Positions 1 through 64,000 of a DNA stretch of 64,000 nt are shown here, piece by piece (position 1 is the stretch's first letter; every line of letters starts with the position of its first letter). Below the pieces are notes generated by a model. That model did not search any database and was not told the DNA's origin. It saw nothing but the letters and a program-made list of their open reading frames with translations. Origin of the DNA: Nemertoderma westbladi (lineage: Eukaryota; Animalia; Xenacoelomorpha). The translations under genes and the position numbers were made by a program. The stretch is from NCBI GenBank assembly GCA_032718475.1, contig JAUCBJ010008678.1, forward strand, positions 57,613 through 121,612. Reading direction: 5' to 3'.

Positions 1-3000
1 GTCAGCTGACCCGTCATTAGGACTACTTCTACCTAATGTAGATTCCTTCTCGGTCAGCTGACCCGTCATTAGGACTACTTCTACCTAATGTAGATTCCTT
101 CCCGCTCAGCTGACCCGTCATTAGGACTACTTCTACCTAATGTAGATTCCTTCTCGGTCAGCTGACCCGTCATTAGGACTACTTCTACCTAAGTTAGATT
201 CCTTCTCGGTCAGCTGACCCGTCATTAGGACTACTTCTACCTAAGGTAGAATCCTTCTAGGACAGCTGACCCGTCATTAGGAATACTTCTACCTAAGGTA
301 GAATCCTTCTAGGACAGCTGACCCGTCATTAGGACTACTTCTACCTAATGTAGATTCCTTCTCGGTCAGCTGACCCGTCATTAGGACTACTTCTACCTAA
401 TGTAGATTCCTTCTCGGTCAGCTGACCCGTCATTAGGACTACTTCTACCTAAGGTAGAATCCTTCTAGGACAGCTGACCCGTCATTAGGACTACTTCTAC
501 CTAAGGTAGAATCCTTCTAGGACAGCTGACCCGTCATTAGGACTACTTCTACCTAAGGTAGATTCCTTCCCGGTCAGCTGACCCGTCATTAGGACTACTT
601 CTACCTAATGTAGATTCCTTCTCGGTCAGCTGACCCGTCATTAGGACTACTTCTACCTAATGTAGATTCCTTCTCGGTCAGCTGAACCGTCATTAGGACT
701 ACTTCTACCTAATGTAGATTCCTTCTCGGTCAGCTGACCCTTCATTAGGACTACTTCTACCTAATGTAGATTCCTTCTCGGTCAGCTGACCCTTCATTAG
801 GACTACTTCTACCTAAGGTAGATTCCTTCTCGGTCAGCTGACCCGTCATTAGGACTACTTCTACCTAATGTAGATTCCTTCTCGGTCAGCTGACCCATCA
901 TTAGGACTACTTCTACCTAATGTAGATTCCTTCTTGGACAGCCGACCCGTCATTAGGACTACTTCTACCTAAGGTAGAATCCTTCTAGGACAGCTGACCC
1001 GTCATTAGGACTACTTCTACCTAAGGTAGATTCCTTCCCGGTCAGCTGACCCGTCATTAGGACTACTTCTACCTAAGGTAGAATCCTTCTAGGACAGCTG
1101 ACCCGTCATTAGGACTACTTCTACCTAATGTAGATTCCTTCTCGGTCAGCTGAACCGTCATTAGGACTACTTCTACCTAATGTAGATTCCTTCTCGGTCA
1201 GCTGAACCGTCATTAGGACTACTTCTACCTAAGGTAGATTCCTTCTCGGTCAGCTGACCCGTCATTAGGACTACTTCTACCTAAGGTAGATTCCTTCTCG
1301 GTCAGCTGACCCGTCATTAGGACTACTTCTACCTAAGGTAGAATCCTTCTAGGACAGCTGACCCGTCATTAGGACTACTTCTACATAAGGTAGATTCCTT
1401 CTCGGTCAGCTGACCCGTCATTAGGACTACTTCTACCTAAGGTAGAATCCTTCTAGGACAGCTGACCCGTCATTAGGACTACTTCTACCTAATGTAGATT
1501 CCTTCTCGGTCAGCTGACCCGTCATTAGGACTACTTCTACCTAAGGTAGATTCCTTCTCGGTCAGCTGACCCGTCATTAGGACTACTTCTACCTAATGTA
1601 GATTCCTTCTCGGTCAGCTGACCCATCATTAGGACTACTTCTACCTAATGTAGATTCCTTCTTGGACAGCCGACCCGTCATTAGGACTACTTCTACCTAA
1701 GGTAGAATCCTTCTAGGACAGCTGACCCGTCATTAGGACTACTTCTACCTAAGGTAGATTCCTTCCCGGTCAGCTGACCCGTCATTAGGACTACTTCTAC
1801 CTAAGGTAGAATCCTTCTAGGACAGCTGACCCGTCATTAGGACTACTTCTACCTAATGTAGATTCCTTCTCGGTCAGCTGAACCGTCATTAGGACTACTT
1901 CTACCTAATGTAGATTCCTTCTCGGTCAGCTGAACCGTCATTAGGACTACTTCTACCTAAGGTAGATTCCTTCTCGGTCAGCTGACCCGTCATTAGGACT
2001 ACTTCTACCTAAGGTAGATTCCTTCTCGGTCAGCTGACCCGTCATTAGGACTACTTCTACCTAAGGTAGAATCCTTCTCGGTCAGCTGACCCGTCATTAG
2101 GACTACTTCTACATAAGGTAGATTCCTTCTCGGTCAGCTGACCCGTCATTAGGACTACTTCTACCTAAGGTAGATTCCTTCTCGGTCAGCTGAACCGTCA
2201 TTAGGACTACTTCTACCTAATGTAGATTCCTTCTCGGTCAGCTGACCCGTCATTAGGACTACTTCTACCTAATGTAGATTCCTTCCCGGTCAGCTGAACC
2301 GTCATTAGGACTACTTCTACCTAATGTAGATTCCTTCTCGGTCAGCTGACCCGTCATTAGGACTACTTCTACCTAATGTAGATTCCTTCTCGGTCAGCTG
2401 ACCCGTCATTAGGACTACTTCTACCTAATGTAGATTCCTTCCCGCTTAGCTGACCCGTCATTAGGACTACTTCTACCTAATGTAGATTCCTTCTCGGTCA
2501 GCTGACCCGTCATTAGGACTACTTCTACCTAAGGTAGATTCCTTCTCGGTCAGCTGACCCGTCATTAGGACTACTTCTACCTAAGGTAGAATCCTTCTAG
2601 GACAGCTGACCCGTCATTAGGAATACTTCTACCTAAGGTAGAATCCTTCAAGGACAGCTGACCCGTCATTAGGACTACTTCTACCTAATGTAGATTCCTT
2701 CTCGGTCAGCTGACCCGTCATTAGGACTACTTCTACCTAATGTAGATTCCTTCTCGGTCAGCTGACCCGTCATTAGGACTACTTCTACCTAAGGTAGAAT
2801 CCTTCTAGGACAGCTGACCCGTCATTAGGACTACTTCTACCTAAGGTAGAATCCTTCTAGGACAGCTGACCCGTCATTAGGACTACTTCTACCTAATGTA
2901 GATTGCTTCTCGGTCAGCTGACCCGTCATTAGGACTACTTCTACCTAATGTAGATTCCTTCTCGGTCAGCTGACCCGTCATTAGGACTACTTCTACCTAA

Positions 3001-6000
3001 TGTAGATTCCTTCTCGGTCAGCTGACCCGTCATTAGGACTACTTCTACCTAAGGTAGATTCCTTCCCGGTCAGCTGACCCGTCATTAGGACTACTTCTAC
3101 CTAATGTAGATTCCTTCTCGGTCAGCTGACCCGTCATTAGGACTACTTCTACCTAAGGTAGATTCCTTCCCGGTCAGCTGACCGGTCATTAGGACTACTT
3201 CTACCTAAGGTAGAATCTTTCTAGGACAGCTGACCCGTCATTAGGACTACTTCTACCTAATGTAGATTCCTTCTCGGTCAGCTGACCCGTCATTAGGACT
3301 ACTTCTACCTAATGTAGATTCCTTCTCGGTCAGCTGACCCGTCATTAGGACTACTTCTACCTAAGGTAGATTCCTTCCCGGTCAGCTGACCCGTCATTAG
3401 GACTACTTCTACCTAATGTAGATTCCTTCTCGGTCAGCTGACCCGTCATTAGGACTACTTCTACCTAAGGTAGATTCCTTCCCGGTCAGCTGACCGGTCA
3501 TTAGGACTACTTCTACCTAAGGTAGAATCTTTCTAGGACAGCTGACCCGTCATTAGGACTACTTCTACCTAATGTAGATTCCTTCTCGGTCAGCTGACCC
3601 GTCATTAGGACTACTTCTACCTAAGGTAGATTCCTTCTCGGTCAGCTGGCCCGTCATTAGGACTACTTCTACCTAATGTAGATTGCTTCTCGGTCAGCTG
3701 ACCCGTCATTAGGACTACTTCTACCTAAGGTAGATTGCTTCTCGGACAGCTGACCCGTCATTAGGACTACTTCTACCTAAGATAGATTCCTTCTCAATCA
3801 GCTGACCCGTCATTAGGACTACTTCTACCTAAGGTAGATTCCTTCTCGGTCAGCTGACCCGTCATTAGGACTACTTCTACCTAATGTAGATTCCTTCTCG
3901 GTCAGCTGACCCGTCATTAGGACTACTTCTACCTAAGATAGATTCCTTCTCAATCAGCTGACCCGTCATTAGGACTACTTCTACCTAAGGTAGATTCCTT
4001 CCCGGTCAGCTGACCGGTCATTAGGACACTTCTAAATAAGGTAGATTCCTTCTAGGACAGCTGACCCGTCATTAGGACTACTTCTACCTAAGGTAGATTG
4101 CTTCTCGGACAGCTGACCCGTCATTAGGACTACTTCTACCTAAGATAGATTCCTTCTCAATCAGCTGACCCGTCATTAGGACTACTTCTACCTAAGGTAG
4201 ATTCCTTCTCGGTCAGCTGACCCGTCATTAGGACTACTTCTACCTAATGTAGATTCCTTCTCGGTCAGCTGACCCGTCATTAGGACTACTTCTACCTAAG
4301 ATAGATTCCTTCTCAATCAGCTGACCCGTCATTAGGACTACTTCTACCTAAGGTAGATTCCTTCTCGGTCAGCTGACCCGTCATTAGGACTACTTCTACC
4401 TAAGATAGATTCCTTCTCAATCAGCTGACCCGTCATTAGGACTACTTCTACGTAATGTAGATTCCTTCTCGGTCAGCTGACCCGTCATTAGGACTACTTC
4501 TACCTAAGGCAGATTCCTTCTCGGTCAGCTGAACCGTCATTAGGACTACTTCTACCTAATGTAGATCGCTTCTCGGTCAGCTGACCCGTCATTAGGACTA
4601 CTTCTACCTAAGGTAGATTCCTTCTCGGTCAGCTGACCCGTCATTAGGACTACTTCTACCTAATGTAGATTCCTTCTCGGTCAGCTGACCCGTCATTAGG
4701 ACTACTTCTACCTAAGATAGATTCCTTCTCAATCAGCTGACCCGTCATTAGGACTACTTCTACCTAATGTAGATTCCTTCTTGGACAGCTGACCCGTCAT
4801 TAGGACTACTTCTACCTGATGTAGATTCCTTCTCGGTCAGCTGACCCGTCATTAGGACTACTTCTACCTAAGGTAGATTCCTTCTCGGTCAGCTGACCCG
4901 TCATTAGGACTACTTCTACCTAATGTAGATTCCTTCTCGGTCAGCTGACCCGTCATTAGGACTACTTCTACCTAAGATAGATTCCTTCTCAATCAGCTGA
5001 CCCGTCATTAGGACTACTTCTACCTAAGGTAGATTCCTTCTCGGTCAGCTGACCCGTCATTAGGACTACTTCTACCTGATGTAGATTCCTTCTCGGTCAG
5101 CTGACCCGTCATTAGGACTACTTCTACCTAAGATAGATTCCTTCTCAATCAGCTGACCCGTCATTAGGACTACTTCTACCTAATGTAGATTCCTTCTTGG
5201 ACAGCTGACCCGTCATTAGGACTACTTCTACCTGATGTAGATTCCTTCTCGGTCAGCTGACCCGTCATTAGGACTACTTCTACCTAAGGTAGATTCCTTC
5301 TCTGACAGCTGACCCGTCATTAGGACTACTTCTACCTAAGGTAGATTTCTTCTCGGTCAGCTGATCCGTCATTAGGACTACTTCTACCTAAGGTAGATTG
5401 CTTCTCGGTCAGCTGACCCGTCATTAGGAATACTTCTACCTAATGTAGATTCCTTCTCGGTCAGCTGACCCGTCATTAGGACTACTTCTACCTAAGGTAT
5501 ATTCCTTCTCAATCAGCTGACCCGTCATTAGGACTACTTCTACCTAAGGTAGATTCCTTCTCGGTCAGCTGACCCGTCATTAGGACTACTTCTACCTAAG
5601 GTAGATTGCTTCTCGGTCAGCTGACCCGTCATTAGGAATACTTCTACCTAATGTAGATTCCTTCTCGGTCAGCTGACCCGTCATTAGGACTACTTCTACC
5701 TAAGGTAGATTCCTTCTCAATCAGCTGACCCGTCATTAGGACTACTTCTACCTAATGTAGATTCCTTCTCGGTCAGCTGAACCGTCATTAGGACTACTTC
5801 TACCTAATGTAGATTCCTTCTCGGTCAGCTGACCCTTCATTAGGACTACTTCTACCTAAGGTAGATTGCTTCTCGGTCAGCTGACCCTTCATTAGGACTA
5901 CTTCTACCTAAGGTAGATTGCTTCTCGGTCAGCTGACCCGTCATTAGGACTACTTCTACCTAAGGTAGATTCCTTCTCGGACAGCTGACCCGTCATTAGG

Positions 6001-6825
6001 ACTACTTCTACCTAAGGTAGATTGCTTCTCGGTCAGCTGACCCGTCATTAGGACTACTTCTACCTAAGGTAGATTCCTTCTCGGACAGCTGACCCGTCAT
6101 TAGGACTACTTCTACCTAAGGTAGATTCCTTCTCGGTCATCTGACCCGTCATTAGGACTACTTCTACCTAAGGTAGATTGCTTCTCGGTCAGCTGACCCG
6201 TCATTAGGACTACTTCTACCTAAGGTAGATTCCTTCTCGGACAGCTGACCCGTCATTAGGACTACTTCTACCTAAGGTAGATTCCTTCTCGGTCAGCTGA
6301 ACCGTCATTAGGACTACTTCTACCTAAGGTAGATTCCTTCTCGGTCAGCTGACCCGTCATTAGGACTACTTCTACCTAAGGTAGATTGCTTCTCGGTCAG
6401 CTGACCCGTCATTAGGACTACTTCTACCTAAGGTAGATTCCTTCTCGGACAGCTGACCCGTCATTAGGACTACTTCTACCTAAGGTAGATTGCTTCTCAG
6501 TCAGCTGACCCGTCATTAGGACTACTTCTACCTAAGGTAGATTCCTTCTCGGTCAGCTGACCCGTCATTAGGACTACTTCTACCTAATGTAGATTCCTTC
6601 TCGGTCAGCTGAACCGTCATTAGGACTACTTCTACCTAATGTAGATTCCTTCTCGGTCAGCTGAACCGTCATTAGGACTACTTCTACCTAAGGTAGATTC
6701 CTTCTCGGTCAGCTGACCCATCATTAGGACTACTTCTACCTAATGTAGATTGCTTGTCGGTCAGCTGACCCGTCATTGGGACTACTTCTACCTAATGTAG
6801 ATTCCTTCTCGGTCAGCTGACCCGT
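1..6825. repeat. 52-bp tandem satellite, ~131 copies, truncated by the window start
   Basis: Unit GTCAGCTGACCCGTCATTAGGACTACTTCTACCTAA(T/G)GTAGATTCCTTCTCG repeats head to tail with point variants and no spacers. It contains the palindrome GTCAGCTGAC and the hairpin TCTACCT-A-AGGTAGA. Confidence 0.98.
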
Positions 6826-7311
6826 GTTTCAATAGGCGTACCTATACCTACAGTACCATGCCAAATTTTTTATACTAGCTAGTTTTTGCTACTTGTATTA
6901 AATGGTCTAGAATATGTTAGCTATTTAACTAAAAAAAACTTCGTTCTAGAACAAATCTTTTTTGTTCTAGAACATTTCTAGTAAAAAATATTAATAAGAA
7001 CTGTTTAATCATATAATATTTTACATATAATTGTAGGTGAAAGTATGCCACCAACAGAAACTTTGTTATTAACAATATAAGTTAGATCTACAGTCTCGGC
7101 TACTGTTGCTGTAATTCGTTGTTCTTCGTCTCTATAAGGGAAAGACTTCGACTTCACAAAGAGTAAGATATTCGCTGATTCCTTTTAACTCATCGACATA
7201 ACGGCCAGTCTTCCCGGAGCAGGTGATGCTGTGGACGTCGCCGGCGCTGGTACCGCAGAGGTTGACAGAGTTGCTGACCCGACAACGGAGGAACCCATCG
7301 TCTTAGACTTT

Positions 7312-9958
7312 CTACTTAGCACCGATAATCCACAGCAGCTCAACCCCGCTGCCTCCGATGGCCGCCCCGTTGTTTGTGAGCCGGATGGAGATTTCTCCCA
7401 GGTTGGCGTTATGAACTGGCTGGTGGCGTGATGACCTTGACCCGCGCAGGCACATGTGGGCAGTCCGAACCAGCAGAAAACTGATGTGTCGTCGGATCCA
7501 GGTAACGCACTCTGTGTAGCTGATATCCCCTTATCCACCAACAGAACAGCAAGGTGTTTAAAGAACTGCGCCATGGATGGTGAGATTCCCCCGAAAGCAG
7601 ACATGATCAGTGGCGTGAAGGTCGCCAGCTCGACTTCCCTGACTCGTTCTTCATACCGACCCCGCTTCCGCGCCTCGTGATGGAGGTGGGCGCCCTCTAG
7701 TGTCATTGCTGCATTGGTCGGAGCGAGAGGATTGAAAACCGAGACGTCCAAAAAGGTTCTCTGGAATCTCGATCCCCAAAACCCAGACATCGCCACGTCC
7801 AGCCGCGCTCATTTTCAAGGTCACCGAATAACTGGGTCGACCCGGGTACCACACGAAAGATGTACCTCCACCGAGCTGCTAGGCCGATGGTGAGGCCAAC
7901 GTAGGCGCAGTGTGGATCCATAGAGGCAATCTTGGTGATAAGATCCACTTGAGTAGTAAACTCAGCTACCTTAGAGTTCACAAATTCCTCACAGTACTCG
8001 TTGTTCCCGATGACACCTCCTAAGAGTCGGCTCCCTCGGACTTCAATGGTGAAACCGTCATCTGGAAACAGACGTCGGGCTTCCTGGATCAGTTCCGGTT
8101 TGACGAGAAGGTGTCACTTTGTCGGGAAATAGCCATGTGAGGTCCGGATGAGGTCCCAGAACTTCCGCAGTTCCGATAGAGTCCCTGCGGCATTGCCGTT
8201 GTCCGCAAACCACTTCTGTAGCACATCCGCTGCAGCACCCGCCTCGACGATCAGAGGGATCGATCCGACTGCGTAAGATGGCATCGCTATCGGATCACCC
8301 TGCGTGAAGCCCTCTGATGAGAGTATGTACTCCCCGCCGATGAACAACTTTGAAGGAGTTGCATAGCAGTTCGATACTATGGTTTGCAGCGAGGGACAAA
8401 CCATCCCGATGTTGTGGGTTGCAGCGGCACGATTAATCGAGTTGAATGCATTTGTAGCATCAACCTGGAGCACCGCCTCACAGTCGTCCTTGGCAAACTC
8501 ATCGCTGAGGCTGTGGATTGCGTGCTCAATCCCCGCCTTCTACCCGCAGCAGAGCTGAACCGACCCGCCAATGCTCTGCAGATAATTAGAGATGCAGTAT
8601 ATCACCGTCTTGCCGATAATGCGACGCAACACCTCACCAATTCCGATAGGTCGGACCCCCGGACACTTATCAATTGCCACGAGGCGAGCTGAGAGCAGCG
8701 AGGAGAGGTTTGATGACTCCAGCGGGAACTTTGCAATCTTCTTTGCAGCGGAAGCTATACTGGAGCACAGTTCTGTTGAAGAGTTCCGGAACCGAGTGGC
8801 GATATGTTTCCACCCCTGAACGTCGAGGTCCGAAGGCCCTGCAGCGCTTCCCCGGATCTGGAGCAGACAGTTTAGCACAACATCAGCTGAAATCTTCTCG
8901 AAAATGACTGGCTGGAATTCCGGAGCACGGTTGTACCCACTCAGGAGAGTCGATGGATCTGCCAGAGCGGCTGGAGGATGTTTATCGAGAAGAAAATCAC
9001 GCACCTTCTTCGTCACCCCATTCTTGTCTGTGACAGACTCATCGAGAGAGAGTACCTTCCCCTTTTCTAACTCGTTCAGGCACCTGATTGCTGCGTTGAC
9101 ATTCCCTGTAAGCATATGTCTACAGAAAACTTTCTCGGTGGCAGTGTTGTGCAGCAGAACAGTGCGCGCAGACCGCTTGGGCAGATGAGCCTGGATGGCA
9201 CTTGCCTCCTGTAATAACAGATCAAAACGTCCCGACTTCCATGACTCGAACCGGCGCTCTAAAACCCGTCGATGAACCAACGCAGCAGAATCACGACTTG
9301 GCTTATGAAGCAGAAGTGCAGGGAGTATCATAAGCCCTATGAGAGCAGCATCTTCGTAACTGGGTTCGGCTGAGAAGAGTTTCAGCAGTCGGCTCATCTC
9401 GGAAACCACCGCCCTACCGATGGCCCCGGGAGGCAACAGGAAGAAGTTGGGACGCCAATGAACTACCATGTTGTAAGCTCCTCGTAAAGAGAAGATAAAC
9501 CTCTCCAGTGGAAACGAGGCTTCAAACCAATGGATCGTAGGCTGGCGATCGTTAGTAGACGGAGGCAGTTCGTGAAGCGAGGAGCTGATCAAGGGAATCG
9601 TAATGGCTGGCAGGTTGGTTAGGATGGGACTACTAGTCGAGATGACAGTGTTATTTAGGTCACCGAAAAACGAGCTGTCATTCCCTGAGGAATTGTCAAT
9701 GAGAGTCCTGTCGATTGATGGGATTGGCGAGAGAGAGCACGAACATACCTGTCCTCTTCCATCACATGGACTGGGTAAAGGTAAACTAGCGGTTGAACTG
9801 AGTTGTTGTAGCGTGTACTGGTTCCTGCAGCGGCCGATATTGAGCTGACAACAGCTGACACACGAACGTTCGGCTCGAAAGCATCCGCAACGACGGCTTT
9901 CACAGCAACCATTGCTGGTGATGCCACATTGGCAACACCGCAGCGATCCCTCAGACAT
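7312..9958 (-). mobile_element. Decayed CRE-clade non-LTR retrotransposon (Cys-rich N-terminus, RT, restriction-like endonuclease)
   Basis: Fragments read GVRPIGIGEVLRRIIGK, VDATNAFNSINR, TQGDP, WFADN, then RLDV..SGFW..RTFLDVSVFNP..HEARKRGRYEERV..FTPLIMSAFGG and, after a frameshift, WIRRHISFLLVRTAHMCLRGSR. In-frame stops occur at ~8540 and ~8114. Confidence 0.85.
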
Positions 9959-10299
9959 TGAGCATATAATTCGCTAATCCAATCCAGTTGGCCTACTCTC
10001 TACAGTTATTAATTAACCTTGGTTCTACTATAATTTTAATGGTCAATCTTTCAATGCTGTTATAACACTTCTAATGTAACTAATACCTGTGGAGTTACAA
10101 GTTATTATATGCCTGAGGGTTAGCTTGCATAAATTAACTCTTAAAATTTAGTCACCCTCTCTTACTCATTGAAATGAATCATAAAAAAATGTTCTAGTAA
10201 AAGATAGCTATTTTTCAAAATTCTAAATATTTTTTATGTTTTGTAGACATGGTAGCTAGTATTTTTGTACTACCTAGTATTTTTAAAAATTATATTTAG

Positions 10300-11560
10300 C
10301 TTTGCCAACAACAATGTGATGTATTTGACTTCAATGTTACTGCAGATTTCGCATCATTCATTGTGAAGTATAGGAATGTGGAGAAAATCTAATAGTGCCC
10401 TTACAAATGAAACTTTTCGACGCCCTTATTCATACCACGAATGCTTTAGTCAATGAAGTAAGGTACTGTCTGGATGTAAAAAAAATATAAAAGTAAATTT
10501 TTTCTTCGGCCACTAGACCAGGGATTACGCACAAAGTCTGACGACTTATTTCCAGTGCGCTCCCCCCAGAACTTTACTCCCCAGAGTTGACTCTAGTACT
10601 CATTTAGCTACCACTTAATGATGCAAGGCAGAGATGCGTCCTGGCTGGTCCCTTTAAAGCATTCGTGCCGAAACGAAAACTGCCCTGGCCCATGTGAGGA
10701 TCGAACCCACGACCTACAGGAGATGTGAATTCAATGCAACCACTACACCAAAAGGTGGAACCTCGAGTAGAATCGAGTCGGATGAGCAAAAGTTTAATTA
10801 TGTTCTTACACGTAAGATGTTGTAAGATCCCCTAGAGCTCCACTTTGGACATTACAGACAAATTAATGACGGTAATTATTACCTTTCATGTAAACAATTG
10901 TACCAAAATGACAGAAAAGTTAGAGCACTCTCTCTTATCACCCATTCTGACATTACGACTTCATAAACGAAACAAATCTTGAGCTCAACTACACAATGTA
11001 TAACAACAGACAATGCGCAAACATCGAATAACATTGCAGAAGATATTTATAACCACATTTATCCACCACGCATAACATCCGCCGATGCCAACACAATCTA
11101 CTACGTCGCTGGAGAACTAGTTAAGAGTTTACAGTGCGAAACTTCAAAGAATGCAGAAGCTGTTTCACCTCTCCTGCTGACTCTCATAATTGTTCTCCCC
11201 TTCTAATGTTCGATATTGAACAAGAAGACGTGTTAATAACCGGAGACTTGAGGGAATATGTCGATATTTCCAACCGCAGTGGATTACTCCACCCTAGCAT
11301 TCAAACATTCTGCATATGTCTCCATAGTTGGCATGCATATACTATAACAAATGATTATAATTCTTTCCAGTATAAGGTGTTCAGAGATGCCAATTCTAAG
11401 CAACTATTTACTAATATAATTGAGATCATCTTGCCACTAAAGAACCGGACAGATACGCCAGAGATCTGCGCAAATAAACATAAATATGTAGGGGATTTAG
11501 TTGGTCGTTTCTAAAGCTTCTCTGTCACAAAGAATTTTGTTATTCAAATGTCCGACATGA
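10300..11560 (+). pseudogene. P-element/THAP9-like transposase C-terminal relic, interrupted by a SINE
   Basis: Reads LTNETF/DALIHTTNALVNEVRYCLDVKK before the SINE and KFNYVLTRKML*DPLELHFGHYRQINDGNYYLS..IYYVAG..C..C..NRSGLLHPS after it, motifs typical of P-superfamily transposases. Stops and frameshifts present. Confidence 0.75.
10478..10760 (-). mobile_element. tRNA-derived SINE, apparently full length
   Basis: Minus strand shows A-box TGGTGTAGTGG and B-box GGTTCGATCC, a central CTCTGCCTTGCATC..GGTAGCTAAATGAGTAC domain and an AT-rich 3' end. Partial copies lie at ~24985 and ~41840. Confidence 0.8.
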
Positions 11561-11616
11561 GATGTACTCGTAAAAATAAACACAATAATAAATTGAGGAA
11601 TTAAGGAAATTTAATT

Positions 11617-11766
11617 GGGGGGGGGGGGGGGGGGGGGGGGGGGTTTGGAACTCCAATCTCAAAAAATATTCAACGACACGCCTTGGTATATTAAGACTTA
11701 ACACGACAAAGCTACAGCGGGCGCAGAAATTATTTGGGTTGGAGCGGGGGGGGGGGGGGGGGGGGG
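11617..11766 (+). repeat. Two poly-G tracts (G27 at 11617-11643, G21 at 11746-11766)
   Basis: Directly visible homopolymers; G-quadruplex capable. Confidence 0.9.
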
Positions 11767-12226
11767 ACAAAACACAGTGTTGACACCATCCTCTCTGGGT
11801 ATACACATTTTTTGATAGGCATACAGTAAATGTCTTTCTAACATTTTTGGATTTCGGGATAATTCATTCATAAATTATTTTATCACAACTTACTCCTACA
11901 TATAGACCAGAGCATGAATTATTATCAAAGCAAAGCAAACAGTCGGCTGAGGCCGGAGGCGACCCGAGGTAGGTAAGTAGGGGTGGGGTGGGTGCTACCC
12001 AAAGATAGGGGTGGGATCTTATTCCTACGTACAAAGACCAGAGCTTTGTTTTAACTGAATTCGGAACTGTTTTAACTGAACCGAATATTTTATCAGAATT
12101 TTTAAACATGTTTTACAAAATTTAACGATACTGTTTTTTTCAGCGCTTTAGAGTATTCCTATGTAAATTTGGCGCTATATAAATTGTTTTTAATATTATT
12201 ATTATTAACATATAAGGGTTATTATA

Positions 12227-15200
12227 CTACTACTACTAGGTCGAGCGAACTCGGACAGTGGAAATGAGATCCTGCCAGGCTTCCTGATTCTCCATAGTTG
12301 TCGCAATTTCGTTTCTCCCAAGTTCAGTATCCCTTTCAAGTTGATCTATATATGTTATGGCCGGTCGTCCACGACTACGCTTTCCATGAGTTGGTTGCCA
12401 GAGAAGTAGATCTGGTATGACCTCGTCTTTACTTCGCCAGCAGTGCCCACTGAATCTTAATCTGCGTTCACGGAGGGTGGTTGATACAGGTGGTATTGTA
12501 CCATAAAGCTCGGCGTTTTGTTATGTGTTGTCTCCAGCCTGATGTTTAGGGCTGCCCTTAGTAGTCTTGTGTAGCAACCATCAATTTGTTGTTCAATTGA
12601 TTTAGTCAGTGTCCAGGTCTCACCCCCGTATAAAAATACACTTTCCACTGTGGCTCGAAAGAACTTAGTCTTCAGGTGCCTGGAGAGATCTGATTTCCAG
12701 ATGGTATCCATTTTTGATAGAGCTACCGAAGCCTTTGCTTTCCTAACTTCTATGTCCTTTTTGCTACTCTCTATCCATGATCCAAGGTACTGGAAGTCAT
12801 CGACCTTCCTTAGTTGATTATTTGTTAATGGTTGTCAAGTTTCCATCAACATTAAAGGTCATGAATTCGGTTCTTTGTAGCATTTATATGCAATGGATCT
12901 TATTTACATTGTATATTGAATACACGGCGTCACTCACCCCACAACAATTCACTTATTATTATTTATATGCAATCCAACCTCCTTAGCAGGCCCTCTCCAC
13001 TTTATTTAGTAGCAGCTGTGCATCTGCTAGCGTATTAGAGAGCAGGGCGATGTCATCCGCAAAGTCGGTGTCTGTGACTGTAGTTGCCGGATATCTACTA
13101 CTTCTGCGTTCTTGAAGTGTGAATCCCAGATCTTCACCCTTTGTGGCCGTCCTCATTGCGTAATCCAGCACAATTACAAATAGTAATGGTGCTAATGTGT
13201 CACCTTGCAGTACGCCAGCCAGGATTGAGAAAAACTCAGTTTCACCATCTGGTGAGAGTACCTGCGCTTCTGTGTCACAATATAACAATCCAATGTCAGC
13301 AACAATTACTTCTGGTATTCCATAAGCTCTTAGGATTTCAAGCATTTTACCTCTATGGATGGAGTCGAATGCCTTCTTGAAGTCCACAAAAGTCATGACT
13401 GCGGGGAGATTCTTTGACTTAATTCCTTCAATCAGTCTCCGTAGTGCAAGTATCTGAGCTATTGTTGATCTACTTGGTCGAAATCCGTTTTGGCTCTTAC
13501 GCAGTAGTTTCTCTATGTGAGGCCTAATCCTATATAGAATCATTTTATTGTATATTTTGGCAGCTACCACAAGCAGACAGATCCCACGATAGTTTTGTTG
13601 GTATGCCGAGGTCTCCTTTCTTGGGGAGAGGCTTTAGTTGACCTTTAGTCCAAATTGGTGGTGGCTTTTCCCCTTTTAACATCCGGTTGCAAACATTCAT
13701 TAATGGCCTGTTTAGCACTCCGGTTTTCCATACCTCCGCTGGGATTTCATCTAATCCACTCGCTTTATTATTGGACATGCTTTTAATGCTTCTTTGGAGA
13801 TCGGCAGGTGTGAAGTCCCCTGTTTCTATAGGTAGTGTCTTGTCATATTTTCCTTGTAGGGCTGACCTCGATGTTTGGTGGCTGCCCAAGCAAGTTGCTG
13901 AAGTGATTTTTCCACTTCCCAACACGTTCTTCAGGACTATCGGCTTTGAGGCGCCCCTTTGCACAACTTTTCCGACCAGATACCTCATTTACAGTTTGCC
14001 AGGTAAATCTTGATTGTTGCTGTATGTGAGCAGTTGTAATTGCTTCAGTTTTATCCTGTATGTACTTTTCCTGGCTGATGTTGTAGGCCAATTTAAGATC
14101 GTCCTTAGCTTTCTCAACCTTGTTAATGTTTTCGGTTGTTGGTTGTTCGGTTTTAACTTTGTAGGCTATCTTAAGATCTTCTCTCTTACAAGTAACCTCA
14201 GAGTTTTGCCATGCCATGGCACATACTGTTTTCGTTTGGGTTTCTGGGGGATATGCCTCTTAGCTGATTCCTTGTGGGCTGTTATTATATTCTGGTATAT
14301 TGAATTGGTGGATTGGTCTTCATCCATTGACTGAAGTGCTTCAAAGCGGTTTTGAACTCATACTGTATAAGCATCCTTTACAGCATTCTCAGTTCTGAGT
14401 TTCTCCCAGTCATATTTGATTTGCTTGCTTGTCCTGCGTTTGCTGGCTCTCAAACTGAGTCTGATCTCTGCAGTCACAATTCTGTGGTCCGAACCAATTA
14501 GGTTGAACGAGCTGTATGCCTCGCAGTTGATCATGCTGTTTCTCCACTTTTTGTTTATAAGGATGTAATCCAGTTGTGCTTTGGTTCCATTAGGGTATTG
14601 AAAGGTCCATAGCTTCCCCTTACACTTTTCGAATGTGTTGTTTGTTGGTATCAATTCACATTCTTCCATTAGGTCTAAAAGTAAGTACCCATTTCTGTTA
14701 GAACTGGTGTTATAGGTGTAACCCTTGATGTCTTCTGGGCCAATTTGGGCATTCAGGTCACCAGCAATGACTTTAACATTGTGTTTCGGAATGTCCTTTA
14801 TAAGTCCAGTCAGTTCTTCATAAAACTTGACTGCTTGTTCTGGCTCTGAGGCATTGGTTGGACTGTAGCAACATATAACTGCTGCCTTGGGATTCCAATC
14901 AAATGTTGCGATCATAACCCTGGAATTTATAGATTCGATGTTGTTTAGGGCCTTAAGTGCAAATGGGCTTAGCAGAATTCCTACTCCACCAATTGATGCA
15001 TTGACCGAGTTTCTTACTGCTGATCTTCTTACTAACGTCCATCCATTTCCAATGTTATTGTACTTCATGGCAGTGTCTTCATGACAAATCCGATGTTCTT
15101 GGATGCAGATGATGTCGATGTTATATTCCATTGCCAGAGTGACCATGTCACCCTGTTTGGTATGTGCTTTCAGCGTGCGTGCGTTCATTGTAGCAATCTT

Positions 15201-15585
15201 TAGTGTCTTTTTACATTTCAACAGGTTGGTTCTTCTTTATCCTCTGTCTTCTGTTCTAGTAGCCAATTTATCGACCCCAGCCTGGTGTACCACTGAGGGA
15301 CGCGGTCCTTGTTGACCCGGGCGACGACGGAGCCGGTATTTCTCCTGGAGGGTTCTCATACTCATATCTTTCAGTTGCGGGAGTAAACCGCTTGTGGTCG
15401 CAACTCCTACAAGCGTTTTCTCAGCAGGTCGTCGTTGGTTGATTACCTCCCGCCGACCTTTTCAGCATCTCTAGCCGTTGGTTGATTACCTTCCGCCTAT
15501 CCATGGCCTACAGCCCTGCTGCCGACTGTAGGGGTCCATTTGTTACACCCTGAACCAAGTATGCCTCCTGGGTTAGGGTTAAGGT
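12227..15585 (-). mobile_element. Full-length but mutated RTE-type LINE (APE endonuclease plus RT) with 14-bp TSD
   Basis: APE motifs CIQEHR, GDLNAQ, QLDYIL, SDHRIV (14358-15221) and RT motifs QNGFR, FVDFKKAFDS, GVLQGDTLAP, DFADD (12983-13570). (TAG)n tail at ~12227-12239. TSD TAAGGGTTATTATA at 12213-12226 and 15586-15599. Several stops and frameshifts. Confidence 0.93.
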
Positions 15586-15829
15586 TAAGGGTTATTATAA
15601 GTAAAGCTGAGAAATCTGGGCATCTAATGCAACATAAATTATTAAAATCCGTTCAGAAAAACTCAAATGGTAGCGGTTTAGATATGATGATTCCTAAAAT
15701 AAATAACTGCTAGCAAAAATCAGAAAGTAGGCCTCAACAGGTATTTCCGAATAAACAGTTTCCAGTCCTGGTATTAATTAATATTCTAGAAGTCCATGCT
15801 TTATACTATTAAACAAATCCCTAATTGAA

Positions 15830-16050
15830 ATGCTTCAAACTTTTACCTCCCGAATTGTAAATACTTTGAAACTTATACTTTATTTTTTAACGGTATAAAA
15901 ACCATGCCTAATGAGGTAAAAAACCTAGATAATCAAAATTACTTTAATTATTTTGCCACGCTCTCTGTAAAGTTGTACGTAGTGTAATTGCGTTTTATAT
16001 TTGTTTTAGGTTAGCGTAGTAATTGTGATTGTGTAATATTGTTTATTGTT
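15830..16050 (+). mobile_element. Degenerate 3' fragment of the CR1/L2-group LINE found at 17.6-21.5 kb
   Basis: TGCTTCAAACTT.TACCTCCCGAATTGTAAA..CCTAGATAATCAA matches ~21005-21120, and CACGCTCTC.GTAAAGTTGTAC..GTTTTAGGTTAGCGTAGT matches ~21290-21360. Confidence 0.75.
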
Positions 16051-16239
16051 AATTTTCGCATATTGCTACGGAAATTAGCTAAAATTATAATCGTATAATT
16101 TTAAATAAATGTTCTATAAATGTTGTATAATACCATTTTTTCCTATTTTTTCCTTCTAGAAAATATATGTTGCAGTATATAATTGTATGTATTATCCTAT
16201 GGTACAGCAATATACCAAACTTGCTACGGTTTCTTTCAC

Positions 16240-17210
16240 ATGTACCTTCGTTCTGGGATAAGGACGCCCTTGGTCCTGGATTAAGGACCCATATACTTGG
16301 CTGCAGGGGTATATGGCCTGGCCAGGCAGATGGTGATCTACCAATGGCTGGTCGGGAGTAGAGTGTTCTCATGTCCACTCTGAGTGCACTTCACTGCGAC
16401 CTGCACCTGGCAGCAGGGGTACAGGGTATGACCCAGCAGACGAGCTGCACAGCCAATGATGGGTCATGTGCGCCAGAGTAGATATGGGTGATGGGCCTCA
16501 TATCTGACTCCACTGCGACACCCACCCTGTGGAATGGCAAACCAGGGTGTGTTATTTGCCCCGAGAGCTGACTCGGCAAAAAAGCACCCCCCAACCCCCA
16601 CTATGGATTACATTAGTAATGCGGAGGTCCAGCCACTAGAGGCCAGTGGAATGACTGGACACAATCGGCCTCACAGGCTTCAGTTATCTCCTGACCGGCT
16701 GCCTGTCTCACCCCCTACTGGAGAGAGAGCGGCAAACAATTCTTTGAGTCCCTTTCCTGGTGACCTTTCTGGCCCAAACCATGGGTCACCAGGGAGGCCA
16801 GATTGTGAGGGGAGAGGGATTCTGGAGTTGGAGGCTACTCTCATGTTCCACCCCGACCAACAAAGCCATTGGTGAATCTGAGGCAAGTCACTAAACTAGC
16901 CTCAGTAAACACCCTAACACTCGGGTCCCCAATGCGACAAGGTGAGCTGACTGCCTTGGCCGATAAGCTTTCTCTTAGCGCAGTGGGTGTTCAAGAGCAC
17001 CGAATGCAGACTGGACAGACTGATGAGGTTCTGATTAAGGACATGGGGGGCGGTTGGCAACTCGCCCTCGCTTCAGCAGATGATAGTGGCAATGATGAAA
17101 TTGGTCTATTGATGAATCCAACTGCACATGCAGCATTGGACAAAATAGACCAAATCTCTAACCGCATCATCCGTTGCCACTTCTCATGTTCTGGAAGACT
17201 GGCTAAGAAG
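16240..17210 (+). mobile_element. 5' portion (UTR plus N-terminal APE endonuclease) of a second RTE-type LINE
   Basis: GC-richer leader with several hairpins, then KLASVNTLTL..VGVQEHRM..GWQL..IGLLMNP..ISNRIIRCHF, homologous to the APE of the 12-15 kb element. It breaks off at ~17210. Confidence 0.75.
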
Positions 17211-17599
17211 TTTCTGTTACTGCCAGCTAGGCAGTACTTAGGAATTTGAACTTGGCACCTATATATATATTAGAGCTAATTTAATCGTTGCTCTTAGTAG
17301 GATATTGTTTTTTGATGCATGTGTGCCTGTGATTGCTGTGATACAGCTGTAGCTTTGCATTTTGGCTGATTTTGTTATTACAATTAATAGTTTATTGTTT
17401 TTGCCTATAATAGTTTAAGCTACAGTAACATTAGTACGATCATTCAAATTCGTTTATTAGTTTTTTACTCAGTCAGTTTTGTAGTTATATTGTTTTATTG
17501 CTATAATACAATTTGCTTGAACACGTTAAGTATTTATTAGCCGCAAATGTTTAGTTTTTCGTTGTGTCAATTAGTTTTAAAGTTATACATAGCCATTCA

Positions 17600-20500
17600 T
17601 TGGTTCCTCCGGCCTCCAAGGCCTGCTGACAATAAGACCAAGAAAGATACCGGTACTAGGCCTATACAGTTTTTATCCCTGAGTCAGACTACAGCCAGAC
17701 AGCACAATGTCCCCGCTCTTAATCTCCACAGTTTTCATCGTTCTGGGTCGTTTCGTTGTGGCAGAACCATCCAATCCGCGGGGTAACCCTGCAACCCACC
17801 CAATACCCGTATTGGACTGGTTTGCGGAACACCATGTCGCTACCGTTTCGAACTGCCGCGCCGAATCGACGGAGATGTGGTCGACGAGTGGATTTAGCCT
17901 CTACTGCTCTCGTCGGGGAAGAAGATCTTGGGTCTCCTCTCCACGATCTAGAGGCCTAATCGCTAAACTCTGTCTACTGTCTCTGGCTGGGGATATTGAG
18001 ACCAACCCAGGACCCAGCAGGACGCGGGCCCCGAAGATCAACTGTCCCGTCTGTCAACGAGGAACAAACTCTCGGAGTAAGATCGTCCAATGCGAGAGTT
18101 GTGACACATTTGTACATTTAAAATGTTACCGTAGGAAACGCAGTAATTTATTCTCCACCAGAAACAATCTTGAACCAAGTTTTCTCTGCAATAGCTGTAT
18201 TTTTACCGAACTTCCCTTTCATGATACAATTTTAGAATCAGAAACCGATGATTCATTTCTCACATCGCCTCTGCAAACTCCAAGTGATGCTGAGAGTGAA
18301 ACTTTTAATTTTTTAAAGAAAAAAGGTCTGCATTTTTTGCACTTAAACGCACGATCTCTGCTTCCAAAACTTTCCGAAATTCGTATTTTAATCAATAAAT
18401 CCAACCCAGCAGTTTTAACAATCTCTGAAACTTGGCTCGATGATAGTGTTTCTGATGGAGAAATTTATATTGATAATTACGTAGTTTTACGTAAGGATAG
18501 GGACAGACACGGTGGTGGTGTCTGTACTTACATTCGATGTGATTTAGCTTTTAATCGTAGGGAAGATTTAGAGACTTGTGACGAAGTTTTACTGGTGGAA
18601 CTTTTACTTCCTTAAACTAAACCTATTTTAATCGGTACTTTATATCGGCCCCCTAAACAATCAGATTTTTTGCAAAATTTTGAAAATACAATTTTATGTA
18701 ATCTTAGGTCAGACTGTGAAATATATTTCTTAGGTGATTTTAATATCTGTTACCATCACAAAGCATCCCCCATCTGTAAACAGTACCAAAGTATTTTAAA
18801 TTTGTTTGGTTTAAAACAAATTATTCGAGATTCTACCAGAATTACCAGTAAAACTTCTACTTTACTAGATCACATCCTTTGTAATAATACCGATATTATT
18901 TCTCAATCTGGGGTTTTACCTATAGGTCTAAGCGATCATTTTATAGTTTTTTGCACAAGAAAGACACAAAAATCTTTTTTCGGGGATCATAAAACAGTAA
19001 CAGTTAGGTCTATGAAAAATTACAGCAAGGAACGCTTTTTAAGTTTGTTAGTTAATTCTGACTGGGAACCCTGTTTTAAGGCCGCTGACATTAACCTTGC
19101 GTACACTGTTTTTAAAGATATATTTTTAAAGGCACTTAATACTGTAGCACCAATTAAAGAAATTAGTCTTAAACAACGCACTGAGCCCTGGATGACCTCG
19201 GGTATTCTTAGTAATATCAGAGAAAGAGATAACTATTTGTATAAATTTAGGAAATACCGTGTTTTAGCTGATTATAATAATTACTGCAAATATAGAAACC
19301 TTGTCCAACGGGAAATAAAAAAAGCTAAATCTGAATATTTGTACAACAAAATAAGTGAGAATAAAGATAATCCAAAAAGTCTATGGTCTACCATAAAATC
19401 TTTAGGTTATAAAAACCTTAAATCTAAATCGAATATTGTTCTGCAAGATAACGGTGAGCTGATTCATGATCATACTCTAGTTAGTAATTTATTTAATAAT
19501 TATTTTACTAATGTTGCCTCTAATTTAGTTAAGAAATTACCGTTATCAAGTAATAAATATAGTATAGGGTCCGAAACTCTAAAAAATTTTTATTTAGAAA
19601 AGTTACAAAATTCAGAAAAGTTATTTTTAAAACCCGTTTCTGAGGATTTCGTTTTTAAAAATCTACTTAGCCTATCAGCCTCAAAAAGTACCGGTCTAGA
19701 CCTAATACCTGCCCGTTTTCTTAAGGATGGTGCTGAAGTACTTAAAGTGCCTATTACTTTTATTATTAATTACTCTATCGTAGATAATGTAGTACCAGAC
19801 GAACTGAAATTAGCTAAGGTTGTTCCTCTGTATAAAAAGAATAGTAAAGTACAACCCTGTAATTACAGACCTGTTAGTATCTTAAGTATTGTATCTAAAA
19901 TTCTAGAACGTTCTGTTTTTCTACAGCTGGAGGCACATCTTAGTAGGCTAAATCTGATCTATGAACTTCAGTCCGGTTTTCGTAAATCATATTCTACAGA
20001 CACCTGCCTTATTAACTTAACTGATACAATTAGATGTAATAACGCAAAGGGTTTATATACTGGTATGGTAATGTTGGACCTACAAAAGGCTTTCGATACT
20101 GTAGATCACGAAATTCTGCTTGGTAAGTTAGGCCTGATGGGTGTAGGTTCTATAGACTGGTTCAAGTCCTACCTGTCAGACAGAGGTCAAACTGTAGTCA
20201 TTAGCAAATCGCTGTCTACTGTACAAGAGATTACCTGTGGTGTACCGCAAGGTAGTATATTAGGTCCTCTGCTTTTTGTATGCTATGTAAATGATATGAT
20301 AAGTAGTATAAATCCCGATTTTAAACTGATTTTATATGCCGACGACAGTGCTCTTATTTTCTCTCATAAAGATCCTATCCATATTTCCCAAAAGTTAAGT
20401 GCAGTTCTAGAATCCTGTAATGAGTGGTTGGTTGATAATAAGCTATCCATTCACATAAAACTGAAAGTATTTTGTTTGGTTCCAAAAGAAAGTTAAAGAA

Positions 20501-21530
20501 GGTAACTAAGTTTGAAGTCACTAGTAATGGACATAAGATTGAAAATAAAAAGGAAGTTAAATATTTAGGCGCCACATTGGATAACTGCTTATCAGGAGAA
20601 AGTACAGTGAAAAATATTTTCTCGAAAGTTAACAGTAGGCTTAGGTTTCTATACAGAAATAAAAATAGTTTGAACACCGACTCCCGCAAGTTACTTTGCT
20701 CTTCTTTAATACAGTGTCACATGGACTATGCGTGCTCTTCTTGGTATGAAGGCTTAACCAAACAGCTTAAATGTAAATTACAAGTAGCTCAGAATAAAGT
20801 AGTACGATTTATTAAAGACTACAAACCTAGGCACCACCTAACTCCAGATGACTTTTCTTAATCTGGACTACTTAACTTAGATAGTAGAGTTAAGCAGCTA
20901 CGCCTTAACCATGTGCATAAAGTGTATAATGGTAAATGTCCCAATTACCTAAAACAAAAATTCAACAGAGTACGCGATACACACTCTTACAGTACCAGAG
21001 CTAGTGCTTCAAACTTCTACCTCCCGAATTGTAAATCCTTTGAATCTGATACTTTCTTTTTTAACGGCATAAAAAATTGGAACGCTCTGCCTAATGAAAT
21101 TAAAAACCTAGATAATCAACATTCTTTTAAATCTGCAGTTAAATCTCATCTCCGTGTGCAATGTAAAAATAGGTACAATAGTCCTACAGTAAGTTATTAG
21201 TTTATTAATTATTTACTATTTATACTGTAATTACGTTTTATAATAAATTGTTCTGTACATTACATCTTTATCGTTGAGTCGGGCATTGTCACGCTCTCGG
21301 TAAAGTTGTACATGTACATAGTGTAATTACGTTTTATATTGGTTTTAGGTTAGCGTAGTGTAATATTGTATTTGTAACCAAGTAACATAAAGGACCCCCT
21401 TGGAAATAAGCTGCAAAGCTTTAGGGGTAATCCTATATGTTATGTTGGACAATACCTTTATACCGGTACATTGTTTGGTGTATTTGTTATTGTTTTTAAA
21501 TAATGTATAAATAAATCTATCTATCTATTC
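17600..21530 (+). mobile_element. CR1/L2-group LINE ORF2 (2A-like motif, PHD-like finger, APE, RT), lightly mutated
   Basis: PHD-like CPVC..CESC..H.KC..CNSC; APE HLNARSL, SETWL, GDFN, LDHI, SDH; [33 protein letters not shown]. Stops at 18613 and 20859 and a frameshift at ~20460. 3' stem-loop at ~21390-21435 and (TCTA)n tail at ~21516-21528. The 5' boundary is approximate. Confidence 0.92.
17989..18015 (+). other. 2A-like (StopGo) ribosome-skipping motif GDIETNPGP
   Basis: LLSLAGDIETNPGP in ORF 17707-18615 matches D(V/I)ExNPGP exactly and lies immediately upstream of the PHD/APE domains. Confidence 0.85.
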
Positions 21531-21861
21531 TAGTTATATATTGTAGATTTATGTAGTATCATTATTGATTATCTTGGATTTGAATATCTCGATATATTTG
21601 ATGTGGAGACAAGGTATGTATTTAAACTTATTAGCAGATCCGTATATATATTATATATAATGTAATAAATAATGTTACTCGTACTACTAGTTCTATATTT
21701 AGATGAAAGACTTAAATATATATAAGTATTAAAATATTTGTCATCGTATCTATTCAGCCTATACTGTACATTTCAATCGTGGTTTATTTTAACGTTTTGT
21801 AATCAATAATTAATTAATTATTAGTAATAATTAATGTAAACGTTTTGCTATTTTATCAACT

Positions 21862-24120
21862 CAGGTATGTCCATATTGTAAAGGGGAGCATAGCATGTTA
21901 GACTGCAAACCTTTTGGGGACATTGATTTAGGTAAACGGCAAGAGTATATTGTTCTTAGCAGAAGTATTTGTTGTGGATGTCTTGAGGAAGGACACAGAT
22001 CATCAGGATGTTTGAATAGGGCTACTTGCAACATTTGTGAAAAGCGACATCCAACCATTTTACACGATTTTAAGAAGAAATCTAATAAGACAGTAATGAG
22101 TAAGTATTTATCAAATGATGTTAAGGTTTCATGTTCGAGTTCTACTCCAGACAAATTTGTTTCAGCTTCTAGTTTCAGGAAGAAGACTGTTTCTGAACTG
22201 TTTCTGAGCTGTTTCAGCTACTGCAAGAAGAAAAGGTTGCAACACGTTCATCTAGTCTAGTCCTTCCTGTATATTTATGTAATGCAAATGAGAATTTTGA
22301 ACCTATTCTTACATATGCCTTATTAGATGAAGCTAGTAGCGGGTGTTTCATAAAGTCAAAGTTAATGCACCAACTTGAGTTACCCCGCGTTAAGACTACA
22401 TTAAAGTTATCAACAATGCATAATGTTTCGTGTATTTCTGCATATAAAGTTTGGAATGCTGTAGTGAAGGATTTAGCTATGGAAGAAATTGTCTCATTGC
22501 CAATAAATACATTCTCTCGGGAGACTATCCCAGCTGACAAGGATGATATTCCCAGACCAGAGCATGCCTTGAAGTGGGGACATTTAGAACGAATAGCCGA
22601 CAAAATAATGCCATACCGAGGTGATATTGAAGTTGGGTTGTTGATTGGTAATAACTGCCCAAAGGCTATACGACCTAGAGAAGTACTAGCTGGTGGTGAC
22701 AATGAACCTTATGCATTGCGGACATTGCTTGGTTGGGGAATAATAGGTCCTGTTCGTCATAGTAATGTATATTATAATATGTTGTGTTGCCACACCCAAG
22801 TTAATGAAATACTTACCCCTGAGCTGATACAAGGTATTCTAGAATATGTACGGTCTCAAAGTCTATTAGTAAGTCATCACTATCTATAGAAGATAACAAG
22901 TTTTTGAAAATTGTTAGTAATGGGTGTCGCCATTGTGATGATGGTCATTACGATATCCCATTGCCATTTCGTGATAATGCCATTTTTCCAAACAATGTTG
23001 TCATGGCAGAAAAGAGATTAGCGCAGCTATGAAATCGTTTGATATCCAATCAAATGTTCAGAATGGATTACATTAGAGTTGAAACAGAGACTTGTCACTG
23101 ATCTCTGTTCTCTGGATTCTCCGGGCTATTTTTTGGTCTCCGGATATGTCTCTGGTTCCCGGGTATTGAAAACAGACATTTTACCCAGAGATCAGTGATT
23201 TGACAAATTAGAAATATATTTTTAAAAATAGATCCTGTACAACACAAAATGTGAAATGAAGATAATTTTTCACAAATTTTTTACAATTAATTATTTCTTT
23301 AATTTTTAACTATTTTTCATACACCACTTCAACACAATTATATTCACTTTTACACTATTTCTAATAAATGTACCGATAATCTTCTATTTAATTAATTTAA
23401 GGTGCGTTAAATTTTAAGTTAAATTAGCACCTAAACATGGTTCTTATTTAAGGATAAGGGCGCTTAATTTGGGCACTCATAATGTTTAAAAGTGAAAGAA
23501 AGGGCTGATCTCCATTCAATTTGTTATAGGATAGATAATATGATGACCAAATGGAAAGAACGAGCGTAATGGTGACGAGGCTTGTAAATGAGGCGAGTAG
23601 AGCACTATACCTGTGCACTAAGTATTCGTAAATGACTAAGTTTATAGTATATTGAAATATGATTTGAACAATTGTAAAATAAGTGCCTTTAATTAACAAA
23701 GTACCGGTACCTATGGCGCAAAACAAATTTATGTAACATAATATTAACAATAAAACAAAATAAGAACGAATTAATAAACAAATAACCAAATTAATATTAA
23801 TTAATTCCCCCAAACTGTACGTGCGCTTATTTTCTTACAGTGCTATGTGCTATAGGGGAGTAATCAAATTGTAAGTACAAAAATAAGCAAAGTCTCTTAT
23901 CTCTGGCTCTGGTCTCCGGTATTTTTCAAAATAATTCTCCGGGTAGGGCTCTGGTTCACCGGGATTAAGAAAAACAGGTCTCTGTTTCAACTCTAGATTA
24001 CATTAAATTTATGAATAACAATATTGACAAAGGTTATGTGGAAAGGGTGACTGATATAAAGCCTAATGAAGGAAGGACCTGGTACATACCTCACCATGGT
24101 GTATATCATCCAAAGAAAAA
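21862..24120 (+). mobile_element. BEL/Pao LTR retrotransposon relic (gag zinc knuckles, protease, start of RT)
   Basis: Three knuckles CPYCKGEH..C, CCGCLEEGH..C, CNICEKRHPTILH; YALLDE; LIGNNCP..YALRTLLGWGIIG; YDIPLPFR..NN..AEKRL; after the MITE, DYIKFM..KGYVE..WYIPHHGVYHPKK. Confidence 0.88.
23074..23995. mobile_element. Non-autonomous hAT-type DNA transposon (MITE), 922 bp
   Basis: TIR TAGAGTTGAAACAGAGAC(T/C)TG at both ends and 8-bp TSD GATTACAT (23066-23073, 23996-24003). The BEL reading frame rejoins across the insertion. Confidence 0.92.
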
Positions 24121-24130
24121 TAAGTAAAAT

Positions 24131-24238
24131 GGTACTCATTTTATCTACCCCAGTGGATGAAAGGCTGAGTGGACCCTGGCGGGGCTGAACCTACAACCAA
24201 AGATTGCAGGCCCGGCGCTCAACCAACTGAGCTACCCC
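24131..24238 (-). mobile_element. Short tRNA-derived SINE fragment (second family)
   Basis: Minus strand GGGGTAGCTCAGTTGG (A-box), GGTTCAGCCC (B-box-like), then CACTCAGCCTTTCATCC..GGGGTAGATAAAATGAGTACC. Confidence 0.75.
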
Positions 24239-24984
24239 GCTTATTCTCGCTTATTATCGCTTATATTCATGACTCTCTGTATAAAACAACCTTTTTCTCA
24301 GTTTGCCGAATTTGACATTTTCCATCACTAATTTCTCTACCACTTTTTTTATTTTTCACTCAATTTTTATCAAACATACCAAAATGTTCAGCATCTAGGG
24401 CTACAATCGTGTGTATTGGTTTTGTAAAATATGTCCATTTAGATGTTCTATGATCCATTATGTAACTGCTCCTCTTTGTCTACCTCAAAATATATGGTGC
24501 CCGAAATAAAGCCTGAACATACCAAGGACTTCTAGAACATAGTATATATTCAGGACGCGATGCTCGCATATAGTGTTAATTTTATTAGAGGCCGGTTTTT
24601 TCTATTCAGTGTAGGCCTAATTACTTTAATTTACAGTCTCAATTTCCTTTCAACGTTTTTAATGTTTTTAATTTGTATTGAGAAACAACCTAATGTACTG
24701 TACTTTCTTTTAATGTAAATATTTTACGACAATTTGCTAGCGATAATTTATTAGTACAAAATAACTAACTGTTGAAAGATATTTGAAATAACCTTTGAAA
24801 TAATAAGTTGTGTGAAATAACTGACTGCATCTACCACTGAAACCGAACTCCTAATTAAATATACGAGCCACAATATTTCGAAATATGTATAATCTGGAGG
24901 CGGTTTATATACGTTTATCCCAGAGTGTAGTTAGACTTTTTAGACTTATTATTGTTTACTGAAAATTTACTGTTTATTTACTGA

Positions 24985-25052
24985 GAATAAGTCAAAGAAC
25001 TTTGTGCGCAATCTAATCCCTGGCCTAACGGCTGAAAAACATTACATTTTAC
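24985..25052 (+). mobile_element. 3' tail fragment of the SINE family at 10.5 kb
   Basis: AATAAGTC..ACTTTGTGCG..TAATCCCTGGCCTAACGGCTGAAAAA matches the 3' end of that SINE in the opposite orientation. Confidence 0.6.
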
Positions 25053-25150
25053 TTAATTTTTATTCACAATAAGTGTTCATTTTCGATAACACATTTAGCT
25101 ACAGTAAGCTCTTATTCAACAGTCTCGTCTAATTTATGTTTATTGCAGCC

Positions 25151-25670
25151 CTATTGGCTATTCAGTTTTCTCTTCTTCCTATTGTTCGTCTCCACATCTC
25201 TGTCATTAGCCGCTTTATTTCTGTAGAACTTGGAGAGTCCCTTAATCAGTATATTGCCTTCGTAGTTAATTACCTTCGAAAGAAGAAAGTCATTCTTCAA
25301 TGAGTAGACTGGGATCAACTTCACCATGAATGCACATCCACTCAATAAGGGCTTAACCATAACCATGATACTCAGAACCTTCCTAGCTGGTTTCGATTGA
25401 TCGATTGTTTCGAATGGTCCATCTACTGCATGTCCTATCAAATGTCCGCCGCGGTACTGCATACTGGCTTTTATGTGAATCTCGTCAAATATGACCATCA
25501 TCTGCGGTTTGCCAGATCATGGTGCAATGCTTCCCAAGATCTCAGAAATCGTTTTTCGACATTCTTCGATAGAATCAAGGGTATTCAGTCCCCCAATGTG
25601 TTTCATTAACACTGACGGATGTGGTAGTAAAGCGTCTCACATAAACCTTTATAAGCACTCCAATTGTGTT
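25151..25670 (-). pseudogene. Internally deleted P-element-like transposase
   Basis: LPHPSVL..VIFDEIHIKASMQYRGGHLIG..KPARKVLSIMV..LIPV is joined directly to a basic C-terminus NRKKRKLNSQ*, with upstream stops. Confidence 0.72.
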
Positions 25671-25866
25671 TAGTTTATTGTTTTGGTTAAAATAACGTGC
25701 CACTGAAACCTGCTCCTTTCCCCAAATTGAGAATTTAACATTGAGGCGGGATATTAATTCGCCAATGCGGGTTTATAATAAATTTTTTTATTATTTTTTT
25801 TTAAATTTAATATTTCAATAATAAAAAAAATACGTTTTAAAAAAAGTAGCAACAACTAGCTAGTAT

Positions 25867-26913
25867 GGGCACTACTATGTTATGGGTACCCACTCTTTGA
25901 CCATTTATTTGACAATGTTAATGGCTATTATCTTGAGGTTTTTTGTTTTAGAACATTAATGTCATCTTCTGTTAGACGTTAGCTATTGGGTTTTTTATGG
26001 TAGCTAGTGATTTCTTTTAGGTAGCTACTGTTTTTAAAATTACAAAATCAAATTTTTGGTACCTCATTTTTGATCAATTTTTTGTTCAATTGCACCTTCT
26101 GAAAGAGGTTACCTATTATTTTTTATTAAGGTAGCTAGTGTTTTTAAAGGTAGCTAGTGATCTTAAAATTACAAAATAATATTTTGGACCATGTTAATGG
26201 ATATAATCAAGATGGCTTTTTGTTCTAGAACATAACTTTTTTCTGAGAGAGGTTAGATATTATTTTTTATTATGGTAGCTACCGGTAGTGTTTTTAAAGG
26301 TAGCTTAAAATTACAAAATAAATTTTGTAGTGCCCCTTTTATTTAGACAATTTCCATATTATCATCAATATATTCTCGCAATTAATAAAAATATAAATAA
26401 ATCTAGTAATAAGTAAAATAGGCCTAAATAAGTAAAATAAGTAAAAACTCTATTTTGACATCTGCCTATATTTTGTATAAAATATAAAAATCTAGCTTGT
26501 GAATAATTACTAGCTACACCATGACTCATAAATTATTCCATGCAAATATATAATTGAGAATTAAATTACCAGTATATCTTACATTTACTAGCTAATAAAT
26601 AGTACTAGCTAACACAAAATCAAAAGTACTAGCTATCATCTTACTGTCAGAAGGTCAAATATTTGTTCTAGAAAAAAAACCTCATAATAAAATACATTTT
26701 TACAAGAAAAATCTTAGTAAATTTTTTTTTCAATTTTTCAATTAAAATTTTTTTCACTAGCTAATAAAAAGTACTAGCTAAAACAAAATCAAAATTACTA
26801 GCTACCATCGTACTGGCAGAAAGTTAAATATTTGTTCTAGAACAAAAACCTTATGATAAAAGCCATTTTCATATTAAACAATTTGTTTAAAAAGTGGGTA
26901 CCCATAACATAGT
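25867..26913. repeat. AT-rich imperfect inverted-repeat (foldback-like) element with GGTAGCTAG sub-repeats
   Basis: ACTATGTTATGGGTACCCACT (~25874) is the exact reverse complement of AGTGGGTACCCATAACATAGT (~26893). The left half has GGTAGCTAGTG repeats and the right half has ACTAGCTA repeats. Confidence 0.55.
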
Positions 26914-27641
26914 TATTTATTATTATTATTATTATTTATTTAAATTCGGACTTGCCGACAATAAAAGTTTAAAAATATGGCGCAAACACAAATGACAGAT
27001 ATCGACACAGAAAGTATATCTACACAGATTATCTACACAGAAAGTAGCCCATTAAATAAAATGTGCACAGCACAGCACTATAGTAAAAATTTATATAAAT
27101 TAAAATGCACCATAATATGATCTATTCTGCAATGTTAAAGTATCAAAGTATCTTAGGATCAAGTTGTGTTTTTGGTGAAAACTGAGGCAGTTGGTATACC
27201 GGTACGGGTACACACACATTGTTATAAGAAGATAAAATGTGCACAGCACGAATAAAATCAGTCAGATCAATATGGGTAATATAAGGTAAATAATATGGTC
27301 CGTAATAATCATTGACGGTCTCGGGATGATTGAATCAATAAAATATATTTGCAGCACAACACGCAAACAGGCATCGGACAGATGTTCAAACGACATTAAA
27401 ATAAGACAGGATACGTTTATGCTTAGATATGAAACTTCCGCAGTTGCTGTTGCTGTAGCAGTTTTTAATGAAGTTCATCCCAACAGTTTCACTGATTGTT
27501 AGTGGTTCAGTCTTAGCACGGTTAAAGAGGGAACGTTTACAGTAGGTATAGGTGAGTAGACTGTGCAGACTGGGCATTGGGTAATTGCTTCTGCATTTCG
27601 CGTATGCAGAAGTCAAGCCTACATAGTTTGTGTTCGAGCAG

Positions 27642-30458
27642 CTATTGAACCGCGAGGCTGTGTAATTGTGATTGTAAGAATGGGACTGGGCAGCTAGCGA
27701 CTCTTAGTATGGTACCTATGCACTGTTTGTATACCTCATTGTGTAGAGGGCGGCATCCAAGTAGATTGTAAATGATCTGGTTGTTAACGTAGGGGCCGAC
27801 CAGTAAGAGACTCCGAAGGGCCTTCCGATACTCAATCTCTAATTTGCGGCTTTCGACTTTACTAAGTGATCCCGCCAAGAACCGAACTGAGTGGGTGATG
27901 GATGGTACTCCTATCATGCGCCAAAGAAATCCGACGGTATCACAGTCCAAATGACGAGTAGTCCAGCTGCGGCGATGAAAAATATCGGAAGCACGATAAA
28001 CACACTGGATACACTCCTGAAGGTGGTTGCCATGACCAGTCGGTAATGTGAAGCCAAGGAAGTTCAGTTTCGGGTGAGGCGGGATCAAGGTGCCCCCGAT
28101 ATTCAGAAAAGTAGGAACTGCGAATTTTGAACAGCCGCTTCCAAGGTGGTAGTTCCATCGAGTTTTGCTGTCCTCCACTTCCAGATTTGATTCTTGCAGT
28201 TTGTCGATAACTATACCTGTAATGACCTCAAGGTCAGATACAGATCTTGCACAGATTAGAAGGTCATCTGCGTATGCAACAATTCCCAACCACAGATCGG
28301 TAAGATTTTCTCCAAAACCAGATTCTTTCAGTTTCTCCAACACGCCCTTGGTGTAGAAATTGAACAACATCGGAGATAGCAAAGATCCTTGTTTTAATCC
28401 TCTAATGAGCTTGATTCCCTGGTCGTTAATGAGACCACCAAATTTCAGATGAGCGACAGTTTGCATATAATAAGACAACAAAGCTAAGCATATGTGAGGG
28501 TTGATATAATTCATTAACCTTCTAAAGAGAATACTAAGTTCTACATTGTTAAAAGCCCCCGACATATCTAGTTGACATATGAAGACACTGGTTCCCTTTT
28601 TCCGTTGTGCTTCGAGGAATTCTAGAACACCACTGATTATAACATCTGTCCCGATTTTTCGACGGTATGCTAACTGTGAGCTAGGGATATGTTCAGCAAT
28701 TTGGATGAATTCGTGGAGTAATACAGATTCGAAGATCTTACCGAAAATACTAACAGAGGAGATAGGACGATAAGATTTGCTTAGCAGTGGATCCCTTTCT
28801 TTGCCCTTGTATAAACTTGTTACAATAGTTTTACCGAAACAAGGAGGAACTTCACCTAATTTGAAACACATATTAATGACATCAGCCATAGTTCGACAGA
28901 TCAGATCGCAGTCTAGAAGTAAAAAGTGTTCCACTACAAGCGAGTATGCGTCTGGAGATTTGCCTTTACCTAAACTAGAAATTGCTTTTCTGATTGTTTC
29001 TGGTGAAATAATAGGAAGGGTTGCATTGTTCTGTAAAACTCTGAGGTCATTCACGATCTGATTAATGGACTCATCAAAGGAGGCATCTTGAATATTGTTT
29101 GAGACCAGATCAGATTCAATTGCGATTTGAGCTGCTGGTGGAGGGATACTAGAGCCCTTTGCATTGAAGGTGGACCAAAACTTCCTTGGGTTTGTGTGCA
29201 TATAGCTGGCCTTCTTTCTTATGTTACTGGCAACAATTGATTTAGCCAACCAGTTCCTCATCCTGCGGATAGATCGCCGTGATTCTTTATATGCTTGCCC
29301 GTATATGCAGGAATTACTTTTGTTGTTTTTCAACCACAAATTATGAAGCTGTTTGCAAGTTTTAGATCTGTCGTGTAGTTCAGCCGATCTAATTCTTAGA
29401 TTCTTGGTCTGGCGTCTGACCTTTAATGGGGGCAGGTGGAGAGCGGCACAATTGTTAATTACCATTTGAATTCGTTCAACATACTCAGTTAAAGTAGAAA
29501 CTGTCCAGTTAATATTATATATTATATAGTTGAATGCATTACCCAAGTCCATTAGTTGTTTTGCAATATCTGATTGATACAATTCATGTTGTGCAGGCGT
29601 TACTTTGTTCCAGGCTATCTTGATTGGTGCTGGAATCTGCTTTGTTTTACTTTTGAAGGCAGAGTCAGACCCTTGAAGCGTAAATTCGGCTGTTATAGGC
29701 ACGTGATCGGAGTGGATATTGGAGCTTTCCGTGTACACTGTTCCCTTTTTCAGAAGACTCCTTCCAAGTTCTGAGGTAACTATATGGTCAATGTACGAGT
29801 TCCCGTGCCCCCGAAATGTGATGCAGGGACCAGTGAAAGGTGGGAATGTATCGACTGCAAATAGGTCGTGATTTAGGAGGAAGTTGGATAGTCTGGATCC
29901 TTGTGGTGTAGGTTTGGTTCTAGATGCACGGGGGCCATGGAGCATGCCGAGATCTGAATTGAAGTCTCCTAATATGATTGGAGTAGCATTCTCGTGTATC
30001 CGAACAAAGTTACTCAGACGAGACAAGAATCTATCGTAACTTGAGATGTTATGGGAAGCATCAGGCGCATAGCAGCACAGTACTAAATATTTCTGTTCAT
30101 CATCAGATTCAGCAATAACTCCGAGTATATCTTGTTCGCTCTGGACTGGAAATGTATTTTTGAAGACACCATTTCTTATCCATAGTGACACCCCTCCAGC
30201 ACCTCTCACTCTATTTGTGTCACTCATGAGTTCACTTATAGTGAAATTGCAGCTGAAGCGGTTATCAAGATGTGATAGCAACTCTTTTCCCTCAATAGCA
30301 TCTAGCCAATGCTCCTGAATGGCTAATATATCTAGGTCACTGAGTAGTTGAGTTATTTCGTCTATACTTGAGTTGAACCCATGACAGTTGAAAGATCCCA
30401 CTCTTAAGTTAAAGTCCTGTGTATTAGGTATAGTATGACTCTCAGCCGGTGATGCCAT
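27642..30458 (-). CDS. Retrotransposon ORF2: APE endonuclease plus reverse transcriptase (938 aa, probably prematurely stopped)
   Basis: FNCHGF, IQEHWL, ILGDFNSD, YIDHI, SDHVPI; SYRPIS, QLAYR, LDMSGAFNNV, GLKQGSLLSP, YADDL. Confidence 0.93.
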   Translation of the reverse strand: MASPAESHTIPNTQDFNLRVGSFNCHGFNSSIDEITQLLSDLDILAIQEHWLDAIEGKELLSHLDNRFSCNFTISELMSDTNRVRGAGGVSLWIRNGVFKNTFPVQSEQDILGVIAESDDEQKYLVLCCYAPDASHNISSYDRFLSRLSNFVRIHENATPIILGDFNSDLGMLHGPRASRTKPTPQGSRLSNFLLNHDLFAVDTFPPFTGPCITFRGHGNSYIDHIVTSELGRSLLKKGTVYTESSNIHSDHVPITAEFTLQGSDSAFKSKTKQIPAPIKIAWNKVTPAQHELYQSDIAKQLMDLGNAFNYIIYNINWTVSTLTEYVERIQMVINNCAALHLPPLKVRRQTKNLRIRSAELHDRSKTCKQLHNLWLKNNKSNSCIYGQAYKESRRSIRRMRNWLAKSIVASNIRKKASYMHTNPRKFWSTFNAKGSSIPPPAAQIAIESDLVSNNIQDASFDESINQIVNDLRVLQNNATLPIISPETIRKAISSLGKGKSPDAYSLVVEHFLLLDCDLICRTMADVINMCFKLGEVPPCFGKTIVTSLYKGKERDPLLSKSYRPISSVSIFGKIFESVLLHEFIQIAEHIPSSQLAYRRKIGTDVIISGVLEFLEAQRKKGTSVFICQLDMSGAFNNVELSILFRRLMNYINPHICLALLSYYMQTVAHLKFGGLINDQGIKLIRGLKQGSLLSPMLFNFYTKGVLEKLKESGFGENLTDLWLGIVAYADDLLICARSVSDLEVITGIVIDKLQESNLEVEDSKTRWNYHLGSGCSKFAVPTFLNIGGTLIPPHPKLNFLGFTLPTGHGNHLQECIQCVYRASDIFHRRSWTTRHLDCDTVGFLWRMIGVPSITHSVRFLAGSLSKVESRKLEIEYRKALRSLLLVGPYVNNQIIYNLLGCRPLHNEVYKQCIGTILRVASCPVPFLQSQLHSLAVQ

Positions 30459-30477
30459 TGCGTGTTGTGTTGTGGTG

Positions 30478-33264
30478 TTAAAAATAATTGGGGGATTCTG
30501 AACTCAGGCGTCTTTGGTACCAAACATCCGGATCGTGGAAACGTCCTCTGTCTCCAGTGGCCTGGTGGGACTTTTTTACTGTCCACTCACGACACCTGAG
30601 TCCATCTGGCCAGAAATCATCCTGTAACAGAGATGCCCGCACACCGGCATCAACGGTAACTCTCACTCCTATATAGCCTGAGCGGTGGAAATTTTGAATC
30701 CTCTTAGTGTAGAAGACTGTGATATTTCTTTTGAGTAAGTGTCGGGTTATGTCTTCTCCACGGGATTTGTGATTAGAGCTTGTGACATAAAGGTAGGCAT
30801 ATGAATATTTTGCGGCATCCACACTTGCACTGGTGACTGTTGTATGTTGTGGCTGTTGCCTGTGGTGGTTATCCCTTAAGATGTAGCCAAAATTCATTGT
30901 AGGATAATTAATTATGTTAGGTATGTGGATATGACTGTTACCCGAGTGCCTAGATTTGTTTGGTACATCACGAAGATTGGGTCCATCTTTCTTGCGATCA
31001 GCTGTAGGATTGGTAGAGTAATTAGACTCAGAGTATGGATGCTTGCTAGTATTTGATTTTGAGTGTTGCATAGAGCGTTTGACTGAGCCACTTCCTTTAT
31101 GTGAGGTGCTCTGTGGAGAATAGGAGTGGTGTGCTTTTGATGTTTTCTTGACAGGAATTTCGCTGTGTCTTGTGCGACGCTCATGCTTTTTGACTTGAGG
31201 AGCTTCATCAGGACCACAATCCGGTGAAGAGCCATCCAATGATTCGATCTCACTGAGAGTGGTGTAGTCGGAGTAGAGTGATTCAGGAGCAGTTGGATTA
31301 AGTTCCGATGTGCTCTGTAATGCTTCGAATCTGTTAGTTGTAGTAACTCCACTCATAGTATTGCACCAAGTAGTTCCTCTGGATGTTCTATGAGAGCCAG
31401 TTGTGGTTAGGTGCGATTTAGCAAGTGGTTGTGAGTCTGCTTTTGGATTTGGCAAGTTCATGTTGACACTTGCAGGTTCTGATTGAGGATGTTGTGTTTG
31501 AACACTTGTTAGATCTTCTAATTTGGCCTGAATTACCAGTCTAGCATGCCTTTCTTGATAGAGCTCGTCTTTCAAGTTTGTGAATTCCTGTTTCAGATTC
31601 ACATAGGAATCTTCCATCTTGGCAAGCCTTGATTGCAGGACATCTACTGACTGTAGCAGGTCTAACCGTAATTGGTTGTAGCCATAATCAACACTGGATT
31701 GCTCAGCCAAGATTAGTCGCTTCCTGCATGGTGCAGTAAAGCACCCTTCTTTCATACAATTCATAAGTTCAAAAACATCCAAGGCCTGTTCTTTAACAGA
31801 ATTACGATTTTGAAGCAACAGACTAACAGACTGAGTTGGCTGCATCAGAGTTCTAACATCATGGAAAAGCTTTTCACGCAAGAGGGAAAGTGTGTTTGAG
31901 TTTATACTGACCAATGTTTTCAATGCCTTTCTTTTGGGGTCTTTTAGCAACTTAGTGAGATTATATTCATTGTAAATAGGAAAAGTAGATTTAGTGTGCT
32001 TGTAATTAGAACCGTCAGAGCTCTTTCCCTCCTTAGACGAATCCTCCTGTTTCCCCTTGGGGTTACTGTGACTCAGTTCACTGTGTGTTGAAGGACAAAC
32101 TGAGTGGTTATTAGAGGGCGCTGAGGTTTGTATTCCAGAGAGCGCTGAAAGCCGAGATTGAGGTATCCTGTGTTTGTGTAATAAGTCATAGTCTATTTTT
32201 GTATCTATAATGACTCCTTCCAACCATTTACGCACACATCCTACTTTTATCTGTTGAAATATATCTTTGTTGCAGGTGGCCAAGTATAGAGCATATAAAC
32301 AAATGAATGGGCCACAGTCGTAATGATTAGGTTGGCTTGGGATATCGCGGTAGCGAGTTTCTGTATGCCATGCTGGATTTGCTACACCTTTGACTCGCTG
32401 GATCAGATTTAACAAGTCGCATAAATGGGACTGAATATTGCTGCTATAATCCCTGTTGATTGGACAGAATGAATACAGTTTCTTGTTGACCACTTCAGCT
32501 ATATGGAGTATATAATGACCATTGGCACACTCTGGGAAGAAAATTAATTCATCATTCTCAGGGTCGCAGCTGCTTGTGATATACCTTACTGCAGCAGATA
32601 CATCAAAATTTTCATGATTTAACTTGTAGCAGAGTGAACTATCGATTGAAGAGATGCGAGGGAGATTCCTTTCCAGTATCCAGAAATAGCAATCAATGAT
32701 TCCCGTTGTCACAAATGAGGTTCCTTGCAAGCTGTTCATATCGATACTGCCCTGAGTTATGTTAAATAATGGCTTTGGATTGTCTCGACGAGGTTTAGTG
32801 ATTGCCTTCACAACTTCCGTTTCATTGAAACCAACCTCTACATCAGCATGGAAAATTCCTTCTAGCCATTGGTCACCGTGATCATCCACAATCGGTTCAG
32901 CCCCACTGTGCTCAATGATGTGCTCAGAGTTATGGAGTGGTAAACCGCTCTTGTCGCAGTTAGGGTTTAATGTATACTTCACTGCCGATGAGTTTGGGCC
33001 CACCTTCTGGTAAAAGTCAGTTATTTTCAAAGCCTTACTAGTTGGCTGATGCCCTATTGCTGTATCAAGTGGCATTGAGAAGGAGGGAGCTTCAACGTTC
33101 AGATCATGCTTAAACACATTAACTACTGCACTGTTTGGAGACTTATGTTGATGAGAAGTAGAATTGTAGTTGCTCTTAATGGGAGAAAGGATTTCGGCAT
33201 CAACTTGAGTGCTATCTATGGGAAGGATAGACTCGGCATTGTCATTAATAATCTTACCCTCCAC
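30478..33264 (-). CDS. Retrotransposon ORF1, C-terminal part: Ulp1/C48-like protease domain, coiled coil, RRM-like ORF1 domain
   Basis: IIDCYF..IFFPECANGHYIL..QPNHYDCGPFICLYA (~32200-32760); heptad-like LQSRLAKMEDSYVNLKQEFTNLKDEL; C-terminal YLYVT..VRVTV..DFWPDGLRCREW typical of LINE ORF1 ends. Confidence 0.75.
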   Translation of the reverse strand: MEGKIINDNAESILPIDSTQVDAEILSPIKSNYNSTSHQHKSPNSAVVNVFKHDLNVEAPSFSMPLDTAIGHQPTSKALKITDFYQKVGPNSSAVKYTLNPNCDKSGLPLHNSEHIIEHSGAEPIVDDHGDQWLEGIFHADVEVGFNETEVVKAITKPRRDNPKPLFNITQGSIDMNSLQGTSFVTTGIIDCYFWILERNLPRISSIDSSLCYKLNHENFDVSAAVRYITSSCDPENDELIFFPECANGHYILHIAEVVNKKLYSFCPINRDYSSNIQSHLCDLLNLIQRVKGVANPAWHTETRYRDIPSQPNHYDCGPFICLYALYLATCNKDIFQQIKVGCVRKWLEGVIIDTKIDYDLLHKHRIPQSRLSALSGIQTSAPSNNHSVCPSTHSELSHSNPKGKQEDSSKEGKSSDGSNYKHTKSTFPIYNEYNLTKLLKDPKRKALKTLVSINSNTLSLLREKLFHDVRTLMQPTQSVSLLLQNRNSVKEQALDVFELMNCMKEGCFTAPCRKRLILAEQSSVDYGYNQLRLDLLQSVDVLQSRLAKMEDSYVNLKQEFTNLKDELYQERHARLVIQAKLEDLTSVQTQHPQSEPASVNMNLPNPKADSQPLAKSHLTTTGSHRTSRGTTWCNTMSGVTTTNRFEALQSTSELNPTAPESLYSDYTTLSEIESLDGSSPDCGPDEAPQVKKHERRTRHSEIPVKKTSKAHHSYSPQSTSHKGSGSVKRSMQHSKSNTSKHPYSESNYSTNPTADRKKDGPNLRDVPNKSRHSGNSHIHIPNIINYPTMNFGYILRDNHHRQQPQHTTVTSASVDAAKYSYAYLYVTSSNHKSRGEDITRHLLKRNITVFYTKRIQNFHRSGYIGVRVTVDAGVRASLLQDDFWPDGLRCREWTVKKSHQATGDRGRFHDPDVWYQRRLSSESPNYF

Positions 33265-36200
33265 TTATCGATGCTTCCAGGTTCCATCATCCTGAAGGTC
33301 CATCACAGATATGACAGGGCGAGCAGGATTGGTATTGGCCGATTTCGGAACTACAGATTTGTGATTGGTGTGTGAGTGTGAAGGTTTGATTATATTTGAA
33401 ACTGAGAGGTCGATAAGAGTAGTGCAATTGTTTCCGAATTTACTGTTATTACATGTCCCGTAAATATCGATACCGTTTACATTTGGGACTGAGTTAATAA
33501 TCGGTTTTGAGGTATTGTTATAACATGCCCCGAAATTATCAGTATCATTTGTACCACCAATAGGGTTCTCATTCATAACGGGTTGTGAGGTAATATCAAC
33601 AACATTTACACCTTGGACTGAGTTCACATTAGTAGAGGGGTCTAAAATACTGTTACCACATGTCACAAAATTATCAATACCGTTTCCACTTGGAAGTGAG
33701 TTCACATTAATAACCGGTTTTAAAAAATTGTTATTAAATGTCCCGAAATTATCAATGACATTTACTCTTGGGACTGGTTTCACATTAGTAATGGGTTGTA
33801 AAATATTGTCAATGACATTTACACTTGGAACTGGGTTCACATTAACAATCGGTTTTAAAATATTGTTATGAAAAGTCCCGAAATTATCAATACCATTTCC
33901 ACTTGGGACTGGGTTCACATTAGTAACAGGTTTTGAAATATTGTAAATTGTGTTAAAGCTGGATGGTTGATCAACTTCAGAGATAGATTGAGACATTGCA
34001 CATTTATTGCAACTACAATTGTTATCTACACGGCGGCATCCCTGAACTGGTTTATCCGGGCCTAACCAGCTCGAAACCTCTGTAGGGGGCAGAGGTTCGA
34101 TCTTATTAGCAGAGAGTTTGCCCTGGCTCCTTGTGACTGGCCTTCGGTGTATTCTTCCCTGCCTTTTGACGGTTTTCATGATCTGTTTATCACCTAAATC
34201 CGTTGCTACCACAACAGGTGGGAATATATTGTTCGCACTAGTTGTCTTATTCGTGTCTGTATCATCGTTATCTGAAGTCGGAAGAGCCCCATCAAGTTGG
34301 TTCTCTGTAGGATTCGTATCATTGCAGTCGACACGTTTTAGTTCCAACCCCGAGGATTTGTCCGGGTTGAGTCGAGGAACCGTTCCGTTTTCGGATCGTT
34401 TTAGTTCCGACTCCGAGGATTTGTCCGGGTTGAGTCGAGGAACCGTTCCGTTGTCGGATCGTTTTAGTTCCGACTCCGAGGATTTGTCCGGGTTGAGTCG
34501 AGGAACTGTTCCGTTGTCGGATCGTTTTAGTTCCGACTCCGAGGATTTGTCCGGGTTGAGTCGAGGAACCGTTCCGTTGTCGGATCGTTTTAGTTCCGAC
34601 TCCGAGGATTTGTCCGGGTTGAGTCGAGGAACCGTTCCGTTATCGGATCGTTTTAGTTTCGACTCCGAGGATTTGTCCGGGTTGAGTCGAGGAGCCATTC
34701 CATTTTCGGATCGTTTTAGTTCCGACTCCGAGGATTTGTCCGGGTTGAGTCGAGGAACCGTTCCTTTGTCAGTTCGTTTTAGTTCCGACTCAGAGGATTT
34801 GTCCGGGTTGAGTCGAGGAACCGTTCCGTTGTCGGATCGTTTTAGTTCCGACTCCGAGGATTTGTCCGGGTTGAGTCGAGGAACCGTTCCTTTGTCAGTT
34901 CGTTTTAGTTCCGACTCCGAGGATTTGTCCGGGTTGAGTCGAGGAACCGTTCCGTTGTCGGACCGTTTTAGTTCCGACTCCGAGGATTTGTCCGGGTTGA
35001 GTCGAGGAACCGTTCCGTTGTCGGATCGTTTTAGTTCCGACTCCGAGGATTTGTCCGGGTTGAGTCGAGGAACTGTTCCGTTGTCGGATCGTTTTAGTTC
35101 CGACTCCGAGGATTTGTCCGGGTTGAGTCGAGGAACCGTTCCGTTGTCGGATCGTTTTAGTTCCGACTCCGAGGATTTGTCCGGGTTGAGTCGAGGAACC
35201 GTTCCGTTGTCGGATCGTTTTAGTTTCGACTCCGAGGATTTGTCCGGGTTGAGTCGAGGAGCCATTCCATTTTCGGATCGTTTTAGTTCCGACTCCGAGG
35301 ATTTGTCCGGGTTGAGTCGAGGAACCGTTCCTTTGTCAGTTCGTTTTAGTTCCGACTCCGAGGATTTGTCCGGGTTGAGTCGAGGAACCGTTCCGTTGTC
35401 GGATCGTTTTAGTTCCGACTCCGAGGATTTGTCCGGGTTGAGTCGAGGAACCGTTCCTTTGTCAGTTCGTTTTAGTTCCGACTCCGAGGATTTGTCCGGG
35501 TTGAGTCGAGGAACCGTTCCGTTGTCGGACCGTTTTAGTTCCGACTCCGAGGATTTGTCCGGGTTGAGTCGAGGAACCGTTCCGTTGTCGGATCGTTTTA
35601 GTTCCGACTCCGAGGATTTGTCCGGGTTGAGTCGAGGAACCATTCCATTGTCGGATCGTTTTAGTTCCGACTCCGAGGATTTGTCCGGGTTGAGTCGAGG
35701 AACCGTTCCGTTGTCGGATCGTTTTAGTTCCGACTCCGAGGATTTGTCCGGGTTGAGTCGAGGAACCGTTCCGTTGTCGGATCGTTTTAGTTCCGACTCC
35801 GAGGATTTGACCGGGTTGAGTCGAGGAGCCTTTCCATTTTCGGATCGTTTTAGTTCCGACTCCGAGGATTTGTCCGGGTTGAGTCGAGGAACCGTTCCAT
35901 TGTCGGATCGTTTTAGTTCCGACTCCGAAGATTTGTCCGGGTTGAGTTGAGGAACCGTTCCGTTGTCAGTTCGTTTTAGTTCCGACTCCGAGGATTTGTC
36001 CGGGTTGAGTTGAGGAACCGTTCCGTTGTCGGATCGTTTTAGTTTCGACTCCGAGGATTTGTCCGGGTTGAGTCGAGGAACCGTTCCGTTGTCGGATCGT
36101 TTTAGTTCCGACTCCGAGGATTTGTCCGGGTTGAGTCGAGGAACCGTTCCATTGTCGGATCGTTTTAGTTCCGACTCCGAGGATTTGTCCGGGTTGAGTC

Positions 36201-36531
36201 GAGGAACCGTTCCATTTTCGGATCGTTTTAGTTCCGACTCCGAGGATTTGTCCGGGTTGAGTCGAGGAACCGTTCCATTGTCGGATCGTTTTAGTTCCGA
36301 CTCCGAAGATTTGTCCGGGTTGAGTTGAGGAACCGTTCCGTTGTCAGTTCGTTTTAGTTCCGACTCCGAAGATTTGTCCGGGTTGAGTTGAGGAACCGTT
36401 CCGTTGTCGGATCGTTTTAGTTCCGACTCCGAGGATTTGTCTGGGTTTGAACGAATCCCAGGATGGATGGGTCGATGAAGAACCGGTAGTCGGCTTTTTA
36501 ATTTGACAGGTGTCCTGGCAAGAGACGGCAT
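33265..36531 (-). CDS. Retrotransposon ORF1, N-terminal repetitive part (same frame as 30478-33264, separated by one TAA)
   Basis: Open frame extends to 36807, with a more plausible start at ATG 36531 (MPSLARTP). It contains ~37 copies of NPDKSSESELKRSDNGTVPRL-like repeats and Asn/Val/Pro-rich imperfect repeats. The junction reads CAT CGA TAA GTG GAG. Confidence 0.6.
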   Translation of the reverse strand: MPSLARTPVKLKSRLPVLHRPIHPGIRSNPDKSSESELKRSDNGTVPQLNPDKSSESELKRTDNGTVPQLNPDKSSESELKRSDNGTVPRLNPDKSSESELKRSENGTVPRLNPDKSSESELKRSDNGTVPRLNPDKSSESELKRSDNGTVPRLNPDKSSESKLKRSDNGTVPQLNPDKSSESELKRTDNGTVPQLNPDKSSESELKRSDNGTVPRLNPDKSSESELKRSENGKAPRLNPVKSSESELKRSDNGTVPRLNPDKSSESELKRSDNGTVPRLNPDKSSESELKRSDNGMVPRLNPDKSSESELKRSDNGTVPRLNPDKSSESELKRSDNGTVPRLNPDKSSESELKRTDKGTVPRLNPDKSSESELKRSDNGTVPRLNPDKSSESELKRTDKGTVPRLNPDKSSESELKRSENGMAPRLNPDKSSESKLKRSDNGTVPRLNPDKSSESELKRSDNGTVPRLNPDKSSESELKRSDNGTVPRLNPDKSSESELKRSDNGTVPRLNPDKSSESELKRSDNGTVPRLNPDKSSESELKRTDKGTVPRLNPDKSSESELKRSDNGTVPRLNPDKSSESELKRTDKGTVPRLNPDKSSESELKRSENGMAPRLNPDKSSESKLKRSDNGTVPRLNPDKSSESELKRSDNGTVPRLNPDKSSESELKRSDNGTVPRLNPDKSSESELKRSDNGTVPRLNPDKSSESELKRSENGTVPRLNPDKSSGLELKRVDCNDTNPTENQLDGALPTSDNDDTDTNKTTSANNIFPPVVVATDLGDKQIMKTVKRQGRIHRRPVTRSQGKLSANKIEPLPPTEVSSWLGPDKPVQGCRRVDNNCSCNKCAMSQSISEVDQPSSFNTIYNISKPVTNVNPVPSGNGIDNFGTFHNNILKPIVNVNPVPSVNVIDNILQPITNVKPVPRVNVIDNFGTFNNNFLKPVINVNSLPSGNGIDNFVTCGNSILDPSTNVNSVQGVNVVDITSQPVMNENPIGGTNDTDNFGACYNNTSKPIINSVPNVNGIDIYGTCNNSKFGNNCTTLIDLSVSNIIKPSHSHTNHKSVVPKSANTNPARPVISVMDLQDDGTWKHR
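34335..36450 (-). repeat. Coding minisatellite within ORF1 (unit is a multiple of 3 nt, roughly 35 copies)
   Basis: Plus-strand unit CGTTTTAGTTCCGACTCCGAGGATTTGTCCGGGTTGAGTCGAGGAACCGTTCCGTTGTCGGAT repeats with no frameshifting variants on the ORF1 strand. Confidence 0.95.
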
Positions 36532-37156
36532 TGCATCGGTGGCGATGTGTGGCGATATATTACAGCAGTAATCTGGTAATACAGTCTGACAGTAATACCA
36601 TGTGCATAAAGTACTAGTATGTGCATGATCATGACAAGTGCTAGTATGTACATGATCTTTTAACTTGATGAAATAAGTTCTAGAATAAAAAGTTAAGATT
36701 AAAACCAAGGCGTCCCAAACTATTTGATTGTTAAATTTGCGAGAAATTTCCACTGCGTTTCTGTTTACTATGTAATAGGCGATACTATTGTATGTGTGTG
36801 TACCCATAAACGAATTTTTTCTACTATAGCTAGTTTTTGTATTAGTAATTTTTGTAATAGTATTGTAGTATAATTTTCGCCAATACTGTAGTATTTCAAC
36901 TGCATTTCTTTTATTTAGCTACACTTTATCTATAAACTAAGAAACTAAGATAATGAATACCGGCCTCTAATAAAATTTACACTGTATGCGAGCATCGCGT
37001 CCTGAATATATACTATGTTCTAGAAGTCCTTGAACATACTGAAACCCCCATAAATTTTTCAAAAACAATAATTTTGTGTTGAAAATTTTACAGAAGATAG
37101 CATTCATATCTAGAATCCTTGGGCCAAACTCTTGGACCGAGACCTGCAACCCAAGG

Positions 37157-38747
37157 CGATATCTCCTTTGCAGAAGTGAAGACTGCTGCAAAGAGCATTA
37201 AGACCAATCGTGCCAGTGGAGTAGATGGTGTTCCCCCTGAGGTCTTTAAAATACCTGAGTGTTTAAAGCTCATCTATCCCATCATAGTAGACATGTACCG
37301 AACAACAAGAGTCCCACAAGAAATGAAAACAAATAAGTTGGTGCCTGTTCCCAAGAAGGGCAACCTAACACTCTATGGTTCTTTTCGGGGAATCTCATTG
37401 ATCTCGATTGCTGCAAAGCTATACAATAGGATTCTATTAAATCGCATCAGGGATCCCATTGAGAGACTGCTCCGTGGAAATCAGAATGGGTTCCGTAAAG
37501 GTCGTGGGACCATGGAGCCCATTTTGGCACTTAGAAGGATAATTGAAGAGTTATCAAAAAAGAAAGACAGGCATCTGGCTGTTATCTTTGTTGACTTCTT
37601 CAAGGCCTTTGATTCAGTCTCTCGCTCACGTATGTTCAGCATACTTTCATTATATAGGATTCCTGATGAAATTATTGCAGCAATCAGATCAGTATACGAT
37701 GGTTCGACAACATTTGTGTCTACTGTTGATGGTGACACAGAACCATTTGAAGTGTTATGGGGCGTCCTCCAAGGAGACACACTTGCACCATTCTTGTTCA
37801 TTATTGTGGTTGACTATGTTCTACGCATGTCCTTAGATCATTATAATGATGATGGGGTGATGATAACTCCACCTACTGGCTCCAGAAGTCGAGGAAATCC
37901 TGCCAAGTACCTAACTGATCTAGACTTTGCTGATGACTTAGGAGTACTCTCAGAATCATTAGAGGGAGCCCAACGGCTCCTCAGCTCATTAGAACATGCT
38001 GCTTCTAGTGTTGGTCTTTTTATTAACTCCAGAAAGACCAAAATTCTGACAGTTAACTTTGAAAGTCCTCAGCAAGTCTCTGATCGGATGAGCATAAGCT
38101 CAAAGGATGGTATGCTTGAGCATGTGGACGACTTCTGTTACCTGGGATCATGGATCCGGAAGTCAGGTGAGGACCTTCGAATACGTAAGGGAAAGGCATG
38201 GGCAGCCTTGAATAGGCTTTCCAGGATTTGGAAGTCACCGAGAATTAATCGGAAACTTACGGTCCGATTATTTAGAGCAGCAGTAGTTCCAGTACTCCTC
38301 TACGGGAGTCCATGCTGGGCTCTAACTGCTGAGGACACCAAATCTCTGGATGGCACATTCACAAGAATGCTACGCCGGGTTCATTGTGTCAAGTACAATG
38401 CACACATCTCCAACCAGACACTATATAACATTGGAGGTGTCTCATTGGTTCCCCCAAGCTTGACACTAGAACAAAATCGCCTCAGCTTTGCAGGACATTG
38501 CTTTCGCCGTGAGGACCAGCCAGTGCATAATCTTGTACTTTGGCAGCCTCATGGAGTGAATAAGCATGGTGGACAGCCCATGACTTTCTTGAGACGCATC
38601 TTAAAGGACACTGGCCTTAAAGATGCGGATGATCTAGCAAATGTCATGGGTGATAGGGAGTTGTGGCGGTGCAATTTTGTTGACAAGCCGGCACAGCATT
38701 CTTAAAAATGCAGCTGCAATGCAGCATGCCGATCCTAGTAGTAGTAG
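37157..38747 (+). mobile_element. 5'-truncated RTE-type LINE with intact RT frame, inserted in the 42-bp repeat
   Basis: RT motifs FRGISL, QNGFR, FVDFFKAFDS, GVLQGDTLAP, DFADD, YLGS; stop at 38705; (TAG)n tail at 38736-38747; 12-bp TSD TGCAACCCAAGG (37145-37156, 38748-38759). Confidence 0.92.
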
Positions 38748-39596
38748 TGCAACCCAAGGTTCAATGGGCCAAACTCTTGGACCGAGAACTGCAACCCAAG
38801 GTTCAATGGGCCAAACTCTTGGACCGAGAACTACAACCCAAGGTTCAATGGGCCAAACTCTTGGACCGAGACCTGCAACCCAAGGTTCAATGGGCCAAAC
38901 TCTTGGACCGAGACCTGCAACCCAAGGTTCAATGGGCCAAACTCTTGGACCGAGACCTGCAACCCAAGGTTCAATGGGCCAAACTCTTGGACCGAGACCT
39001 GCAACCCAAGGTTCAATGGGCCAAACTCTTGGACCGAGAACTGCAACCCAAGGTTCAATGGGCCAAACTCTTGGACCGAGACCTGCAACCCAAGGTTCAA
39101 TGGGCCAAACTCTTGGACCGAGAACTGCAACCCAAGGTTCAATGGGCCAAACTCTTGGACCGAGACCTGCACCCCAAGGTTCATTGGGCCAAACTCTTGG
39201 ACCGAGACCTGCAACCCAAGGTTCAATGGGCCAAACTCTTGGACCGAGACCTCCAACCCAAGGTTCAATGGGCCAAACTCTTGGACCGAGAACTGCAACC
39301 CAAGGTTCAATGGGCCAAACTCTTGGACCGAGACCTGCAACCCAAGGTTCAATGGGCCAAACTCTTGGACAGAGACCTGCAACCCAAGGTTCAATGGGCC
39401 AAACTCTTGGACCGAGACCTGCAACCCAAGGTTCAATGGGCCAAACTCTTGGACCGAGACCTGCAACCCAAGGTTCAATGGGCCAAACTCTTGGACCGAG
39501 ACCTGCAACCCAAGGTTCAATGGGCCAAACTCTTGGACCGAGAACTGCAACCCAAGGTTCAATGGGCCAAACTCTTGGACCGAGACCTGCAACCCA
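38748..39596. repeat. 42-bp minisatellite, ~20 copies (one more partial unit at 37120-37156)
   Basis: Unit TGCAACCCAAGGTTCAATGGGCCAAACTCTTGGACCGAGA(C/A)C. Confidence 0.96.
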
Positions 39597-39739
39597 TTTG
39601 GTACTACAGATCCTTCTACATGAGATATTTTTCATAAAAATATTCAAATTCTTTACAAATTTTGAAAACAACCGACTTGCACAAAAAGTCCCATATTTTC
39701 GAACAAAATGGTTTGTGAAGGTATCCCTACTCAGTTTTC

Positions 39740-41021
39740 TTAGTTAAAGATCACAGATCCACGAAGCTAAGGAAAATCAACTACTTTCGCTAAGAAAGAT
39801 TTTCCTTAGCTGAGATGGTCTATTCATAGTGGGCTATTTTACTTGTGTGAGGCAGATTTGGGGTTTTTTGATAGGCGAAAAAACTAGCCTTTAAAAGTAC
39901 CCTGAAATTTTGCATGTATATACTACTCGGCGAGGCGCATCTTTTGGGCCGGGTCTCATATCCAGGAAAAATCTGGTTTCCATGGCAACGGACTTCAAAA
40001 AAAGTCTATGTATTTCAAGTCAATATTTATAACTCTATTTGTAGGAAAACTATAATAGATTTAAACTTGGGGTTTTGCAACACAACTATAAGGTCCATAG
40101 CAGATCCGATTGAGGCTAAATAGAAAATCCAGTTACGTTGGCAACCGGGATAAACAGATGTTAAAATTTATAAAATGATAATTTGAGGCCTAAGGGCAAG
40201 GTGTTATGACTTGAGACCAACCCCTACCCCCACTATATAACTTATTCTGCATCCGAATTACATTGTTCTATTTTTCAGTTACCATGACAACAGCCGAAAA
40301 CAGATGTTTTTATACAAAAATTATTCATTTGGACATAGACTTCGCGATAAAATTTTACAAAACTGGGTATGTGTTATCTGCACCACTAGTTGGAACTTTT
40401 AGTGAAACTTAAATCATTCCAGAAATTTAGTTACCATGGTAACTGTAGTTTATTAAACTCTATATCATTCAAGTCTATATTGATAACTCTATTTCTAGCA
40501 AAACTGTAATATATATAAACTTGGGGTTTTGTAACTCATCTATAAGGTCCATATACAAGCCGTTCGAAGTTAATTAGAAAATCCATTTACCATAGCAACA
40601 AGAGTAAACAGATGTTAAAATTAATAAAATGATAATTTGAAGCACAATTTAATAGTATTATGACTTGGGACCAACACCTACCCCCACTATATGACTTATT
40701 CTGCATCCGAATTACATTGTTCTATTTTTCAGTTTCCATGACAACCACTGCAAACAGATGCATTTTGATAGAAAATCTGTAATTTGGACATAAACTACAA
40801 TATTTTCTGAAACTCGATGTGTTATCTGAAAAACAATCTGGACTGAATCTTTTTTCAAAGGTAAAACCAACAGTTCCAGAGAACTCTAGTTTCCATGGGA
40901 ATAGAAGTTATTTATTGGCAAATGCTACTAAACTAGGCTAAGCAACGAACCAAATTGTGGCCGTTTGTTTAATTTTCCTTAGCTTCGTGGTTGCATTTCC
41001 TTTAGGAAATGCCTTTCTAGT
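39740..41021 (+). mobile_element. Non-autonomous Helentron-like (HINE/DINE-1-type) element with internal ~152-bp repeats
   Basis: Sub-terminal inverted repeat CCACGAAGCTAAGGAAAAT (39759-39777, 40972-40990); local 5' inverted copy at 39798-39811; 3' hairpin GCATTTCC-TTTA-GGAAATGC followed by CTTTCTAGT; internal 454-bp duplication. Confidence 0.8.
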
Positions 41022-41837
41022 AATTGTGTTAAAGTTTCAAAACAGTAGCTAGAAAAATTAAAAAAAAATAGATTTGTGGTGATACCGCCATTAATCGAAT
41101 TATATCGCTATTGCAAATAATAATAGCAACAATATATAATATAACTAGACAAAACTGTAAGTTTTTCATATTGCGGGAGATTTAAGATTTAAATCAGGAA
41201 ACGTATTTTATTTTTTTACAAAGGTTTATCACTTTGGCGGGTGTTTAAGGCTGGCATTCCTGCAACAACGTCATCCAACCCAAATCCGCTTCTCCACTTC
41301 GTCCTAAATCGCCGGAGTCGATGCGGGAAGTCTGCCAGTTATATCCGGGGTCTGACCCAACCCATGTATGGCCTCGCCCACCAACTTTACATAAAGAAAT
41401 CTCTATATTTATATATCTATGTAAATAAATGCAGCTCAGTTATAATAATATTATAATATTACTACTTACTGAAGTTCTAGAATAACATATTAATCTAAAA
41501 AATTTTGACTTTTGTCACACCTCACAGCACCTTCGCAACAACAAGGCAAATTCCGGTCTTATGTTTTCTTTGTTAAGCGATTTGTTTGACCCAAATGAGG
41601 TTATGTATTTTCGATTGTGTAAGTATATTAGTGTTGTTCTAGAATTATACAAATAATGATTATTTTCTGGACAATGTCTGAACCAGATAGTGAGTTAAAT
41701 AGTGCTTTGTGCCCGATGTTAGATTGTTTTATGATTATATACAATGAGATTTAATGTGGTGTTATATATACTGTTAGATATTGTCAATAAATAAATAAAT
41801 AACTTTTGGTTCAAATTTGGGTTAGTAAAGTAAAGTA

Positions 41838-41960
41838 AAAAAGTAAATTTTCTTCGGCCGCTAGGCCAGGGATTACGCACAAAGAACTTTACTCCCCAGA
41901 GGAAACTCTAGTACTCGTTTAGCTACCACTTAAGGATGCAAGGCAGAGATGCGCCCTGGG
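41838..41960 (-). mobile_element. Truncated, internally deleted copy of the 10.5-kb SINE
   Basis: AAAGTAAATTTTCTTCGGCC..CCAGGGATTACGCACAAAG..AACTTTACTCCCCAGAG..GATGCAAGGCAGAGATGCG matches 10490-10645. Confidence 0.8.
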
Positions 41961-42082
41961 TTAAAAGCTTTGAAACTTTTTGTGAGACTTTTTAAACTTT
42001 TTAATAACTTTGCCAAAAGAAAGAATGTAGCTAATTAACTATAAAACAACCTTAAATGTAAACCCAAGGTTCAATGTAACCG

Positions 42083-42335
42083 CTAACTGTATAAATAAGA
42101 GGGTTGACTGAGTATTTTCTCCGGGTTTGTTGGTGACGTAGACCGAGCCGGTCCGCCATCCCCTCCACCAGCTGATCTCGTCGGTTTGTACTCGTCGGCT
42201 TCACCAGATATCTCCATCTTCTGTAGAATGAGTTTAATAAGATCGGATTGGGCCTCCAATGAATCCTGTATTGCGTTGAGTTTGTGCGTAGCTTGCGTTA
42301 AGTCGGATTGCAAGGATAGAATCTCCGGATCTTTC
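42083..42335 (-). CDS. TRPA1: TRPA1-like channel, terminal coding exon (C-terminal coiled coil)
   Basis: Acceptor aacag|G in phase 2; KDPEILSLQSDL..LEAQSDLIKLILQKMEISGEAD resembles the TRPA1 C-terminal coiled-coil motif ELIKLIIQKMEI; stop at 42083. Confidence 0.85.
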
Positions 42336-42461
42336 CTGTTAATTAATTAATTAATTATTAATAAATCCATTGACATGAAATTTTTGTTACCTCTCTGTAA
42401 TTATCAGAAAATCAAGTGCCGAATGTGAAAATATCATGTACATAATATAATGTATGTACAA

Positions 42462-42894
42462 GGAAACTTAAGGTCCGATTATTTAGAGCAGCAGTAGTTC
42501 CAGTACTCCTCTATGGGAGTCCATGCTGGGCTCTAACTGCTGAGGACACCAAATCTCTGGATGGCACATTCACAAGAATGCTACGCCAGGTTCATTGTGT
42601 CAAGTACAATGCACACATCTCCAACCAGACACTATATAACATTGGAGGTGTCTCATTGGTTCCCCCAAGCTTGACACTAGAACAAAATCGCCTCCGCTTT
42701 GCAGGACATTGCTTTCGCCGTGAGGACCAGCCAGTGCATAATCTTGCACTTTGGCAGCCTCATGGAGTGAATAAGCATGGTGGACAGCCCATGACTTTCT
42801 TGAGACGCATCTTAAAGGACACTGGCCTTGAAGATGCGGATGATCTAGCAAATGTCATGGGTGATAGGGAGTTGTGGCGGCGCAATTTTGTTGA
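42462..42894 (+). mobile_element. Intronic fragment of the same RTE family as 37157-38747
   Basis: Near-identical to ~38251-38683 but lacks the 3' UTR and (TAG)n tail. Confidence 0.9.
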
Positions 42895-44116
42895 TCCGTG
42901 TGAGATCTGCAAGGGCACATTGGAGAGGATATCAATAGCCAGAATCTTAGATGCATTTATTTATGTTATATTTATTAATATTATATATTTATAAGGTTTT
43001 TTCTAAATATTATACGAGAGAGGGTAATTCCTGTTTAATGTAACAATATGTTAATTCTTAGGGATTCATAACTATTATTCATAATAACATTACCGGTAGG
43101 CTGAATTAATATTATTATCCAAGGCAACACATTCTACAGTAATTACCTACACATTAGGCCTATTAACTATATTTATTTATTTTAAGAATATTATAATTTA
43201 AATAAAGTGAAGGCCACAAATTTAGAATATCTAAGTAATTTATTTGTCTTTTCAAGCCAAAATAAATTTAGAAAGAATCTATGAACTTGGCAATTCAATA
43301 AATAAAAATAAAAATAAAAATAAAATTTTTAAAATTTCTAATTTAGACCAAAATCGGGAGAAAAAGTTTCACTATTTTTCCCTAACCCAAAAGGAATATA
43401 ATGATTTTACTTTTTTTCCCGGCAAAAAAGGTAAAATAAAATATCTTTGGTGGAATTTCCATAATTTTATTAAATGTGTTGAAAGAGCATTGACGTAGAA
43501 AAGGATTGTAAGTAATTTAAGCAATCCATTAACACACTCAAAAGTTATTTCTACTTTAGTGACTGCAAGGCGAACTCGAAAACGGAACTCAATATCCAAT
43601 ATTGGTTTATGTTGTTAACTAAATTATTGGTTTATGTTGTACACTAAATTATTTAACATTGAATAAGGCAGCATCGGGAGTTAAAGAGTTAAATAATATG
43701 AATAGCAGTAACTATATGGAAGTAATATAGTAAAATACTGCAGTTCAATTTATTTTGTAACACTATATCGCTATATCTTCTATTAAAGAATTAAGCAACA
43801 AAAAGTACCAATTTAAGAATAAAATTACGTATTACATGGGAAAAAAAACGTAAAACATTTTTTTTTCAATATCGTTCGCTGACGCGCGGTAAATAAAATG
43901 CCTCGAGAATAATGAATAAAAAATTTTCCCATATAATAAATAATTATATTGAATTATAATTTAATACTAGTTATTTATAACCTATAAATATGCACTTTGG
44001 GCAGTTTACAGTGCCATCTAGCGTTGCTTAAGGCAATTTATTATGTATTAGTAATAAAATTCCACACTGTTATAAACTTTCGATAATATATTTGCCCTTA
44101 TATATTGACTTCTAAC

Positions 44117-44220
44117 CTATATGGATCGTCTTCAGCAATGTCATCAACCTTGGATCGAAGAATCAACTCCATCACTCGAAGACATCCGTGTTTAACAGCG
44201 TTGGGAAACACAACGTAAAC
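44117..44220 (-). CDS. TRPA1: TRPA1-like channel, internal exon (VYVVFPNAVK..DDPY)
   Basis: ttttaag|GTT..AG|gttaga. Phases 0 and 2 fit both neighbours, and VFPN matches the conserved VYPN after the TRP-like helix. Confidence 0.8.
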
Positions 44221-44275
44221 CTTAAAAATCACATGAGAATAAATACTGCAATTAGGCCATCATACAGCCTATGAT

Positions 44276-45524
44276 GGGCGCTACTCCTATCTGATACCCG
44301 AAGGTAGGTGTGGGCGCTACTCCTATCTGCTACCCGAAGGTAGGGGTGGGCGCTACTCCTATCTGCTACCCGATGGTAGGGGTGGGCGCTACTCCTACCT
44401 GCTATCCTAAGATCGGGATGGGCGCTACTCCTATCTGCTACCAGAAGGTAGGGGTGGGCGCTACTCCAATCTGCTACCCGAAGGTAGGGGTGGGCTCTAC
44501 TCCTATCTGCTACCCGAAGGTAGGGGTGGGCACTACTCTTATCTGCTACCCGAAGGTAGGGGTGGGCGCTACTCCACTCTGCTACCCGAAGGTAGGGGTG
44601 GCCGCTACTCCTCACTGCTACCCGAAGGTAGGGGTGGGTGCTACTCCTCACTGCCACCCGAAGGTAGGGGTGGGCGCTACTCCACTCTGCTACCCGAAGG
44701 TAGGGGTGGGCGCTACTCCTCTCTGCTACCCGAAGGTAGGGGTGGGCGCTACTCCTATCTGCTACCCGAAGGTAGGGTTGGGCGCTACTCCTACCTACTA
44801 CCCGAGGGTAGGGGTGGGCGTTACTCCTATCTGATACACGAAGGTAGGGGTGGGCGCTACTCCTATCTGCTACCCGAAGGTAGGGGTGGGCGCTACTCCT
44901 ATCTGCTACCCGAAGGTAGGGGTGTTCGCTACTCCTATCTGCTACCCGAAGGTAGGGGTCGACGCTACTTCTATCTGCTACCCGAAGGTAGGGGCCTGCG
45001 CTACTCCTATCTGCTACCCGAAGGTAGGGGTGGGCGCTACTCCTATCTGCTACCCGAAGGTAGGGGTGGGCGCTACTCCTATCTGCTACCCGAGGGTAGG
45101 GGTGGGCGTTACTCCTATATGCTACCCGAAGGTAGGGGTGGGCGCTACTCCTATATGCTACCCGAAGGTAGGGGTGGGCGCTACTCCTATATGCTACCCG
45201 AAGGTAGGGGTGGGCGCTACTTCTATCTGCTACCCTAAGGTCGGGATGGGCGCTACTCCTATCTGATACACGAAGGTAGGGGTGGGCGCTACTCCTATAT
45301 GCTACCCGAAGGTAGGGGTGGGCGCTACTCCTATATGCTACCCGAAGGTAGGGGTGGGCGCTACTCCTATATGCTACCCGAAGGTAGGGATGGGCGCTAC
45401 TTCTATCTGCTACCCTAAGGTCGGGATGGGCGCTACTCCTATCTGCTACACGAAGGTAGGGGTGGGTGCTACTCCTATCTGCTACCCGAAGGTAGGGGTG
45501 GGCGCTACTCCTATCTGTTACCCG
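44276..45524. repeat. Intronic 36-bp minisatellite, ~35 copies
   Basis: Unit GGGCGCTACTCCTATCTGCTACCCGAAGGTAGGGGT, containing the hairpin CTACC-CGAA-GGTAG. Confidence 0.96.
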
Positions 45525-45747
45525 ATAGTATCCATATTTCGCACTGATGAGTCTCTAAACAAGACACATTAGATCTTAACGCACACTTAGCGGTACAACG
45601 GGAACCTGGCTTCTACAGGAGGAATAGAGAAAGGGTTTGATACAGGTTGTCTAAGTACCTCACATTTTCAGGTGGCAATTACCCATACCCGTATAATATA
45701 TTACAAATAATAAATAAGAAAGCCAATATGAGTTAAATAGTTATTAC

Positions 45748-45884
45748 CTCCTTGTTAACTTTTTCTTGTATCCAGTGGAATTTTGGTAACTTTCTTTCAA
45801 GTTCTGTGTGCGTATCAACCTGCATTGCCAGTCGTTTCAGATGCGCGTTCTTCTGAACTGCGGCGATATCTCCAACAGCCAATC
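45748..45884 (-). CDS. TRPA1: TRPA1-like channel, exon encoding the end of S6 and the TRP-like helix
   Basis: tttcag|GA TTG GCT GTT GGA GAT ATC..AAG GAG|gtaata encodes GLAVGDIAAVQKNAHLKRLAMQVDTHTELERKLP, close to TRPA1 GLAVGDIAEVQKHASLKRIAMQV. Confidence 0.93.
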
Positions 45885-48800
45885 CTGAAAAAGAAATAAA
45901 TAAATAAAGGATATCTCCAACAGCCAATCCTGAAAAGAACAAAATAAATAAAGGATATCTCCAACCTGTAAAGAACAAAATAAATAAAGTATATCTCCAC
46001 AGCCAGACCTGTAAAGAACAAAATAAATAATGGATATCTCCAAAGCCAGGCCTGTAAAGAACAAAATAAATAAAGGATATCTCCAAAGCCAGGCCTGTAA
46101 AGAACAAAATAAATAAAGGATATCTCCAACAGCCAATCCTGTAAAGAACAAAATAAATAAAGGATATCTCCAACAGCCAATCCTGAAAAGAACAAAATAA
46201 ATAAAGGATATCTCCACAGCCAGACCTGTAAAGAACAAAATAAATAATGGATATCTCCACAGCCAGACCTGTAAAGAACAAAATAAATAATGGATATCTC
46301 CACAGCCAGACCTGTAAAGAACAAAATAAATAATGGATATCTCCACAGCCAGACCTGTAAAGAACAAAATAAATAATGGATATCTCCACAGCCAGTCCTG
46401 TAAAGAACAAAATAAATAAAGGATATCCCCAACAGCCAATCCTGTAAAGAACAAAATAAATAAAGGATATCTCCACAGCCAGACCTGTAAAGAACAAAAT
46501 AAATAAAGGATATCTCCAAAGCCAGGCCTGTAAAGAACAAAATAAATAAAGGATATCTCCAACAGCCAATCCTGTAAAGAACAAAATAAATAAAGGATAT
46601 CTCCACAGCCAGACCTGTAAAGAACAAAATAAATAATGGATATCTCCACAGCCAGACCTGTAAAGAACAAAATAAATAATGGATATCTCCACAGCCAGAC
46701 CTGTAAAGAACAAAATAAATAAAGGATATCTCCAACAGCCAATCCTGTAAAGAACAAAATAAATAAAGGATATCTCCACAGCCAGACCTGTAAAGAACAA
46801 AATAAATAATGGATATCTCCACAGCCAGTCCTGTAAAGAACAAAATAAATAAAGGATATCTCCAACAGCCAATCCTGTAAAGAACAAAATAAATAAAGGA
46901 TATCTCCAACAGCCAATCCTGAAAATAACAAAATAAATAAAGGATATCTCCAACAGCCAGACCTGTAAAGAACAAAATAAATAATGGATATCTCCACAGC
47001 CAGACCTGTAAAGAACAAAATAAATAAAGGATATCTCCAAAGCCAGACCTGTAAAGAACAAAATAAATAAAGGATATCTCCAACAGCCAATCCTGAAAAG
47101 AACAAAATAAATAAAGGATATCTCCAACCTGTAAAGAACAAAATAAATAAAGGATATCTCCAACAGCCAATCCTGAAAAGAACAAAATAAATAAAGGATA
47201 TCTCCAACAGCCAATCCTGAAAAGAACAAAATAAATAAAGGATATCTCCAACAGCCAGACCTGTAAAGAACAAAATAAATAATGGATATCTCCACAGCCA
47301 GACCTGTAAAGAACAAAATAAATAAAGGATATCTCCAAAGCCAGACCTGTAAAGAACAAAATAAATAAAGGATATCTCCAACAGCCAATCCTGAAAAGAA
47401 CAAAATAAATAAAGGATATCTCCAACCTGTAAAGAACAAAATAAATAAAGGATATCTCCAACAGCCAATCCTGAAAAGAACAAAATAAATAAAGGATATC
47501 TCCAACAGCCAATCCTGAAAAGAACAAAATAAATAAAGGATATCTCCAACCTGTAAAGAACAAAATAAATAAAGTATATCTCCACAGCCAGACCTGTAAA
47601 GAACAAAATAAATAAAGGATATCTCCAACAGCCAATCCTGAAAAGAACAAAATAAATAAAGGATATCTCCACAGCCAGACCTGTAAAGAACAAAATAAAT
47701 AATGGATATCTCCACAGCCAGACCTGTAAAGAACAAAATAAATAATGGATATCTCCACAGCCAGACCTGTAAACAACAAAATAAATAAAGGATATCTCCA
47801 ACAGCCAATCCTGTAAAGAACAAAATAAATAATGGATATCTCCACAGCCAGACCTGTAAAGAACAAAATAAATAAAGGATATCTCCAACCTGTAAAGAAC
47901 AAAATAAATAAAGGATATCTCCAACAGCCAATCCTGAAAAGAACAAAATAAATAAAGGATATCTCCAACCTGTAAAGAACAAAATAAATAAAGTATATCT
48001 CCACAGCCAGACCTGTAAAGAACAAAATAAATAATGGATATCTCCAAAGCCAGGCCTGTAAAGAACAAAATAAATAAAGGATATCTCCAAAGCCAGGCCT
48101 GTAAAGAACAAAATAAATAAAGGATATCTCCAACAGCCAATCCTGTAAAGAACAAAATAAATAAAGGATATCTCCAACAGCCAATCCTGAAAAGAACAAA
48201 ATAAATAAAGGATATCTCCACAGCCAGACCTGTAAAGAACAAAATAAATAATGGATATCTCCACAGCCAGACCTGTAAAGAACAAAATAAATAATGGATA
48301 TCTCCACAGCCAGACCTGTAAAGAACAAAATAAATAATGGATATCTCCACAGCCAGACCTGTAAAGAACAAAATAAATAATGGATATCTCCACAGCCAGT
48401 CCTGTAAAGAACAAAATAAATAAAGGATATCTCCAACAGCCAATCCTGTAAAGAACAAAATAAATAAAGGATATCTCCACAGCCAGACCTGTAAAGAACA
48501 AAATAAATAAAGGATATCTCCAAAGCCAGGCCTGTAAAGAACAAAATAAATAAAGGATATCTCCAACAGCCAATCCTGTAAAGAACAAAATAAATAAAGG
48601 ATATCTCCAACAGCCAATCCTGAAAAGAACAAAATAAATAAAGGATATCTCCACAGCCAGACCTGTAAAGAACAAAATAAATAATGGATATCTCCACAGC
48701 CAGACCTGTAAAGAACAAAATAAATAATGGATATCTCCACAGCCAGACCTGTAAAGAACAAAATAAATAAAGGATATCTCCAACAGCCAATCCTGTAAAG

Positions 48801-51800
48801 AACAAAATAAATAAAGGATATCTCCACAGCCAGACCTGTAAAGAACAAAATAAATAATGGATATCTCCACAGCCAGTCCTGTAAAGAACAAAATAAATAA
48901 AGGATATCTCCAACAGCCAATCCTGTAAAGAACAAAATAAATAAAGGATATCTCCAACAGCCAATCCTGAAAATAACAAAATAAATAAAGGATATCTCCA
49001 ACAGCCAGACCTGTAAAGAACAAAATAAATAATGGATATCTCCACAGCCAGACCTGTAAAGAACAAAATAAATAAAGGATATCTCCAAAGCCAGACCTGT
49101 AAAGAACAAAATAAATAAAGGATATCTCCAACAGCCAATCCTGAAAAGAACAAAATAAATAAAGGATATCTCCAACCTGTAAAGAACAAAATAAATAAAG
49201 GATATCTCCAACCTGTAAAGAACAAAATAAATAAAGTATATCTCCACAGCCAGACCTGTAAAGAACAAAATAAATAAAGGATATCTCCAACAGCCAATCC
49301 TGAAAATAACAAAATAAATAAAGGATATCTCCACAGCCAGACCTGTAAAGAACAAAATAAATAATGGATATCTCCACAGCCAGACCTGTAAAGAACAAAA
49401 TAAATAATGGATATCTCCACAGCCAGACCTGTAAACAACAAAATAAATAAAGGATATCTCCAACAGCCAATCCTGTAAAGAACAAAATAAATAATGGATA
49501 TCTCCACAGCCAGACCTGTAAAGAACAAAATAAATAAAGGATATCTCCAAAGCCAGACCTGTAAAGAACAAAATAAATAAAGGATATCTCCAACAGCCAA
49601 TACTGAAAAGGAAATAAATAAATAATGGATATCTCCAACAGCCAGACCTGTAAAGAACTAAATAAATAAAGGATATCTCCAAAGCCAGACCTGTAAAGAA
49701 CAAAATAAATAAAGGATATCTCCAACAGCCAATCCTGAAAAGGAAATAAATAAATAAAGGATATCTCCAACAGCCAGACCTGTAAAGAACTAAATAAATA
49801 AAGGATATCTCCAACAGCCAATCCTGTAAAGAACAAAATAAATAAAGGATATCTCCACAGCCAGACCTGTAAAGAACAAAATAAATAATGGATATCTCCA
49901 AAGCCAGACCTGTAAAGAACAAAATAAATAAAGGATATCTCCAACAGCCAATCCTGTAAAGAACAAAATAAATAAAGGATATCTCCAACAGCCAGACCTG
50001 TAAAGAACAAAATAAATAAAGGATATCTCCACAGCCAGACCTGTAAAGAACAAAATAAATAAAGGATATCTCCAAAGCCAGACCTGTAAAGAACAAAATA
50101 AATAAAGGATATCTCCAACAGCCAATCCTGAAAAGGAAATAAATAAATAAAGGATATCTCCAACAGCCAGACCTGTAAAGAACTAAATAAATAAAGGATA
50201 TCTCCAAAGCCAGACCTGTAAAGAACAAAAAAAATAAAGGATATCTCCAACAGCCAATCCTGTAAAGAACAAAATAAATAAAGGATATCTCCAACAGCCA
50301 ATCCTGAAAAGAACAAAATAAATAAAGGATATCTCCAACAGCCAGACCTGTAAAGAACAAAATAAATAAAGGATATCTCCAAAGCCAGACCTGTAAAGAA
50401 CAAAATAAATAAAGGATATCTCCAACAGCCAATCCTGAAAAGAACAAAATAAATAAAGGATATCTCCACAGCCAGACCTGTAAAGAACAAAATAAATAAA
50501 GGATATCTCCAAAGCCAAACCTGTAAAGAACAAAATAAATAAAGGATATCTCCAACAGCCAGACCTGTAAAGAACAAAATAAATAATGGATATCTCCACA
50601 GCCAGACCTGTAAAGAACTAAATAAATAAAGGATATCTCCAAAGCCAGACCTGTAAAGAACAAAATAAATAAAGGATATCTCCAACAGCCAATCCTGAAA
50701 AGGAAATAAATAAATAAAGGATATCTCCAACAGCCAGACCTGTAAAGAACTAAATAAATAAAGGATATCTCCAACAGCCAATCCTGTAAAGAACAAAATA
50801 AATAAAGGATATCTCCACAGCCAGACCTGTAAAGAACAAAATAAATAATGGATATCTCCAAAGCCAGACCTGTAAAGAACAAAATAAATAAAGGATATCT
50901 CCAACAGCCAATCCTGTAAAGAACAAAATAAATAAAGGATATCTCCAACAGCCAGACCTGTAAAGAACAAAATAAATAAAGGATATCTCCACAGCCAGAC
51001 CTGTAAAGAACAAAATAAATAAAGGATATCTCCAAAGCCAGACCTGTAAAGAACAAAATAAATAAAGGATATCTCCAACAGCCAATCCTGAAAAGGAAAT
51101 AAATAAATAAAGGATATCTCCAACAGCCAGACCTGTAAAGAACTAAATAAATAAAGGATATCTCCAAAGCCAGACCTGTAAAGAACAAAAAAAATAAAGG
51201 ATATCTCCAACAGCCAATCCTGTAAAGAACAAAATAAATAAAGGATATCTCCAACAGCCAATCCTGAAAAGAACAAAATAAATAAAGGATATCTCCAACA
51301 GCCAGACCTGTAAAGAACAAAATAAATAAAGGATATCTCCAAAGCCAGACCTGTAAAGAACAAAATAAATAAAGGATATCTCCAACAGCCAATCCTGAAA
51401 AGAACAAAATAAATAAAGGATATCTCCACAGCCAGACCTGTAAAGAACAAAATAAATAAAGGATATCTCCAAAGCCAAACCTGTAAAGAACAAAATAAAT
51501 AAAGGATATCTCCAACAGCCAGACCTGTAAAGAACAAAATAAATAATGGATATCTCCACAGCCAGACCTGTAAAGAACAAAATAAATAAAGGATATCTCC
51601 AAAGCCAGACCTGTAAAGAACAAAATAAATAAAGGATATCTCCAACAGCCAATCCTGAAAAGGAAATAAATAAATAAAGGATATCTCCAACAGCCAGACC
51701 TGTAAAGAACTAAATAAATAAAGGATATCACCAAAGCCAGACCTGTAAAGAACAAAATAAATAAAGGATATCTCCAACAGCCAATCCTGTAAAGAACAAA

Positions 51801-54800
51801 ATAAATAAAGGATATCTCCAACAGCCAATCCTGAAAAGAACAAAATAAATAAAGGATATCTCCAACAGCCAGACCTGTAAAGAACAAAATAAATAAAGGA
51901 TATCTCCAAAGCCAGACCTGTAAAGAACAAAATAAATAAAGGATATCTCCAACAGCCAATCCTGAAAAGAACAAAATAAATAAAGGATATCTCCACAGCC
52001 AGACCTGTAAAGAACAAAATAAATAAAGGATATATCCACAGCCAGACCTGTAAAGAACAAAATAAATAAAGGATATCTCCAAAGCCAAACCTGTAAAGAA
52101 CAAAATAAATAAAGGATATCTCCAAAGCCAGACCTGTAAAGAACAAAATAAATAAAGGATATCTCCACAGCCAGACCTGTAAAGAACAAAATAAATAAAG
52201 GATATCTCCACAGACCTGTAAAGAACAAAATAAATAAAGGATATCTCCAACAGCCAATCCTGAAAAGAACAAAATAAATAAAGGATATCTCCACAGCCAG
52301 ACCTGTAAAGAACAAAATAAATAAAGGATATCTCCAAAGCCAGACCTGTAAAGAACAAAATAAATAAAGGATATCTCCAACAGCCAATCCTGAAAAGAAC
52401 AAAATAAATAAAGGATATCTCCAACCTGTAAAGAACAAAATAAATAAAGGATATCTCCAACCTGTAAAGAACAAAATAAATAAAGTATATCTCCACAGCC
52501 AGACCTGTAAAGAACAAAATAAATAAAGGATATCTCCAACAGCCAATCCTGAAAAGAACAAAATAAATAAAGGATATCTCCAACAGCCAGACCTGTAAAG
52601 AACAAAATAAATAAAGGATATCTCCAAAGCCAGACCTGTAAAGAACAAAATAAATAAAGGATATCTCCAACAGCCAATCCTGAAAAGAACAAAATAAATA
52701 AAGGATATCTCCACAGCCAGACCAGTAAAGAACAAAATAAATAAAGGATATATCCACAGCCAGACCTGTAAAGAACAAAATAAATAAAGGATATCTCCAA
52801 AGCCAAACCTGTAAAGAACAAAATAAATAAAGGATATCTCCAAAGCCAGACCTGTAAAGAACAAAATAAATAAAGGATATCTCCACAGCCAGACCTGTAA
52901 AGAACAAAATAAATAAAGGATATCTCCACAGACCTGTAAAGAACAAAATAAATAAAGGATATCTCCAACAGCCAATCCTGAAAAGAACAAAATAAATAAA
53001 GGATATCTCCACAGCCAGACCTGTAAAGAACAAAATAAATAAAGGATATCTCCAACAGCCAATCCTGAAAAGAACAAAATAAATAAAGGATATCTCCAAC
53101 AGCCAATCCTGAAAAGGAAATAAATAAATAAAGGATATCTCCACAGACCTGTAAAGAACAAAATAAATAAAGGATATCTCCACAGCCAGACCTGTAAAGA
53201 ACAAAATAAATAAAGGATATCTCCAACCTGTAAGGAACAAAATAAATAAAGGATATCTCCACAGCCAGACCTGTAAAGAACAAATAAATAAAGGATATCT
53301 CCACAGCCAGACCTGTAAAGAACAAAATAAATAAAGGATATCTCCAAAGCCAGACCTGTAAAGAACAAAATAAATAAAGGATATCTCCACAGCCAGACCT
53401 GTAAAGAACAAAATAAATAAAGGATATCTCCAACCTGTAAAGAACAAAATAAATAAAGGATATCTCCACAGCCAGACCTGTAAAGAACAAAATAAATAAA
53501 GGATATCTCCAACCTGTAAAGAACAAAATAAATAAAGGATATCTCCACAGCCAGACCTGTAAAGAACAAAATAAATAAAGGATATCTCCAAAGCCAGACC
53601 TGTAAAGAACAAAATAAATAAAGGATATCTCCACAGCCAGACCTGTAAAGAACAAAATAAATAAAGGATATCTCCACAGCCAGACCTGTAAAGAACAAAA
53701 TAAATAAAGGATATCTCCAAAGCCAGACCTGTAAAGAACAAAATAAATAAAGGATATCTCCACAGCCAGACCTGTAAAGAACAAAATAAATAAAGGATAT
53801 CTCCACAGACCTGTAAAGAACAAAATAAATAAAGGATATCTCCAAAGCCAGACCTGTAAAGAACAAAATAAATAAAGGATATCTCCACAGCCAGACCTGT
53901 AAAGAACAAAATAAATAAAGTATATCTCCACAGCCAGACCTGAAAAGAACAAAATAAATAAAGGATATCTCCACAGACCTGTAAAGAACAAAATAAATAA
54001 AGGATATCTCCAAAGCCAGACCTGTAAAGAACAAAATAAATAAAGGATATCTCCACAGCCAGACCTGTAAAGAACAAAATAAATAAAGTATATCTCCAAA
54101 GCCAAACCTGTAAAGAACAAAATAAATAAAGTATATCTCCACAGCCAGACCTGAAAAGAACAAAATAAATAAAGGATATCTCCACAGACCTGTAAAGAAC
54201 AAAATAAATAAAGGATATCTCCACAGCCAGACCTGTAAAGAACAAAATAAATAAAGGATATCTCCACAGCCAGACCTGTAAAGAACAAAATAAATAAAGG
54301 ATATCTCCACAGACCTGTAAAGAACAAAATAAATAAAGGATATCTCCAACAGCCAATCCTGAAAAGAACAAAATAAATAAAGGATATCTCCACAGCCAGA
54401 CCTGTAAAGAACAAAATAAATAAAGGATATCTCCAACAGCCAATCCTGAAAAGAACAAAATAAATAAAGGATATCTCCAACAGCCAGACCTGTAAAGAAC
54501 AAAATAAATAAAGGATATCTCCACAGCCAGACCTGTAAAGAACAAAATAAATAAAGGATATCTCCAACCTGTAAGGAACAAAATAAATAAAGGATATCTC
54601 CACAGCCAGACCTGTAAAGAACAAATAAATAAAGGATATCTCCACAGCCAGACCTGTAAAGAACAAAATAAATAAAGGATATCTCCAAAGCCAGACCTGT
54701 AAAGAACAAAATAAATAAAGGATATCTCCACAGCCAGACCTGTAAAGAACAAAATAAATAAAGGATATCTCCAACCTGTAAAGAACAAAATAAATAAAGG

Positions 54801-57800
54801 ATATCTCCACAGCCAGACCTGTAAAGAACAAAATAAATAAAGGATATCTCCAACAGCCAGACCTGTAAAGAACTAAATAAATAAAGGATATCTCCAACAG
54901 CCAATCCTGTAAAGAACAAAATAAATAAAGGATATCTCCACAGCCAGACCTGTAAAGAACAAAATAAATAATGGATATCTCCAAAGCCAGACCTGTAAAG
55001 AACAAAATAAATAAAGGATATCTCCAACAGCCAATCCTGTAAAGAACAAAATAAATAAAGGATATCTCCAACAGCCAGACCTGTAAAGAACAAAATAAAT
55101 AAAGGATATCTCCACAGCCAGACCTGTAAAGAACAAAATAAATAAAGGATATCTCCAAAGCCAGACCTGTAAAGAACAAAATAAATAAAGGATATCTCCA
55201 ACAGCCAATCCTGAAAAGGAAATAAATAAATAAAGGATATCTCCAACAGCCAGACCTGTAAAGAACTAAATAAATAAAGGATATCTCCAAAGCCAGACCT
55301 GTAAAGAACAAAAAAAATAAAGGATATCTCCAACAGCCAATCCTGTAAAGAACAAAATAAATAAAGGATATCTCCAACAGCCAATCCTGAAAAGAACAAA
55401 ATAAATAAAGGATATCTCCAACAGCCAGACCTGTAAAGAACAAAATAAATAAAGGATATCTCCAAAGCCAGACCTGTAAAGAACAAAATAAATAAAGGAT
55501 ATCTCCAACAGCCAATCCTGAAAAGAACAAAATAAATAAAGGATATCTCCACAGCCAGACCTGTAAAGAACAAAATAAATAAAGGATATCTCCAAAGCCA
55601 AACCTGTAAAGAACAAAATAAATAAAGGATATCTCCAACAGCCAGACCTGTAAAGAACAAAATAAATAATGGATATCTCCACAGCCAGACCTGTAAAGAA
55701 CAAAATAAATAAAGGATATCTCCAAAGCCAGACCTGTAAAGAACAAAATAAATAAAGGATATCTCCAACAGCCAATCCTGAAAAGGAAATAAATAAATAA
55801 AGGATATCTCCAACAGCCAGACCTGTAAAGAACTAAATAAATAAAGGATATCACCAAAGCCAGACCTGTAAAGAACAAAATAAATAAAGGATATCTCCAA
55901 CAGCCAATCCTGTAAAGAACAAAATAAATAAAGGATATCTCCAACAGCCAATCCTGAAAAGAACAAAATAAATAAAGGATATCTCCAACAGCCAGACCTG
56001 TAAAGAACAAAATAAATAAAGGATATCTCCAAAGCCAGACCTGTAAAGAACAAAATAAATAAAGGATATCTCCAACAGCCAATCCTGAAAAGAACAAAAT
56101 AAATAAAGGATATCTCCACAGCCAGACCTGTAAAGAACAAAATAAATAAAGGATATATCCACAGCCAGACCTGTAAAGAACAAAATAAATAAAGGATATC
56201 TCCAAAGCCAAACCTGTAAAGAACAAAATAAATAAAGGATATCTCCAAAGCCAGACCTGTAAAGAACAAAATAAATAAAGGATATCTCCACAGCCAGACC
56301 TGTAAAGAACAAAATAAATAAAGGATATCTCCACAGACCTGTAAAGAACAAAATAAATAAAGGATATCTCCAACAGCCAATCCTGAAAAGAACAAAATAA
56401 ATAAAGGATATCTCCACAGCCAGACCTGTAAAGAACAAAATAAATAAAGGATATCTCCAAAGCCAGACCTGTAAAGAACAAAATAAATAAAGGATATCTC
56501 CAACAGCCAATCCTGAAAAGAACAAAATAAATAAAGGATATCTCCAACCTGTAAAGAACAAAATAAATAAAGGATATCTCCAACCTGTAAAGAACAAAAT
56601 AAATAAAGTATATCTCCACAGCCAGACCTGTAAAGAACAAAATAAATAAAGGATATCTCCAACAGCCAATCCTGAAAAGAACAAAATAAATAAAGGATAT
56701 CTCCAACAGCCAGACCTGTAAAGAACAAAATAAATAAAGGATATCTCCAAAGCCAGACCTGTAAAGAACAAAATAAATAAAGGATATCTCCAACAGCCAA
56801 TCCTGAAAAGAACAAAATAAATAAAGGATATCTCCACAGCCAGACCAGTAAAGAACAAAATAAATAAAGGATATATCCACAGCCAGACCTGTAAAGAACA
56901 AAATAAATAAAGGATATCTCCAAAGCCAAACCTGTAAAGAACAAAATAAATAAAGGATATCTCCAAAGCCAGACCTGTAAAGAACAAAATAAATAAAGGA
57001 TATCTCCACAGCCAGACCTGTAAAGAACAAAATAAATAAAGGATATCTCCACAGACCTGTAAAGAACAAAATAAATAAAGGATATCTCCAACAGCCAATC
57101 CTGAAAAGAACAAAATAAATAAAGGATATCTCCACAGCCAGACCTGTAAAGAACAAAAAAATAAAGGATATCTCCAACAGCCAATCCTGAAAAGAACAAA
57201 ATAAATAAAGGATATCTCCAACAGCCAATCCTGAAAAGGAAATAAATAAATAAAGGATATCTCCACAGACCTGTAAAGAACAAAATAAATAAAGGATATC
57301 TCCACAGCCAGACCTGTAAAGAACAAAATAAATAAAGGATATCTCCAACCTGTAAGGAACAAAATAAATAAAGGATATCTCCACAGCCAGACCTGTAAAG
57401 AACAAATAAATAAAGGATATCTCCACAGCCAGACCTGTAAAGAACAAAATAAATAAAGGATATCTCCAAAGCCAGACCTGTAAAGAACAAAATAAATAAA
57501 GGATATCTCCACAGCCAGACCTGTAAAGAACAAAATAAATAAAGGATATCTCCAACCTGTAAAGAACAAAATAAATAAAGGATATCTCCACAGCCAGACC
57601 TGTAAAGAACAAAATAAATAAAGGATATCTCCAACCTGTAAAGAACAAAATAAATAAAGGATATCTCCACAGCCAGACCTGTAAAGAACAAAATAAATAA
57701 AGGATATCTCCAAAGCCAGACCTGTAAAGAACAAAATAAATAAAGGATATCTCCACAGCCAGACCTGTAAAGAACAAAATAAATAAAGGATATCTCCACA

Positions 57801-60800
57801 GCCAGACCTGTAAAGAACAAAATAAATAAAGGATATCTCCAAAGCCAGACCTGTAAAGAACAAAATAAATAAAGGATATCTCCACAGCCAGACCTGTAAA
57901 GAACAAAATAAATAAAGGATATCTCCACAGACCTGTAAAGAACAAAATAAATAAAGGATATCTCCAAAGCCAGACCTGTAAAGAACAAAATAAATAAAGG
58001 ATATCTCCACAGCCAGACCTGTAAAGAACAAAATAAATAAAGTATATCTCCACAGCCAGACCTGAAAAGAACAAAATAAATAAAGGATATCTCCACAGAC
58101 CTGTAAAGAACAAAATAAATAAAGGATATCTCCAAAGCCAGACCTGTAAAGAACAAAATAAATAAAGGATATCTCCACAGCCAGACCTGTAAAGAACAAA
58201 ATAAATAAAGTATATCTCCAAAGCCAAACCTGTAAAGAACAAAATAAATAAAGTATATCTCCACAGCCAGACCTGAAAAGAACAAAATAAATAAAGGATA
58301 TCTCCACAGACCTGTAAAGAACAAAATAAATAAAGGATATCTCCACAGCCAGACCTGTAAAGAACAAAATAAATAAAGGATATCTCCACAGCCAGACCTG
58401 TAAAGAACAAAATAAATAAAGGATATCTCCACAGACCTGTAAAGAACAAAATAAATAAAGGATATCTCCAACAGCCAATCCTGAAAAGAACAAAATAAAT
58501 AAAGGATATCTCCACAGCCAGACCTGTAAAGAACAAAATAAATAAAGGATATCTCCAACAGCCAATCCTGAAAAGAACAAAATAAATAAAGGATATCTCC
58601 AACAGCCAGACCTGTAAAGAACAAAATAAATAAAGGATATCTCCACAGCCAGACCTGTAAAGAACAAAATAAATAAAGGATATCTCCAACCTGTAAGGAA
58701 CAAAATAAATAAAGGATATCTCCACAGCCAGACCTGTAAAGAACAAATAAATAAAGGATATCTCCACAGCCAGACCTGTAAAGAACAAAATAAATAAAGG
58801 ATATCTCCAAAGCCAGACCTGTAAAGAACAAAATAAATAAAGGATATCTCCACAGCCAGACCTGTAAAGAACAAAATAAATAAAGGATATCTCCAACCTG
58901 TAAAGAACAAAATAAATAAAGGATATCTCCACAGCCAGACCTGTAAAGAACAAAATAAATAAAGGATATCTCCAAAGCCAGACCTGTAAAGAACTAAATA
59001 AATAAAGGATATCTCCAACAGCCAATCCTGTAAAGAACAAAATAAATAAAGGATATCTCCACAGCCAGACCTGTAAAGAACAAAATAAATAAAGGATATC
59101 TCCAAAGCCAGACCTGTAAAGAACAAAATAAATAAAGGATATCTCCAACAGCCAGATCCTGTAAAGAACAAAATAAATAAAGGATATCTCCAACAGCCAG
59201 ACCTGTAAAGAACAAAATAAATAAAGGATATCTCCACAGCCAGACCTGTAAAGAACAAAATAAATAAAGGATATCTCCAAAGCCAGACCTGTAAAGAACA
59301 AAATAAATAAAGGATATCTCCAACAGCCAATCCTGAAAAGGAAATAAATAAATAAAGGATATCTCCAACAGCCAGACCTGTAAAGAACAAAATAAATAAA
59401 GGATATCTCCAAAGCCAGACCTGTAAAGAACAAAATAAATAAAGGATATCTCCAACAGCCAGATCCTGTAAAGAACAAAATAAATAAAGGATATCTCCAA
59501 CAGCCAATCCTGAAAAGAACAAAATAAATAAAGGATATCTCCAACAGCCAGACCTGTAAAGAACAAAATAAATAAAGGATATCTCCAAAGCCAGACCTGT
59601 AAAGAACAAAATAAATAAAGGATATCTCCAACAGCCAGACCTGTAAAGAACAAAATAAATAAAGGATATCTCCACAGCCAGACCTGTAAAGAACAAAATA
59701 AATAAAGGATATCTCCAAAGCCAAACCTGTAAAGAACAAAATAAATAAAGGATATCTCCAACAGCCAGACCTGTAAAGAACAAAATAAATAAAGGATATC
59801 TCCACAGCCAGACCTGTAAAGAACAAAATAAATAAAGGATATCTCCAAAGCCAGACCTGTAAAGAACAAAATAAATAAAGGATATCTCCACAGCCAACCT
59901 GTAAAGAACAAAATAAATAAAGGATATCTCCAAAGCCAGACCTGTAAAGAACAAAATAAATAAAGGATATCTCCAACAGCCAATCCTGAAAAGAACAAAA
60001 TAAATAAAGGATATCTCCACAGCCAGACCTGTAAAGAACAAAATAAATAAAGGATATCTCCAAAGCCAGACCTGTAAAGAACAAAATAAATAAAGGATAT
60101 CTCCAACAGCCAATCCTGTAAAGAACAAAATAAATAAAGGATATCTCCACAGCCAACCTGTAAAGAACAAAATAAATAAAGGATATCTCCAACAGCCAGA
60201 CCTGTAAAGAACAAAATAAATAAAGGATATCTCCAAAGCCAGACCTGTAAAGAACAAAATAAATAAAGGATATCTCCAAAGCCAGACCTGTAAAGAACAA
60301 AATAAATAAAGGATATCTCCACAGCCAGACCTGTAAAGAACAAAATAAATAAAGGATATCTCCACCAGACCTGTAAAGAACAAAATAAATAAAGGATATC
60401 TCCAAAGCCAGACCTGTAAAGAACAAAATAAATAAAGGATATCTCCACAGCCAGACCTGTAAAGAACAAAATAAATAAAGGATATCTCCAAAGCCAGACC
60501 TGTAAAGAACAAAATAAATAAAGGATATCTCCAACAGCCAATCCTGTAAAGAACAAAATAAATAAAGGATATCTCCAACAGCCAACCTGTAAAGAACAAA
60601 ATAAATAAAGGATATCTCCACAGCCAGACCTGTAAAGAACAAAATAAATAAAGGATATCTCCAACAGCCAATCCTGAAAAGAACAAAATAAATAAAGGAT
60701 ATCTCCACAGCCAGACCTGTAAAGAACAAAATAAATAAAGGATATCTCCACAGACCTGTAAAGAACAAAATAAATAAAGGATATCTCCACAGCCAGACCT

Positions 60801-62719
60801 GTAAAGAACAAAATAAATAAAGGATATCTCCACAGCCAGACCTGTAAAGAACAAAATAAATAAAGGATATCTCCAACAGCCAGACCTGTAAAGAACAAAA
60901 TAAATAAAGGATATCTCCAAAGCCAGACCTGTAAAGAACAAAATAAATAAAGGATATCTCCAAAGCCAGACCTGTAAAGAACAAAATAAATAAAGGATAT
61001 CTCCACAGCCAGACCTGTAAAGAACAAAATAAATAAAGGATATCTCCACAGACCTGTAAAGAACAAAATAAATAAAGGATATCTCCACAGCCAGACCTGT
61101 AAAGAACAAAATAAATAAAGGATATCTCCAAAGCCAGACCTGTAAAGAACAAAATAAATAAAGGATATCTCCACAGCCAGACCTGTAAAGAACAAAATAA
61201 ATAAAGGATATCTCCACAGACCTGTAAAGAACAAAATAAATAAAGGATATCTCCAACAGACCTGTAAAGAACAAAATAAATAAAGGATATCTCCACAGCC
61301 AGACCTGTAAAGAACAAAATAAATAAAGGATATCTCCACAGCCAGACCTGTAAAGAACAAAATAAATAAAGGATATCTCCACAGCCAGACCTGTAAAGAA
61401 CAAAATAAATAAAGGATATCTCCACAGCCAGACCTGTAAAGAACAAAATAAATAAAGGATATCTCCAAGCCAGACCTGTAAAGAACAAAATAAATAAAGG
61501 ATATCTCCACAGCCAGACCTGTAAAGAACAAAATAAATAAAGGATATCTCCAGCCACCTGTAAAGAACAAAATAAATAAAGGATATCTCCCAGCCAGACC
61601 TGTAAAGAACAAAATAAATAAAGGATATCTCCACAGCCAGACCTGTAAAGAACAAAATAAATAAAGGATATCTCCACAGCCAGACCTGTAAAGAACAAAA
61701 TAAATAAAGGATATCTCCAAAGCCAGACCTGTAAAGAACAAAATAAATAAAGGATATCTCCACAGCCAGACCTGTAAAGAACAAAATAAATAAAGGATAT
61801 CTCCACAGCCAGACCTGTAAAGAACAAAATAAATAAAGGATATCTCCACAGCCAGACCTGTAAAGAACAAAATAAATAAAGGATATCTCCACAGCCAGAC
61901 CTGTAAAGAACAAAATAAATAAAGGATATCTCCACAGCCAGACCTGTAAAGAACAAAATAAATAAAGGATATCTCCACAGCCAGACCTGTAAAGAACAAA
62001 ATAAATAAAGGATATCTCCACAGCCAGACCTGTAAAGAACAAAATAAATAAAGGATATCTCCACAGCCAGACCTGTAAAGAACAAAATAAATAAAGGATA
62101 TCTCCACAGCCAGACCTGTAAAGAACAAAATAAATAAAGGATATCTCCACAGCCAGACCTGTAAAGAACAAAATAAATAAAGGATATCTCCACAGCCAGA
62201 CCTGTAAAGAACAAAATAAATAAAGGATATCTCCACAGCCAGACCTGTAAAGAACAAAATAAATAAAGGATATCTCCACAGCCAGACCTGTAAAGAACAA
62301 AATAAATAAAGGATATCTCCACAGCCAGACCTGTAAAGAACAAAATAAATAAAGGATATCTCCACAGCCAGACCTGTAAAGAACAAAATAAATAAAGGAT
62401 ATCTCCACAGCCAGACCTGTAAAGAACAAAATAAATAAAGGATATCTCCACAGCCAGACCTGTAAAGAACAAAATAAATAAAGGATATCTCCAACAGCCA
62501 GACCTGTAAAGAACAAAATAAATAAAGGATATCTCCAACAGCCAGACCTGTAAAGAACAAAATAAATAAAGGATATCTCCAACAGCCAGACCTGTAAAGA
62601 ACAAAATAAATAAAGGATATCTCCACAGCCAGACCTGTAAAGAACAAAATAAATAAAGGATATCTCCACAGCCAGACCTGTAAAGAACAAAATAAATAAA
62701 GGATATCTCCACAGACCTG
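45865..62719 (-). repeat. ~16.9-kb tandem array (~390 units, mainly 43 bp; variants of about 36, 39, 44 and 45 bp) derived from the intron/exon junction
   Basis: Minus-strand unit CTTTATTTATTTTGTTCTTT(A/T)CAG|G(T/A)(C/T)TGGCTGT(T)GGAGATATC equals the pyrimidine tract, AG and first ~20 nt of exon 45748-45884. Confidence 0.97.
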
Positions 62720-62855
62720 TTATACGTTATTAATTTAATATCATTACCAATAATTACTGTAGTTCAAATATTTCAATATATTTTTTTAGCTCAATATTTG
62801 CAATTCTATTTTCCTAGTATATTGTTTTTGGTCCGAATTATGTTTCTACCAGGAA

Positions 62856-62922
62856 CCGGACAATTTGGTCCCGGACAATAATTATATCCCGGACAATTCG
62901 GTCCCATACAATTCGGTCCCAT
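62856..62922. repeat. Short degenerate repeats of GGACAATTCGGTCCC (possible transposon sub-terminal relic)
   Basis: Three to four imperfect copies are visible. Confidence 0.45.
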
Positions 62923-62987
62923 TAATGTATATGTGAAATATGTGAAATATTGAACTATAATAATAAACAAATCATTATAAAACTAAC

Positions 62988-63484
62988 CGATAGTCAAGTT
63001 AGTAAGAAGTATTGACATCAATATAATGAAAAGGGTCACAAGGATTATTGTGATCTCTTTATAGAACTGAGTTTCAACCTTTTCATCGTAATAAGGATAA
63101 ACAAATGAGTTAATAAAATCCACCTCGCCAAGCATCATATCTAAAGTTCTAACGAGTGCGACAACGGGGTTGGAGAATGCGTTGTTCTCTTCTCGAGGTA
63201 TTATTATATGGAACGTCAGAGCGAAGGCTACGATCAACCAGATAAATACAACGAATACGACAACTATAGTCTTCGAGATTTCTATAAACATTACAACGTA
63301 AATGCCTAGGGCCTGGAAGTGTTGGAACAGTAGTAGGAAGTTGAACCAGGACAGCCACGTTCCAACAGCGCCAATCTCGATTACATGGAGTTTGTGTTCC
63401 AACCCCAACAAGTATATTATTGTGAAAGAACCACAGGTTGTGTACAGAGCCCATTCAATAAGGTTGACCAGGTCCATAAAGTAC
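62988..63484 (-). CDS. TRPA1: TRPA1-like channel, transmembrane exon (approximately S3 to S6 and pore)
   Basis: atctag|G TAC TTT..ATC G|gttagt encodes YFMDLVNLIEW..LSWFNFLLLFQHF..GIYVVMFIEI..RTLDMMLGEVDF..LLTNLTI. Its phase-1 end joins GA of the next exon to give IGLAVGDI. Confidence 0.93.
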
Positions 63485-63745
63485 CTAGATAATATATAAT
63501 CTAATGACAACAGAACTACAAATTAACTATAAACGCAAAAAATAACAATAATTTACTGAAGCCTTCCCGCCCGATTCCCGCAAACATTACTTTATATCTA
63601 CATCTTTATATTTGATAAATTTATTTGATAAAATTATCGCTCTATATGACTTTCACAAAAATTATATAGAAATTTATATTCACATATTAAAAATCGATTG
63701 CATTTAATATTAATATTATACCATTTCCTTTAAAATTGTCGGCCT

Positions 63746-63795
63746 ACCAGAGATGGACACGGGCCGGGCTGGGCCGGGCCGGGTTTGAGCCGCAT
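63746..63795. repeat. GC-rich (GGGCC)n patch, possible DNA-transposon terminus
   Basis: CAGAGATGGACACGGGCCGGGCTGGGCCGGGCCGGG within AT-rich intron; no partner end seen. Confidence 0.3.
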
Positions 63796-64000
63796 TCTAA
63801 ACATTGGAAAGCCCGCTATTGATGAATAATTATATTATCCAGTTAACAAAACACAAAAATATGAAAATTACACATTTTATATCACGAAATTAAATTAAAT
63901 ATATATATTTAATTTTCCTGTAACTAGGGTTGTTACATGATTTATTTGTGTCTTTGTTTAACTTTGTAATGTACCTTTGCTACATTTTCAGACTCACATA

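Follow-up and report, generated by a model that had tools for sequence, protein, structure and literature searches.

Ulp1-like protease domains are encountered repeatedly in mobile elements of unrelated kinds (Mutator, Ginger, NeSL, Utopia). They are already known in non-LTR retrotransposons of the restriction-like endonuclease (RLE) type, that is, at the N-terminus of NeSL elements of nematodes and of Utopia-1_TSP (PMC4640811), and in DNA transposons, including Ginger1 and Mutator-like elements (PMC2836005), in agreement with what the initial annotation of the present locus had stated. As described in these sources, NeSL and Utopia encode the Ulp1-like cysteine protease upstream of the reverse transcriptase (RT) within a single ORF and have the RLE after the RT, and in Ginger1 and Mutator-like elements a pfam02902-type domain is fused to a cut-and-paste DDE transposase. 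A role of the domain in transposition via the ubiquitin/SUMO system has been put forward and is still a proposal (PMC2836005).

A protease of the type that acts on ubiquitin-family tags has also been described in non-LTR elements with an APE endonuclease, namely the Josephin-like cysteine protease of Dualen/RandI LINEs (10.1101/2021.04.23.441226, PMC9977147), and a figure legend gives the Dualen domains as APE, RT, RNase H and RLE (PMC9977147). The protease fold in these elements is Josephin, whereas it is C48 in the element described here. In Dualen the domains reside in one ORF, and the protease is not known to belong to an ORF1. The ORF1 proteins of CR1, L2 and Jockey elements have been grouped into types I-V, with RRM, CCHC, coiled-coil, CTD, PHD and esterase domains; none of the ORF1 domains in that survey of 448 elements is a protease, and the word "protease" does not occur in its main text (PMC4120745). 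Our search of the literature found no report of a Ulp1 domain in ORF1 of an APE-type LINE.

The present element lies in a 64,000-nucleotide stretch of DNA from Nemertoderma westbladi (the window), and all features given below are on its minus strand. ORF2 (27642..30458) is intact in this copy, and its Pfam matches are Exo_endo_phos (E 2.3e-11, residues 36-258), Exo_endo_phos_2 (1.2e-10) and RVT_1 (1.6e-27, residues 575-820), accompanied by the motifs SDH at 265, YADD at 744 and QEH. Pfam found no further domain in ORF2 at E <= 1 and no sign of an RLE, about 130 residues following the RT; the proteins nearest to the RT are 24-27% identical. ORF1 and ORF2 are separate frames, the first ATG of ORF2 being 19 nt downstream of the ORF1 stop, and the previously noted arrangement of an APE-RT ORF2 adjoining a long frame was therefore recovered. 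Judged from its coding sequence, the element is an APE-plus-RT LINE retrotransposon. Membership in NeSL/Utopia was considered and rejected in view of the APE before the RT, the lack of an RLE sign after the RT and the presence of two frames. The element resembles CR1/L2/Jockey in its ORF2, which has some 950 residues and no domains other than APE and RT, and in an ORF1 that combines a predicted coiled coil, an RRM-like end and an accessory module, for which esterase and PHD are precedents (PMC4120745), but its ORF1 is several times longer and has no CTD or Transposase_22 match.

The ORF1 frame (30478..36531) comprises 2017 codons up to its TAA stop (30478-30480), which is unusually large for the first protein of a LINE, and contains, in this order, a 63-nt repeat array, a C48-fold domain, a heptad-rich helix and an RRM-like end. 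The ATG at 36529..36531, where GC climbs from 0.32 to 0.50, was taken as the start; this placement is tentative, because the frame is also open for 129 codons upstream of it. In the present copy the frame is interrupted at codon 1089 by an in-frame TAA (33265..33267), which is private to some copies. In three sequencing runs that contain the element (X1, X2 and X3, from two samples), position 33267 is C, giving GAA (Glu), in all of the depth in X2 (87.9/87.9) and X3 (39.6/39.6) and in none of it in X1 (0/139.6); of X2 and X3, one comes from another sample. Thus, the single long frame upstream of ORF2 that had been claimed exists, but with a stop that had been missed. The frame is more than chance: no stop occurs in the 928 codons at 30481-33264 or in the 367 codons outside the array at 33268-34368 (P ~5e-11 from base composition for the latter), and the two alternative frames of the region contain 23 to 84 stops. 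The tandem repeats seen in the initial annotation include a 63-nt array that occupies 34334..36447 with 33.6 copies, corresponding to 33 in-frame 21-residue units of NPDKSSESELKRSDNGTVPRL. A second, degenerate repeat region (33594..33948) has periods of 57, 78 and 135 nt and units of the type NVNPVP..IDNFGT, and 57 nt of it are omitted in frame in an X3 contig.

The Ulp1/SENP-like (C48-fold) domain, which had been noticed from its GHY and QPNHYDCG motifs, was located at about 32167..32784 by phmmer, Foldseek and a PDB sequence search. An exhaustive phmmer search of 1.84 billion representatives gave 34 matches at E <= 1e-3 (best 4.1e-11), 31 of which score above the cut-off for PF02902 (26-152 bits), and all 31 C48 matches map to residues 106-365 of the part of ORF1 that follows the in-frame TAA. 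In the PDB the domain retrieved yeast Ulp1 (1euv_A, E 6.2e-5) and SENP1 (E 4e-4). An AF2 model of the domain, built on an alignment composed of C48 proteins, has a pLDDT of 81.6, and Foldseek matched it to SENP2, Ulp1, SENP1 and SENP5 at E ~1e-9 and TM 0.66-0.72. The HMM and structure search that had been suggested as a check was thus borne out by homologues and by Foldseek, but not by the Pfam model alone, since Peptidase_C48 remained below its gathering cut-off of 20.7 bits (E 0.0026, 18.1 bits) and matched only 31 residues (302-332; profile positions 157-187). A profile of the 31 C48 matches, with the window left out, scored ORF1 alone among the 155 ORFs of the window (E 1.4e-38); this score adds no independent support, because the matches had been picked by their likeness to the query. 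On the evidence of homology and of the predicted structure, ORF1 of this APE-plus-RT LINE holds a true Ulp1/SENP-fold domain, in frame. The closest match among the 1.84 billion representatives shares 31% identity with it, and its capture by the LINE is plausible, yet would not have been recent.

It should be noted that the active site of the domain is not canonical. Like the cellular Ulp1/SENP SUMO proteases (1euv, 1th0, 2iyc, 9gnv), to which it is 18-23% identical, the domain shows this fold and keeps His, Gln and Cys in place, but differs from them in Asp to Cys, HW to HY and DS to CP. His of codon 1339 (32515..32517) aligns with the catalytic His of Ulp1 (1euv_A), and codons 1400-1406 (QPNHYDC, 32314..32334) extend from the oxyanion Gln to the catalytic Cys; H1339, Q1400 and C1406 are located in columns that are His, Gln and Cys, respectively, in 31 of 31 C48 matches. 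In contrast, codon 1356 (32464..32466) encodes a Cys that faces the Asp of the Ulp1 VDS motif (1euv_A), a column with Asp in 28, Asn in two and Cys in one of the 31 matches, and the Ser beside the triad Asp, kept in 28 of 31, is Pro in ORF1. The alignments with 1euv_A and the matches therefore confirm the altered position within YSFCP that had raised doubts about activity, and the change from Asp to Cys is common to every version of the element seen. As the triad Asp is replaced, catalysis is uncertain, and the domain is best regarded as a homologue of the C48 fold whose site departs from the canonical one, and not as a canonical C48 peptidase. Nevertheless, all 15 of the listed invariant or nearly invariant family positions are kept in ORF1 at only 18-27% identity to the matches, while the family HW..DS reads HY..CP, which indicates local remodelling of the Asp site rather than general decay. 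The C48 match P0028 likewise has Cys at the Asp position, together with NHYDCGP and intact His, Gln and Cys, and the altered site may be under selection.

Downstream of this domain, a stretch of 61 residues (31498..31680) is free of Pro and Gly and rich in heptads (9 of 12 a/d positions hydrophobic in 42-residue windows), in keeping with the coiled coil predicted earlier. The RRM-like C-terminal domain (30580..30804) that had also been proposed has the order beta-alpha-beta-beta-alpha-beta in the AF2 model (core pLDDT 70-89), and RRMs make up most of the 50 top rows of a VIA-align comparison with Z scores of 7.6-8.7, values that may reflect a common arrangement; Foldseek gave no match to it at E <= 0.001. 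ORF1 ends about 35 residues past this core. The domain is homologous to P0026, P0012 and P0024, with the motif FWP..CR.W in common, and P0026, a protein of 522 residues without C48, has the RRM-like end and, judged by eye, a heptad-rich helical stretch. The Pfam search of ORF1 found no Transposase_22 (PF02994) at E <= 1, and the L1-type combination of coiled coil, RRM and CTD was not matched. The layout differs from NeSL and Utopia in a C48 domain that has repeats on one side and a predicted coiled-coil plus RRM-like module on the other and has Cys for the triad Asp, and from Ginger1 and Mutator-like elements in the fusion to the presumably RNA-binding ORF1 protein of a retrotransposon.

It appears somewhat probable that in this APE-plus-RT LINE, with an ORF1 of about 2,000 codons comprising the C48-fold domain, the predicted coiled coil and the RRM-like end, the C48 domain cuts or binds SUMO-type tags to the benefit of the element. 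By analogy with L1 ORF1p, the ORF1 protein would multimerise via its helix and coat the RNA of the element via its RRM-like domain, and would thereby bring the C48 domain, along with a long, charged and disordered repeat region, into the RNP and to chromatin. In that place the domain would strip SUMO or a different ubiquitin-like tag from host factors or from the element's own proteins, or would capture it, and either action would relieve SUMO-dependent repression. Candidate substrates are SUMO, NEDD8, ubiquitin and a GG site of the viral type. The link to SUMO-dependent silencing is putative and draws on general background knowledge, which counts against this account. In the strongest form of this account, which is unlikely, an active SUMO-family isopeptidase with a His-Cys-Gln-Cys site has been recruited into an RNA-coating ORF1 protein, so that every RNP takes a de-SUMOylase to chromatin and disarms SUMO-dependent silencing; this would be a counter-defence enzyme encoded by a retrotransposon. 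An active domain would show that LINEs encode enzymes directed at the tag systems of the host, and would add to the ORF1 modules known so far (RRM, CCHC, coiled coil, PHD and esterase). If the Asp site is under selection, the element offers a compact, testable case, as the single domain could be assayed on SUMO, NEDD8 and ubiquitin.

Alternatively, the domain might be a catalytically dead passenger, either a neutral relic in a family that is short-lived and low in copy number, or a pseudo-enzyme whose only activity is to bind SUMO, a possibility that we regard as real, if distinctly the less probable one. The loss of Asp and of the neighbouring Ser, each kept by 28 of 31 matches, would fit, and so would the copies. 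The contigs of the three runs contain at least three near-identical sequence versions plus a form with a 77-nt deletion, which may be alleles or segmental copies, and on 30565-32823 nothing else at least 85% alike was found among them. Stops are present in two of three versions, at codon 1089 in the present copy and at codon 1224 in an X1 contig; one version reads through the stop at codon 1089. The X3 contigs over 30102-33772 have no gaps and 16 substitutions, none of which creates a stop. Codon differences among the ORF1 versions amount to 13 nonsynonymous, one stop/sense and one synonymous and give no sign of constraint, though copies that drift after insertion would be expected to look like this. 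In addition, the searches found no relative of the same architecture: every match among the 1.84 billion representatives covered a single stretch, so that no protein aligned with the C48 part as well as with the end of ORF1. One species is therefore the only known source of this architecture. A dead domain would make the element a single-genome curiosity. However, a neutral relic would not keep the other conserved positions, including His, Gln and Cys, at 18-27% identity, the occurrence of the same Cys in P0028 beside an intact His, Gln and Cys also argues against a dead passenger, and a pseudo-enzyme that binds SUMO would still be of functional use to the element.

An improbable alternative to tag removal or capture is that the domain is a cis-acting protease, which cuts the ORF1 product, and perhaps the ORF2 protein, at Gly-Gly-type sites and frees the coiled-coil plus RRM module from the repeats. 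The CE-clan proteases of adenovirus, poxvirus and ASFV process polyproteins. ORF1 has separable modules and is roughly four times as long as the ORF1-like P0026, its lone GG, in NPIGG/T (codons 992-993), falls after the repeats and ahead of the C48 domain, and ORF2 has three GG sites, one of them in NIGG/T. However, by our estimate chance would yield several GG pairs in about 3,000 residues, the sites are conserved in no relative, the nearest structures are SUMO/NEDD8 isopeptidases and not viral processing enzymes, and the triad lacks its Asp.

Lastly, a chance juxtaposition or assembly artefact, with an unrelated Ulp1 gene or transposon fragment upstream of a LINE ORF2, might be suspected in a repeat-rich region in which a stop separates the repeat part from the remaining frame of the present copy, but is largely refuted and hardly credible, because the 928 stop-free codons begin upstream of the C48 domain, take in the RRM-like end and reach to within 19 nt of the ATG of ORF2, and because independent contigs of two samples connect the start of ORF2 with the C48 region. 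In each of the three runs a single contig covers both (X1 29741-33020, X2 30157-33796, X3 30102-33020), so that their linkage is not due to chance; every contig across the junction joins them.

The candidate full element (26908..36799) has a length of about 9.9 kb, its limits being inferred from a putative 10-nt target-site duplication. The sequence TTATGGGTAC is present at 36800-36809 and at 26898-26907, the second copy 4 nt past a TAA-rich tail, and it is only a candidate duplication, because it is one among five shared 10-mers. Satellites surround the element in the window, a setting that we count against our best explanation. In the 3' untranslated region (26948..27641) each of the three frames contains stops (18, 7 and 8 in 231 codons), and no significant RNA fold was found in its last 176 nt (z -0.8). 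The 3' tail (26908..26947) is abundant in TAA/AAT repeats on direct reading of the sequence and was omitted as repeat when reads were placed on the element.

The element is a minus-strand APE-type LINE whose observed copies all have, as an integral part of ORF1, a homologue of the C48 (Ulp1/SENP-like) fold with a non-canonical site. Stop-to-stop scanning and translation gave an ORF1 frame of 2017 codons, from an ATG at 36529-36531 to a TAA at 30478-30480 (minus strand), and its sole interruption in the window copy is an in-frame TAA at 33265-33267 (codon 1089). ORF2 (minus strand, ATG at 30456-30458, extending to 27642) is open and begins 19 bases past the ORF1 stop; it matches RVT_1 (E 1.6e-27), Exo_endo_phos (E 2.3e-11) and Exo_endo_phos_2 (E 1.2e-10) and contains the motifs QEH, SDH and YADD. 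On the same strand follows a 3' UTR, some 700 nt long and interrupted by stops in every frame, which ends in a TAA-rich tail (26908-26947) and whose last 176 nt are predicted to fold no better than shuffled sequences (z -0.8). The 10-nt word TTATGGGTAC is found beyond the tail, at 26898-26907, and again at 36800-36809. If it represents the target-site duplication, the element would span 26908-36799 (about 9.9 kb); since five 10-mers are shared in all, it stays a candidate duplication. The flank just past the tail (26800-26900) is a very abundant repeat, with a summed contig depth of about 10,000 versus 150-600 on the LINE, and with dozens of contigs and numerous loose ends.

The initial annotation had reported one long frame upstream of ORF2, an observation that is real, although the in-frame TAA at codon 1089 was overlooked. 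With the tandem array excluded, ORF1 is free of stops in the 367 codons of 33268-34368 (P ~5e-11, computed from base composition), against 23 and 44 stops in the other frames, and in the 928 codons of 30481-33264, against 52 and 84. The array itself (34334-36447, minus strand; TRF period 63, 33.6 copies, 95% matches) comprises 33 units, each of 21 residues and in frame, whose consensus is NPDKSSESELKRSDNGTVPRL. An open frame across a 63-nt repeat is weak evidence for coding, and the variant codons of the array, of 7 synonymous and 9 nonsynonymous types where 26% synonymous would be expected, show a mild lean that is not significant. Upstream of the ORF1 ATG, 129 more codons are open (36532-36918, minus strand; GC 0.32; P ~5e-5), where the other frames have 7 and 13 stops, and an in-frame ATG at 36805-36807 falls within the candidate target-site duplication. 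Unless this upstream open stretch is due to chance, ORF1 is longer by 92 codons, which makes the ATG at 36529-36531 a provisional start.

The Ulp1-like domain proposed in the initial annotation proved to be a true C48-fold homologue in both sequence and structure searches, with a non-canonical site. On its own, Pfam PF02902 stayed below threshold (18.1 versus 20.7 bits, on 31 residues around the catalytic Cys). An exhaustive search of 1.84 billion representatives yielded 34 matches at E <= 1e-3 (best 4.1e-11), PF02902 being above its cut-off in 31 of them, all on residues 106-365 of the part of ORF1 that follows the in-frame TAA. A sequence search of the PDB retrieved yeast Ulp1 (6.2e-5) and SENP1 (4e-4). 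An AlphaFold model built on an 18-sequence alignment (pLDDT 81.6) had SENP2, Ulp1, SENP1 and SENP5 as its closest structures (E ~1e-9, TM 0.66-0.72); because the alignment behind the model is made up of C48 proteins, the structural match does not count as evidence separate from the sequence searches.

In an alignment with all 31 C48 matches, His1339, Gln1400 and Cys1406 fall in invariant columns, and the remaining nearly invariant positions of the family are retained, with clustered exceptions. HW is changed to HY (Trp in 28 of 31 matches), the Asp of the triad to Cys (Asp in 28, Asn in 2 and Cys in 1), and the Ser that follows it to Pro (Ser in 28); in a pairwise alignment, the variant Cys faces the Asp of VDS in Ulp1. 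The one match with the same Cys is P0028, a database protein of 902 residues that also shares NHYDCGP and whose first ~700 residues are without a Pfam family. Judged from its sequence, P0028 may represent another instance of the His-Cys-Gln-Cys type, and its 25% identity to the ORF1 domain is too distant for a clade to be called. One rival explanation regards the C48 domain as a dead passenger of the element. The alignment reads as that of a domain that has long been constrained and has had its third triad position remodelled, not as that of a decaying relic; its cutting activity is putative.

The rest of ORF1 is modular. Its N-terminal half has few hydrophobic and many charged and polar residues, the array being 18% acidic, 20% basic and 14% hydrophobic, and is likely, from this composition, to be disordered. 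A stretch at 31498-31680 (residues 528-588 after the TAA) has neither Pro nor Gly and shows a good heptad pattern. The final ~110 residues align to three database proteins, all with F-W-P..C-R.W as an invariant motif; one of these, P0026 (522 residues, no Pfam domain), has a heptad-rich helical stretch, as judged by eye, upstream of the match. A model of the ORF1 end has the element order of an RRM (beta-alpha-beta-beta-alpha-beta). Foldseek gave no match to this model at E <= 0.001, and RRMs made up most of the best 50 rows of VIA-align, at Z 7.6-8.7; scores of this size can arise from nothing more than a common arrangement. A 2A-like NPGP motif was looked for and none was found.

Protein database searches with queries of 509-1623 residues from the C48 region, and with a profile of the ORF1 end, found no homologous protein. 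ORF2 had 26 protein matches, with identities of at most 31% and of 25% for the top-scoring one; its nearest proteins, which include one cluster with a Clytia hemisphaerica entry and one match from Owenia fusiformis, are 24-27% identical. With its 953 residues, APE and RT as the only domains, and a simple-repeat tail following, ORF2 would be in keeping with the CR1/L2/Jockey group. In the ESM Atlas, the ORF1 end scored 0.85-0.86 against eukaryote clusters that serve as leads only, and the 927-residue part after the TAA had no usable match. A metagenome scan returned a single locus, L001, which matches just 25 residues of the QPNHYDCG motif region and was set aside as uninformative. No relative with the same ORF1 architecture was present in the protein, metagenome and ESM Atlas collections searched.

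Ulp1-like domains in mobile elements are already known, and the setting in a LINE ORF1 with a non-canonical site adds to that kind. According to PMC4640811, the NeSL families and Utopia-1_TSP carry an N-terminal Ulp1-like protease; these have one ORF only and a restriction-like endonuclease, whereas the Nemertoderma element has a separate ORF1 and an ORF2 with APE. The transposases of Ginger1 and Mutator have Ulp1 domains, for which a role in transposition is proposed (PMC2836005), and Dualen elements have a Josephin-like protease (10.1101/2021.04.23.441226, PMC9977147). For the ORF1s of 448 Jockey-superfamily elements, a survey (PMC4120745) lists RRM, CCHC, coiled coil, CTD, PHD, esterase and a zinc-finger/leucine-zipper motif, with accessory esterase and PHD modules in CR1/L2 ORF1s, and the word "protease" is absent from its main text; "protease" and "peptidase" are absent from an L1 survey (PMC5203782). 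The literature searched on Ulp1 and LINE ORF1 offered nothing beyond NeSL/Utopia, DNA transposons and the use of Ulp1 as a reagent in the laboratory, and contained no C48/Ulp1 domain in a LINE ORF1; a prior description is possible, because subscription journals and Repbase Reports lay outside the scope of the search.

The element combines an intact ORF2 and a modular ORF1 whose frame includes a C48-fold domain. Most likely, on the analogy of L1 ORF1p, the ORF1 protein would multimerise and bind its own RNA and, as with the accessory modules of CR1/L2, would bring the C48 domain along with the RNP, where the domain would then remove or capture SUMO-type tags. Transposon silencing depends centrally on SUMO. 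A second rival explanation is that the domain acts as a cis-processing protease. GG sites are present, a single one in ORF1 (codons 992-993) and three in ORF2; their number in ORF1 and ORF2 together is estimated to be no higher than the chance level.

Three of the six sequencing runs listed, from two samples and two studies, contain the stretch, and the assembly may derive from one of them; no RNA run was among those listed with the stretch, which has no bearing on expression. Their contigs were compared with the window across 26800-34300. Position 33267 is C in run X2 (87.9 of 87.9 depth) and in X3 (39.6 of 39.6), and in none of the depth in X1 (0 of 139.6); with C, the TAA becomes GAA. The TAA at 33265-33267 is therefore not a family feature. 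In X3, two contigs span 30102-33772 without gaps, and none of the 16 substitutions, all of which were examined, creates a stop. The X2 contig (30157-33796) carries the same changes as X3, with 17 of 18 substitutions examined and 12 gap letters outside the check. The X1 contig (29741-33020) has another stop, at codon 1224 (32862 C>A, GAA to TAA), and a 6-nt deletion, and a form with a 77-nt deletion (30218-30294) was found in all three runs. At least three versions of the element exist, about 0.4% apart. Their differences in ORF1 (13 nonsynonymous codons, 1 stop/sense and 1 synonymous) fit copies that drift after insertion and are uninformative on selection in the active lineage.

In each of the three runs, only one contig is present on 30565-32823, as the depth is flat at the value of that contig, and the same contig crosses the ORF1/ORF2 junction. 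No contig of these runs joins the ORF2 start to other sequence. The initial annotation had named copies of ORF2 that lack the upstream protease region as a sign of chance juxtaposition; no ORF2 start without the C48 region was found in the three runs, all of one species. The linkage holds within the species, and the versions may be retrotransposed copies, alleles or segmental copies. That the C48 region lies beside a LINE ORF2 by chance is largely excluded by the junction-spanning contigs and the stop-free ORF1 frame. Run X5, with the same species label, has next to no cover over the element body, which does not prove absence. Contig depth drops from 3' to 5' (573, 442, 302 and 140 in X1; 152 and 88 in X2), which would suit 5'-truncated copies, depth not being equal to copy number.

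The window contains two further LINEs. The second (17683-20496, plus strand) has a PHD-finger frame (E 1.4e-7), then one stop, and beyond it a partial APE and an RT (RVT_1 1.5e-32), and its ORF1 is of the CR1/L2 type with PHD, as in PMC4120745; the third (12983-15236, minus strand) is a remnant with APE and RT in separate frames. An RT-only fragment (37101-39596, plus strand; RVT_1 7.9e-29) has a 42-nt x 20 array (38748-39596) at one border and a single copy of a similar motif (~37120-37180) at the other. A 52-nt satellite occupies 1-6825 (131 copies, 94% matches, GC skew ~-0.22), and a 43-nt satellite with strong AT skew occupies 45865-62714 (394 copies), where the minus strand reads open, spuriously, for 5676 codons. 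Translation of a 36-nt x 34.8 array at 44275-45525 (GC 0.50) gives a spurious repeated PRY match. Adjoining the 43-nt satellite, an open frame at 62983-63522 (minus strand) matches Ion_trans (E 9.1e-10) and probably belongs, as an exon, to an ion-channel gene of the host.

Follow-up and report, generated by a model that had tools for sequence, protein, structure and literature searches.

Mirage minisatellites are little known beyond the lancelet literature, and the paper of Canestro et al. (2002) is said to be the founding one. As they are described in the portions of the published work cited here, intron-exon boundaries in amphioxus have been duplicated into head-to-tail repeats whose units span the boundary, and regular splicing continues undisturbed (PMC3087553). 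The AG is retained in many units, the cluster has the authentic site at its edge, and there are signs of unequal exchange and homogenisation inside it (PMC3087553). The amphioxus genes that carry mirages are Adh3, the globins BflGb6 and BflGb9, troponin C and PGBD5 (PMC3087553, PMC3902484). In BflGb6, which has 3 and 6 units of 150–160 bases, the unit consists of the 3' end of an intron together with the next exon's 5' part; the Adh3 units are quoted in the same paper as being 10–72 bases long (PMC3087553).

Comparable minisatellites at the donor side have been described in human genes: a 37-base VNTR of 5–9 units in F7 IVS7, 25 pseudo-sites in the interferon-inducible gene 6-16, and 15–20 units in CBS IVS13 (PMC1557585). 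In the sections of that paper cited here, identical pseudo-sites adjoin the authentic site, which is the terminal unit, and it is the exon-adjacent site that is used. Only the two nearest pseudo-sites leak in 6-16 and CBS, and pseudo-site function was tested with 50 constructs (PMC1557585).

Here we describe an array in a TRPA1-like ion channel gene that is a real feature, probably neutral, and an extreme case of the mirage type, the largest known to us. The gene lies on the minus strand of the window (the whole stretch of DNA that was analysed, 64,000 nucleotides in length), and the array fills the intron between its S5-S6 exon and its TRP-helix exon (Table 1). All nine PDB chains listed for the S5-S6 exon are TRPA1 (E 3e-26 to 5e-24). 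The single relative in the protein search with this exon was an ascidian TRPA1-like protein with 41% identity, and that search found no relative of similar length; tblastn of the S5-pore-S6 exon region against P0001 gave 40% identity. The TRP-helix exon encodes GLAVGDIAAVQKNAHLKRLAMQV, which shares 67% identity with the ascidian TRPA1-like protein in its TRP-helix stretch. Both it and the coiled-coil exons match P0001, the last coding exon with 39% identity to residues 1149–1197 in tblastn. The order S5-pore-S6, TRP-like helix and C-terminal coiled coil places the host gene with TRPA1, an assignment that rests on the S5-S6 and C-terminal exons, as the N-terminal ankyrin part is outside the window. 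In the protein cluster Atlas, the S5-S6 channel falls only in generic ion-channel clusters. Once the exons are joined the translation is open, and cDNA contigs cover 62987..63486 (run X1) and 62987..63063 (run X4) of the S5-pore-S6 exon.

Table 1. Features of the TRPA1-like gene and of its intronic array, in window positions.
Feature	Position	Strand	Remarks
S5-pore-S6 exon	62988..63486	-	ends ...CTTGACTATCG before donor gttagt; PDB, tblastn, cDNA contigs
S5-pore-S6 exon, first base	63484-63486	-	2-base alignment ambiguity at upstream acceptor
Non-array part of intron	62717..62987	-	271 bases: donor GTTAGT, 15-base repeat patch, flank ending ...ataacag
Mirage array (probable)	45885..62716	-	390 decoy acceptors and the true one; TRF, pattern count
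18 identical 43-base units, near distal array end	61721..62493	-	730 bases match exactly at offset 43
Higher-order block of ~4.12 kb, twice in tandem	50708..58975	-	offset scan
Higher-order block of 960 bases, tandem	49638..51578	-	981 bases match exactly at offset 960
Two nearest decoy acceptors, first exon-like bases	45929 and 45965	-	45 and 81 bases upstream of true exon start
Authentic 3' splice site	45885..45910	-	cctttatttatttatttctttttcag; junction read in cDNA contigs
TRP-helix exon	45748..45884	-	137 bases by GT-AG rule (aligner: 45746..45885); encodes (G)LAVGDIAAVQKNAHLKRLAMQVDTHTELERKLPKFHWIQEKVNKE
Next intron	44221..45747	-	1527 bases; removed in X1 and X4 contigs
Following exon	44117..44220	-	start confirmed by cDNA loose ends; end inferred from open frame and GT
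Last coding exon, coiled-coil region	42083..42335	-	stop TAG 42085-42083; spliced translation

By the GT-AG rule the array intron runs from 62987 to 45885 (17,103 bases), exactly the ends given in an earlier note on this DNA, which had taken the intron to be nearly all satellite and its unit to be the gene's own 3' splice site with about 20 exon nucleotides. Both statements were borne out. The array (62716..45885, some 390 units) accounts for 98.4% of the intron, and TRF reported it as one array at 45865..62714 with a period of 43, 394.3 copies, 92% matches, 3% indels and a score of 27805. The unit of 43 or 44 bases joins the last ~24 bases of the intron (pyrimidine tract and CAG) to the first 19–20 bases of the exon, at a boundary established from cDNA contigs. 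Among the units, the most frequent form on the minus strand is GTCTGGCTGTGGAGATATC + CTTTATTTATTTTGTTCTTTACAG, and the true 3' junction reads tttatttatttatttctttttcag/GATTGGCTGTTGGAGATATC GCCGCAG (a slash marks the splice junction). Because the motif GLAVGDI is conserved in the ascidian protein and in solved TRPA1, the array was copied from the exon and not vice versa. As the earlier note had also noticed, the array begins distally at an acceptor-like site (...cgtataacag/gtctgtggagatatcc at 62717/62716). In the non-array part of the intron, TRF placed the 15-base repeat patch at 62856-62920.

A pattern search of the array gave 391 acceptor-like sites in register, i.e., 390 decoys and the true site, a count in which four merged units (81–89 bases) conceal a few degenerate sites. 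Most units were 43 (219) or 44 bases (107) in length; others were 36 (22), 39 (16), 45 (11), 42 (7) or 40 bases (4). Every unit repeats 12–20 bases of the exon start and also carries CAG, a pyrimidine tract and branch-point-like motifs of the TTTAT type. The last unit of the cluster holds the authentic boundary and is contiguous with the remaining exon: it continues into GCCGCAGTTCAG..., and all other units into CTTTATT.... The decoys had been called near-perfect in their hundreds, which held for their number and for the likeness of a minority: 80 of the 390 have the exon's exact first 20 bases (GATTGGCTGTTGGAGATATC), and 10 share 43 of 44 positions (-24 to +20) with the true site. A 1-base offset exaggerates the Hamming distances greater than 1 from the true site; these values were left out.

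The array resembles amphioxus mirages in its head-to-tail repeats that span an intron/exon boundary, in the AG kept by many units, in an authentic site at the edge of the cluster with regular splicing continuing, and in its signs of unequal exchange and homogenisation, as far as these are described in the portions of PMC3087553 cited. Its unit is composed as in BflGb6, an intron 3' end with the next exon's 5' part (PMC3087553). It differs in scale, with 390 units over 16.8 kb versus the few units of BflGb6 and the units of 10–72 bases quoted for Adh3 (PMC3087553), and in having higher-order blocks of 0.96 and 4.12 kb. The host, which has no close relative in the protein collection searched, is probably no lancelet. 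It shares with the F7, 6-16 and CBS minisatellites a terminal unit that is the authentic, exon-adjacent site in use; those, however, are 5' splice sites with tens of units at most, and they were examined with constructs (PMC1557585, portions cited), and the array described here is at a 3' splice site. A literature search that combined TRPA1 with minisatellite found no relevant paper.

Evidence on splicing came from sequencing runs X1 and X4, from two studies, which are labelled "DNA?", yet have contigs of spliced cDNA. Like the DNA runs of other samples (X2 and X3), they are stored as contigs, in which rare variants are dropped. In both of the runs with spliced contigs, donor 62988 was joined to the true acceptor 45884. 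The X1 contig (3912 bases, depth 76.3) has 62987..63486 at record positions 591-1090 and 45746..45885 at 453-592; the X4 contig (507 bases, depth 15.6) has the corresponding stretches 62987..63063 at 1-77 and 45746..45885 at 76-215. Loose ends in X1 and X4 match the other exon exactly, with GCCGCAGTTCA after GATATC, which is unique to the real exon. Contigs were aligned to the two intron flanks only, with ~1.3 to 2 units each, and joints to interior decoys are then detectable only as loose ends; no donor-to-decoy joint was seen among the contigs and loose ends listed at the donor in these flank alignments. The spliceosome thus gets past all decoys, as had been proposed. That acceptor 45885 alone is used, which the earlier note had named, along with expression independent of copy number, as the mark of a neutral satellite, holds for the dominant assembled transcript in X1 and X4; because contigs drop rare variants, minor isoforms that use decoys may exist. 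X1 had no cover on array units in either flank stretch, an absence that carries no weight.

Overall, we consider it likely that the array is a very large mirage that is removed with its intron by use of the authentic last acceptor, and that it is a near-neutral by-product of repeat instability, not a control device. We hypothesize that it would have originated in a single 44-base tandem duplication straddling the 3' splice site, which would have been tolerated as the downstream copy stayed joined to the remaining exon. Growth would have occurred by slippage and unequal exchange; a variant shorter by 1 base would later have spread, and whole blocks (960 bases and 4.12 kb) would have been duplicated recently.

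The array is a natural test of 3' splice-site choice, with ~390 replicates of one site in series, ten of them near-identical across 44 bases to the real site, which is still picked. Because every unit has TTTAT motifs, a pyrimidine tract and AG, intron-side signals presumably cannot separate the units. Only the last unit precedes the real 137-base exon and its donor (AAGGAG/gtaata), so exon definition would select it, and we infer that this would be the selecting principle. This argues that a branch-point-like motif, pyrimidine tract, AG and 20 exon bases are insufficient and that downstream exon context decides. Two other candidates were rejected. The pyrimidine tract of the authentic site belongs to the best class in the array, and tract strength does not single this site out, as 10 of the 390 decoys share this class. 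RNA structure masking the decoys was rejected because folds of both array ends match the shuffled level: neither five distal units (z -1.17) nor the last units with the exon (z +0.35) folded better than shuffles. If the human donor-side cases are a guide, leakage would be most likely at the two nearest decoys, at +45 and +81 bases. These two are stop-free and in frame, and their use would insert 15 or 27 residues, respectively, between S6 and the TRP helix.

The exon-continuous frame is the only one of the three without a stop across the 16.8 kb (0, 4 and 9 stops), and constitutes a spurious open reading frame of 5,676 codons. This could hint at selection, but has little statistical weight since the 13 stops represent only two mutation types that were spread by block duplication. 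Selection for an open frame was rejected as unsupported, the chance of such a frame being ~0.1-0.4 (an estimate based on few independent events).

It is unlikely that the array, though real, has been inflated or scrambled in its length and internal blocks by assembly, with a true allele of far fewer units. Such an error has a precedent in a published mirage for which a genome draft was found to be wrongly assembled (PMC3087553, legend of Additional file 4), and no read spanning the array was seen. The near-perfect 4.12 kb and 960-base blocks are also a possible product of a mis-joined long-read assembly. A single-base indel is the only difference between the 4.12 kb copies (exact over 2328 bases at offset 4123 and 1817 bases at offset 4122), and this duplicate could be real or an assembly error. 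However, unequal exchange normally gives exact block duplications too, and indirectly these suggest recent turnover. Moreover, the unit variants are many and ordered along the array, and the summed word depth of unit bins was ~400-1400x that of flanking single-copy bins in both X2 and X3, a rough measure that is not a copy number; the units are highly repeated in the DNA of other samples. Tandem joints that go back 42, 43 or 44 bases were present in contigs of X2, X3 and X4. At the proximal border, an X3 contig of 404 bases spans 45560..45922 with no differences and reaches 58 letters into the TRF array (X2, just 27 letters). At the distal border an X3 contig spans 62691..63500, with 26 letters in the array; no DNA contig bridged this border with 31 letters on each side (X3 26, X2 none).

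A regulatory role, in which acceptor modules would bind U2AF/U2 non-productively, slow or block intron removal or divert some transcripts, so that copy number would set TRPA1 output, appears very unlikely. All units do have the branch-point-like motifs, pyrimidine tract and AG that this would need, and decoy splice sites that promote intron retention have been published (PMC7373989, in the part cited). Use of 266 of the 390 decoys would lead to a premature stop, and of the 124 in-frame ones to a stop-free read-through insert. X4 also has contigs of array units only (depth 5-7 versus 15.6 for the exon) beside its spliced contig, and these could be pre-mRNA, retained intron or carried-over DNA. 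Against this, in X1 as in X4 the dominant assembled transcript uses the true site, and published mirages are reported, in the portions cited, to be without effect on splicing (PMC3087553, PMC3902484). That blocks were duplicated exactly suggests a turnover that is fast and neutral. Five arrays of at least 0.8 kb, with unrelated units, make up 43.6% of the window, a repeat-prone setting in which repeat formation needs no function. If copy number affected TRPA1 output, the sensory channel would have a cis-regulatory polymorphism of a new kind. The analysis does not show this, nor the U2AF titration, the tuning of productive versus NMD splicing or the isoforms at the channel gate that the earlier note had suggested, which are left without support.

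We regard as highly improbable a further version, a copy-number-dependent brake that is also a source of isoforms. Here, ~390 modules would hold U2AF/U2 and delay intron removal, subunits with 15 or 27 additional residues where the S6 gate joins the TRP helix, made by use of the nearest in-frame decoys, would poison tetramers, and the open frame would have been kept because products in frame would do less harm than targets of NMD. Were this so, array-length polymorphism would tune chemical or thermal sensitivity between individuals.

The donor consensus is MAG/GURAGU and that of ratchet points is YnNCAG/GTRAGT. Directly after the AG, 297 of the 390 decoys start with GT, not with the GA of the real exon. 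An acceptor followed by GT in a long intron is a likeness to the recursive sites of long fly and human introns, as these are described in the portions cited; unlike those, the units are tandem acceptor copies, not single conserved sites, and the letters after the GT misfit a donor (PMC8605326, PMC6110457). Least probable of all is stepwise removal, in which CAG/GT units would act as zero-length recursive splice sites, like the ratchet points of juxtaposed acceptor and donor in long fly introns (PMC8605326), each regenerating a GT donor: the final mRNA would be unchanged and its junction identical to that of direct removal, but the CAG/GT units continue with CTGG, the regenerated TCG/GTCTGG fits 4 of 9 consensus positions versus 6 of 9 for the real donor TCG/GTTAGT, C at +3 and U at +4 suit a donor poorly, AG/GT is the usual exon-start context anyway, and no intermediates are visible in the contigs.

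The preferred reading, a very large and probably neutral mirage, carries a warning for gene prediction and assembly, as introns of this kind can easily yield false exons, as well as repeats that are collapsed or expanded. The window also contains a LINE ORF, for which the matches in a protein search covered partial lengths and did not exceed 31% identity; the best one with a name came from the annelid Owenia (27%). The next intron of the TRPA1-like gene has a different array, with a 36-base unit (44275-45525, 34.8 copies), that makes up 82% of that intron and touches neither of its splice sites.

The frame upstream of the array-bearing intron matches solved TRPA1 channels over S5, the pore and S6 (E 3e-26 to 5e-24), and all nine of the nine chains listed as its solved-structure matches are TRPA1. 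Its sole relative in a large protein collection was an ascidian TRPA1-like protein (41% identity), and tblastn with that protein revealed three minus-strand exons. One further exon was recovered via cDNA; when it is included, the spliced frame stays open as far as a TAG at 42085. The intron that holds the array extends, on the GT-AG rule, over 62987..45885 (17,103 bases).

Exons of the TRPA1-like gene and LINE-like frames in the window
Feature	Position	Strand	Evidence
S5-S6 exon	to 62988	-	tblastn with ascidian protein
TRP-helix exon	from 45884	-	tblastn with ascidian protein
C-terminal coiled-coil exon	about 42337..42191	-	tblastn with ascidian protein
LINE-like frame	27645-30503	-	Pfam endonuclease and reverse-transcriptase domains
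LINE-like frame	18616-20493	+	Pfam endonuclease and reverse-transcriptase domains
LINE-like frame	37101-38702	+	Pfam endonuclease and reverse-transcriptase domains
LINE-like frames	12986-13633 and 14361-15236	-	Pfam endonuclease and reverse-transcriptase domains

The observation in an earlier note that this intron is built almost entirely of copies of its own 3' splice site was confirmed. Tandem Repeats Finder reported one array at 45865..62714 (period 43, 394.3 copies, 92% matches, score 27805), which occupies 98.4% of the intron. In each unit a copy of the exon start precedes a pyrimidine tract and CAG, the commonest unit on the minus strand being GTCTGGCTGTGGAGATATC then CTTTATTTATTTTGTTCTTTACAG. 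The exon-side end of the array reads tttatttatttatttctttttcag/GATTGGCTGTTGGAGATATC GCCGCAGTTCAG..., coding from there for (G)LAVGDIAAVQKNAHLKRLAMQV, and the far end reads ...cgtataacag/gtctgtggagatatcc at 62717/62716, which bears out the acceptor-like start that the note had placed near 62717. A pattern search of the array found 391 acceptor-like sites in register, of which one is the true site and 390 are decoys, a count that misses a few degenerate sites hidden in four merged units. Units of 43 bases (219) and 44 bases (107) were the most numerous, followed by those of 36 (22), 39 (16), 45 (11), 42 (7) and 40 bases (4). The exon-derived heads were GTCTGGCTGTGGAGATATC (129), GATTGGCTGTTGGAGATATC, the exact 20 bases of the exon (81, the true site and 80 decoys), GTCTGGCTTTGGAGATATC (58), GTCTGGCTGTTGGAGATATC (37) and, for the remainder, shorter forms.

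Every unit combines a pyrimidine tract and an AG with TTTAT motifs 12-20 bases ahead of that AG, and the closest upstream AG lies ~30 bases back, within GGAGAT, so that each unit is, on paper, a complete module. Ten decoys, lying between 3.8 and 13.4 kb into the array, equal the true site at 43 of the 44 positions over -24..+20 and have the same pyrimidine-tract class. Intron-side signals therefore do not distinguish the true site.

Four sequencing runs kept as assembled contigs were matched, all labelled 'DNA?', and their contigs were compared only with the two array flanks. Spliced cDNA was present in two of them, X1 and X4, from two studies. In an X1 contig of 3912 bases (depth 76.3), positions 591-1090 lie on 62987..63486 and positions 453-592 on 45746..45885; an X4 contig of 507 bases (depth 15.6) matches 62987..63063 and 45746..45885 at adjoining contig positions. 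Loose ends on the donor side continue into the TRP-helix exon through GATATCGCCGCAGTTCA, which is unique to the real exon, and those on the acceptor side run into the end of the S6 exon. One X1 loose end carries what we take to be a template-switch cDNA primer. The true acceptor is thus used, in both of the two runs having spliced contigs, and the TRPA1-like gene is expressed. Of the interpretation in the earlier note, the existence and bypassing of the decoys stand, but no function for them was shown. In both runs the following intron is also spliced out. In the exon following the TRP-helix exon, at 44194 (+ strand), the X1 transcript differs by a T from the window and the X4 transcript, both of which have A; given this coding-strand polymorphism between samples, X1 is probably a different individual from the one assembled.

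Runs X2 and X3 contain DNA from samples other than the assembled one. An X3 contig covers 45560..45922 without differences, reaching 58 letters inside the array, and an X2 contig ends 27 letters inside it; a contig from X3 at the far border extends inward by only 26 letters, compared with the 31 required. Joints going back 42, 43 or 44 bases in X2, X3 and X4 show the tandem arrangement. Summed word depth in unit bins was roughly 400 to 1400 times that of single-copy flanks, which is not a copy number and is read as no more than a high degree of repetition of the unit in other individuals. The length of 16.8 kb is that of the array as assembled, and it is unlikely, though compatible with the other readings, that assembly inflated it.

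The unit is stop-free in all frames of the strand of the gene. In the whole array that strand has 13 stops (0, 4 and 9 per frame) and the opposite strand 404, 380 and 420 per frame. This near-absence of stops explains a mechanical, stop-to-stop frame of 5,676 codons that continues the exon frame through the array (45733-62763, minus strand), from which a gene predictor could make a giant false exon. Two types of mutation, multiplied by block duplication, account for the 13 stops, and the empty exon frame is therefore poor evidence for selection. If decoys were used, with all sequence downstream of the chosen site kept, the 124 of 390 in frame would all be stop-free and the other 266 would all meet a stop.

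We consider it likely that the array is neutral. Conservation of GLAVGDI extends to distant TRPA1 proteins, which identifies the exon as the source. The array may have started with one 44-base tandem duplication across the 3' splice site, harmless because the downstream copy remained joined to the exon. Later growth would have occurred through slippage and unequal exchange, as exact blocks suggest: a 4.12 kb block occurs twice (50708..58975), identical except for one indel, a 960-base block is repeated at 49638..51578, and 18 identical units lie close to the far end. Exon definition would pick the last unit; this fits the fact that the real exon, with a donor 137 bases further on, comes after no other. 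RNA folding gave no sign of a masking structure (z -1.17 and +0.35). That the array acts as a regulatory decoy is quite improbable, and stepwise removal of the intron via CAG/GT units is more doubtful still. The decoys have GT (297), GA (87) or GC (6) after the AG and ACAG (331) or TCAG (59) up to it.

Minisatellites copied from an intron/exon boundary are known from amphioxus as mirages, a term reportedly used earliest for Adh3 by Canestro et al. 2002, and the present array is an extreme new case among them. Our literature search did not find this array, and TRPA1 with minisatellite returned one unrelated paper only. The BflGb6 repeat comprises an intron's 3' end together with the 5' portion of the exon that follows, in 3 or 6 units each 150-160 bases long (PMC3087553). 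That source reports that mirages leave regular splicing undisturbed, and the PGBD5 paper concurs for the Adh and troponin C mirages (PMC3902484). Human F7 IVS7, 6-16 and CBS have minisatellites with pseudo-sites at the donor, whereas the present array is at the acceptor; that source places the real donor in the first unit, has the exon-adjacent donor as the one used, and describes leakage at the two nearest pseudo-sites in 6-16 and CBS (PMC1557585). By analogy with the latter two, decoys 45929 and 45965 (+45 and +81 bases) would be the first candidates for leakage.

Five arrays, their units unrelated, account for 43.6% of the window, and downstream of the splice-site array there are several LINE-like reverse-transcriptase frames (Pfam E 1e-26 to 1e-32). 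In such repeat-rich surroundings, array formation needs no special purpose. The 953-residue LINE-like frame is unbroken, and a search of the protein collection gave it no relative with more than 31% identity. Immediately in front of one of the LINE-like frames is a PHD-finger frame (17683-18612). In the TRPA1-like gene, 82% of the next intron (45747..44221) is taken up by a 36-base array (44275-45525, 34.8 copies, unit TGGGCGCTACTCCTATCTGCTACCCGAAGGTAGGGG) that ends 53 bases before the acceptor and lies about 220 bases away from the donor; this array is of the ordinary intronic sort and no mirage. Within the array-bearing intron but outside the array, a patch of 15-base repeats (62856-62920, unit CCGGACAATTCGGTC) has a summed word depth of ~380,000 in X2 and X3, compared with 6-22 for single-copy flanks, recurs in many short X1 contigs and is part of a repeat that is hyper-abundant in this genome. 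A 63-base array (34334-36447, 33.6 copies) lies within a stop-free frame of 1,217 codons (33265-36918, minus strand) that had no Pfam match, as had an adjoining 928-codon frame (30478-33264). A 42-base array (38748-39596, 20.2 copies, 97% matches) leaves several frames, of 266-369 codons, open on both strands. A 52-base array (1-6825, 131 copies, 94% matches) extends past the window start, and 27 G stand in a row at 11617-11643.
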